A stretch of 64,000 nucleotides of DNA. It comes from Lepidodermella squamata. Its lineage: Eukaryota > Animalia > Gastrotricha. The notes below the pieces were generated by a model. It saw only the letters and a program-made list of their open reading frames with translations. It was not told where the DNA came from and ran no database searches. Within the stretch, counting starts at the first letter, position 1. Every line of letters begins with the position of its first letter. The stretch is from positions 682,001 through 746,000 of the forward strand of contig JBLDXI010000030.1 of NCBI GenBank assembly GCA_047495785.1, given 5' to 3'. Of the stretch, positions 1-64,000 are shown piece by piece. The translations under genes and the position numbers were made by a program.

Positions 1-1188
1 CGCAATATAGCTTGCTATATTATGAGTTAATAATTCATAATTTCCACTCCCCCTGCGCTTCTATTATTGCGGTGTATAGTGTATAGGCAACGCGATGCAT
101 AATCGATTTTTAGGAAGATTCGCATCTAAACATTTTCGCTTTATCTGAAACCGCTTAGTTTTCGATGGTATTCTCATTTCTTTTCAAGCCAACTTTTAGG
201 AAGCTAAAGGTAAAGCAGCGTAACTAACGCAATGCTCCGCAAACTTTTATTTATTTACACTCTAATTTTCTTTGGAAAATTCATTGTTGTTGTTAATTCA
301 TTGTTCTTCATCGCGATTGCGCATTTTTGCGGTTGCTTGCACGGAAAATTGCGTACATTGGACCCCATTCCAACCATTTGCTTCGAAGCTGAGAGGGGGA
401 AGATGAAGAAATGATCCGAGAACGTACGCTGTTCTAGGCAGTCGATCGTGTCTTGTAAATAAAACAGTTCTATGATGTTTACTTAACGATTTGACTGTTG
501 CGATTTTTGTTGTTAGTTTTATAAAGTATGCGGCATACAGTTTTCAAGCTATATTTTTTGAACCGAAGATGATACGAAGGCCCTCTTTCTTTTTTGCAAA
601 ATGAAGCTTGCGTTTCAGGAAAGTTCAGAAGCTCCATCCACACACAAAATAATGTCCAAGTTTGCTCTCTACGAAACATCTTGGCAATCAGCCATTCGCT
701 CATAATCTGCCTGTCGCTAACGGAACGGTGGGCACCAGGCCCGGCTTAGGAAAACCGTGGCAGCCTTCAGCCTTCAGACTCGCAGCGACCACCCATGCCA
801 CTTGTCAATGCTGCTCGGACGCTCAACCGAGACAAAGGAGTCCGGACAAAGGCCCGACTGCTGGAGCAACTAGTGGCAGTTCAACTATCGCCAACAATCC
901 CCGCTCCGAAAGCTGGCGCCTGCAGCCAGAATCTCGTTGCCAGAATTAGTGCCAGAACTGCCAGCTGCCAGAACTAGGCGTGTGCCAAGGACAATTTTTC
1001 TTCAATCCAGTTTCGCTTCCTTCCCTTCGATTTTTCATGAGCTTATCCAGGGCAAACATTAAGTCCCTTTATTAGACACTGATTGCTGTTTCACAATGCA
1101 AGAATGTGACAGCTAGACATCAAAAATTAGACGGAGCAAAGTTCGAAAATTCAAACATACTTTGATGTTTTTGGTGGTGAATTACAAA

Positions 1189-1369
1189 TAGGGTAAACAT
1201 TTCTTCATCCGACCAATGTCTTATCCGACAACCAAACATGTGACTAAAACCTGCCGATTTGCTTTTCCATATTTTCAAAAAAATTTAGTCGGATGATTTT
1301 AGTCACATTTTTGATTGTCGGATGAAATAAGACATTGGTCGGAGGTCGGATGAAAAAAGTCACACCCTA
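1189..1369. mobile_element. Palindromic MITE (hAT-like TAGGG...CCCTA ends)
   Basis: Long imperfect inverted repeat (ttcatccgaccaatgtcttat / ataagacattggtcgga; atgtgactaaaa / ttttagtcacat). TACAAATA occurs at 1183-1190 (overlapping the left terminus) and 1370-1377. Confidence 0.7.
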
Positions 1370-1974
1370 TACAAATAGGAAATAGGGGATAGGACCCAAA
1401 CAATATTACATGCCGCGCAAAATTTGAAGCGTTTAAAAATAGCATTGGTTACTTGATTGCATTTGTCTATCACTTGTTTATTATCATCTTATAAAGTCTA
1501 GATTAGTATCAATATAAAACACAGAGATCTTTAACTACGTTTTCAACGGGCACGATAAAATCCCTGATTATAATCCCTGAAATTATAGTCACATTTTTTA
1601 ATTAAATCGTTTTGAAGAGCCTAACATTCATCGATAGTATGAATATCTTTATACAATTTCGTGTCGTCACCGAAGTATTCAGGTTTAATACTATAATTAG
1701 GAAAGAGACACTTGAGATAGCATCAGATAAGAATCGCACCTGACTGGAAGGGCTCAGGATTGAGCACAGCAGTTATTAAGGGCTGATTCATCACTTGAGT
1801 AGCCACCGGCTAGAATTCCACAAATTTAACATCCACAAGGGAACCTAACTTACTGTAATATGGACATAAGAGGAAAAAGAATGACGCGAGTATTTCCAGT
1901 ATTTCTGCTTAAATTAAGCTTGAATAAGTGAGTTTTCAAGTCAGTCACGATTTAGCTGTTGGTATCATTGTAGA

Positions 1975-2241
1975 TCATGGCGTCGGAGCCAAAATGGTAA
2001 CAGCCGCGCATTTGGCACTGCAAAGACCGAAAGCTGAGTTGCAGGCGAGAATAGCAGGCGGAGCAGCGGCTGATGCCACAACTGTTCCAAATGTTGCACC
2101 AGCAGCGCCGTAGCAAGCCACAGCTAAAAAGGCACAACCAGTTTGACAAGTGCCGTACAAAGCAGGGCCGCCTTGGACAGGTGTGATTGACTGCAAACTA
2201 ATGGCAAGAGCGAAGACCAGAATAAGCTTGTATTGAACCAT
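1975..2241 (-). CDS. Small secreted cysteine-rich protein (GPALYGxCQTGC...CYxAAG...CNSAFGxCSAKC...APTP type), 88 aa
   Basis: Intronless ORF with a hydrophobic signal peptide and 6 Cys; the mature region is almost identical to the paralogue at 3211-3474. Resembles, from memory, fungal/algal 'cysteine-rich / zygote-specific class V' proteins. Confidence 0.85.
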   Translation of the reverse strand: MVQYKLILVFALAISLQSITPVQGGPALYGTCQTGCAFLAVACYGAAGATFGTVVASAAAPPAILACNSAFGLCSAKCAAVTILAPTP

Positions 2242-3210
2242 GATCGTTTTACTTGGCTGGTGTTGCAGGTAACTTTAATAAGTTATCTGATGCTTTATTC
2301 AAGGGTTGAAACCTAAAATATGAAAAGAAGGAAAAAAGCTGAACATAGATGCGTCCTTATAAATGGCGGTGGATCGTAAGTTACGGCAGAAAAGAACGTT
2401 CTAGAAGTTTGCCAATTATTCAGCTAGCAGTTGAGGGATGCGTTGCTATCAAACAGAGCAAGTATTCGCTAATGATTTTTTATTTCTACATCCCCTGGGT
2501 GTCTATTGTTGCGGCGAAGGGTCTATTCGATACATAATCGATATGTAGTTAGGGAGATTCTCCGTTGAATATCCTTTTCGTGGTAAGATTTTCTAATAAA
2601 AACCGGAAACACCGCCTGGTATTCAGCTCAAAGCTCGATGCATGTATTCTTCTTATTTGTTTTATAGACGGAAAAGGCTGACGGTGAAGGATCGTAACTA
2701 AAGTGCTGGAATATTTTAGGAAAATGTTCGCTACCACCACTAACGTTTCGTTAATAATTCAAACAAACCTCTCTGTCGACCGCTTCAAATACGTTCCGGC
2801 AGATAGATAGCGACAATCCATGCGCAGTCAGGCGCAATCAGGCCCGAATTTTCTAACATTTTCTTAACATTTTCTTGGCATAAGCTAAAGCGCTAAACAG
2901 CAGCTGAATATAGTTTAGCTTCAGATATGAATTCAATCCGACTTGAAGGGCTCAAGATCCTTCCAAAATTTAGCACAGGAAACCAAATCAACACTTTTAG
3001 CTGCCGGCTGGAATTTCATTCCATTCTATAATCACTTATAATATTCACATGGTAACATTGTTCGGCGTTCATTGTTAACTGAATATGGGAAACAGAACAA
3101 CACAGGGGAAACGCATCATTTAGGCCACCAAGTGGCAAATCGTACACTTGCTTTAGGCTTAATTATTGGTGAACGCTGAAGTCATTATTTACTTTTTGTT
3201 TCATCTTGGA

Positions 3211-3474
3211 TCAAGGCGTCGGAGCCAAAATGGTAACAGCGGCGCATTTAGCACTGCAAATGCCGAAAGCGGAGTTGCAGGCGAGAATAGCAGGCGGAGC
3301 AGCGGCTGACGCAACAACTGTTCCAAATGTTGCACCGGCAGCAGCGTAGCAGGCGACAGCCAAGCCGGCACAGCCAGTTTGACAGAGGCCGTACAATGCA
3401 GGGCCGCCTTGAACTGGCGTCGGCGCTTCGCTAAGTACCATGATAGCAATCAGGGAAATCCAGCTTTCTTTCAT
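3211..3474 (-). CDS. Small secreted cysteine-rich protein, tandem paralogue
   Basis: ATG at 3474 (MKESWISLIAIMVLS...); same mature sequence; shared downstream motif gaagggctca(g/a)gat near 1748 and 2945. Confidence 0.8.
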   Translation of the reverse strand: MKESWISLIAIMVLSEAPTPVQGGPALYGLCQTGCAGLAVACYAAAGATFGTVVASAAAPPAILACNSAFGICSAKCAAVTILAPTP

Positions 3475-3954
3475 CTTTTTGACGTGGCTTTGAGGGCTGC
3501 AAAAATATGAAAAATTCAATGACCAGGTAACGTGAGTTATCCGATGTGGAGCCTTACTTGGGAGCTGGCAAGTTATAGGTGATGAAAAATCAACGAAAGT
3601 AATATACAGTGTGTTGATTATGTATATCTAATGCATTATTTTTTACCTCCGCAGCAATTATTTTGTAATAATAACCGAAGGGGAAAAATCGATAACACAA
3701 GAGCTGATCACGTTTGAGCATGAGGCGTATTAATGCCAGTGTGCAACACATACTATTTATAGTCGTATTGATTCGCGAAATGCGAAATGTAATAAATCGG
3801 AATTCCAGGATAAAATTGCTATTGTGTACCTCGGTTTTTTCTCTGAATCATAATAATTCGAGCTCTTTTGTCAATGTACCAAAATTGAAATTTTTGCAAA
3901 TTTTACTGAGCTCATCTTGAAGTTTGAAGTCATAAACAAAAGTAAATCTGACAG

Positions 3955-5248
3955 CTATCCATACATCAGCTGCTTATTAAATGTCCCAATTCGCTGTCGA
4001 TTATCAGGGCGGCGTGTTTTCCACCAGAACCGCCAACTATTGCTGAAACCAGGCTTGAGGCTGGCAATTAAACTCGAGAGGAGGTTCTCGAAAATCACGC
4101 AAAAAACGCCGCCCTTGTGAAACCACGAGTTGCCCAAGCTCAGCCCTATCCCCTCGTAGAAAATGTGCAGTAGAAACAGGAAAAACAGCGGTAGATGGAA
4201 TAGGACAAAGCAAAGGAACAGCGCTATTGACTGCTTCACGAAAAACATCTCCCGTTTCCGCCAATCCGCCGAAGCACTGAACGACCTACCGCTGACACTC
4301 GACGTTCGAACTGTCATCTGCGTTACATAGACCTTAGCTTCAGCCTGGCGTTTCACCTCTCGAATTTTCGCAAAAATCTTCCAGTAATTCAACGCCAACA
4401 TTTTAGCCGGTACACCAATAGCTATACAGTAGTAGACAAAGATGATTAACGATGTATCGAGGCCGCTTCCAATGTCGTAGTAGTAGCAAGTGCAAATAGG
4501 AACGGCCGTTCCATTGTTCACGCCGGGTATAGAAATGTTGAATACACCATAAGTCCTTCGAGGGTAGATGCCGATGATGAAAGTCATGAATCCGCAACCG
4601 AAAAATAGAGCGACAGCCATAATCACCAGCTGAAAAACAATAGAAATTAGATTCGACCTAATTTATGGACAAAAATTCAATTCGACCTAGTTTGGGACAT
4701 TTCTGAGAAAATCGCGGAGACGTATTTTCCGGCCATTTTTGAATATATTGCTCAAATCTCACCTTCAATGTATTAGCGCGGTATTTCGGTGAATTTGACA
4801 GGACGCAAATTCGTCGTTCGTAACTGATGAGCATGTTCATGAAAGTTCCGTAGATTCCCGACGATAACAGCGTCCAAAATATACCGACACAAGCAGCATC
4901 TCCAGCCTCCCAGAATCCTGTTTTCAGCGTCAACAGTTGGGCTATCGTGAAGAATACGGCATAGACAACATTTCTTGCGAACGAAATTGTGCTGAGGACA
5001 AGGAAGTCTTTTTTCACTCCTCGGTTTTGGTATAGGTAGAAGTTACCGATGCTGCAAAGTAGGACTAATATGCTCGAGACTAGAAAAGGAATAGCTATGT
5101 GCAGACGATCTTCCAGACTTATCTGGTCCAAATCATGGAACCAGCCTATGAAATAGGGCCTAGGTTCACTGTAGCCTCGGCCTGGTATGAGAGTTCTTAT
5201 CCAAGCCCCGTCAATGATAACTCCGCTCAAGCTAGAATTGTTAGCCAT
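3955..5248 (-). CDS. Divergent class-A-like 7TM receptor, copy 1 (2 exons: 5248-4763, 4629-3955)
   Basis: Seven hydrophobic segments, TM3 Cys and ISYERR (DRY-like), ECL2 Cys (VPICT), ADWRKREMFFVKQS; GT-AG intron 4762-4630. Confidence 0.8.
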
Positions 5249-5758
5249 ATTCGCAAAATAAATGTCTGAATGAACCGGCGCGATGAGGCTTGAAAGAGAC
5301 GATCGTGCTGCTGGGATTAATCTTATTGCTAATTATAATGGCGATCCAGACTGAGCGACATAGCTAAAAACATCACGTCTGCGGTAGTCACGACATACTT
5401 GTACCCAGGTTCTAATTAGGAATTGAGTGTGAAACGACGAAAAGTCAGTTTTAAGGAAGCACTCATTATCCATTTCAGTCAATTTCACATTTTTTGATTG
5501 CAGACAATGCATAAAGATGCCCTTGCTTTTTTCCGGACATTTTCAAATAAGCTGCCATTATGTCAGGTGGTAGTCTCAAAAACAACACTTGAGCTGTGGG
5601 TAAAAAAATTCTCATTGTTGCAAACAACAAACAACAAACAACGATAATTGCTAGGCTGCGCACATCCAAAACACTTAGCGCACAATTTAGCACGCAAGCA
5701 CATACGCAATTGCGCGACCCGATCAGGATTTGGACACCCGGCTATTATAACGAGTATC

Positions 5759-7263
5759 ATGATTTCGATGAAATTAGCCTGTTACCTGGTGAGATGGAAT
5801 TTTTCTCGAATTACAGCGAATTACTCAAATTTTTTAATTTTTAGGTTATTGCCGGCATTTTAGCAGCGATCATTGATCAAACTTCAGGCTACACAATTTA
5901 TAAAAAGTGCTACTCGAATAAGGAATGTACGGATGAGAGGACTTACTGCAAAATAGCCTCAGCTTCATGCGGAGCCGGCATTTGTTCATGCTATCCTGGG
6001 CACATGTGGAATTCAGAGCGAAATACGTGTCTCAAAGGTAAAATCATACTTTAATTCTAAAAATTCGAATAAAATAATTATCCCAATTTCGTAAATCCCA
6101 ATTTTAGATTTTATTCACCATTTTCTCAATTTTTTAAGTTATTTAATGAGGAACAAATTATGAATGGATATGAAATGATAATCTTTATCATTTCCTTAAA
6201 CATAAATTGGGCCTCTCATGAGGTAAGATTTGGGTTTGGTCAAGATATAGTGTTAGTTTTAGTTTTAGGGTTAGGGTTAGGGGCTGTGGCTGTATGGATA
6301 GGTTCAGGGTTAGGTTAGGGTTTAGGGTTAGAGCTTGAAAGGTCCTCTGATTGGAAAAGTTTTGACATTACGAATGTACTATCGAAATTGGAAAATTCAA
6401 ATCAAATTAATGGCAAAAAAGTTATCAGATTTTGCATGTGTTTGCTTATTAAAGCCTTGACGGTGTACGGGCGCTGCGGTGGCAACGATAGCTTTTGCTT
6501 CATGGACAAGAATATCTGCTACCAAGGCTACTGCATCTGCAGTTTCGCGTTCACGCTATCAGGCGATTACAAATGCGTCTCTCGCGTTGCCATCCGAAAC
6601 TTCGGAGACCAGTGCTTTGACCCAAACGAATGCAAAGAAGGCATGCAATGCATCAACGACCACTGCAAGTGCCTGCCTGGATACACCAACCCGCCGGAAG
6701 CAAGCGAACGTTGCCGCCCTGCTCAGCCGGGCGACAAGTGCCAGAACGATACTGATTGCCAGTTTGCAACGAATACAAAATGTACGAATGGGAAATGCAA
6801 CTGTCAGTCTGGTTACAAGCAAATCGCCTACAACTACCAGCCAAGCCCATTCGAGTATCCGAAGTCGAAAACTGTTTGCATTAAAGAGAGCGGTGAGCTT
6901 GAGACTTAGATTCACGACATCTCCAATGATTAGAACTTCAACAGAAAATGCCGTAGCGGAGAGCAAGCCGTGCAACATGACCGATTCCTATTCTCCTCTT
7001 GGCATGTATTACTGCCAGAAGCCTACTGTTTGCATTCGATGCGACGTGGACACGTATCGCTGTGCTCGTAAGCTCCACCTTAAATTTCAATTAATTATTG
7101 CTGAAATTCTCAAACAGGACTGTCACCGCCTTATCAGGAGGTTTACTACTCTCCGGAGCAGTTGGCCTACTACTACCAAATGCAGAAACAAGGAGCTGCC
7201 GATTTAGCCCCGAGCCTTGTCGCTACTTTGTTGCTCACCTCACTTATCAAGCTCAATATTTGA
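5759..7263 (+). CDS. Secreted, probably GPI-anchored Cys-rich protein with EB/EGF-like modules (5 exons)
   Basis: Spliced model MISMKLACYL|VIAGILAA...; repeats such as GDQCFDPNECKEGMQCINDHCKCLPGY and GDKCQNDTDCQFATNTKCTNGKCNCQSGY; hydrophobic C-terminus LAPSLVATLLLTSLIKLNI*. Confidence 0.75.
6230..6332 (+). repeat. Degenerate TTAGGG telomere-like tract inside an intron
   Basis: ttagggttagggttagggg...ttaggttagggtttagggttag. Confidence 0.6.
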
Positions 7264-7393
7264 ACACATTATCTAGGTTGAAGCTATTGAATAGCCTGTA
7301 ATACTTAGAGCCAATTATATGAAAGTTACGAACATTTGCTTGAAAAAACAACAGAAACAATATTTTGGTTTTAATTTATTTTATTCGATTTTT

Positions 7394-8012
7394 TCAATGG
7401 CAACAGCAGTCTCCTACACTACCAGCGCCATTTGCGTGCGAGTAAGATAGCTGATCGTCTGTTCCGAAGAACACAAGGTACCCGAGACCGAAGCCCAAAA
7501 CAATGACCATAAGCAAGATGGTGTTGTACGTCATTAGCACAAGCATAACCAGGTAGCCAATGACAATCTGAACCAGGTAGAGGAGAAATATTCCGCCGAG
7601 AAGCATCTGAGATTTCCTGAAAAAACACGTAAATACTGCAGTTGGTCAAATTTCAGTTCGAACCTTGAATCTTCAGAGCTAAGAGAAGATCTGCCGAGCA
7701 GTGCTTTCCGATTTGTATTTAATATTAAACGGAAATATTTCGCGGCTTCGTATGAGAAGGCCATTAGGCAGATTGCGACAACGGAGCCCCAGAAAGCTAC
7801 GTAAGATCATGGATTACAAGGTATCACAGAATTTTCTCGAGAAGCAAACCTACCTCCATCGGAATCAATGGTCCAACCATCGAAAAGTATCGGGGTACCG
7901 TCGTAGTTGTTCCCGAATGACATCTATAGAAGAGACAATGGTAAACATTCCACCTTAAGACTATCCTCACCATCATAATTTGGTTTTTCGTAGCATTGCA
8001 GACGCACTCCAT
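7394..8012 (-). CDS. Ctr/SLC31 copper transporter A (4 exons)
   Basis: MECVCNATKNQIMM|MSFGNNYDGTPILFDGWTIDSDG|AFWGSVVAICLMAFSYEAAKYFR...GYLVMLVLMTYN (MxxxM), GxxxG in TM3, C-terminal DCCCH. Confidence 0.9.
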
Positions 8013-8080
8013 GTTTTCTGGGTCAAATTTTAAGATGACCTAAAATTGAAAAGTATAGCTATTTTAATTCATTTGCTTGT

Positions 8081-8707
8081 TTAGTGACAGCAGTTGTCGC
8101 TGTTCTGTGCATTCGATGAAGATTTGGCCGAATCGTCGCTGATTTTAGCAAATGAGAAAATCACATTGCCAACGGCGTAACCCAACACAATCGCAATGAA
8201 TAAATACACATTATATGTCATTGAAACAACCATGAGTAGGTAACCAATCAAAATTTGCGCCATGTACAAGAAAAGGGCTGCTGCGGTGATAAATGGCCGA
8301 TAAAGGTAGTTTTTCCTATATGAATTGATGAAGTTTTTGAATCAGAGGGTTATTTAGGTGAAATTACGTTGATTTATCTTTTCCAGCTATTAATCGCTTG
8401 TAGGTAATGTAACTCCTCGCGGCTTTAGCTGCTTCAAATGCGATGCCCATGAAGAAAATTGCGAAAAAGCTACCAGCAAGGTCTGAAATCGCGAATTCAG
8501 TCGCGAAAATGTCTTAATTTGGGTCGTAACTTACCTGATCCCGATCGAATCACCCAACCTTGGAATAGGATGACCAAGTCTTGATAGTCCGTTAAAAAGG
8601 TTAGCTATATCACAAATTTAAATTAGAATTGACGATTTTGACGCAAAATTGAAACTTACTGGCATCACCACATTAACTCGCATTGTACAATCGCACTCAG
8701 AGCTCAT
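8081..8707 (-). CDS. Ctr/SLC31 copper transporter B (4 exons)
   Basis: MSSECDCTMRVNVVMP|LTFLTDYQDLVILFQGWVIRSGS|...GYLLMVVSMTYN...GYAVG...DNCCH. Confidence 0.88.
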
Positions 8708-8767
8708 TTTTGAGGTTAAATCCTACGTCAAAAGAAAATTTCAAATTTTCAATACTTTCATTGATTC

Positions 8768-9384
8768 TCAAAAGCTGTTCACAGTTGTCGCAGGTTGGCA
8801 GCATTTAGCTTCTTCGCTTACTGATTGGCTTTTCTTCAGAAGAACTTCCTGTTTAGCAGATCGTTCTTCTATAAAGAAAAATATGGCGAAACCAGCCATT
8901 AGACCAACAATCACGGTGAAAAATAGAGGGATGTTGTAGGTCATCACAACGAGCATGATAAAGTATCCGAGCGTAACTTGGCAACAAAACAGGATGAAAC
9001 TAAGAATACGGATGCCGAATTTCTGCATTAAGGAATAGCTTTTCGAGTCATCCTTCTGTCGAGCTTCGACGGCACTTCGAATGAATTTGAACACCTCGTA
9101 GAGAATGGTGATGAGCAGGACAGCAACCATGCTACCCCAAAGACCTAGGTCAGAGTTTGATTTAGGAAAAATATTGGGGGAAATTTCGCTAACTTGACTC
9201 AGAGCCGATGACCCAGCCGTCGAACAGAATCGGGAGACCATCAGGGAAGAAGTCGTTGGTCAAATCTGACGTGAAAGTCATCTGTTTCGGGAAAGCTTCA
9301 ATGTACCATGGATAAAATGGGAAATGTCAATAACTGAACCTGCATGAAGTACTTCTTCTCCACTTTGCACGAACAATTAGACAT
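8768..9384 (-). CDS. Ctr/SLC31 copper transporter C (3 exons)
   Basis: MSNCSCKVEKKYFMQ|MTFTSDLTNDFFPDGLPILFDGWVIGSES|...YEVFKFIR...GYFIMLVVMTYN...GLMAG. Confidence 0.88.
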
Positions 9385-9675
9385 TTTTGAAGTTGCAAGT
9401 TCAGAGATTTTGAACTAGAAATTGCCAAAATGAATGCAAATAAGGTTCTTAGTGTGGCTTTTATGCCGGCAACGGACCTTGATGAGTAATTCTTGTTCAA
9501 ATATTGCCAGGCGATGCTTCAACCCTGAGTTCATTGAGATAAGGCTAGGTCTATAATCTTATCTTGATACGTGACGGCAAGCTTAGAGATATTAGCTACG
9601 CATTTCGAAATTTGTTTATTGCAAAACCTAATTATCGGACAAAGACAGTCAGAGGGCGAAAATTGTAGTACGGCA

Positions 9676-10955
9676 TTAAGTTGTTGAGAATGGAGAAACG
9701 GATTCAACAGCAATTTTCCGCTGATTCCTACATCTGAATTTGTCAGTAAACCCAGGCCGCAGGATTTGAATGATTGGAGCTAACATTAATTCAACAGCAA
9801 AGATTGTTACGGCCGCTTTGTTAAACCAATACGTCAGGTATTGGGGGCCGATGTCGCGGTAGAGAGCTGTGAAAATTGAATGCAACAAACCAGGCTGGTA
9901 ACACACAAAAAATGTTACGACGGTCGCGAACGACTGCTTCAAGAAAAACAATTCGCGCTTCTTCCAATTCGCCTTCCGTCTCACTGCCGTATGACCCAGA
10001 GTGCCGCCTACCGACTTGATTTTCTGATGAATTTTTCTATAAAAAAATGAAATTTATTTGAGGAATGTGCTTGTGAACTAGTTCCTATTTCAAGATGACA
10101 GGTAGCAGTTGCAGTAGCAGTTGAGGTTCAAATTACGCTGGCATAAGTCCAATAATGGGGAGGCGTATAAATAGTTTCCTTACCTGAAGTTGTAAATCAT
10201 TATCGCTGAGCAGAAGACAGTAATAGAAGTGCCCATTAGCGACGCAATCATAGCAGTATCCAGATCCCAAAACAGATGGCTTTCCCAGACAGCACAAACT
10301 GGGAAAGCTGTATTGTTGCTCAATTCAGGTAGACGAATCATTCTCAATCCAAAATTTCGAAAGGGATAGACGCCGAGAATCCCCATTGCAATTATGCATA
10401 AAACACAGAGTGAAGTTAGTCCGAATATGACCTGAATAACCAGACGTAAAAAGATATTCAAATTTCTCATGGAGAACTCACTTTCTTCTTGTTGCTCTTC
10501 TGTTCAAGGCTGTTCGAAACAACACAAACTCGACGTTCGAAGCATATCAGAGTAAGAATTAAGAAACCGACCGCACTTGTAATGTACATCAGCAAAAGAA
10601 ACGCTATACATGAAGCCTCGCCCAACTCCCAAAAGCCTGTAGGCAGAGCTATGAGAATGCCTACGAGCCAAACCGCAACATAAACCACACCGGACACATT
10701 CAATGCAGCGAGAAGAATGCGGAAGTCGAGCTTGACTTCTTGTTTTCGGTAGATTATAATATTTCTTATATTCGATGCACTTACGATGAGGAAAAGCAGA
10801 GAAAATGGAACGGCGAACTTGACGCGGTCCGACAGCGTGTTGGATCTCAAGTTATGAAGTAGGCCCACAAAATACGGTCTTGGTCCGTCGAAACCGCGGT
10901 CGGGTAGATCGACCGATATCCAAGAATCGCCGATAATTTCACCCGTAAAATTCAT
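9676..10955 (-). CDS. Divergent class-A-like 7TM receptor, copy 2 (3 exons)
   Basis: Starts MNFTGEIIG at 10955; DRGFDGPRPYFVG, ICFERR, PVCAVW, ANWKKRELFFLKQS, APIIQ. Confidence 0.82.
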
Positions 10956-11625
10956 GAAATTCAGACAAATGCGGAGCAGAGATGAGTTGGTTTGCTTCTG
11001 ATAACTGATAAGCTGCACAGCCAATTATACACGGTCGCGATTCAATTAACTTAGTGCGAAAACAGCGTTCGAGATCGGGATGAATCCTGCTTTCTACGCT
11101 GATTAACTGAGGCGTGCGAAAGGGGAACAACAGTAAGAGACTAATTTACGCTTCCGTCTCTTAGGAGCTGTTGTCCTCTGGAATGCATGAGACGTGGGTG
11201 GCCTCACACATCAATTACAAATTGTTACTTCTTGTTATTTGTCCGGTTTTATCCCATGGGCGTCAGGCGATGGGAGATGGGAAAAATGGTATGATGAAGC
11301 GTGCATCACCGGAGATCGAATGAATTTATAATTGATGTTGATTGAGCGGATCAATTAAAAAGTCAAAGCAGGTTTAACAATGTCGTCGAATTTGTCCAAA
11401 GACATAATTTTGCTGTGAATGTCTGTGAATTTGTCGAATTGTCGTACCTATTGCCAAACCGTTATGAATTCTCAAACACAATTTTGAACAGAATCGGAAC
11501 ACTTTCGTTCGTTTTTCACCAACAACTTTGAAGGATGACAAATTGGCTATCATTCAGATACGGAGCCCGGTCTAATCGAGATCCGAGCGATCTGAGATCC
11601 GAAAATTCTATGCAGAAATTGCAGA

Positions 11626-11905
11626 GTTTGCTTCTGATAACTGATGCACGCCAATTATAGCAAATTATACACGGCCGTGATTCCTCCTAGCGAAAACAGC
11701 GTTCGAGATCACAATTTTTCATTATTAGAAAATCGACCACCCAGGACGAATCCTATTTTCTACGCTGATTAACTATCAGCTGAGGTGTACGAACGAGATT
11801 CAAACAGTAAACGCCTTATTAGCGCTTCAGTCTCTTAGAAGCTGTCCTCTGGAATGCATGGAAGCGGGGTCTAGAGGCGTGGGTGACCGGCGACATCAAT
11901 TAAAA
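11626..11905. repeat. Diverged direct duplicate of the receptor-2 upstream region (10990-11220)
   Basis: Shared blocks gtttgcttctgataactgat, gcgaaaacagcgttcgagatc, ttctacgctgattaact, gtcctctggaatgcatg. Confidence 0.75.
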
Positions 11906-12142
11906 AATCAGTATTACTGTCCGCATAGGGAGATTTCGCTTGTTGTTGGGGATGTACTTATTCAGCCCCCACTTAAAGTGACTTTAAAGTTACTTTACCT
12001 GACGACACAGACTGAAAAATCCGTCGGGCGAAATATTGTTACTCCGGAATCAGGAAGAGTCGTTCAAAGCTGATTACAGCTAAAATTATATACTCATGCC
12101 AGCCATAAAATAAAGCATCAAATAAAGTATTACAAATGATAC

Positions 12143-12226
12143 TTAAACCGCAGCAAAACCGTGGTAAACCGCGGGTAGATCCACCGATATCCAAGCGTAT
12201 CCAATAATTTCACCCGTTATATTCAT
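12143..12226 (-). pseudogene. Truncated 5' relic of a 7TM receptor gene
   Basis: Reads MNITGEIIGYAWISVDLP, then loses similarity and stops; matches the N-termini of copies 2-4. Confidence 0.75.
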
Positions 12227-12725
12227 TAAATTTTTGAAAGGGCAGTTCAGATAGCATAGTTCTTCTGTTAAGTAGCTGTATGAAGATAAAGAGTAAAGAG
12301 CACGCTTTGAACATAATCAATCATCAACAGTCGGATAGGTTAGTCGCAGATGACGAAGGAGGAGCACGTAAGGAAACCAGCAGGATTCATCACAATGTCG
12401 CCTTCAGAAATCGGAACTGTAGCGTGTCCTCGGGAAAACTCGAAAAAAGTGTTTTAGGGACGAATGTCAAGGCAGGGATTGTCCATTCATAATTTATACG
12501 TTCGTGAAGGCATAAATGTCTTATAAAATTGAAAATCCAAACAAAAATGACTGGTAAACCCCTCGAAAATGATGATAATTCTGACTAATATTGATTACAT
12601 GAATTCCATTTTTTTATTTCCTGCTCTAATAGTTGAAAAGCGTAATTTCAACAAAATGGCCTAGGCGATCATCAATGGCAGCAATAACTAGCAGGCCTCA
12701 TGTGCACATTTCATGTGTCTGTCGC

Positions 12726-13958
12726 TTATGCTTTCATGAAAGCTTTTAATTGTGTACTGCTTGCTGACTGGTTAGTTGAAATTGGCGACGGACATTCTGC
12801 AGCAACTTTACGCTGCATCCTGCGCTTGAATTTGTTAGAGAAACCAGGCCGCAGTATTTGGATGATAGGGGCGAATATCAATTGAAGTATGAAGATTATC
12901 ATCACGCCCTTGTTAGACCAATATGTCACATATCTCGGGCCAACTTCACGATAGAAAGCTATAAAGATTAACTGAATTAAAACAGGCGGGTAAAACACGA
13001 GAAAGGTGATGAAGGTAGCCAGTGACTGCTTCAAGAAAAACAATTCCCGCTTCTTCCAATCAGCCTTTCTATGCGCAGCGGCCAGAGCCCATGCGTAGCT
13101 AACCGACCGGATCTTCCCATATATTTGCCTGAAAATTGACGATCGAGAGTTAGTCTTGAAAAAGCGGACATGAGAATCTTACTTGAAGTTGTAAATCATG
13201 ACAAGTGAGCAGGAAATTGTAGCTGCACCGCTCGAAAGCGCAAAAATAGCAGCAGTGTCCACGTCCCAGGCCACATGGCTTTCCCAGCTGGCGCAAACCG
13301 GGAAAGCCGTATCGTTGCTCAGCTGAGGTAGGTGAATTAGTTTCACCCCGATATTTCGAAAGGGATACACGCTGAAAACTCCCATTGCAAGCATGGAGGA
13401 AACGTAGAGAGAAATTAGCATGAAAATGATCTGAAAAGGCATTAATCACAATCTATTCAACTGTTGGAAAATGAGCTCACATACCCTCTTTTGGTTGTAC
13501 TTCTGGTCGACGACGTCCGATACCACGCGAATTCGGCGTTCGAAGGTTATGAGAGTTAAAACAAAGAAATTCATGCCAGCCATGGCATAGATTAACCAAA
13601 GAAGCGTAATACACGAAGCGTCTCCCAATTCCCAATAGCCGGTCGGCAGAACTATGAGGATGCCCATTAGGTAAAGCACGGCAAAAAGCATGCTGGACAC
13701 ATTCAATGCGGTGACTAGAATGCGAAAGTCTAGTTTGACCTCTCGTTTTCGATATAACACAATATTTGCGATATTTGTAGCAATTAAGATGAGTGTAAGC
13801 AAAGAAAATGGCGCGGCGAACTTGAGACGGTCAGAAAACGCGTTGGATCTCAAGTTATGAAATAGACCTACGAAGTAAGGCCTCGCTCCAGCAAAACCAC
13901 GGTCGGGTAGATCGACCGATATCCAAGCGTCTCCGATTATTTCACCCGTAAGATTCAT
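12726..13958 (-). CDS. Divergent class-A-like 7TM receptor, copy 3 (3 exons)
   Basis: MNLTGEIIG, ARPYFVG, ITFERR, PVCASW, FFLKQS, YWSNKG, APIIQ. Confidence 0.82.
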
Positions 13959-14790
13959 TTAATTTTAAATTATGCCTTTGAGGATGTCTCTTCAAGTTAG
14001 TCATTCTGATCATTAGCTGTAAACCGAGCGGAGCACGGTCGTGAACATAAAAATATGGCTAATGCTCGCCCGATGGCGTATGGAAGAGAGGGTTTTGAAA
14101 TCAGAACAAATTTTTGTCGACGGGAATGCGCGAAAACGTGGGTTGCATGTCTGCGGAGCGTGGGGTGTCCGGGAACTTCATGGTTCAAAATTAGCCCGAC
14201 CTCAGACTCGTTAGCCGAGGAAAGAAGCGCAAGAAATATTGGCAATCTTGTCGCTCCCGAGATTCAACTCGAGGGCATTCAGATAAGTGTCATAGTGTCA
14301 AGTGGTAAGTTTCATAGGTCTTAAAAAACTGCTCCTCAGGTGTTCTTCTTTCATTCGTCGAACAATTCTTTGTTTCATAGTTTGTATCAATTTTTGTTCC
14401 TTTCTCATTTAAAGGTCCATAGTACACGAGTGTTGTGTAGGACATGGTTGGGTAAGGAGTTGGGGGACACAAACTCGAATTCAACGATTTGCGTCGAAAG
14501 GCATCGAGCGATCCAGCTTGTTGAATGCATCATGCATCATGAGTCACATTGATATTAATGCATCGGAGTCCATCTGCCAGCCGGTTTTAATGCTCACAAA
14601 ACACAACTCGTGAAAAATAGGATGGAAGATGATACCACTAGATTTTTGAAAGATTCTCAAATAATCTTCATTCTTCATTTTTAAACATTGAAGGACATAT
14701 ATATTCACCGGTGATCACTCGCAGCAAAAACTGACAGTCTATTTTTAGATTCGCGTATTTCATAAAGCAACAATTAATACTAGACAGCTT

Positions 14791-15997
14791 TTAATTAGTT
14801 GATGTCTGATTAGCTGAACATGGCGACGGACTCTCAACAGCAACTTTTCGCTGCTTCCTGCGCTTAAAATCATCAGAAAACCCGGGCCACAGTATTTGGA
14901 TGATAGGAGTGAATATCAATTGAAGAATAAAGGTTATTATCACGCCTTTGTTAGACCAATACGTCACGTATCTCGGTCCAACGTCACGATAGAGAGCGAT
15001 GAAGATTAACTGAATTAAAAATGGCGGGTAGAATATGAGAAATGTGATAAAGGTAGCGAATGACTGCTTCACGAAGAACAATTCGCGCTTCTTCCAATCA
15101 GCCATTTTTTTCATAGTGATTCGAGCCCAAACGAAGCTAAGCGACCTTATCTTGAGATAGATTTGTCTGAAAAAAGCGTTGGTGAGTCAGTCTTGAAATA
15201 TTACTGAAATAGTAATATTACCTGAAGTTGTAAATCATAACTACAGAGCAGAAAATTGATCCCAAAATGCTAGACAGCGCAAAGAGCGCAGCAGTGTCTA
15301 AGCCCCATACTACATGACTTTCCCAGATGGCACAGACGGGAAACAGCGTTTCGTTGTTCAATTCAGGTAGACGAATCATTCTGACCCCGAAGTTTCGAAA
15401 TGGATAAACGCTGAACATACCCATAGCAATCATGCTAAATAGGTAGAGAAATATTAGCGCGAGAATGATCTGAAAAGCACAGCGATGATATTCTTGTATT
15501 ATACCTGCAAATTGATTGCTCACCCTCTTCTGGTTACTCTTCTGCTCGACCGCTGTCGAAACCACGCAAAGCCGGCGTTCAAAGCTGATCAGAGTTAGAA
15601 CGAAGCAACTCATGCCGGCCATAGAATAGAGTAACCAAAGAAGCGTAATACACGAAGCGTCGCCTAATACCCAAAAACCGGTTGGCACAACTATGAGAAT
15701 GCCGACTAGGTAAAGCACACCGAAAGCCGTGCCGGATACATTCAGTGCAGCGAGAAGAATGCGGAAGTCGACCCTGACGTCTCGTTTTCGGTAGATGACG
15801 ATATTTGCAGTATTAGACACCACAAGGATGACGATAACCATTGTAAGTGGCACCGCGAAGTCGAGACGGTCCGATAGTGTTTTGGATCTCAAATTATGTA
15901 ATAGACCTACATAATACGGCCTCGGTCCGCCGAAGCCACGGTCTGGCAGATCAACGAATATCCAATCGTCGCCGATAATTTCACCTGTTATATTCAT
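14791..15997 (-). CDS. Divergent class-A-like 7TM receptor, copy 4 (3 exons)
   Basis: MNITGEIIG, PRPYYVG, ISFERR, ADWKKRELFFVKQS; the first intron happens to be stop-free and in frame in the ORF track. Confidence 0.82.
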
Positions 15998-16574
15998 CAC
16001 ACAATTAAAATAATAAATAATCTTTTTCGTTGGAATATTTACGGTTATATAGGATTATTCTTTATTCTGATTAGCTGTGGTTAGAGTTCGGCTAGTGGTT
16101 CCCAGACGAAATAGAAGGAGCAGACAATGCGGCAAGGTCTGTTACAATTACGCCTTCAGAAATTAAAACTCGTTCCTCCGTTGAGAAATTTACGATTACG
16201 TGGTTATGCGGGGTTGGACGGGGGACATGTCTGTTTTTAATATTAGCTCCCAACGTCTGTAGAAGTATTTTTCCAGAAGGCGAACGGCTACCTGCGTGAC
16301 GCGGCTATAAGTAGCCTGCAACTGTAACATAACGTCATAGCTTCGAGTTGATCCGCTATCTGCCAAAAGCGAGATCTCGTCTAAAAGGTGGCAATAATGG
16401 CATTTGATCGAATTTGACATTCTCTGCAGTGCGCAAAGTAGTATTTTCGAACTAGGGGTATTGACGGGCCCACATATTATGACCAAAGGCCCCTTTTGGG
16501 GCTTTGTTTTTACTGTTTTCTTTACGCTTTTTTCAAATTTATCATTAATAGATTTGAATGGAAAGTATCATCAT

Positions 16575-17738
16575 CTAGCGACACAGCTTCCGCTGAAAAG
16601 CATCGCTGAAACCTGGTGTCAAACTTTGAATGATTGGTGCAAGCGCCATCTGGATTGCGAACGAAAACACCGCTCCCTTGTGAAACCAATACGTCATATA
16701 GCTTGGACCAACACTTCCGTAGCACGCGACCATGATGAATGATATAGCTACTGGCATGTTGAAGACGAAAAACGTGACGAAGGTAGCGAAAGACTGCTTC
16801 ACGAAGAAAACTTCACGCCTACGCCAGTCACTCGCCATTGAAATACTAGCTCTAACGATCGCTATGCCGACGTGAACAGATCTAATTTTTCGAAAAATTT
16901 TCCTGAAAAATGGATGCATTGTAAGCGATAAAATCATGTTTTCACAGTTTCAAAGCTACCAAAAATTATATGCTAGAATGCATGAGCAAAAGATCGGAGT
17001 TGCAAGCATGGAAATAGCTGGCAAAATTCCGGAGTCGACGTCAGAAGATCCAAGTCGGTATTCCCAGCTAGAACAAATCGGGAAAACTGTTTCATTGCTG
17101 ATTTCAGGAATGCTAACATATCTGAGGCTATAGATTTGAAGTGGGTAAACATTTAGCAGTCCTGACAAAACTAAGCCACTGATGACAGTTAAGAGCAGGA
17201 ACACAGCAATCTGAAATGAGATCGGTATAGCTTCGATTTGTAAAATCTCTCAGCTCACCTTTCTAGCGTTCGATTTTTGATCCACACTGTCCGAGAGTAC
17301 ACAATACCTTCGCTCAAAGCTGATCATCGTCAGGATGATATAACTCATGCTACCAATGCTGAAAAGTATCCACGATATTATGTTACAAGACGTTTCGCCA
17401 GCCTCCCAAAACCCGGTTGGCAAAACAATGAGAAACGCAGCGGCGTAGAGTGACACGAAAGTCACGTGAGTAAAATTTAGCGCACTGATCAGTATAAGAA
17501 AGTCGCGCTTGACTTTCCGCTTGACGTAAATTACAACATTTGCGATGTTTGTGATGATTAGAAAGACGAGAAGAATAGCGTAAGGTATATTGAATGCTAA
17601 TCGATCTTCCAACGATCTCTCCTCCAGATTATGGAACCAGCCTACAAAGTAAGGACGGGGTAGCGCGAAACCTCGATCTGCAGCTTCAATGAGCAGCCAG
17701 GATCCGCCCAACAGCTTTCCTGTTGTTACATTCGGCAT
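16575..17738 (-). CDS. Divergent class-A-like 7TM receptor, copy 5 (3 exons)
   Basis: PRPYFVGWFHN, ISFERR, PICSSW, SDWRRREVFFVKQS, YWFHKG. Confidence 0.82.
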
Positions 17739-18166
17739 CTTTCAACTTTTACGATGAGGAAAAGAGGTCAATTTGAAGGCTTTTATTCATTTTATCGGCA
17801 TTTTGTGTGATATTACGACGAATGATATCGGGCTAGCTAGCCTAACGAAGCTAATTAAATCGGGATTTTCTACTCGAAGCTTCCCTATACAGGAGTGTAC
17901 TGACAAATGAGAAAATGCACTCAGAAAAGCTGCATTTAAAATCTATGGAGATACAATTTTTGATACAGAAATTTATTAATGCCATGTTAACTTTGAAAGA
18001 TACATTCAAAAGAACTGCAAAAGCCATTTCCCACCATTTTACACGATTTCACGAGGGAGATCGAAAAGCCGAAGTATTTCAGAAAAAAAACCCAACAATA
18101 CCAGGGTAATATCCTAGAAAGATTTAATCAAATGTCGTTTTATTTGAAAGTACAAGCATGAGATTT

Positions 18167-19371
18167 TCAATTTGTCGATTCATTAGAATTGCGAGTTGAT
18201 ACATGAATAGTCTCAACTTTCCGGCCACGTTTGAAAACGCGACTAAAGCCCGGCCTCAGGCTTTGAACAACCGGGGCGAGAGCCATTTGAAACGTGAAAG
18301 CAAACGCAGCTCCTTTATGAACCCAGTATGTCAAATGCCGTGGTCCTATGTCCCAATAGCAAGCAGTCAGCGTGAATGAAACAGCGATGGGTATGTGGAA
18401 TACGGCAAATGTTACAAATGAGACTAAGGACTGATTCACGAAAAACATCTCGCGTTTCCGCCAATCAGCTTTCATGACAACGCTAGTTCGAACAATTGCC
18501 ATTCCAACATGAGCCGATCGGATTTTTCGAAAGATTTTCCTAACAGAAATTCAAAAATTCAAATGAAATCATAAAATCGCTGGTGAAGTACCAGAAATTA
18601 TAGGCAAGTATTATAGAGCAAGCAATTGGTGTTAGGCACATGGACAGAGCCCCGAAAATAGCTGTATCAGCCTGGGTAGACCCGAGCCTGAAGTCCCATC
18701 CAGCGCATAGAGCATAAATTGTTTCATTGCTCAGCTCAGGAATCTTGACGTATCTCACTGAGAATGTTTGGAATGGATAAAACGACAGAAGTGCCGAAGA
18801 TATCAAGCAGGCTGCGAAGAAAGCTACCAAGAACAAAACGATCTAATTCAAAATAAAATTAACCAGATTGTATGAAACCGGCAGTAATGCTCACCTTTTT
18901 AACATTATTCCGTTGTTCCAAGCTATTCGACAGTACGCACAGTCGCCTCTCAAAACTTATCATTGTCAGAATGAAATAGCTCATGCCACCAATTGCGTAG
19001 AGGAGAAATAATAGAATCGTGCAGCTTTCTGGACTAGCTTCCCAAGACCCAGTTGGAAGTACAATGAAGAAAGCTGTTGCGTACAGCGATACAAAAGCAA
19101 TATGCGTAATGTTAAGCGCAGTCACCAAAATCAGAAAATCCAGCTTAACATTTCGTTTTACGTAAATAGCAATATTAACCACATTTGTGATGATTAAGAT
19201 AACGACGAGGATTGCGAAGGGTAGGATGAAAGCTAGCCTGTCAGCCACCGTCCGAGCTTCGAAGTTGTGAAACCAGCCGATGAAGTAAGGTCTAGGTTCA
19301 GGGAAGCCGCGATCCGGTGCGTCGATCAGCAGCCACGAGCTACCGATAAGTTTTCCTTGAGAATAGTTCAT
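18167..19371 (-). CDS. Divergent class-A-like 7TM receptor, copy 6 (3 exons)
   Basis: Start MNYSQGKLIG at 19371; PRPYFIGWFHN, ISFERR, ADWRKREMFFVNQS. Confidence 0.82.
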
Positions 19372-19635
19372 TAGTAGCCTGAATTCTGAATCGATGAAAA
19401 TACTTCTTACCATCGCGATGAGCTTTAAAAGTCTGACGAAGGTAATTATAAACGGTGAGCAAAGCCAATTTACTTTCGAAACTTGGATATAGCGTCTATA
19501 GTCAATAATCAGGTAATTAATAAGAATAACGAGCATTGCATGTGAATGGGGATAGTTAGGCTGATATGTCACTTGTCGATCGTCTTTGCCGCCTCGGAGT
19601 TGTCAAATCCGCGTTTTGCCTCGACCGTCTCGGGT

Positions 19636-22600
19636 TCAACGCATTTGCGGAGGCCTACTGCCCTGGCGCGCTAGATGGTGCCGACTATTTGTTACAACAT
19701 CATCGATCATCGAGTAGTTACTACCACTCGGCTGTTGGCTTTGCCGCTCGCTCTCATTCAAGTACCGCGTCTCAGATCTCAGCCGAGTGGGATGAGATTC
19801 AGCAATTACTGGCAATGGTCCATGGTGTATATGTACAGGGTCTTGTTGTTGAATCTCTGTCCGCCTAGCAGCTGAGCGTGACCTCCGCTCCCTCATCGAG
19901 TAATTACTCCCGCTAGACTGTTGGCTTTGCCGCTCGCTTTGATTCAAATAACGCGTCTCGGATATCAGCCGAGGAGGCTGGGATTCTACTATCGCTGGGT
20001 CCACAGCATTCGGTTGTTGAGATTGGCTGCGCCGAGCTGCTGACCTCCTCTCCCTCGACTCTTCCCTCGAAGATTTCGAAGAGGCGGATCTCAGAACAGG
20101 AACTGGAGCGTTTAGTTCAGAATTTGTCTCCTCAGCAGTCAGAGATGGAGTTATTTCTCGAGATTCCTTAATGAAGCGACGCAATAGCCGCAACTTGGCC
20201 ACATCTTCGAATTCATCGACAATCTTCTCGCGACGTGGTGATCCAGCGGCATTGCTCATAATTTCAAGGTCCTCCCGGATCGGGTGCAGAGGTCGCTCCT
20301 TTCGAGTGACTCCCTCTGCTGTGGGGCCGGAAGATGATGACGCATTTTCAACCTTAATCTCAGGGGCAAGTTTTGGAGTTAGGACCGTAGTATAGTAGTA
20401 TTCCTTTTCCTCCTCTTTCGTCTCGGTTTTGATGTTCATCATTTCGCAGCAAGTCTTAGAAATCGGGCCAAACTGGCACAAAGCAACTGGTAGAATGATC
20501 ATCATGAAGAAGATCCCAGAGCAAACAGCGATGAAGAAAACCCGGAAGAATGAGTACAACGTATAATTGGGCGATACAGACAGGACGATGACAGATAATA
20601 TAGTGCCGCAAGCAGCTGGCCCCGTCTCAGCAATCAGCTCGCCCAGAAGATGCCTCGCCTTCCGGTATCGAATTACAGAAGCTTTTAGTGGCAATTCGTC
20701 CCCAGGCTCTGGCTCGACTTCAATCACCGTGAACGTGTAGATGCAGTGGCAAATGTAGTCCGAAGTCGCGCCAACTGACATTAGGATCCAAATCAAAGTG
20801 ACTGGGTCGAGACTCACGTCCCACAGCGTCATTCCAGCTAGGGTGAACACCATATTCGAAAGCGTTGGGACTGTCATCCAGAAAATGCATATCGGGTGAG
20901 GAATCATTATCAGAGAAGTCACAACTGTCGCTGCAACGGTAATTAGCGAAAAGTAAACGAATTGATACGGCATGCTGACGACTTGATCGAAGAATCTCAG
21001 CATCTTAGTTGGATCGGTTAGGTACATGTGGAAGCCGGGTTCTTTCTCGTAGCCGCTTTGGAGATCTTTCAGGCGTTCGGCCAACTCCGCCCCTCGCTTC
21101 AGCTCACCGACGTTCATCATTTGGAAGATGTTCAGCGCAACGATACGCTCGTCTTCTCGACCAACGCCGACGATTCTCGGCCTACGGCGCACGTCATCGG
21201 TTTTATCGGCAATGTATTGAACAGCTGCGACGAAATCGTCCGTAAGGTTGTAAGGCACCTTGACGTCTCTGAACGGGACTCGGTTGAGCTTTGGCCCCCA
21301 GATGTACATGTCGAAAGACTCGATTTTCTCTGCGATTTCGACGATTTTCTCCCGAATTTTCGTAAAGTTTCTGTCGTAATTCAGGGTTTCGAAATCGAGC
21401 AGCATTTGAACTTGAAAGTACTCGACAAAATATCGGAAATACTTCCAATCTGCTAGTTTGTACGGGTATGTGTTGGATCGTATATTAGCCAATCTAGCCG
21501 GGTGGAAGCCGATTGAAATTTTAGTCCATATCACATAAATAGCTAGAGAGAGTAGCACAATTAAACCGATTAGAACAATCACGCGAGATATAGGATGTAG
21601 CAGCTTTGGCGCAACGTGCTTCGAGGCCAAGACTTTGCCACTTGAGAATTCGGTATAATTTTCAATATGGTCATGTTCGTTGTATTGCGAAGTGACGTAC
21701 ACCGAAGATGCCTCAGATTTAGCTATTGTAGCTACGTTCACATACACTTCAGGCTCCGGCTCTTTGGAAATTTCTTCTTCCGAAGGCTGAGATTCCTTAG
21801 TTTTTTCCAAGCGCCCGTAGCTGCAGCATAAGACTCGACAATCAGACATTTGCAAGATATCTAAAAAAGCAATCAAAATTGGAATTGTTATGGGTGCAAT
21901 CTTTTTTACGATCTCAGGTTTTTTTAAATTTTTAACCTTTCACTAATGTTTTCCCTTAAATTCGAGCTAGAATCATGAAGTAAATTCCCAATTACTAGTT
22001 TTCAGTTCATATATAAAACGTAATTGAGTACAAGTACTTTTTACAAATCAGTATAAAACGTAGTCAGTTCGCATGAAAATGGTCATTGGGGAAGTGCAAG
22101 GGCACAAAAGTCGAGCTTTGTTAAACTTCGAAACCATTGCCGACATTTTCGGCGGTTTCAGAAATCAACAGGGTCCTCACCGTGTTGAATTTTCCAACGA
22201 GAGTCAGAAAATGGGGAGGCCCCTAGCGTATAAAGCCCCCTCTGAGGGCCTTATGGCCCTAAGGCAATTGCCTTGTTAGCCTGATGGAAAACCCATCACT
22301 GGCCGAACTAATCCTTATCCTAACCCAAACCCAACGCTGAACCCTAAACCGAACCCTAAGCCTAGTACCCAGCCCCAACCTCTCACCTCAATTTCCAATT
22401 AATGAAAAAATGTGTAAGGTTATTCCGTCACACATATGCGTGAAAGAGCAACTTTATGATTAGTTATTAATTTTTAAGAAAAGCTCACTTTCATGTGTCC
22501 GCTTTGGAACAGGCAGGCAGCAGCAACAGCACGAATGGAATTTGCCCTTATCTCCCTTATCCGACATGACGACCAGAGCTACGAAAATTGTCATTTGGAG

Positions 22601-25359
22601 CACAAAGTCATAGCCTAGAACGAAAAGTGCGAAATTCGAATAGGTGTTGATGGCCGGGAAAGGGGCAGATGTGCTGATGACAAAGTCCAACTGGGTCATG
22701 ATAACAGTCACGAAAATTGATGTGCCGCCCTCCAGCATCATTAGCTTGGCTCGTTCTTCTCGTGGAAGCCGAGGATCAGTATTGTCCCATGCGTTGATAA
22801 GGATGAACATGTCATCAAGACCAATGGCTGCAAAAAAATGTAGATTATCCCAGAAATTCTCAGATTTTTCCAAAATAATGGGAAGATTTCTGTTCAATTC
22901 GAATCATCTCTCGTTTTTTTAAAAATTCTAAACAATTTCGAAATTCTGAAAAATTCCATAACGAGGAATAACTCCAAAAAGAGGACAAATACGAAAGTTC
23001 TCTTACCTAGGGCCATTAAAGGGACAGCGATCAAGACATTTTGCATAGCGTCACCAAAATAGAACCTGCACCCGAACCCAGCACCACACGATGTAAGGGT
23101 GCACATGATGCCAGCAATGCCGTGCCACGGTTTCGAATTGACAACATCGCTGTTCAACGCACCGACCATGCACCAAATGAAGACGCACAGAAAGGTGATG
23201 CCAACTTTGGGCAGCTCTTGGAAATAGATCAACCGGGTAAACTCTTCATCTGTCTGGCCGTTGATCTCCCAGTACACGTTGATGTACTTAAGCTCTTTGT
23301 TAACTTCGCGTAGAAATTTTGACAGCTTTTTCTCGCTTTCAAACGTTTCGTCGATCCACGGTAGGTTGTAGTAGAAGTACATGGCTTTGATCTTGCTAAC
23401 TAGCGAGTTGTAGCCGTTTTTGTCGTCGGTTCGAACAACCCCGCCTAACATGTTCGAAAAACTAGTCTCACCGGGTAATCGGTAATCAGCCGGGTAAGTG
23501 ACATATTGTAGGAACGATGACATTTCATTAACGTCTGTGAACATGGTCTGAGTTGTAGTCACTTTGTCTATAAAACCAGCCTTCAGAAAATTCAAAAAAA
23601 TAATTATAAAAAAGCTGAACAATAACTTGAAGCTAACTCACGTCCTTTTTGAATTTTTGAACACCCTGCGCGACTTCAAACTGAAATTTAAAAAAATGCA
23701 TATTGTTTCAATGACATTTCACTGACAATATTTTAATAAATTTATAATAAAGAAAAAAGTTAAATTGTCAAAACGAATTCTATACCAATTTCAAAAATTA
23801 AAGATTAGTAAACTTACGAAATATACATTTTAAACGAACCAAATAAAAAATCCAAAATATCAGATTAATTTAATTTCAAAAAAATAATTGGAAAATTCCG
23901 CTGAATTGTGAAAATTAAAAAAATTAAAATCGCTGAATCGAAATTCACCTTCATTCGAAGAATGTCGCTAGCTTCACAGCAATAAAGCCTAGTGGCCTGG
24001 TTTGTCCCATCGTCCAAATCACAGCGTAACAGCTCGCGAATTCTATATACCAGTGAAAACATCTCCATGATAGTGTCGTAATGAATCAGCGTATCGTTTT
24101 TCGCCTCGACAATCATACTCTCCCGTCGCCAGTTGTCCCAATATCGGCAATGGAAAGGATTCGGGTCACTTTCGACAGCTCGCCTTCGCCTTAATATCGC
24201 TTCCTCTCTTTCCTTCTCCTTTTCCTTCGCTCGTTGTAGGACATCACGTTTCCACCTTATCGATCTAAAAAGAAAAGGAGTATTTTAATTTCATTGTGAA
24301 ATCAAAATGCACCAATGACTGCTCTGGACCACCAAGTGTTACCGATAAAATAAAAAACATTACCGGAAAGGGGTATGGAGGAGTACTACTAGTATGAACG
24401 GGGACCTCTTAGTTTCTTTGCGTTGGGTTGCAATCACAAATAAATGTACTAGAACAAAGCACAATCGAACTTTTTCAAATTCCTATCAACCTTGGATATA
24501 AGTAATTTCAACTTTGTGTAAAATCATCCTCAGGAATTGGTTAAACCTGGGTACAGAGCGCGAAGTGCAGGTTGGAATGGCGGTATCGTGTCCTCAGTTC
24601 GCGAGGCCAAGATGGAGAACCCCAAAAACCCAAGAGGATACCTTTTGGTCACAAAATTTGAGCCCAAAAATAGTTCCAGGGTCCTATTTACCGCACTGCC
24701 TGGGTGATGATTAAACTCGTTATTGTAATAATAATTTCAATTGTGTAATCGCAACTCTGCAACAAATAATTAGAAGCAATTTGTGATGCGGAAAAAAGCT
24801 AACAATAAAAGCGGAATTCTTCAAAGTATTGAATTATAAATTCTCACTTCAAATCGGCCTCGGGAGGGTTGACTAGGGCAACAGTTTTATTGACGTTCCA
24901 ATAATACTCGGTCGCGTTGAAAAAATCGCCAACGATATCATCGTCCAGATAATAACGGCTGTCAACCTGAACAAACTGGCTGATAATATCGCCAGTCGCG
25001 AATGTAATCTTAGTCAGACCGCTGAGACCAGCAGCGGCCAGGCCAATGCCGAGCAGCATGAACAGCCACGGCACTTTACCCATCATGTAGCCATAGCAGC
25101 CGAAGCACCACGACACGAAGTCTGGGATAATTCGATAGGAAAATGACGGGAGAGCAGGCCAGCCGTATTCGTGATGGCCATGCTGGTGGTTGTGGTTATG
25201 CTTCTTCTTATTCTTTTTAGGGGATTGGCTTGATTGAGATTTAGCATCGGCGTCATTTTCAACGGCTTCGATTATCACAAAATCCGTGGCAGGGTGTTCA
25301 CGTTGCTTCGAGCGGATTGAACTAGCCGTGTAGGAACTGGCTATCTTAGCCGTAAACAT
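19636..25359 (-). CDS. Patched-related (PTCHD/PTR-like) sterol-sensing-domain RND membrane protein, paralogue 1
   Basis: Multi-exon; SSD motifs SKPWHGIAG, AIGLDDMFIL, EGGTSIFVT; second TM bundle SLDPVTLI...SVGATSDYICH...FFRVFF. Confidence 0.88.
22310..22385 (-). repeat. Degenerate CCCTAA telomere-like tract inside an intron
   Basis: cctaacccaaacccaac...accctaaaccgaaccctaagcc. Confidence 0.45.
24554..24698. mobile_element. hAT-like MITE, family 1 (intronic)
   Basis: CAG...CTG ends, flanks CCTGGGTA/CCTGGGTG; aligns to the reverse complement of 28747-28902. Confidence 0.8.
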
Positions 25360-26670
25360 CTTACGTTAGTAGACGAGCAACCAGCCAAGCGCGCTTCGAT
25401 GTACAGGGTCCTCCTGTTACCGGAACCAAATTTACGCTGAGCCGTTACTCAACCAAGTCTCCGTAAATGTGCTTTAGCTAACAACATTCTGTGGATTCTA
25501 TAACTGCAGCTATACAGCTTCAGTTATACGGCATCACACGAAAATAAAATTGAAGGCGTGCGGAAGTTGGTGTTTTTTATATAAATCATGCATGCGTGGG
25601 TAGCGAAAGTTTTTTTTGCTACGAGTGTAGGTTTATATGTATGCATGCATATTCTTAACAAACAGTTTCACGAGCGTGCACGCTTGCCGATTTTTAAGAA
25701 TGACGAAAATCATCAGATGTCAGAAATAGTTTTCTTTTCCCTAAACATGAAATATATGTAACATCATCAGACCATTATTAACGCATAGGCTTGGAGGTCT
25801 TGAAGGCCCGAAACTAGAGAAATGTCCATAAAATATTGAATGTTCAGACATTATAACAATTCATCAGTTACCCTTTCAGGCTTTGCGGCAAAAAGAATGA
25901 GCCGATTTGCTCATTTCTGCGTAAGTTTTAGGATTCTTGTTTACTATTTGTTGTTGCGCTCAATTCCGGGCCCATATTAGTTCCGTCCAGTCGGAGGGTA
26001 AAAGTGGACTTATCGCAAAACGCGCAAAACGCGCAAAACGCGCAGAAGTCGAAATTTTTAGAAATTTCAAGGCCGCGTGCGGTAAAGTCAAAGGTCGAAA
26101 GTTTTTATTATTTAGGCGGTTTTTATACCAAAAGAAAGTTCAGAAAATTCTCTGTAGAATAGTTATCGTCCGGTGGTACAAAAATTATCGATACAATAAT
26201 ATTGTACTGGCCAAAATACAAATAACAGACGTTTAAGGTGGATATTTTTAATTTTATTTGTCAAATTGCTTAACTCTACCACTCGCCCCCTGACTGTACT
26301 AGCCAAAATATGTTTCTTATTTCTTAACTAGTTTTGTTTTAATAAATAAGGAAAAGCCCGGCATTTTTGCTCTAAGAGATGCAAATCATTATTGCAGTAT
26401 CATTACTTTATTGAAATTTTCAAAACTTTCAAAACGTATGGCATCGTGGCAAAGGCGTGGCAGGGCGGAACTGAAAGAGGGTGATGAAGTCGTCCCTATT
26501 TCCGTTCGACTCAGCTACTAGCTTGTATTGTTGATTGCTCGCGTTGGGATCATCAAAAGGCTGCTCCATCTCCGAACTATAAGAGAGCATGGGCGAGGCT
26601 GCTCCTCCAGCTTCAAGATTCGGTAATTGAAAAGAGCATTCATTTACGCACCGCCCTTTCTGGTATTACT

Positions 26671-26920
26671 TCAACTAGTCCACCAGGTAAATTTCCGCAC
26701 GCAGTGGCCGGAGAGAATTTTCTTAATCCCGGCTTTCGACACTGCGTTCTTCACCAAAGCGTCGATGGAATGCTCGCCCAACTTCACCCTCTTGTAGAGC
26801 GCTCTTTTGATCCTATTCGCAGTTCGGAATTGAAAAAACCGATTGTTAGACGCGGACAGCGTTGTAGTCCAGCAGCAAGACCAGCAACAAGACACAATCA
26901 ACAGCCTGGAACAGTGTACG
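26671..26920 (-). pseudogene. Degenerate tyrosine-recombinase (Crypton/DUF3504-like) C-terminal fragment
   Basis: NNRFFQ...LYKRVKLGEHSIDALVKNAVSKAGIKKILSGHCVRK resembles the LGxN...AG...(T/S)xHSxR box; frameshifted upstream and stops soon after the HxxR motif. Confidence 0.4.
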
Positions 26921-27214
26921 CTCTTGGTCCGCTTCTTCATCTTCTTCTTCAGCTTCGGAGCCACGGGTTCCAATGAGGCGGGGCGTCCCATATAAGCAAT
27001 TTTCCGTGAAAGCAACCGCAAAAATGATGCGTGAATTAAATCGCGGTATCGAAAAATGAATAAATAGCAATGATTTTTGTAAAACGTTAGTGAAAATATT
27101 AGGATGGATTTTTTAATTTTAGAAATTCACCCTTGCTGTCTAGCTATCCTACCCGGTCCGGCTCGTTTTGTCCCACCGAACGATAACATACATAGTGGAT
27201 TCGCGTCGAACATA

Positions 27215-27619
27215 ACGTTCCTGGTCAACGCACGGAATTTAGAGTGCACGTAAAACTTTTTTATTTTAATTTTTTCGAGCGAGAACCCCCATATTCAATC
27301 GATAGAGAATTGTCTGAATTATTTTTTGGTACAAAAACCGACGCGATATTTGAAAGTAACCCTTTAGCATCTTTGCGCGCGGTTTTAAATTTGTTAAAAA
27401 TCATTCAACTTATGCGCAAAAGCCAAGTCCTGATTTTTAACAAATTTAAAACCGCGCGCAAAGATGCTAAAGGGTTACTTTCAAATATCGCGTCGGTTTT
27501 TGTACCAAAAAATAATTCAGACAATTCTCTATCGATTGAATATGGGGGTTCTCGCTCGAAAAAATTAAAATAAAAAAGTTTTACGTGCACTCTAAATTCC
27601 GTGCGTTGACCAGGAACGT
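27215..27619. repeat. Perfect inverted repeat, 189-bp arms with a 27-bp spacer
   Basis: 27215-27403 is the reverse complement of 27431-27619; the same peptide appears on both strands in the ORF track. Confidence 0.95.
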
Positions 27620-28746
27620 GCACACGCGTAAATGAAAAGTTGGAGTGCTCGTAAAACCTGTTAATTCAAATTTTTCTCGCAAGAAACCCATATTCATTTG
27701 ATAGAGAATTATTTAAGCTTCATTTTGGAATAAAAACCGCTAGGATATTCGAAAATAGCCCTTTGACATCAGCGCGCGCGGTCAAAATGTTGTTTAAAAT
27801 TTCGACTTGGCATTTTGCGCCAAGTCCACTTTTACCCTCCAATTGGGCAACCGACGCTTGGGGGCCGGACGGAATTGGCAACAGCAGCAGCAAAGCTGCC
27901 GCAGTAGCGCCGGGGGGAACCTTTGAGACTGACGACTGACGAGAACAATGATGGTAGTTCTACCTGTAAACTATCGGGTTAGGCCTGAATCGAGCCTGCT
28001 GTAATCTCTATGCATGCCAAGACCAAGATTCACCGCAACCTTTCAATAACCTCACGCAACGGCACCACTTAGCGGAAGGCGTTACCTCCCAAGGTTACCT
28101 CATAGCAGCGTTGAATACGCCACACAAACTCGCTTGGCAAGCGACAGCAGTGCTCGAGGGCGGAGACTCTGGCGTAGTAGTTGTAGGATGGACTCTCAAG
28201 ATGGCGTCCTGCGCCGTGCCAAAGGTGCTGGGCAAACGGAGGAGACCGCAGTTGTGCACATTATGCACATTGTGCACGGATTCAGGTGGCTCGTGCCGGA
28301 ATTGTGGACTTTACATATAAAACGCATTGCTTTATCCGGACTTCGTAATCCGGACGTTTACATAAGTCGGACCATTTTTGACCGGTTTTAAGGTTTAAAA
28401 GTCCGGATTATGGACAAAAATTAAGACTAAAACGCGCGCAAACGCGCCTAACAGCGGGCGCCACTTAGAGCATGCGGATGATGTGACTATGATTAGTCAC
28501 TCACAGACGCGGATACACACTCTCACTCGCTCACACACGTGGCTCGCGCAATAAATTTACGAACACGCACGAAATAAATTTCTTAACGCTGCTTCAAATA
28601 TCTTGAAAAACTTTATAAGCGCAACTAAGCACTCATCTCTACATGCCACCTAAGAAAACAGTAACGACCAAGGCCACCTCCCGCCGCGGTCCAGGTACCG
28701 ATTCAAAAATCGTTGAGGTCATCCTAGCCGAGGCTAATCTTGAAAG

Positions 28747-28902
28747 CAGTGCGCGAAGTAGGATCCTCGAACTAGGGGGTATTTTCGGGCCCCAATTTTA
28801 TGACCAAAGGGTCCCCCCTGTGGTTTTTTGGCGGTTTTTCCACTTTGGCGTGCCGAACTGGGGGGTACGATACCCCTCATTCCCCCCGTACTTCACGCCC
28901 TG
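28747..28902. mobile_element. hAT-like MITE, family 1
   Basis: CAGTGCGCGAAGTA...TACTTCACGCCCTG with perfect 8-bp TSD CTTGAAAG (28739-28746, 28903-28910). Confidence 0.88.
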
Positions 28903-29397
28903 CTTGAAAGTGAACAATCAATCTATGCGAAGAATTCAGTGCATTCAGTTCGCTCCGTCCTTGTCCGACTATTGGCTCAGTTCTGCTAGACCGAATCGAA
29001 GCTTTGTTAGTGGTAGAAACATCGTCTAACGCGAAAGTCCAAACTGACATTAGATCATATTTTAACTAACATAATTTAATCCTTGTAAATAAAATGGTAA
29101 TTATTATATGGCCCGGACGAGCTGCGGCGCGGTAGTTTAGCAAGGTACCATAGTTTCGTCACGTAGCTTGCTCCCAGTACGATACGGCTGTAATGTAAAG
29201 GGTGGTTAACTAGTTTTAGATCAAAAAGCCAAAACTGAATAATTAATGGAGTGGACGACAGGCGTGCATAGACTGTGTGCACACTGGCGGCACTGGTGGT
29301 GTCTTCTGCCAAATTGTCGCTCAAGGGTATGTTGGATTTTCACTGCCGTTTGCCGAGTTGTCGTTTTCGATCGAATAAAACAAATATTGTCGAATTG

Positions 29398-29630
29398 GGC
29401 ACACAGTAGTTCAGTGGATAGCTGTCTGCTGGGCATTGAGCGTCAAGATCGATGGGCATGAGTTCGATCCCCACCCGGGTCGACCACGATTATCAATGAC
29501 GCCCTGCCCCAACGGTGGCCGACGAATTCATCGTGTTACAAAAGTCAAAAGTGGTAGATTGGGAATGTCAGCAAGACTGCACCAATCGCTACCTATCTGC
29601 CCTCAAGAGACCCCAACAAGCGACCCTAAG
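29398..29630 (+). mobile_element. tRNA-derived SINE-like element (3' end uncertain)
   Basis: Pol III A box TAGTTCAGTGG (29407-29417) and B box GTTCGATCC (29462-29470); no paired acceptor stem. Confidence 0.55.
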
Positions 29631-31136
29631 AGCGCATGAGACGTAGGTAGGACGCCGCAGCTTGAACTCCGCCATGCAAACGGGGGTGTCATGCTGGTCT
29701 CATGCATGAATATTCAAGAATATTCTTATACTGTAAAAATTAAAATTTCAGGGTTTAAAAATAAAAGAAAATTGAATAATCCCTAAATTTTTTATAAATT
29801 AAAGCGTCAATTTCAAAAAGGAGAAGAAATGTTCCGGTTCCATAGTTACCAAGCTGGATCCAGGTTCCAGCCTCGGAGAAGATTTCGAAGTTTCTGAATG
29901 GTCTAGGAATAGTCACGGAAAGGTCTAGGCTGGATACAGTTTTTCAGGATTTCCTGATTAAAATCCAGGAAACGATTCAATTTTCATTAAAATGCGAAAG
30001 TTTCATGTATGTTGCGCAACTTGAAGAGAGAACACAGCTTGAGTAAAAGTGTTAGTTCTCATTTTAGAACAATAATTTTCGTCTTTTTCTACTCGAAATC
30101 CGAGCGTAATAAAGCCTCTTTTAAGGCTGACTGGTGTAAATTCCGACCCGGGTGTTACATGGCTGGTTCTTATACAAGTTTTGGTCAAAATCACCGGCCT
30201 TTGCCATTCTTACCGTTTACAGTTACTGGCACTTTTACAGACGACTTTCTTGAAAAAATCTAGTGATTTATCGATGGATTCTGGTAATCATTCTTGAACC
30301 GAAGTTGGCCTACTTGACAAGTTCCAGTTCACCTTGTTCCTCTGCTGGGCTTCATTTTTCACCATCTAAATTGATAGAGCGAGCTGGAATGGACCTGAAC
30401 TTGGCCCTGGTCACGTTAAAATTCGATTTATTTAGATTTTTTATCAATTTATTTACTTGAAATTTTTTGATGGAAAATGTTCTGTAGGCGGGAGCTTCTG
30501 CCGGATTTTTCAATTTTACCTGGTCCTATTTTCAATTTAGAAGAAAATTTATTGAAGTTGGAACTGAAGAAGATTCAAGAATGAGAGGGTTCCTCTCAGT
30601 TATTGTCGTGGCAATTGTCCTTGCAAACTCTCGTCTGGAGTTATTGGATGACAGCCTGCTGTTGAATCTACTATCGTCAACCTTCGACTGGTCAATTTAC
30701 TTTCCTAAATTACCAGTCTTTTGCCTGGGAACATTGGCATGGTGGGTCCTGAGCGACCCAGCCGAACGGCGACGTTGTGGCCATCATTAAGGTGGCTCTT
30801 TCGGCGAAGTACCGTGAAGATTTGATTACTTTCAAAAAGCTAGATGATGTGGCAAATCGTATGGGCGGCGAGTTGAACAAAATCAAAGAAAAATCGATCA
30901 TTCTCCCGACTTTGTGCCGCCTCAAATACATCTTGGCACGAAGAACCGTGAGATTTTATCGCGAAAAATTTGGAGCATCCTCCTTATCACTGCGTTCAAG
31001 TCTAAAGCAAATTGAAAAAAGACTAATAATTTTCCGTTTTATTTTTGACGATTTTAGACCCAAAAGCCAAAACTATTTGATATAATTAACAGCGTGCGCG
31101 AATGGCGTGCATAGATTGTGCGCACACTGGCGGCAT

Positions 31137-31168
31137 ACAAACAAACAAACAAACAAACAAACAAACAA
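31137..31168 (+). repeat. (CAAA)n microsatellite
   Basis: Direct reading of the sequence. Confidence 0.9.
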
Positions 31169-31433
31169 CTTGTCAACTCACAAACGGTGACAGTATGGGG
31201 GTTCCCCCCCGGCACTAATATGGGCCCGGAATTGAGCTGTTGTTGCGCTACTTCATCAAAAATTGTCACAACTTCTTCATCGGACTTCTTATATGTAAGG
31301 GTCAACACCAAGGGTCAACACCAGGTCAAGTCAATTCGACCGGGCTCGACGTTGGCATTTCGGAACAAACATGGCTTCACTTCAACGGGACTTTAACCTA
31401 TTCAACCTTCAACTGCACGAATAAGTTAACAAA

Positions 31434-32486
31434 TGACGGGGAACTCCCGTTGTCGTAGGCCGTGTTCGGTCTGTCGGTCTGTCGGTCTGTCGGTCGTCAA
31501 GGAGGATAGTGGGGTACCTATAAAAAATAGCGGTGTAGTCACAGTTACCCCATGCAGGCTGTATTCCGTTTAGGTGTATCGTGTTGTTAGGTGTATCGTG
31601 AAGGAGGATAGTGGTGTACGTAAAAAAAACAGACTGTCCAACTGTCTCACAACCATCGACTTATTGTTATTACTGAAGAAGGATGTAAAAGGCGTGTTCA
31701 AGATTGCCACACGGCGACGTGCGAAAATCTTCACGCCATCTTCACGCTCTCCATGTAACGTGCTATTCGTATAGCACAAACATCAGACGACGAATCTACA
31801 CGGTAAAATACTACAGTCCTGTGCAGTCGCCAACCGATGCCGCGTGTGCCGCTGTCGATAACCGCGTTGTGCGCACGACATCAACGCGCAGCATCCGATG
31901 ACATGCTGACTCTCGTGACATGGCGTCATAAATCGTCTATCACCTGTTTTCAATCCTCCAATGAAAAGTTCCCGTACATATGCAATTCGTACTATTTTAG
32001 CATGTACGACTGGCAACTTTTGACCTGAGACTAACGGCAAAAGCACATTCCCAGACCCGCTCACGTTTTCGTAAAAACTTTTACGCTATGCGCTATGCAT
32101 GTGCGCTATTTTTACCGAATAACAAGCAAATGTTACTACCGCGTAGATATTCAAATTCGTGATTTGTAGCTCGAATTGAAGCCCACCTGAGCAACGATAC
32201 ATTAACTTGCAACCCATCTCGAATAACAGCTCGGCCTGCGTGATATGGACCCTGATGCCAATAAGTGTAGGTGGCGCTTACGGAATGACTCTCAAATGAA
32301 TGATCATCTCCATCCCGTCGTCGCCGTCGTCGCCGTCGTCGCGCATGGGTGACACGATACGTGGTTATGCGCAAAGCTGGGCAGCAAGTCACGGATGTGC
32401 AAGAAAGTTATACTTAGGTCTTAGGTTAGGCATGTTCAAGGTCACACGTGCCCACGTGTTCGAGAAAGTCACGGAGTTCCCCGTCA
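31434..32486. mobile_element. Non-autonomous element with 14-bp inverted repeats and an internal (CGGTCTGT)n satellite
   Basis: TGACGGGGAACTCC at 31434-31447 and inverse at 32473-32486; (cggtctgt)3+ at 31467-31494; ttagg repeats near 32414-32430; no TSD found. Confidence 0.45.
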
Positions 32487-32759
32487 ACTGTCAAAGGCCG
32501 CAGGCCGACAGTGGTAATTCAGCCATAGAGAAATTAAATTTCCCAATGGCTAAAGTTTACCATGCGCATGTAGGAATAGGAATAAAACATCTGCGAGGGA
32601 CTGGCGAAGGCAATTAGCAACCATGAGCAAAATTAATTTATTTTCAAAACATTGATTACTTAGTATTGATGGTTGGAATGAAATTAGATGAAAAATTCCT
32701 TGCGCGAGTTTCATGCAAAAACTCAAAAATAAATAATTGTCATAATTTTTATTATTGAT

Positions 32760-35700
32760 TCAAGCTGCCGTGTCCCTTGTCGATCTTCTTTGCTGCCTCG
32801 GAGTTGTCAAATCCGCGTTTTGCCCAGACCGCCTTGGGCTCAACACATTTTGCGGAGGGGTCGCCGGTCCCCTACTGCCCTGATGCGATAGATGATGCCG
32901 GCTATTTGTTGCAACGTCATCGATCATCGAATAATTGCTTCCGCTGGGTTGTTGACTTTGCCGCTCGCTCTCATTCAAGTAACGGGTCTCGGATCTCAGT
33001 CGAGGAGGTTGGGATTCAACGATAACTGGTAACGGTCCTGGGTCCACAGCAATCGGTTGTTGAGACTGGCTCCGTCGAGCAGCTGAGCTTGACCTCCTCA
33101 TCTCCCTCGACTCTTTTCTCGAAGATTTAGATGCCGACCTCAAATCAGGAACTGGAGCGTTTAGTTCAGAATTAGTCTCATCAGCAGTTAGAGATGGAGT
33201 TATCTCTCGAGATTCCTTAATGAAGCGACGCAATAGCCGCAACTTGGCCACATCTTCGAATTCATCAACAATCTTCTCGCGACGTGGTGATCCAGCGGCG
33301 TTGCTCATTATTTCAGCGTCCTCCCGGATCGGGTACAGCGGTTTCTGTTTTCGAACTACATCTCCCTCTAATGAAGAGCCGGAAGTTGATGACGCCTTTT
33401 CCACCTTAATTGCAGGAACAGGTTTTGTAACCGTGACGTAGTAGTACTCCTTTTCCTCCTCTTTCGTCTCGGTTTTGATGTTCATCATTTCGCAGCAAGT
33501 TTTCGAAATCGGCCCAAACTGACACAGAGCTACAGGTAGAATGATCATCATGAAGAAGATCCCAGAGCAAACAGCGATGAAGAAAACCCGAAAGAATGAG
33601 TACAAGGTGTAATTGGGCGATGCAGACAGGACAATAACAGATAAAATGGTGCCGCAAGCAGCTGGCCCTGTCTCAGCTATCAGCTCGCCCAGCAGATGCC
33701 TCGCCTTCCGATAACGGATCACAGAAGCTTTCAAAGGCAATTCATCTCCAGGCTCGGATTCGACTTCAATCACAGTGAACGTGTAGATGCAGTGGCAAAT
33801 GTAGTCCGAAGTCGCGCCAACTGACATTAGGATCCAAATCAAAGTGACTGGGTCGAGACTCAAGTCCCACAGCGTCATTCCAGCTAGAGTGAACACCATA
33901 TTAGCCAGGGTCGGAACTGTCATCCAGAAAATGCAAATTGGGTGAGGAATCATGATCAGGGAAGTCACGACTGTCGCTGCTACGGTGATTAGCGAAAAGT
34001 ACACGAATTGGTACGGCAAATTGACGACTTGATCGAAGAATCTTAACATCTTAGTCGGATCGGTTAGGTACATGTGGAAGCCGGGTTCTTTCTCATAGCC
34101 GCCTTGGAGATCTTTCAGGCGTTCTGCCAACTCAGCCCCTCGCTTCAACTCACCTACATTCATCATCTGGAAGATGTTCAAAGTAACGATGCGCTCGTCA
34201 TCTCGACCAACACCAACGATCCTCGGTTTGCGGCCCACGTCATCGGTTTTATCGGCAATGTACTGAACAGCAGCCACGAAATCGTCTGTTAGGTTGTACG
34301 GGACCTTGACGTCTCTGAAAGGGACCCGATTGAGCTTGGGTCCCCAAATGTAAGTGTCGTAAGACTCGATTTTCCCAGCAATTTCAACAATTCTCTCCCG
34401 GATTTTCGTGAAGTTTCTGTCGTAATTCAGGGTTTCGAAATCGAGCAGCATTTGAACTTGAAGCGGCTCCACAAAGTCTCGGAAATACTTCCAATCAGCT
34501 AGTTTGTACGGGTAGGTATTCGACCTCACGTTAGCCATTCTAGCTGGGTGGAAACCGATGGAAATCTGCGTCCAAATAACGAAAACCGCGAGGGAAAGCA
34601 GCACAATCAGCGTGATGAAGACAATGACTCGAGAGATAGGGTGCAATAACTTTGGTGCCACGTGTTTTGATGCCAAGAATTTACCGCTGGAGAATTCTGT
34701 GTCATTTTCAAGGTCTTCGTGTTGAACTTGGTATTCGGTTGACTCGTAAATTGTAGAGACATTAGATTTTGTATCAGTCACCACGTTTGCGTAGACAACG
34801 GGCTCTGGCTCTTTTGACACAACTTCATCTGTTGGGGGTGGATCTTTCTTATCCTTTTCCAATCGGCCATAGCTGCAGCATAAAACTTGACAGTCGGACA
34901 TTTCCAAAATATCTTAAATTCATACAAAATGTTTAGAAAGAATTATAATAAAATATAAATCCTCACTTTCATGTGTTCGTTTTGGAACAGGCAAGCAGCA
35001 GCAACAGCACGAATGGAATTTGCCCTTATCTCCCTTATCCGACATGACGACCAATGCGACGTAGATTGTCATTTGAAGGACAAAATCGTATCCCAACACG
35101 AACAGCGCGAATTCCGAGTAGGTATTTATTGCAGGGAAAGGCGCAGATGTGCTGATGACAAAGTCCAATTGCGTCATAATGACGGTGACAAAAATTGACG
35201 TGCCGCCCTCAAGCATCATCAGCTTGGCTCTTTCTTCTCGCGGGAGCCGAGGATCAGTATTGTCCCATGCGTTGATAAGAATGAACATGTCATCAAGACC
35301 GATAGCTGCAAAAAGACAAAAAATCAGTAAATTTCGAAAAAATTCCCAAATATTGTCCAATTATTTTCCAATGTTCCAAATAATTTCTTAACGTTTGAAA
35401 AAAATTCAAATTTTTGAAAATTATTCTAAAAAATTTTAAAAAGCCGAAACTCAAAATAATGGGAAATAACAGTTTTTTAAGAAAATTCTGGAAAGAAATC
35501 CACAAAATTCTCTTACCAAGGGCCATGAGAGGGACAGCCACCAAGAAAGTTTGCATAGCGTCACCAAAGTAAAACCTGCACCCGAAGCCAGCACCACACG
35601 ATGTAAGGGTGCACATGATGCCAGCAATGCCGTGCCACGGTTTCGAATTGACAACATCACTGTTCAACGCGCCGACCATGCACCAAATGAAGACGCACAA

Positions 35701-37677
35701 AAAGGTGATGCCAACTTTGGGCAGTTCTTGAAAATAAATCAGCCGATTGAACTCTTCATCCGTCTGGCCGTTGATCTCCCAGTACACGTTGATGTACTTA
35801 AGCTCTTTGTTAACTTCGCGCAGAAATTTTGACAGCTTTTTCTCGCTTTCAAACGTTTCGTCGATCCACGGTAGGTTGTAGTAGAAGTACATGGCTTTGA
35901 TCTTGCTAACTAGCGAGTTGTAGCCGTTTTTATCGTCGGTTCGAACAACCCCGCCTAACATGTTCGAAAAACTAGTCTCGCCTGGTAATCGGTAATCAGC
36001 CGGGTACGTGACGGATTGTAGGAAAGATGACATTTCGTTCACGTCTGTGAACATGGTCTGAGTTGTGGTCACTTTGTCGATAATTCCAGCCTTCAGAAAA
36101 GTTAACAACAATAAACAAATTAAATATGACTGGAGGTTCACTCACGTCCTTTTTGAATTTTTGAACACCTTGCGCGACTTCATACTGCAAATACAATATT
36201 TTTATAAATTAATAATAAGGAAAAAAGTTAAATTGTCAAAAATAATTCTATACCAATTTCAAAAATTAAAGATTAAACTTACGAAATATACATTTTAAAC
36301 GAACCAAATAAAAAATCCAAAATATTAGATTAATTTAATTTAAAAAAAATAATTGAAAAATTCCGCTGAATTGTGAAAAATTGATAGAATTAAAATCTCT
36401 GAATCGAAATTGACCTTCATTCGAAGAATGTCTCTAGCTTCACAGCAATACAGCCTGGTAGCCTGGTTTGTACCATCGTCCAAATCACAGCGTAACAGCT
36501 CGCGAATCCTATATACCAGTGAAAACATCTCCATAATTGTTTCGTAATGAATCAGCGTATCGCTTTTCGCTTCGACTATCATCCCCTCCCATCGCCAGTT
36601 GTCCCACCGTTCGCAATGGAAAGGATTCGGGTCACTTTCGACAGCTCGCCTTCGCCTTATTTTCGCTTCCTCTCTTTCCTTCTCTTTTTGCTTCGCTCGT
36701 TGTAGGACATCGCGCTTCCATCTCGTCGATCTAAATGACAATTATTGAAACATTTAGGCTCCTGGGTCTTGGGCTTCAAAATTTAAATTTTTAGACGCTG
36801 GCCATAATATAGCTGACCGCCTATAATTTAACGATATCTAGAAAATCGAAAGCTAAAGCTCCATGATTTTTAGGAAATTGTCAACAAATTAGAGTAAAAA
36901 TAATTTTCACAAAAGAGTCTGAGATTTTTTAATTAAAATCCTAAATTTTCCACAAAAATTTGAAAATAATATAAATTCTGAAAAAATGTTTTAGATTAAT
37001 TCCTTGAAATTAAAATAAAAATTTCAAGAATTTTAAAAATTCATATCCTGTTTGGAATTAAAAAAAAAATAAAAAATATTTTCTAAAATGCACTTGAAAT
37101 TTTGTGAATAATTTATGTTTTTCAGTAAATTCGAAGAAAAATTATGGAAATTTTACTTTATATCGGCGTCGGGAGGGTTGACGAGGGCAACAGTCTTATT
37201 GACCCGCCAATAGTACCATCCGGTCGCGTTGAAAAAATCATCGACAACAGCATCGTCGATAAGATACCGGCTATCAACTTGAACAAATTGATTGACAAGA
37301 TCGCCGTTTGTTATCGCGAATGTAATCTTAGTCAGACCGCTGAGACCAGCAGCGGCCAGGCCAATGCCGAGCAGCATGAACAGCCACGGCACCTTACCCA
37401 TCATATAGCCATAGCAGCCGAAGCACCACGACACAAAATCTGGGATGATTCGATAGGAAAATGACGGGAGAGCCGGCCAGCCGTATTGGTGATGGCCATG
37501 CTGGTGGGTGTTGCGATGCTTCTTCTTCTTCTTAGATGACTGGCTTGATTGAGATTTAGCATCGGCGTCATTTTCAACGGCTTCGATTATCACAAAATCA
37601 GCAGCACTGTTGAGCTCTCGCTGCTTCGAGCGGATGGAACTGACTGAGTAAGAACTAGCTATCTTAGCCGTGAACAT
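32760..37677 (-). CDS. Patched-related SSD/RND membrane protein, paralogue 2
   Basis: Same exon layout and motifs as paralogue 1; start MFTAKIASS at 37677. Confidence 0.88.
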
Positions 37678-38883
37678 TATTAAACGTAAATTAATAAGGT
37701 ATAGTAACACTAACTATAAGCCCGCCCTGGGTTTAATACCTGCAGCTGTGTACAGCTTTTGTTTGAGCATTACACGTAATATTAAAATGAAGGTGTACTT
37801 TGTTGTGCGTAAATACGTGTTTTTTTTGTTGATGTAAAGTTGAATGTGTAGCTCGAGGTTTTTGTACACGAGAGTGGGCTGGCTGCTGTAGGCAGGTTCT
37901 TAACGCCAATGGACTTCAAGTTTTACGAACTAACTCCCTTTTAATCGGATTTTTGTGCTGTGAAAACAATAATTAAAAAATTCAGAATTTCAGAATTTAA
38001 ATGAAACATTTAAAATTAATACCGAAAACTTTTTTCTGTTTATTTCGAATGTCATTTACCAGGAAAATAAAACTGCCCTATATGATGATGTGCTGTGATT
38101 CTTTATTGTATAAAAAGTGTTTCATCACAAAGAATTGCCCCAATTAGGCTAATTGCCATCTTCTAAGCGAAAGCAGATATCGACAAATGTTCCTCTACGT
38201 CCCCAAATCACCCCTTCGGAGTTTTAGGGAGGGGGGGGGGATCCATAAAAAAGGACGCTCCCGAAGCAATCATTTACAGTTTTCCTATCATTTCGATAAT
38301 TGACCGGAAGTGACCAAGCCAAAAATGAGAAGTTGCATTTGAACCATGAATATCAATGCTAAAGGGAGTATTAAACGGCCAAGGGGGAATTTGGTGCGTA
38401 GTTTTCGAATTTCGAACATCGTTTGTTCCACCTGATTTATCGAAACCGGTTTTAATGGATGATTGTGGATCGTTGATACAAAAAATAGCTAAAGTCCACG
38501 GTTAACCGCAGATGTTTGTCGCTTCTCCTGGCTAAATATAACCGCGGCATCTCTAACTGGGATCTTGAACAAATAAGCTACAGAAGATTGAGAGGATAAG
38601 CATTTTGAGAGAAGAACGTCGAACTGAAAAATGCACTTAAATGTAGACATTTAAAGAGGCCTAATTTGGTTTAATTTGTATACGAATTGTCTAGTCTAAA
38701 GACAATATCAATTGGCTTTGAGAATCAGGTCATAATCCGTAACTGGAACGCAATTATTGTGATCAAAAGATAGTCATTAATGATGTAATTGTTCGAAAAA
38801 AAGCTAAAACACTTCTCACCTACACCTATAAACTAAAAGTGTATAGCTCATTAGTTCATTTTTATTTTCTTTGAATTTCTATC

Positions 38884-41071
38884 ATGTATTGCCAGGTTTT
38901 GATTATTCTACTGGCAGCCCTTGCTTTCGATAGTGCCCTGTCAACCGACTGGGTTCGATGTTTCTCTCAATACGACAATTCGTTCACTCGATGTCGGAAA
39001 ATTGCAACGGGCGGCTGTAGGCAGCTGAGAGAATACGAGGTTAAGTTCTCTTTGAAAATTCTTAAAAACTGTCATCAAAAAGTTATTCTTAGTTGGTCAG
39101 CACAATCTTCAATAACTTGACAATTTGCAGCTCTGGGGTATGCTTCTTTTTAACGAGCTCTCGCCTGATAAACCTTGAACATCTATTTAGACCGCAAGGT
39201 TGTGTTACAAGTATGCCGACATCACACCTATCTGCCGCATTGGGGGCGTCGGCTGTCGAAGCGATGAAATGAGGGTATGAGCGATGATGCCTTTAACTAC
39301 CTTTATTATTTTAAAATTTTCGCTATTATTCTCGTCCAAAGCTGAACAAGTTCCAAGATACCATTTGGCTCAAAAAAAATCTAGCGGCTTGCACGTCATT
39401 CTTAACCGATTTTCCGGTAATTTACCAGTTCGAACATCGTCGACTAAATTTTTCCAAACTGTTCATATATAGGCTCAGAATTTCCAGCGATGCAACAAAG
39501 CCAATGGCGCTATTTTAACCTGCGTGCCATCGGATTTTTCTTGCCCTTCTGGATCAGTGAATAATCTTCATCTCTTTGCATCTTTCTATAAGATTTCTCC
39601 ATGAATTGAATAGATTCCTAGCAGCAATTTCACCAGTCTTGATAGTTGCGTAAATGGCCAACGTTAGCTACCTATACCTTGCAATATATATTTAATTCTT
39701 GAGAAAAATTTCAGTCACCGTCCCTGATTCACTGAAGCCGCATATTCGCTGCTTCGAATCGGAGACCCGAAAATTTGCCGACTGTCGACTGGCGAGTTCT
39801 GGCTGCATAAACGGGACCGAGACGGGGATTTATTCGCCATATTCGTACATCGACAAGGAGACCTGCCTTAAATCGGTGAGAATATCATTATGAAAAATCC
39901 TTTCACACTTTGTTATTGTAGAAAGCAGTGCAATGCAATACCAGCGGAGGAAAACGGTGCTACAGCCTTTGCCCAGCTGGATCGTCGCGGGTACGTGAAT
40001 ATTGTCTACTACTAGTTCAATTGCGAAATATTACTGCATTGATTTCTAGATGAAATTGTATGCCAACTCGACGAAATTTGCTGAAAATCATGAAGCATGC
40101 CTAGCAGACCTTCCTCAACCGGTACATTGACAGATTTTAAAATATCGCTTCAAATTACAATTTTTCCAGCTCAATTGCCTTTATGGATCATACAACGAAG
40201 CGACGCAAAAGTGCGATTGCCAGATGGGATTCAGCGGGACGCTCTGCGAATGTGAGATTTATTTTGAAATCTATAACTTGCAGAAAATATTTTTCAAAAA
40301 ACAGTTAATTCATAAAAATTGTCTAATTATCACAGATACCAAATTTAGAACCAAAGACATATTTTTTATAGTTATCAATTTTTTGAATTTTCAGTGGTAA
40401 ATCCTACACCACCTGGTTGCCCTGTGTACTGTTGGAATGGCAACTGTATCAACGCACAGTGCGTTTGTGAAACCGGTTGGACAGGCGATGGCTGTGACAC
40501 TCCGCTTAACCCTGTGTGCGATCCACCCTGCATTAACGGATATTGCACGACTGAAAGCTATTGCGAGTGTTACAGCGGCTGGCTGGGAGACGATTGCAGT
40601 TCACCCTTCCACGGTGAGTTACTAAAGTGATACATTATCAGGGTGCAACTATAAAAATTTGCTTGCAGATGGCGGCGAAGGAGGTGGTGGAGGGGATGAT
40701 GGCGGAGACAACGGTGGTGATAACGGTGGTGGCGGGGGTGGTGGGGGTGGTGATGATAATGGGTGTCCTTGCGTGAACGGTGACTGCAGCCTCACCGAGG
40801 AGGGGAATTGGTCATGCTTTTGCTACAATGGGTTCACAGGCCCTACATGCGCGACAGGTGAGTTATTTCATGCTAATGACTCCGAGCCGAAAAATGAGAA
40901 AACAAGAACATTACAAAATAATTATTTATGCTTTTGATAAATTATTGTGTCCAATAATTAGCCGTACCGACGTGCGATCAAACGTGCACGGGTGGCGTTT
41001 GCGACGAGGCGGGAAATTGCATATGCCCGCCAGGCTATGATGGGCCGAATTGTGACATCAAGTTACCTTAA
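38884..41071 (+). CDS. Secreted multi-exon protein: five 4-Cys modules, EGF-like (tenascin-type) repeats and a Gly/Asp-rich linker
   Basis: Signal peptide MYCQVLIILLAALAFDSALS; EGF motifs CVCETGWTGDGC, CECYSGWLGDDC, CFCYNGFTGPTC, CICPPGYDGPNC; stop at 41069-41071; TATAAA near 38827. Confidence 0.75.
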
Positions 41072-41503
41072 GTGTAAGGTATTTCTGAATATCCTACTAA
41101 TTGTGCTACTAATTTATTTTATCTTATTACAGCTAATGTGGTTCAAACTACAGGAAAACTGGTTAATGGCGAGAAAAAACAAACCTATTTAAATAATGAT
41201 ACTACTATTGAATCTGGAATCTATGATGTTACTATTATGGTCCTCGCAATTGTAATAAGGGATGAATAAAACGTTACATGTTACAGTTTTTTCAGCTTGA
41301 TGATAATCTGAGAGATCGTTCCATACGATTCGGAACATTGCTACAGCGCAGGGCTAAAAATTGAAGAAGAAAATCCATCATGCATGTATCGACCGGATAA
41401 CCTCGGTAATCCGGCAAGTGATAATTTCACAGCAGTTAATTTGTCAAAGCAGGTATCTTTGTTTATTCATAGCGCATCAAAAACCAAGGTTAAAACAACA
41501 TTT

Positions 41504-44500
41504 TCAAAATTTCAGCAGATCCGATGTTTGAACGAATCGCCTATAGTATTCCCGATTCTGCTGCAAAGCCGCTGTCGAAGATGGGATTCGGCTGTTAGTT
41601 GCTTCATCCGTTACCTTAGCATACTCATGGTTCGATTGGCTAATCACATTTTTTACCGCCAGGTCATTAGTTCCAAGTTTTCCGACATCCTCGCGACAGA
41701 TGCCTTTTGAGCGTGGCGTTCCATCGTATGTGTTCTCAGACATGGTTACGCCTTTGAAGCTATTCGAGCCAACAAGGTGCCTAGATTGCCGGATAAAGCG
41801 ACGTAGTAACCGCAACTTGGCGATATCCTCATACTCATCCACGATTACTTCAACTTTCGACGAGTTTCCAGCGTTACTATCGAGATCAACTGTAGGCGGT
41901 TTTTGCACATGAACTCCCTCAAATAACACCGAATCGCTCGACTCTGTTTCGATTTTCTTTGTTGGTTTTAAGGGAACAGGATCAATGGGTTGAACTTCAT
42001 AGTAGTAAATTTCAGATTTAGCATCTTGTTCCAGATTTTTTCCTTCTTTTTGAGCCTCGCAGCAAGTTTTCGCAACTGGCCCGAATTGACACAGGGCGAC
42101 CGGTAGAACTAGGATCATGAAGAAAAGCCCAACAACCACGGCGATGAAAAATACCCGAAAAAACGAGTACAGCGTGTAATTAGGCGAGGTTGATAGGACC
42201 ATAGTCGTTAGAATCGTCCCGACAGCTGCTGGCCCAGTTTCCGCTATCAACTCCCCTAGCAATATCCTAGCTTTTTGATACCTAATTTCGGCCCATGTAG
42301 AAGGAGCAGTGCCATTCTTTTCCGGCTCGACTGTCGTGAAAGTATAGATGCAATGGCAGATATAGTCAGCAGTCGCGCCAATCGACATAAGGATGTAGAT
42401 CAAGGTGATCGGGTCCAAAGAAACGCTCCATAGAGCCATACCAGCTATCGTTAGGAGAATGATAGAAATCGAAGCCAAGGCCATCCAAAACATGCAAATC
42501 GGGTGTGGAATCATGATTAAAGACGTAACAACCGTTGTCGCCACTGTGATGAGCGAAAAGTAGATGAATTGACTCGGTAAATGCACAATTTGGTCGAAAA
42601 ATCGCAGCAGCTTTGAGTTGTCTGTTACATAGACGTGAAATCCTTTCTCAGACTCGTAGGCTGATTGAATCTCTTTGAGACGCCTCGCCAACTCTGCCCC
42701 ACGCCTCAGCTCGCCAACATCCTTCATCAGAAACGTATTAAGGCAAACGATTCGTTCATTCTCTTCTCCAGCAGCTATGATTCTCGGCTTTAAATTGATG
42801 TCGTTCGTCCTATCAGCTACATATTGAACTCCATCCGTAAGAGACCGAATCCCACGTCCTTTGATCTCAACATCGCGAAATGGGACTTTATTGAGCCGAC
42901 TCCCCCATATAAAGGCATCGATCCTTTCGATTTTCTCAGCAATTTCAACGACTTTCCCTTTGATTAGGTGAAAATCACGGTCATAGAGCCGTGTTTCGAA
43001 ATCGATGAGTATCTCAACGCGGTTGTGTTCTGAAAAGTAGCGGAAGTACTTCCAGTCGGCCATCTTGAAGTCGTATGTATTCGAAGCCATGCTCGCTAAT
43101 CTAGCTGGATGGAAGCCAATATCGAGCTGTGTCCAAACAATGACTAAGGAAGCTGCGAGGGATGCCACGAAGGTAATAGCCACAATCACTCTACTGATCG
43201 GATGTAGAAGGGCGGGAGCTATATGGTTGAAAACCATCCATTTCCCGCTTGAAAATTCGTTCCCGGTTTCTAAATTATTCTCCGGCAGCTCCATCTTACT
43301 CTTGATATTTTGGTATATTTCCTCCGTTTTTGGAGGTTTTTGTTTCTCGAATTGAACACGGCCATAAGTGCAACACAATACAAAGCAGTTTGGCCACTTG
43401 ATGATTCCTAATCGAACCGTATCAGAGTTATAAGTTCAATTATCTTAGCATTAACTTACGCTTTGAAGTCCTTTTCCTCAATTTGATACAACTACAGCAA
43501 GAATGGCTCGTTGATTTTTCGGTTTTATCTGAAAAGACGATACAAGCCACAAAAATTGTCATTTGAAGGAAGAAGTCGTAGGCCAGAACGAGAAGGGAAA
43601 AGTTCGAATAGGTCTGAATCGCAGGAAATGGCGTGCTTGTCCCGATGAAGAAATCAATCATAGTCATAATGACTGTGACAAAAATCGAAGTCCCTCCTTC
43701 CTGCATCATAACCTTCGCTCGTTCTTCTCTGGGCAGTTTAGGATCTGTATTAGCCCAAACGTTCATCAGAATGAACATATCGTCCAGGCCAATAGCTAAA
43801 TGAACTCAGAAATAAGGATTGAAGGGCTTGAAATCGTAGCTTACCCAAAGCCATAATCGGGACTGCAACTAGAAAAGTCTGCATAGGATCTCCCAAGTAG
43901 AATCGAACTCCAAACCCTGCTCCACACGCTGTCAGCGTGCATAAAATCCCAAGAATGCCATGCCAAGGTTTCGAGTCGAGGGCATCGCTATTCAAAGCCC
44001 CAATCATGCACCAGATGATAACGCAGATGAACGTAATCGCAACTTTAGGCATCTCCTTGTAGAAAATCAACCGATTGAATTCATCCTCAGTTTGTTGATG
44101 AGTTTCCCAGTAGATTTTGATGTATTTGTAGGTATTTTTCGCATCAAGGAATTTTTCGCGAAGTTTAGCCTCTGCTTGCAGGGTCGCTTCAGTTGAGGGT
44201 AATGAGTATTGAAATCTGACTGCCTTCACAGAGTTGATTCTTGAATTGTAGCCGTTATGAGGATCAGCGAGCGAGACTCCACCTAAAGAATTCGCGATGT
44301 AAGTCTCCTGAGGGAATTCCTTGAAAGCTGGGAAGGTCAGTTGCTCGAACAGAGAGGCAAGTAAAACTTCATCCGAGATCTTTTTCCTATCGAACGTCTT
44401 TGCATGGTCGAAAATCTCGTTCTGGAAAAATAATTAAGCTGGAGTTTACTGAATATCGATTAATCACTCACGCTGAATCTGAGTAAGTCCCAAGTATCGC

Positions 44501-45116
44501 AGCAGTAGACTCGTTTCTCTTTATCCTTGCTTTGGTCATCCATATCACATTTTAGAGTCTCCCGAACCATGTAGACAAAGCTGAACGCTTCTTTCATGGT
44601 GTCGATTGTAGCTAGTGTGTCGTTCTTCGCTTCGACTATAATCGATAACCAGCGCCATGTTGGAGAATGCCAAGATTCACATCGAAAAGGTGACTCTTCT
44701 GTCGTTGTAGTGGTCGTCAAATTTGGCGGTTTAGTGTTTGATTCCCGCTTCCATCGTGATGATTCCAGGGCACCTTTCTTCGGCCTAGCGTCGACTCGTC
44801 TCCCGTGCGTCCAATACAGATGGCTCGTCGCATTTCTGAAATCCCCGTGAATATCGTCATCGATGAAGTAACGACTTCCTTCTTCCAGAAATTGGCTTAT
44901 CAAGTCACCATTTGATAGGGCGAAGGTTATCCGGGTTAAACCACTCAGCCCTCCAGCAGCAGCGATTAAACCGAGGGTAAGGAAGAGCCACGGAACTTTG
45001 CCCATAGCGTAGCCATAGCAACCGAAGCACCATGCCACAAAATCTGGCAATATACGATAGGTAAAGGTAGGAAATTTCGGAAAACCGAAATTTTCTTCGC
45101 CTATTTTAGTTGACAT
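41504..45116 (-). CDS. Patched-related SSD/RND membrane protein, paralogue 3 (more divergent)
   Basis: SKPWHGILG, IGLDDMFIL, EGGTSIFVT, SIGATADYICH; compact introns. Confidence 0.88.
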
Positions 45117-45431
45117 TATAGTAACTGAGTAGCTAATGTAATAGGTGTAGGGTGCGCGTGGCTGGTGTTGTGAGGCTCGCCTCTCATCCCATGCGTGACC
45201 GGTAATTTAAACCCGGTAGTGCGAACGTGTGCACCCGGTCGGTGCTCATTCCCGGTAAACATGATGTAGCTATAGTATACTATGATAAACACGAGTGACA
45301 TTTCGGTAAATTTTATTGCACTGGGAACTCTATGGTAATACACGACCTTAGGTGTTAGCACAACACTGGATTATCATTGAATAGTTCATCAAATCACAGT
45401 GTTAATCAAGTTTTGATTTAATGACTAATAA

Positions 45432-48400
45432 TTATTCCGTTGATCGCTTCGATTGAACCTCAATTTGACCAGCGTGGCCGTTTATGTGGACCAAATCGCC
45501 TGTCCTGATCAAATCCGTAGCTTGTTTACAGCCAACAAGGCACGGTAGGCCGTATTCTCGAGCTACAACAGCTCCGTGGGAAATGAGGCCACCCAGCTCA
45601 GTGACTAGGCCAGAAATCATCGGGAAATAGGGCGTCCATCCAACATCAGTGTAGGGTACAATCAAAATGTCGCCAGGTTGGATTTGGTTGGCATCAGCTA
45701 AGCTTTTCACGACTCTAGCTGTACCTTCGATGCATCCATTTCCAACAGCCAAGCCTTTGATAACAAACTTCTCTCCATCATCCCGAGTTATAGGCCGTTC
45801 AGGTTTCAACTGTTAAAGTAGGGAAATAATTCTCAAAAATCAGGCAAAATTCCAATACATACCGGTTCCGGATTGCCGTTCTTAATCTCAGCGAATTGGA
45901 AGGTGCTGAATTTCGGGAACAGTTTCCTACGTCGAAGAGCTTTCGCAATAAGCTTCGGTGACCTCCTGACCAAAAGGGACTCCAACTCCTCAGGTGACAG
46001 GAAGAACAATAGGTCAGTATCAGGAAGATTGCCTCGCTCGGTTAGAATAACAGCCAAGCGGCGGTAGATGCGTCTGAGGTGGTCCATTTGCATGATGCTG
46101 TAAGATTTGGCCCATTCTCGGAGACCGACAGCCTCACGAGCTTTGGGCAGGAAATACTTGATGACCATGCGTTGAATGCCGTTCAAAGGAGTTTTTATAG
46201 ACTCCAAAGATTCTTCAATGCTCAGCATTTTCTTGTCACCGTGGATCGTCGTACCAGCGTTAGATGAAATCATAACCTTCAGGGCATCAACAACCTTTTC
46301 TGGCTCTTCAGCCCAAGACAGTTCACGCATATCAGACTGTAGAAATTCAGCGAAAATTAGAAGAGGATGGAAAGTCATCCCTAAAACTTACATCTCGGAC
46401 ACATCGATGGCCGTGTTTCTTGATGAATTTTTTGAACAGCTTGCCGTGTTCCTTCGACTCATCGGAAAGCAGCCACTTAGCAGCGTCCAAGCGTTCCATG
46501 GCCATGAATCCATCGGATGTTCCCTCATCGCTCTTGATCGATGCAGCGATAGCCTGCAGCTGAGTGGGAACATCGGCTGAATAGACGTCAGTGCAGGATG
46601 ACAGCAATGTTGCCATATCTTCGTAGATTCGTAGATCATCCCGAGTTATAGGCCGTTCAGGTTTCAACTGTTAAAGTAGGGAAATAATTCTCAAAAATCA
46701 GGCAAAATTCCAATACATACCGGTTCCGGATTGCCGTTCTTAATCTCAGCGAATTGGAAGGTGCTGAATTTCGGGAACAGTTTCCTACGTCGAAGAGCTT
46801 TCGCAATAAGCTTCGGTGACCTCCTGACCAAAAGGGACTCCAACTCCTCAGGTGACAGGAAGAACAATAGGTCAGTATCAGGAAGATTGCCTCGCTCGGT
46901 TAGAATAACAGCCAAGCGGCGGTAGATGCGTCTGAGGTGGTCCATTTGCATGATGCTGTAAGATTTGGCCCATTCTCGGAGACCGACAGCCTCACGAGCT
47001 TTGGGCAGGAAATACTTGATGACCATGCGTTGAATGCCGTTCAAAGGAGTTTTTATAGACTCCAAAGATTCTTCAATGCTCAGCATTTTCTTGTCACCGT
47101 GGATCGTCGTACCAGCGTTAGATGAAATCATAACCTTCAGGGCATCAACAACCTTTTCTGGCTCTTCAGCCCAAGACAGTTCACGCATATCAGACTGTAG
47201 AAATTCAGCGAAAATTAGAAGAGGATGGAAAGTCATCCCTAAAACTTACATCTCGGACACATCGATGGCCGTGTTTCTTGATGAATTTTTTGAACAGCTT
47301 GCCGTGTTCCTTCGACTCATCGGAAAGCAGCCACTTAGCAGCGTCCAAGCGTTCCATGGCCATGAATCCATCGGATGTTCCCTCATCGCTCTTGATCGAT
47401 GCAGCGATAGCCTGCAGCTGAGTGGGAACATCGGCTGAATAGACGTCAGTGCAGGATGACAGCAATGTTGCCATATCTTCGTAGATTTGCGGCCCCCAGT
47501 CTGTAGATTAAAATTAAAATTAATTTTCAATTTTAATAATTTAAATTAATTCAAATTGTTAATTAATTTAATTAATTTTGATTTGATTATCAATCAGGTA
47601 ATGAATTAAGTTAACTTTTTTAATTTTTATCACTTACTCAAAGTGCTATCAAGAGTGTTCATGATAATCATGGGGTACATAGTTGCGAGAGTTGACAGAC
47701 GGATGTGTTGTAGCCACGTCTCTCTCAGAAACGCCAATGACTCCTCAGCTTGCTTGAACAGCTCAACAGGGTCAGTCGTGGAAGGTATCATGAAGCTCTC
47801 AATCCGTTCAGTGAGGTCTTTCATGCCATTGTGAGGGAACAGCCGCTGCCTCCATGCGAACAAGGAGTCAACTTTCTGCCAGAACGGGCTGCTCATGTCG
47901 TTTTGCTCGATAAAATTCTCAAACGAGAATTCATTCGTTTTTCGCCCGAAAAGAGCCATGTCACCAGAAATTTTTCCGAACTCGTTCGTCATACCACTTC
48001 CGACCATCTGAGGAACAATAAATTTCGGTAAAGTATCAAAACTGAAGTAGGTATATTACCGTCCAATTGATGAAAACATGTTGACGGCTCACTGCCATTA
48101 ACCGCGTGATCTCGAATCTTTGCCGTGGTTTGATAAAAATGCTTCTCTGGTTACACTCCATCGCGTGTATCATCGATCGAAGCCAAACAACGCCGGCGAG
48201 CGGCGACAGAGCGCCAGGCATCATTTCTTGCACATTGGCTGTTGTTATCCATTCTTGGTCGCTGGCAACAGGCGTATCGAACTCCTGCAGCAATTCCCAT
48301 TCTTGCTCCATATCGGCGGTTGTAATCGGGCGAGCTTGCAGGATCAAGATATCAAACTCGCCATTTGGGTGCTTCTTAACAGCGAACTCAACATCTCGAC

Positions 48401-50929
48401 CTGAGCCGAAAATCTTTAAGAAACGTTAAATTGATGACTTTTCATTGAGGAACAAAGCCTACCCTTTCGATATATTGCCCAGCTTGGAAGAGTCTCTTGA
48501 TTTCTGCTTCGCTGAGGCAGCAGTGGTCATCTCGATCCAGCTCAACCGAGGAGAGGCTTTCCTCCTCCACCACGCCTTTTGCTTCATCCAATCGATATGC
48601 AGTGGCCTTCTCACCAAGGACATCATAAGCGATCCTAACCTCTTTACCTTCTGGGTCAACTTTGTAGACGCTGATCGTATCGGGCTGGACGTGGCCTGAA
48701 ACGACGCCCTCGCCAATACCAAAGCAGGCATTGATGACAGAACGAGCGGTCGAACCAGTATCAGGGTGTCTAGTGAATAGAACACCAGCGACATCCGCCT
48801 TGACAAGTTCTTGAACCAAAACAGCCATGGGCGAGTCCAATTTTGCGCACAATTGCCTTCGGTATTGAATAGCTCGGAATGCGAAGTGCGATGCCCAACA
48901 TTTTTTCAAAGACTTGAAAATTCGCTCCTCGCCACGTTCGCCGAGGAAAGTTTCCATTTGACCAGCCCCTGAAGCCTCAGTACCATCTTCCCCAACAGCG
49001 GATGAACGTACAGCTGTGAAGGCTGTTTGCCACTTGCCTTCGCCGAAAGTTGTCTTCATGTGATCGATGATCTCGTTTTTGAGGGATTCCGTTAGTTCGG
49101 ATGCGATAAAAGCTTCGTCGAGGATTTGACAAGCTTTTTCGAGGGCAGCGGTCAACTCAGCTGTTGTAGCTTCGTCGTTGCTGCGGCTCAATTGGTTTGC
49201 CAGGTCGAGGACTTCTTTCACATGATCAGCGAGATGCGGATGAGCCTTGATGTGGTTCTCGTAGGCAGCGACGGTGATAGCAAAGCCATCGGGAACCTTC
49301 ATAATTCCTGTTGAATCAGGGTGCTTCGAAGTTACAGCAACGATATCGGCTAACTTCGCAGCTTTGCCGCCAGTGAATGAACTGTGAAAAATAATTTAAG
49401 GATAATTTTATCTGAACTCACGATTAAAATCTTAGTTTTTATGGAAATTTCGAAAATTCAAGGGGTTCCCTGCAATTCTGAGGAAATTCCAGGAAATTTG
49501 AGAAGTATTGAAAGACTTGCAGAAAATTTAAAAAAATTCAACAATCCAAAACAAAAATTAGGAGAACCTGTTTCGACAGGCCGGATCGTTAAGCTGGATG
49601 CATTGCGGAACTTTTGATGGAAGCGATACAGCAGGAAGTTCGTTGATCAAAATTCGTTTATCAGCCAAGCCATCATGACTCGAGCTGATATTTTCGCCAA
49701 GATTGTTGATTTGAACAACTCCATAACCAGTCTGTTTCCCGTCGAATGTTACCTTGACCAGTTTCTCATGCCTTACCAGAGCAAACAGCTCTTCAGCTGT
49801 TCCCTGAAGGTGAGAACGCTGCGAACTGGTTACTTCGATGTCCAACTGGTGAATCCTGCCATCTAATTCAAAAAGTATTCAAAAATGCAATCCTTATTCT
49901 GAAATTCAACTTACGAGCAGCAATGTTGATCGAAAGCTGCTGAAGGTCGTTCGGCAAATGAGCCAGGTGGAAATCTGACCAGGTAACAGGGTACACATAA
50001 CCATTTTGGTAGGTGATATAACCGCTTAGATGGTGAGTAAGGTGATTCTTGTTGCTAACAGCTTTCAACGAAACGACAAGGCCATTCTCGAGACGCGTGA
50101 ATAAGGTAAAGAAACCCTGGCTGCCTCGAAGTTGAGCCGGGCCGGTTTTGAACGTTCTGATGCCATGCAGCGTCAATTCATGCCGTTCGTTACTAACCTC
50201 AACAACGCCACGAATTTCACCAGCTTGCTCCAAAACGACCTTTTCAGGCTTCAAAATCGAGAGAACTTTCGCGAATGAATCAGCCTCATTTGTAAGGCAG
50301 GTTGCTAGAAGTTTCGGGCAGTAATCAATCGAATGGTTAGCAGGGTCTGTTAGGGCTCGAAACCATAGCCTAACACTGACTTCTTCATAACTCGGCTCAG
50401 GTATATCAGACTCGACTTTCATCAAACCAGAGTAGAGAATACGATAGGTCCGAATAGGGTCTATTGCCCGTATCCTAATGCCACCAGCGGAGATGTAGCC
50501 TTTCTCCTCATCATCGCCCGTTGGAGTTTCGTCCACAGTCAAACGATCAGGCTCAGCGTGATGCGTGAGAACCCGCCCATCAGCCAGCTTGATTGTTAGC
50601 CCAACCTCGGCTATCGAGTTGAAATGCCGCTTCAAAAGGACGGTGACCACATTTCCATGCTTGTCATTTGCCGAGAAGCTCAACGAGTTTGCTTCACCTC
50701 GTTTCGGAGTTTTGCTAACGTTGTTCTGCTCGATTTCTTCATTAGCATGCTTGCGGCGGTGGTAAGCTTTGTAGGCCTTGTTCAGAGCTAGAATAATCGT
50801 CAGGATCGCGAACTGAACACTGCTCCATAGATCGGCTCGTTGTGAGTAGAGGCCCTTCAACTTCGGGACAGTTTTATCCCGGGTTAAATAAGCGAAAATC
50901 ACAATAGCTGAAATTAGAAGTAACACCAT
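45432..50929 (-). CDS. PPDK_N + PEP-utiliser swivel-His enzyme (rifampicin phosphotransferase / PigC / PEP-synthase-like) with an N-terminal membrane anchor
   Basis: Spliced motifs GGKAAKL, VPDGFAIT, AVRSSAVGEDGTEASGAGQMET, DVAGVLFT, GEGVVSG, DVEFA, LQARPIT, HGHRC, TDVGWTPYF, GGLISHGAVVAREYGLP; canonical GT-AG introns. Confidence 0.9.
45777..47487. repeat. Exact tandem duplication, period 858 bp
   Basis: 45777-46629 matches 46635-47487 including introns; identical ORFs offset by 858 in the track. Confidence 0.95.
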
Positions 50930-51152
50930 AGTTTTTTACAAGAAATTTAATTATGTGACCACGACTAGCGTCTCTCGTTAGGTTACGCGACATCCTATCT
51001 AGTTGATAGGGAGCTTTATCTCGTTGACCCGCTATTTAAGATAACGTTTTAGAACGGCGCTATGGATGTTTCGCGATAACTGCGAGCGTGTCTGGGTTAA
51101 CTGGGCAAAAATGGTGTCCACATCATTAAGATCATCTGAGGTGAGAGATAAG

Positions 51153-51324
51153 CAGTGTAGAAGATGGACATTTTGCTGAAAGGGGGATATAGGTAAGGGT
51201 CCCCCTTATATCGCTCAAGTTTCCGCAGGGGCCAGGGAAAAAAACATAAGGGTCCCCCCTGTGGTCAGGCTTCGAGCCCGAAGCAGGGACAGTCCCCCCC
51301 GTCCCCCCTCCATCTTCGACACTG
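51153..51324. mobile_element. hAT-like MITE, family 2
   Basis: TIR CAGTGT(A/C)GAAGATGG with perfect 8-bp TSD GAGATAAG (51145-51152, 51325-51332). Confidence 0.88.
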
Positions 51325-51532
51325 GAGATAAGTGAAATACATGAGAGACCTATCCTTCTCAATTCGGGGGGATAAAATAACGGAGCGGGACAATACTCGC
51401 TTATGATTGACAGGTGAAGAAAATCAAAGAAAGTCTTCTGCATTATTGATGCTATGATCAATAGTTCGAAACTGCCATACGCAAGAAAGGCGAATATGTA
51501 GTCATTCCTTCCTACTGTTTTCTTTGCAAGCG

Positions 51533-52710
51533 ATGGCTTCGTTTTTCGGAGTGTTTTTCCTAATTGTCTTTAAACTGATTGAATTGTCGTTCCAGTTCAT
51601 GCCGAGCCAAACTAAAATCAGGCAATTGATGACTGAAGAATGCATGCTGCTAACAAAAGACAGACCAGTGGAGGATTTCAGCGATATGATTTACTTCGAG
51701 ATTTCTCTAACACTCAACAGTTTCCGAGAAATCAACGATGCATCTCAAACGTTCACGGTTGTTGGTGAATTTCTCGTCCAGTGGCGACATCCGTGTATCT
51801 ATTGGAAGAATTTACCTGACTACGAAGGCATTGGTTCGTTCCTACTCGACGCAAGAGATGCTTTTTACCCTCAAATAATTCATAAGAACGCCGAGGATGA
51901 GTTTTATATTTTCGACCGTCTCATAGGGCAAAGTCCAATTTTCATCTATCCAGACGGCTTGCAAATCGTCAGAGCCCTCTCTCCTTTTACTTCATCTTGC
52001 CAACTCAAGTAAGTCAATGCCCTGGTCGTTACGTATCTAAATTTGAGTGCAACAGCCTAAAGAAATTCCCGTTTGACGTTCAATTTTGTCGAATTGAGCT
52101 GCAGTCATTGCAAATCTCTAGATTTATCAATTTCAAACTAATCGGTCGGGGTATTGAGTTTTTAAATCGCGACGCCTTCATTACACCGGCCGATGTGTGG
52201 CAACTGGTCAATGCTAGCGCCAAAGTTCGATTGACAGACCCGAATCCACTGAAAAACACAAGCAATTCACTTGCGATTTTTTCGTTTCAATTCAAGAGAA
52301 AATCTGAATTCTACGTGATCAACCTATTTGTTCCGAACTTTTTCCTGATGATTCTCGTACTCAGTGTGGGATTTTTGCCGCCTAAACACCCAGATCGACC
52401 AGCCATATGCGCTACTATCGTGCTCGCTTTCTCAGTATCTCAGTCATATATCGCCGAGTCAATCCCGAAATCAGCCGAGATACCTTATATTGTCATTTTC
52501 ATGGCGATCCAACTCGCAGTGAGCGTTCTGTGTTCAATCTACACCTTGATTGCTTGTGAATTTGCTAAGCGTAAGAGTTTCACTGTGCCATCTCCTTTTT
52601 GGTCCGATTATCTAACTGTGATTCGACTGACTGATGTGATATTCTTTTCGGCTACAACTTTGGTTGTCTTAGTCATTTATGCACTAATTTTTATTTTATT
52701 GGTTACATGA
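51533..52710 (+). CDS. Cys-loop pentameric ligand-gated ion channel subunit, about 376 aa (intron 52009-52055)
   Basis: Signal peptide; spliced Cys-loop CQLNLKKFPFDVQFC (C-x13-C); pre-M1 KRKSEFYVINLFVP; four TM segments. Confidence 0.88.
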
Positions 52711-52963
52711 AACTGAAGCTGAAACGGACCGAATTGACACAACTTTATGCAACTAATTTTTACTTCAAGCAAACTTTCTTTTCTGAGCTCTCAACTTTGG
52801 TGTTTGTGCTCTAAAATAAAAAAAATGTAAAAAAAATGAAAAAAGTCCTTCTAACACAGCAAATTTCCCCTATGAAATGCCGTTGCAATGCCGAAAAAGA
52901 GCCGCCGGTCCACATAGAAAAGTATTACCTATGAAAAATCAATTTCCAACCTTCATTTACTGG

Positions 52964-53125
52964 CAGGGTGCGAATTACAGGGGTGCTGGGGTGTCGCGAC
53001 ACCTCTGCTCCGGGCCATAGGAAGGCTGAAAAATCCACGGGGGACCTTTGGTTTCTTTGGCTGGGTACTATAAAACACCTCAGCCACCGGATCCTACTTC
53101 GGTTACTGGGATGGTTACTGGACTG
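52964..53125. mobile_element. hAT-like MITE, family 1 related
   Basis: CAGGGTGCGAA...GGATCCTACTTCGG...CTG flanked by TTTACTGG (52956-52963, 53126-53133). Confidence 0.65.
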
Positions 53126-53906
53126 TTTACTGGGCTGCCATTCAAACATGACGTCGCAATGATCGCAGAGATCGATGGGGCAATCTATCGATTTTTACAG
53201 AGGTCTTTTGATAATGGTCGGTGGCTTTGCCACATGACTATAGCCGCTTCAAAAAAGCACTTTTTAACAGGTAGCTTCAAATTGCCACTATTGCCATCAG
53301 CTTGGAGCCAAATACAAAGTTTCCAAAGCAATATGAAAATATTCCGAGGATTTGCCAAATAATTCTGATTTAAATCGTGAATTCTAGAAAGATATCTGAA
53401 GGCACTCATTCAAAGGGAGTCTAGACTCAGTAGATGCTTGTTGAGTCAGGTTAAATTTTGAGTGATTCGAAATGATATCTTAAGATTAGAGCAAGAGCAG
53501 TCGTCATTTCACGGAAGAGAGGACATTTTAGGTTCCTAAATTAAAGCCTGGACAGCCGGCCTAATCAGTTGTGTGCAAGTAATCTACGATGTTCTATATT
53601 TCCTGTCATCCACACAAAAAACAACAGTGAGCCAGACTGCTGAATTGCGTAAATCTCGTGTTAGTCACACTTCGTTCATCGGCATGACCTCAAGCTAATT
53701 AATCTTATCAATCAACAAAGTTTTCAAGGTTAAAATAAATAGCAACGATCGACCACAGCGAAATCCGAATTGGAAAGCCTTATATTTTGATTAGTCAAGC
53801 CTGAAACTCTTCCTTATAAACCGGGAATAGCTATTACGCTCTTACCACTCGTTCCTTCAAGTGAGCCTTCATTGTAATAATTTAAGCTTCATAGAAGAAT
53901 CAAGAC

Positions 53907-54255
53907 ATGAAGGCCTTACCATGTTTACTCTTAATAACTCTCTGCTTCTTCGAGCACACTGAGGCCACAAATGTACCAACGATGAGCGAGAGTGAGTAGA
54001 ACTAAAGGCAAACAAGTTATCTCTACATTGCTAACTTCCATTTTTTAAACAGTCACCCGAGCTATGATGGCGAAAGACGATGTTACAATGCGGCAACTAT
54101 ACAAGAATCTGCGACGCAGCCACGACGAGTGTTCAATGGAGACTTGCATGCGAGTCTTTAACTCGGTACCGATTTGCCAGTCGCGCGGATCTTTCTACGT
54201 CTGGGCGAGAATGTTGGCGAAGCAGCTGGCTGTAGATTTGTCGAAATGCTCATAA
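53907..54255 (+). CDS. Small secreted prepropeptide, about 95 aa (intron 53992-54052)
   Basis: TATAAA near 53815; signal MKALPCLLLITLCFFEHTEA; GT-AG intron joins in frame to ORF 54064-54255; dibasic RR followed by a 4-Cys C-terminal peptide. Confidence 0.7.
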
Positions 54256-54763
54256 CTCGCCGGCAAGTTTGTTTATATACCCAGCGAGTACGGAGCGAGT
54301 ACGTTACGGTCCATTTGTGTGCTAACGCTTAAATTACACCTGTTCATTTCACACTTGACAAAGCTGAAAATCTAAGCTCTGTAAGAATACATGATACTTG
54401 CGTTTTGGAAGTTGTCTGAGTTTAATTATCGGCAAGCGATCGTAGGAAAAATGCATGTAAAATGCTTGAATTTTTCTATGAATTTCCCATAGCAATCGCT
54501 GGGAAATTCGAAATTGACTGAGGCGTGCCAAAGGAAGTTATTTATTGATTCGTCTCACACGACTCTTTGTTTAATGTTCGTGTACTTCGACGCATTGTTT
54601 GATCATCAATGCTGCTTCAATATATCGTGGAACCTTTCCACTTGACGAAAGCGCCTAACGGATGAGGAAATTGAAACACGCTGGTATCAATAATCCAAGC
54701 GCGTAAATTTCACATTTCTGTGGATTTTTCTGTCATATTCCCTATCCACTAAATATTGAGTGA

Positions 54764-55927
54764 ATGTCGAGGACAATTCGGGCTTTCCTTGCTGTTTTTA
54801 TCGCCAACCATGCATTGGCGGAGCCAGCAGGCAACGACAGCGTCTGGGACTTTGATCCGACCGCAACTATACTGAGCAACTGTAGGATTGGCGCGCATGT
54901 TAACACACCGCTCGAACTCGAGAAGAAAGTGATTCCTATTACGCTAGAGCTGCAAGCGAAGCGTCTTATCGATATCGACGACGTCGCTGAAACATTCTCT
55001 ATTTACGGCTCACTTTTCGTTAGATACAACTCAAAATGCATTGCCGATTTGTACAAGAATGTATCACGAAAAGGAAGCATCTCATGGCCGGCTGACATAA
55101 ATCAGCTGCAGAAGGAGGATCCTGGAAATTACTGGTTTCCAGATTTGTTACACGAAAATGCAATCGAAAACCCTGGGATGAATGACGAATATCATCGCTA
55201 TATCCGAATATCGCTTATCCCGGGCTCAGTTACGTTTGTTTTATCTGGAAAGTTTACGTCATATTGCGACCTGGACGTTACCTATTTCCCTTTCGACGTG
55301 CAAAAGTGCTCGATAGACTTTTATCTCGCCCAAGCCAACTCATACTCCACGATTTCCAATGCGTCCTTCGTTCGTGATGAGGGTACATTTTTGAGGGAGA
55401 ATTCAGGCTGGCATCACGAAAATTCGAACCGCCCTCCCTTGTTTAAAACAGTCAAATCAAGCGGAAATTCAGCGACGTTCACTATCGCTAGTTTTAAATT
55501 TGACTTCAAGCGGAAACCCGACTATTTCTTAACAAACCTATTCGCTCCGAGTATAGTTCTCAGTTCGTTGGTGCTGTCGTCATTCTTCATCCCGGCTGAT
55601 GCTCCGGATCGCCCGGCCTTCGCCTGCACTGTTATGCTGGCTATTTTCGTTGTTCAAGACAACGTCCAGGCTAATTTGCCCAAAACACCCAAACCAACGG
55701 TAGCTGGAATTTTCAGCTTGGCACAAGCTGTTATCGCAACTTTTTGCGTGCTATACGAAGCAATCATGTGCGGATTCCTCACAATGTTCCCAGAAATCGG
55801 CGGGGTAAAAATTGTTATTTTCGGTAAAAAGGTGGCTCGCTATGTGATTTTTGATATATTTATGTTACAATTAGCCTTCATTCTGTATTTATCCACAACT
55901 GTTACAGTATCCTTCATTCTAAACTAA
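54764..55927 (+). CDS. Cys-loop pentameric ligand-gated ion channel subunit, 387 aa, intronless
   Basis: WFPD, CDLDVTYFPFDVQKC, KRKPDYFLTNLFAP, PDRPAFACTVML, LPKT. Confidence 0.9.
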   Translation: MSRTIRAFLAVFIANHALAEPAGNDSVWDFDPTATILSNCRIGAHVNTPLELEKKVIPITLELQAKRLIDIDDVAETFSIYGSLFVRYNSKCIADLYKNVSRKGSISWPADINQLQKEDPGNYWFPDLLHENAIENPGMNDEYHRYIRISLIPGSVTFVLSGKFTSYCDLDVTYFPFDVQKCSIDFYLAQANSYSTISNASFVRDEGTFLRENSGWHHENSNRPPLFKTVKSSGNSATFTIASFKFDFKRKPDYFLTNLFAPSIVLSSLVLSSFFIPADAPDRPAFACTVMLAIFVVQDNVQANLPKTPKPTVAGIFSLAQAVIATFCVLYEAIMCGFLTMFPEIGGVKIVIFGKKVARYVIFDIFMLQLAFILYLSTTVTVSFILN

Positions 55928-57119
55928 CCGAAATTATTCATGTAGGCTTCTGCTCTCTGAGATGAACTGAAACTGCATTCGTTCACCTTGCAGTCGATAT
56001 GTATGCCTCGGCGCTATAATATATATTTTTGCGCCTAGTTCTCTCTTCTTGCACTCGCTCTTGTATGAAATTTGTATGACACTACGTCCAAGCCTCTCCT
56101 GGTTATGCCGTTGATATTTATTTGTTTTGCTGTTTGTTTGTTTTCAAACATTTGATGGTGTAATGCTGGGGTGTATTTGATCTGATGCAATTTTAAGCAC
56201 TGATCAGAGCCCATTCCAACACGCCCACGTTTACCAACTGCGAGCTATCCATATTTAATCAAAGCTTCTGAACAAATACATAACATGTTATTTCAGGGTT
56301 CGAAGTGTTCGAAGTTTTCAATAATTTCATACAAAATCAATGCCCGACCATGATAATGCAATTTGCGAATTTGCAATCCACTGAGAATTTCATTGTGAAC
56401 AATGACAACGATTTAGCATGTATCTTTGTTGGCAGGTGCGATCTTGGATCCTGTAGCTGCTAGGGATAGAAAGACTTGAAGTGCACGTAACCTGAATGAA
56501 GAATTTTTCAACTTTGGATACACATTCATTCAGCATTCAGCATTCAACAGTACGTATTTCCGGTTGAATGCTAAGTGCGGCATTTAGCCATTTCTCCAAC
56601 TGTAGAGTCTCGCAAATCGCAGAAGTGTGTTGGTGTTATCATCGCTGTAGGATTTCACCCCTTTGTTCGGCTGTGTAGATGCCGGTCTGGAATGTAGGGC
56701 TGTTTATGATCGAAAGGATTAGCGCTCCCGGTGACAATTTTTTGCTCTTTCTTAATAAATGTACGGCGACCTTGATAGAAAAAAAACGGGTCTGCGCCGG
56801 TCCCCGTGCTTTTATCGAATGAGTACTATAGCACATCAAAACTGAATGATTTATGTAGACCTGAGATGCACCAAGCAACGACATTCATCTAACTATTCAT
56901 CTATCGTTGTATTAGAGCATCATATATATAAGGCGTTTGCAAACACAAATAAAGTATTCGAGTTGCGCTAGATGGCTGGTCTTTAGACTTCAAAACTTCA
57001 AGATCATAAAGTGGGAGCGGTGTTGCGCATAGCCCTAGCCTCATTTCCCGAACCAATCAAACACTAACGTTTGAAAATACGTTCCCATCCCGTCATTATA
57101 TAGCCGAGTTCCGAGGCGT

Positions 57120-58420
57120 CTTTACGCAAGTCGGGCGAAGACGCCTTCGACGCTCTCGTCGAGGGTGACAGACTCCTTGGCGTCTAGAACGCGACTTTGG
57201 CCGGTGCGGCTGCAGCGGCAGAGGCAGCAGCAGCCGCAGTTCTGCCCATTGGCGCCGCGCATGACGGAGGCGGAGGCTATCGCCTCACTTCCTGTCTCTC
57301 TGAATGCGAAACTCAGACGAATCTGGAAAGAGACGGGCGGGGCAAGTCTGCCGCAAACGCGCTCTGGCCGATGCCGCTGGTTTCCCTCCATCAGACGTTG
57401 AGGCCTCTAGACGGCTTATGTTCCCGCGGCAGGGCGATTTACGTCAGCACAGCGGTCCGCCTCGTCGGTATCAGCCGTCGCTAAGCCGGTTCCCAGGCCG
57501 TTTTCGCTCCCTGCAATTTCGCGAACGACAACAATCGCGGCCAGGTAATAATGTTGATACTAATGTGGGTTGTTAGCACTGCCACAAACCGGGCCACCGA
57601 GCGGTACTGTCGCCAGCCGCCCTACCAGGGCAAAGGCATGAGACGTACTATAGGACGACGCGGCTTGCTGAGAATCTGAAAAAGTGTGATATTTTTAATG
57701 AGGTCCAAAGTCCAACTCGACCAATGAATCATCTCATAACACTTTTTGCAATCATCTCAAGCCTCTTTTTTGCTCAAGATCAACGAGATCAACACATCTT
57801 TACACGCCGATCTTTTGCTGTAAAAGAATTCTCATCAGTTTTTAATTATTGACATTTAAAAAATTAAAATTTTATAAATTTAAATTTAAATTATATAATT
57901 AATTTATAAATAAATTAATTTCGAAATTACTGGACTAAAATTTAATTCGTATGCACATTCCGATATGCACAGTCCGCGGCCTTCAAGAGGCCCATGTAAC
58001 GGGAGCTTCGAAGCCGCGGCGTCCTATAGTACGTCTCATGGGCAAAGGGGGCGGCCAAACTATTGAACAATTTACCAAACGTGCCGCGTTGCACTCGGCG
58101 TCAATCGGAGCGCTCCTAAAATCGAATAGAAATTGCGATAGATGTATCACCTGTAGTCTAGAATTTATAGGGATGATCAAAGTGATCAATATTGCGAAAT
58201 CGATTCGGAGAAAATTCCCGCAATCGGAAATATCAAACTTGGTATCCTAGAAAAAAGCCAAATTGGGCGTTAAGCTGTTTTTGCCGGAGCATTGCTCACA
58301 GATATGGGCAAAATCTCTCCCAAATTTCAACAAATTAAAAGAAGTCGAAGATTGGCTAACCCACTAACCTTGATTCACTTCGAATGGTCATTGGGTTTAC
58401 CTAGGTAAACTGTCATAGCA
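57120..58420 (+). pseudogene. Decayed retroelement-like relic (gag zinc knuckle), boundaries approximate
   Basis: GC-rich; broken C*HCHKPGH..(frameshift)..C knuckle near 57570-57612; weak LEFIGMI motif near 58160. Confidence 0.35.
57637..58040. mobile_element. MITE with CATG termini and an 8-bp TSD (P- or hAT-like)
   Basis: 30-bp TIR CATGAGACGTACTATAGGACG(A/C)CGCGGCTT; GGCAAAGG at 57629-57636 and 58041-58048; solo ends near 29635 and 59360-59385. Confidence 0.88.
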
Positions 58421-58585
58421 GCTCCCGTGAACCGTATGACGTCGAAACGTCAAAATTGAGTGGACCAAGGCTGAAGAATCATTTCAGCAGTTGAAAAAGT
58501 CACTTTCGTCTCCCCCTGTCCCGCTTTTTACGATAAAAATTCGCGTTCCATCATTGAAACCGATCATTCTAATGTCGGTATTGGT

Positions 58586-59069
58586 CAGAGACTTTGATTT
58601 GATTTGATTTGATTGTGATTTGATTTGATTTAGGCCATTTTTTTGATGATTTGATTTACTGATGATTTGATTTAGAAAATTTCCGGATGATTTGATTTGC
58701 AAATGATTTAGCCCCCTCGATTTACTGATGATTTAGAGCATTGAACACTCTCGGAACTCCCCCTGTTGCTAAACATGTCGAAACACATCTGACTCGAAAA
58801 CACCTGTTTTCCAATGTCCGGAGCAACTGAACTACTTTTAGACTCATTCTGCTATAACCAACCTTAAAATGGGAAAGAATCTCTAGAAAATACCCTAATA
58901 CTCATATTTCGCCGGGCGAAAGATTTGATTTGATTTGATTTAGACTGGTCTGATGATTTGATTTGATTGATTTACCATGGATTTTTGGGTGATTTGATTT
59001 AAAATGATTGATTTAACAAGACCCGTGATTTACTGAAGAAATCAAATCAAATCAAATCAAAGTCACTGA
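58586..59069. mobile_element. hAT-like MITE with (GATTT)n subterminal arrays
   Basis: CAGAGACTTTGATTTG...CAAATCAAAGTCACTG(A), flanked by GTATTGGT on both sides. Confidence 0.8.
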
Positions 59070-60536
59070 GTATTGGTGGTACTCTAGCACAGGGGCAGTG
59101 TGATAACTCCGGAAAGTGTACAACCAAGCTAATTGTCTTTTTCTCACGTCCGCTAACACGAGCCGCGGGTGGCGAAACAGCGCAGGCCAGAGAGATGATC
59201 GAGAACAGACTGTTGTATATACCTGAGTGATTTTCAGAAATGAGATTTGTTGCTCGTCGCAAAAGAAAAATAACGATCGCTGCTAATGATGTCATTTGGA
59301 GCCACACCGACCTTTGGACCTTATTAAAAAATGACACAAAAATCAGGCGGTTAAATCGAGGCGCCGCATCCTTGTACGTCTCATGGGAAAGATGACTTCG
59401 TTTTTTGAAACACGCTTAAAAAAATGTGCGAGAATTGCGCGGAGTGTTCGCGCGGCGCGGTGAAAATCCTCCGCGGAGAGCAGCAATTAATTACTTGTGA
59501 GAGTGTTTAAAATGGTGAGCGGCATAGGCACAGTTACGGTGTATTTTGTACAGAATGCAGAACTTGTATATGCTATTCGCAAATTCGTGGCTTTGTTGAT
59601 TAGGCTAAATCGATGAGGTTTGAATCCACGTGGGTTCAAACCGTTTTTTCTTCTAATTTTCGACCCGGCACTTTTTATATGCACAAGCATCCCCACAGCC
59701 CCACGTATCATCTGGTTGTATTTTTTGTAGGAAAAATAGTGCTTCAATTTTTGTATTTTATATTTGAATCCGTAGAAAATACAGGAGAAATACAGTATTT
59801 TATAGTATTTATAGTATTTCTGTAGCGAAATTCTATTTCACCCTCTCTGAAACCCCTCGACGTTTTTTGCTGCTAGTTCGGGGTTTCATATCAGGGGTAA
59901 ATTGAATTTCTCTACGGCTAGCTATAAAATCAGGGTGCGATCTTCGATGCCCGAGCTCCCGGGGATGGACAATTTGTTTTGCTGTATTTGCCAAAATGAC
60001 AATTTTGGATATTTTCCAATAAAACACGCCCCAGAACCTTCCAAAATTAACAAAACAGTGGGATAAATTCTCATTTTGTTGTCTGGCCGAGCTGGGATGA
60101 TCCCCCCACCCCCCCCCCCTCCCACACACACACACACTTTAATGTCAACAGTCACAGTATCTTTTATTATTCCGAATAATCTTGGCCTAGTGAAATTTTT
60201 ATTCTATTCATAACCGAATGCGTTTTTGTGATGATTTTCTGCTCTTTGCGACGATCTAGATCTTGATTTTCTTATGTATGCTGTATGCCTGGTTAGCGAT
60301 TAGCGATGAACGAGAAGCCTTTTATAATTAATGTTTGTTCTTATCTCTCTTTTTGGCACTAGTTCTTCTACGAAACTCAACTACGGCGAAACCTCTCACC
60401 TCTCTTGGTTACTATGCCCCTTGATTATGGTTATTACTCTCATAAATCAATGATGGACGTCATCGATGATACGTGAATGCAGAAGGTACAAGAATTTGAG
60501 ATTTTGCTCTTTCCAAATAGATTTTTCTTGTGAGCA

Positions 60537-61761
60537 ATGATAGCGATTTTGCTTATTTTCGCTGGACTGATCGCGCCCTCAGTTCAATTCATGCCGAGCC
60601 AGACGAAGGTCAGACAGTTGATGACGGACCAGTGCATGCTGCTTACCAAAGACAGACCGGTGGAAAACTACGGCGACGTGATGAACTGGGAGATTTTACT
60701 GACGCTCAGTGGCTTCCGTGAAATTGATGATGAGGCTCAAAAGTGAGTTTTTGAACAAATTCCAGAGAATTTCTTAACTGCTTTGATTCTACTAAGGTTC
60801 ACGATTGTCGGAGAATTCTTGATCCGATGGCATCATCCGTGCGTCAACTGGCAGCAACTGTCCGAATACGCAAGTATCGAATCATTTATCCTTGAGCCAA
60901 GAGAATCTTTCTACCCTCAAATGATTCATAAGAACGCAGATCAGGAATTCTACATTTTCGACCGGCTCATTAGTCAGAACCTGTTGATAGTGAACCCTGA
61001 CGGACTGCAATTTGTTAGAATTCTCACGCCAATTACTTCAACCTGCCAACTCGAGTGAGCTAGTTAATTACTCAAATGTTACAATTATGAAACTCAATTT
61101 TTCCAGCTTGAAAAAATTCCCCTTCGACGTCCAGTTTTGCCAAATCGAGCTCCAAGCGGTTCAAATTTCCGACTTGATACATTACAAGATAATTGGTGGT
61201 GGCATTGAGTTTTTCGATCGTGACTCCTTCCTTTCACCAGCTGATGTGTGGCAGCTGGTAACTTTTGATGCGAAAGTTCAGCTGACAGACCCAAATCCGC
61301 GGACTAATGCCACTCACTCTCTTGTAGTCTTCTCTTTTCAATTTGAGAGAAAATCTGAATTTTACGTGATTAACCTGTTTGTTCCTAATATTTTTCTGAT
61401 GATCCTAGTTCTTTGTGTCGGATTTTTGCCGCCTAAACACCCAGATCGACCAGCGATTTGCGCTACTATTGTACTTGCTTTTTCGGTCTCGCAATCTTAC
61501 GTCGCTGATTCTATCCCTAAATCAGCTGAGATACCTTATATTGTAATTTTCATATCTACACAACTTGCGGTAAGCGTTTGGTGTTCAATCTACACGTTGA
61601 TAGCTTGTGAATTCGCAAAGCGGAAGAGTTTCACCCTCCCAGCGCCTTTGTTGCCCAAACATCTAACGATTATACGTCTACTTGATATCGTTTTCTTTTC
61701 GATTACAACATTGATAGTTCTCATTGTTTATGCCGTAATTTTCCTTCGAATGAAAACGTAA
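60537..61761 (+). CDS. Cys-loop pentameric ligand-gated ion channel subunit, about 372 aa (introns 60743-60796, 61055-61106)
   Basis: Close paralogue of 51533-52710; spliced CQLDLKKFPFDVQFC; spliced length is a multiple of 3. Confidence 0.88.
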
Positions 61762-64000
61762 AATGCGAGTAAAACTCCCAATTTGTGTTATTTCTCATAA
61801 CGTTGCCAAGTACGAAGGACAGCGCAAGGGCGAACAAATGAAATGAATGACAAAAATGAATGTTTTATCTGCGTCCTCCTGTTGCAAAGTGAAAGAAGAT
61901 CAACAACATTTATACCCTTGCGGGTTTAGGGGACGGCGACAGGCGATCAGCTCGAGTCCGACGGCTCGGTCGCGAACAGTGATCGGCTGTGATCTTGCAC
62001 ATTTATTTCATGACCGTGTGTGTAGAACTGACCTTGCGAGATCTTGCATGATCATGTGCGGATTTTTGTTCTAGCAGGGAGCCTGTTTTTTCCCAAAAAT
62101 TCATAATTTTCAATCGATTCAAATCGATTTTTTGGGTCTACCACGTTTTGCCATTTGGCAGATGTTGAAGCTAGCGTGGATACCGATACGAAGCAAACTA
62201 GCTCTGCATTTAATGCTACGTTTATGTTTTTATGTTACGCTCTGTTTATGGGTCCATTTCATCTGCTCTCAGATTATGTATCATTTTTGAGTGAAATACG
62301 ATTTTGTAATTATTTGTATTCACTCAAAAATAAAAACAGATGCCAGCCCGCATTGTGCTCCCCAATTACCTCGCCAGTCGCCAGTTTGCGCATCGAAGTG
62401 TTCAAAGTCCGCGTCTCTTTTGCGTCCGACTGCTATTTTAGGAGTCGAGCTGAGAGAAAGACGACGCTTCCACCCGACTACTACGCGTCGTTTGGGCGCT
62501 TATCGTCTCTTTCTCGTCTCCAGCTAACATACCAGATGACGTTTCCAGCATTTTTCTTTTTTTTCTTAGCGTGCGGCATGCGAGAACCGTAACTGCGAAA
62601 AAATGAAATATTCTAATCCCTGGATTGTTCAACAATTTTTATGTGCGTCTTATCCTCCTTAGCCACCAGCTGAAATAACAAATTAGTTTATTTTTAAGAT
62701 CATCCTTTTCTCCGTTACACGCTGAAAATAAATTAAAATGGAATTTCGCAATGAAAAATCATTTTTAAGTGAGCAGATGAAATAGACTCTTTGTTTCAAA
62801 ATGAAGGAAAAACGCGACGTTATGAGGGCGAAGTAGGATCTTCGAGCTTTTTTTATCTTGCGTAATTTTAGCCCCGAATTTATGTGACCAGAGCGTCTTC
62901 CATGTGATTTGTTGGGTTTTCTTACCTAGGTAACGGGTAACGGGACCTCTCGCAAAGCATTTTCTATCGAGAATTAACTGCCGAGTGCGTCTTGTTGACC
63001 GCGTACAAGATCTAAAACTTCAAATCCAACACAACGAATAAATTGCCGCTAAATTATCTCAGTCATCAATGTTGTTGAAAGTATTATTCTACTTATTGTA
63101 TCGTTTTGATTATTGTTTTGATTATACTTTGTTTTTGCCTTGTTATTCTCTGTTAGCTATAATGAATCCGGTCAATAACTTTGTTGTCTTCTCCTACTAC
63201 ACCTTTCCTGTCCTAACTGAATCTGCCCTCTATTGGATGTACAGCTTCAAAATAAATACAAATAAAATAAATATTGGTTCAATAGCCCTTGAGCATAAAT
63301 CAATATCTTGAAGATTTTCGCCTCGCCGTGATCAAAGGCCTCATTAGTGTGAAATGGGTCTGATCGTTGATATACTCGGTTCGAATAAAAGCTGACTGCT
63401 CTCGCGCCCAAGTCAACTCAAATGTGCCTTTAATGCGGCAGTAAAACCTCGTGGAATGCCAATTCTGCTCGGTGGGGAAAACTTGCTTTTCCTTCCTTTC
63501 ACCTTCCTTTTCTTTCCTTTCACCACAGTTGCACCGGCGAATCGCATCATGTGCAGTATTAGGGATATTCCCTGCTATTCAAATGGTATATATCACTACA
63601 CACTATAATCACTGCGATCGAAATTAAATAGCATATATAGCCTAAATCTATTGCGCGATACATATATCTTTTTATGTCGCACATCAACTGAATGATTTAT
63701 CGACGCTTTTACATCAAATCCTGTCTTAATCGACATCATCGAAAAAATTGTTCATCATCTTTTTAAATTATGTCCCATAATTTCAGACATGCATTGCAAT
63801 ACAATATAAGTACCTGACAATCGAATCTAAATTATTGGTCAAAGCTGCTAACTGTGATGTTTATTTCAGCAGGGCACTCGAAGAAAATCATGTTTTTTTA
63901 TAATATCAAAGATTTCGCGAGAAATAATATTATTCTTTTTTTTAATGTACGATTATTACAACTCTCAAATCCCTATTTGAAATGTTAAGGCCTGGAGAAA

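Follow-up and report, generated by a model that had tools for sequence, protein, structure and literature searches.

Polycistronic gene clusters and Ctr-type copper transporters

The spliced-leader operon is a mechanism already known from other animals. In C. elegans, SL2-type operons are polycistronic clusters with spacers of about 100 nt, in which polyadenylation of the upstream message is coupled to the addition of a dedicated leader, SL2, to the downstream one. A tighter arrangement is encountered in the SL1-type operons of the same nematode and in those of tunicates (Ciona, Oikopleura), where genes on the same strand have almost no spacer and no more than a few tens of bases part the upstream 3'-end signal from the unpaired acceptor of the downstream gene. 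Flatworms also trans-splice.

With regard to copper import, the solved structures of CTR1/SLC31A1 (6m97 and 6m98) reveal a three-helix subunit harbouring an MxxxM motif in helix 2 and a GxxxG motif in helix 3. In S. pombe, Ctr4 and Ctr5 constitute a heteromeric copper transporter composed of two interdependent subunits (PMC2915924), which sets a precedent for different Ctr subunits in one complex. C. elegans possesses ten CTR1-like genes, among which names with shared cosmid prefixes occur (F58G6.3/.7/.9 and K12C11.3/.6/.7; PMC12829803, PMC11083455); in the literature on these nematode clusters, we found no statement calling them operons.

Here, we describe three Ctr genes, g1, g2 and g3, from the gastrotrich Lepidodermella squamata, located in a stretch of 64,000 nucleotides that was analysed as a whole (the window). 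We consider, with a confidence somewhat better than even, that the trio is an operon whose single precursor RNA is resolved by a spliced leader. Like the tunicate and SL1-type operons, it consists of same-strand genes with almost no spacer, and its whole stop-to-ATG distance is 60 to 68 bp, as opposed to the longer spacers of SL2-type operons, with which it would share the proposed coupling of polyadenylation to leader addition; no sign of a leader dedicated to downstream genes was encountered here. Its predicted spacing between cleavage site and acceptor resembles that of the tunicate and SL1-type operons more than that of the SL2-type. It differs from the former in phylum and in leader, SL1 being absent and the leader genes lying in the rDNA repeat beside 5S.

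Gene models and family assignment of the Ctr trio

The earlier note had reported three co-oriented Ctr genes, and this was upheld: all three models are intact, lie on the minus strand (Table 1) and have last exons that score above the Pfam cut-off of the family, while the start proposed for the trio, 9430, is corrected to the ATG of g1 at 9384. The genes carry two to three introns each, all of the GT-AG type and 47 to 58 nt long, with degenerate donors such as GTTCAG and GTTCGA being used in the models. The intron phases 0, 1 and 2 and a 70-nt second exon are common to g2 and g3, the third intron of which is missing from g1.

Table 1. Coordinates of the Ctr trio, its gaps and its immediate neighbours, in window positions and in the reading direction of the trio
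Feature	Position	Strand	Details
Rhodopsin-type GPCR gene, upstream of the trio, same strand	9615..11024	minus	stop 9678-9676; AATAAA 9620-9615; 7tm_1 E 1.3e-6, below Pfam cut-off
Candidate acceptor of g1	9421-9415, in 9385..9421	minus	TTTCTAG; 30 nt before g1 ATG; putative
g1, Ctr copper transporter gene	8768..9384	minus	169 aa; exons 9384-9340, 9281-9194, 9144-8768; stop 8770-8768
Gap 1	8708..8767	minus	60 bp; AATGAA 8762-8757; T-rich 8738-8730; candidate acceptor AG 8724-8723; 15-nt 5' UTR
g2, Ctr gene	8081..8707	minus	155 aa; exons 8707-8660, 8604-8535, 8482-8368, 8315-8081
Gap 2	8013..8080	minus	68 bp; AATGAA 8073-8068 overlapping ATTAAA 8068-8063; T-rich 8052-8042; candidate acceptor AG 8041-8040; 27-nt 5' UTR
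g3, Ctr gene	7394..8012	minus	155 aa; exons 8012-7971, 7923-7854, 7796-7664, 7616-7394
Two overlapping AATAAA	7375..7385	minus	start 8 nt past g3 stop; mark end of co-oriented run
Convergent gene with EB modules, downstream of g3	6388..6909	plus	PF01683 E 3.4e-12; bounds the cluster

Database searches were performed with single exons, the joined g1, g2 and g3 proteins serving for translation and local alignment only. Searched in this way against Pfam, the last exons of g1, g2 and g3 match PF04145 with E values of 5.9e-13 (50 bits), 1.1e-11 (45.9 bits) and 5.9e-8 (33.8 bits), respectively, for a curated cut-off of 25.3 bits. A profile built from these three exons aligns to the solved CTR1 6m97 (E 2.9e-11) over a region spanning the MxxxM and GxxxG helices, and each of the three translations contains both motifs, in the second and third membrane helices, respectively. 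The assignment of the trio to the Ctr/SLC31 family is firm, and its products presumably transport copper. In contrast to CTR1/SLC31A1, the trio has very short ectodomains of about 15 residues, in which a conserved N-terminal CxC and one or two Met beside helix 1 are found instead of long Met/His clusters. The C-terminus carries CCH in g2 and g3, but CCQ in g1. Pairwise identity among the three proteins is only 32% to 36%, which indicates that the duplications are old and that the copies have been kept intact. A single fusion protein made of three Ctr units was considered and rejected, since every unit is closed by a stop of its own and, with an odd number of helices, the following unit would be inverted.

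Signals in the gaps between the Ctr genes

The gap sizes given in the earlier note, 60 and 68 bp between stop and ATG, proved exact, and all the signals it had listed there, namely, an AATGAA or ATTAAA hexamer, a T-rich tract and an AG 15 or 27 nt upstream of the ATG, could be located. Its description of potential donors was nearly right. In the 68-bp gap, the AG is indeed preceded by no GT; in the 60-bp gap, two GTs are present rather than one: the first (8755-8754) would give a 33-nt intron, and the second (8726-8725) directly abuts the AG. Two further AGs (8077-8076 and 8060-8059) precede the candidate acceptor in gap 2. The hexamer follows the stop by 5 nt in gap 1 and by 7 to 12 nt in gap 2, and 21 to 32 nt separate the hexamer from the T-rich AG in both gaps.

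On the minus strand between 9700 and 7300, AATAAA occurs three times, as a pair past the g3 stop and singly past the upstream GPCR gene; AATGAA likewise occurs three times, in two cases directly after the g1 and g2 stops. Within the trio, variant hexamers are found after g1 and g2, and the canonical AATAAA after the last gene only. When a composite signal is defined as one of three hexamers followed by a T-rich AG located 5 to 35 nt before an ATG, it is found upstream of 12 of the 2177 ATGs of the window (0.55%), g2 and g3 being two of the 12, and in 1.2% to 1.6% of gap shuffles, figures that are indicative only because the rule was set after the data had been seen.

Gaps of 60 and 68 bp are too short to accommodate a promoter in addition to a 3' UTR and a 5' UTR, and this layout fits a spliced-leader operon. 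Tandem duplication alone would also account for three co-oriented paralogs, and each duplicate might be transcribed on its own, the g2 promoter lying inside g1 and the g3 promoter inside g2, so that the units overlap and a leader becomes optional; C. elegans operons can indeed contain internal promoters, and no polycistronic RNA was encountered. Against such separate transcription, only 60 to 68 bp would be left for a 3' UTR and a 5' UTR together, the low identity of the paralogs implies that they have stayed this close together during a long divergence, and spliced-leader-like genes are present in the genome (see below). We therefore regard this explanation as unlikely.

The region upstream of g1 bears on a further possibility. 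About 190 nt separate the AATAAA of the GPCR gene from the candidate acceptor of g1, leaving room for a promoter. An unpaired acceptor lies 15 to 30 nt before the ATG of each gene, and one promoter followed by one non-coding first exon, both upstream of g1, with this exon alternatively cis-spliced to the g1, g2 and g3 acceptors, would make the locus a variable-cassette gene. Donors are degenerate here, and weak GT candidates exist between 9675 and 9385; however, no strong donor was seen upstream, hexamers placed right after the internal stops would be unneeded in such a gene, and the leader genes of this genome could supply the 5' exon more simply. Alternative cis-splicing of this kind thus seems improbable.

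Under the preferred reading, that of a spliced-leader operon, the trio would have arisen by old head-to-tail tandem duplication of a Ctr/SLC31-type copper channel gene. A single promoter upstream of g1, where approximately 190 nt are free between the GPCR AATAAA and TTTCTAG, would drive the synthesis of one precursor RNA. The AATGAA/ATTAAA signals immediately past the g1 and g2 stops would direct cleavage and polyadenylation of this RNA, and a capped spliced leader would then be added to the g2 and g3 messages at the AG acceptors 8723 and 8040. The remainder between cleavage site and acceptor would measure only about 5 to 20 nt. Each message would be translated into a three-helix subunit, and the subunits would assemble into a trimeric Cu(I) pore. 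Co-transcription and leader use of the acceptors are inferred from this layout. Several points speak against the operon: the 21 to 32 nt between hexamer and acceptor are tighter than the 47 nt of another junction of this genome (thymosin/EMRE, see below), and leave almost no spacer after cleavage; the degenerate donors make a cis donor further upstream possible; and the searches for transcripts were negative (see below).

If RNA data confirm this organisation, the trio would represent a compact animal operon made of paralogs, and a locus at which spliced-leader trans-splicing can be tested in Gastrotricha. It would also suggest that a cap supplied by the leader lets a gene duplicate without a promoter and stay expressed. 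Gastrotrichs have been placed near flatworms by recent phylogenomic analyses (PMC6468455). Flatworms trans-splice, so the origin of trans-splicing in that clade would become testable.

Spliced-leader-like genes in the L. squamata genome

The genome searched comprises 121.2 Mb in 151 contigs. Its 5S rRNA sits in 8.46-kb rDNA repeats, and the spacer of the one repeat examined contains, adjoining 5S, two small spliced-leader-like genes with a common 11-nt 5' end. Their leaders, of 32 and 33 nt, both end with AG right before a GT donor, and the gene with the 32-nt leader further displays an Sm-like site (AAUUUGA) as well as a 3' hairpin. The fold energies of the leader-like RNAs are no better than those of shuffled sequences, which is common for RNAs of this length. 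At the DNA level, the pattern describing the layout of these genes, with the 11-nt 5' end, a leader of 30 to 33 nt and a GT donor, has 883 matches in the genome, compared with none for a control pattern. A third spliced-leader-like gene was noticed outside the rDNA (C9:579849-579883, minus strand); it has a 30-nt leader with the same 11-nt 5' end and is apparently single-copy when searched as an exact pattern.

A nematode origin of the DNA, or a nematode SL system, was ruled out, since SL1 is absent by both approaches used: no Rfam match to nematode SL1 was obtained among the 50 candidates scored, and the SL1 22-mer had no match with up to two mismatches across the 121 Mb. The trans-spliced operon put forward in the earlier note is partly supported, by the short gaps, 3'-end signals and unpaired T-rich acceptors as well as by the leader-like genes of the genome; it is not the nematode system. 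A junction layout as in the Ctr gaps is present in a cluster of thymosin, EMRE and NIPSNAP genes, where TTTTTAG lies 47 nt past an AATAAA and only a short 5' UTR comes after it. The L. squamata genome paper (PMC11660948) makes no mention of trans-splicing, operons or introns, and our literature search retrieved no relevant paper linking gastrotrichs with spliced leaders or trans-splicing.

A pattern search of the genome also revealed 25 dispersed places where the 3' end of the leader is joined to other sequence. Among the dispersed copies examined, one has coding sequence for an AP-type endonuclease, whereas several more belong to multi-copy families, so that they look like LINEs. LINEs with a leader at their 5' end are known around the spliced-leader genes of other organisms. 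The dispersed copies would fit APE-type LINEs living in leader genes, and may borrow the promoter of the leader gene. We had considered leader-bearing retrocopies as a proof, at the DNA level, of mRNA trans-splicing, but these LINE-like copies are not decisive in this respect. Two related copies (L103, C4:2310306, and L111, C4:1119447) carry different 5' leaders, of the 33-nt type and of a diverged 32-nt type, respectively, joined at different offsets to homologous bodies; a further related copy, L107, encodes an AP-type endonuclease.

Searches for transcripts

Several collections, which may omit records from the genome itself or from near relatives, were searched for expressed sequences of the trio. 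A word search with the last exon of g1 gave no match, and an exact look-up of the g1 genomic open reading frame was likewise negative. An HMM search of 1.84 billion representatives returned no transcript of L. squamata, the best relative of g1, g2 and g3 being only 35% to 41% identical. A 31-nt pattern covering the junction of the g2 5' UTR and coding sequence was absent from metagenome contigs.

Leader-bearing messages of other genes were sought as well. A search based on hsc70 yielded nothing above 79% identity, the exact thymosin and EMRE sequences were absent from the collection, and the sole EMRE relative was 46% identical and came from another organism, its contig being devoid of the leader. 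A degenerate leader pattern produced chance matches in metagenomes, except for two leader-like sequences (L028 and L043), both internal to their contigs.

That neither word nor HMM searches found a transcript-derived protein for g1, g2 or g3 would be in line with g1 alone being expressed, g2 and g3 being silent or decaying copies separated by signals that arose by chance. However, all frames are intact, MxxxM, GxxxG, CxC and CC(H/Q) have been kept despite identities of 32% to 36%, and the composite gap signal is rare, which together make silent copies very improbable.

Related Ctr genes

The closest protein found by the HMM search (P0008) is encoded on L007, an environmental contig of a related animal. 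Its gene immediately follows another Ctr gene there, with a gap of about 100 nt and an AATGAA overlapping the stop. The ectodomain layout of this relative is that of the trio. In the tandem pair (L007, 4206-5486), which two Neur_chan_LBD genes adjoin, only the first gene is interrupted by introns; these number three and have the same phases as those of g2 and g3, the first of them being of the GC-AG type. The members of the pair are each other's closest relatives, which indicates that tandem duplication with tight spacing recurs in the lineage. Elsewhere in the L. squamata genome, at least five more Ctr exons are present, four on contig C42 and one on contig C17, none of them in a comparably tight array. 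One of these is the closest paralog of g3.

Possible assembly of the Ctr products

The earlier note had further proposed that the trio encodes a heterotrimeric channel. This was left without support, as MxxxM and GxxxG are kept in every paralog and no sign of interdependence was detected, and the idea is speculative. With both motifs present in all three proteins, each of them could form a homotrimer, and the trio differs in this respect from S. pombe Ctr4-Ctr5, whose subunits depend on each other. A more elaborate scenario, in which the operon would have grown by duplication of a promoter-less cassette (acceptor, gene and 3' signal) and its products, made in fixed proportion, would co-assemble as a heterotrimeric copper channel, is improbable. 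Were it true, the locus would be an animal operon encoding the subunits of one complex, from a phylum for which our literature search retrieved no report of trans-splicing.

Other features of the window

Pieces of rhodopsin-type GPCR genes with weak 7tm_1 matches are found at 3955-5248, 9676-11024 and 13446-13958, on the minus strand, which is also that of the Ctr trio. More generally, most large open frames between 3955 and 50929 lie on this strand. An Rfam scan of the window gave no match.

Three paralogous large genes are present on the minus strand at 19636-23544, 32760-36054 and 41504-45116. Each is made of three consecutive open frames of about 216 to 253, 112 to 122 and 596 to 737 aa, the large frames being without Pfam match, and the flanks are similar between copies. 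A candidate 43-nt junction (32760/32714) was ruled out as 3' UTR. At 45833-47438, a unit is present in two copies about 858 bp apart, with identical flanks and overlapping frames on both strands (134 aa on the plus strand and 181 aa on the minus strand), and resembles either a tandemly duplicated stretch or a repeat element. Finally, an exon on the minus strand at 48442-49302 strongly matches the AMP/ATP-binding domain of pyruvate phosphate dikinase (PPDK_N, E 1e-53).
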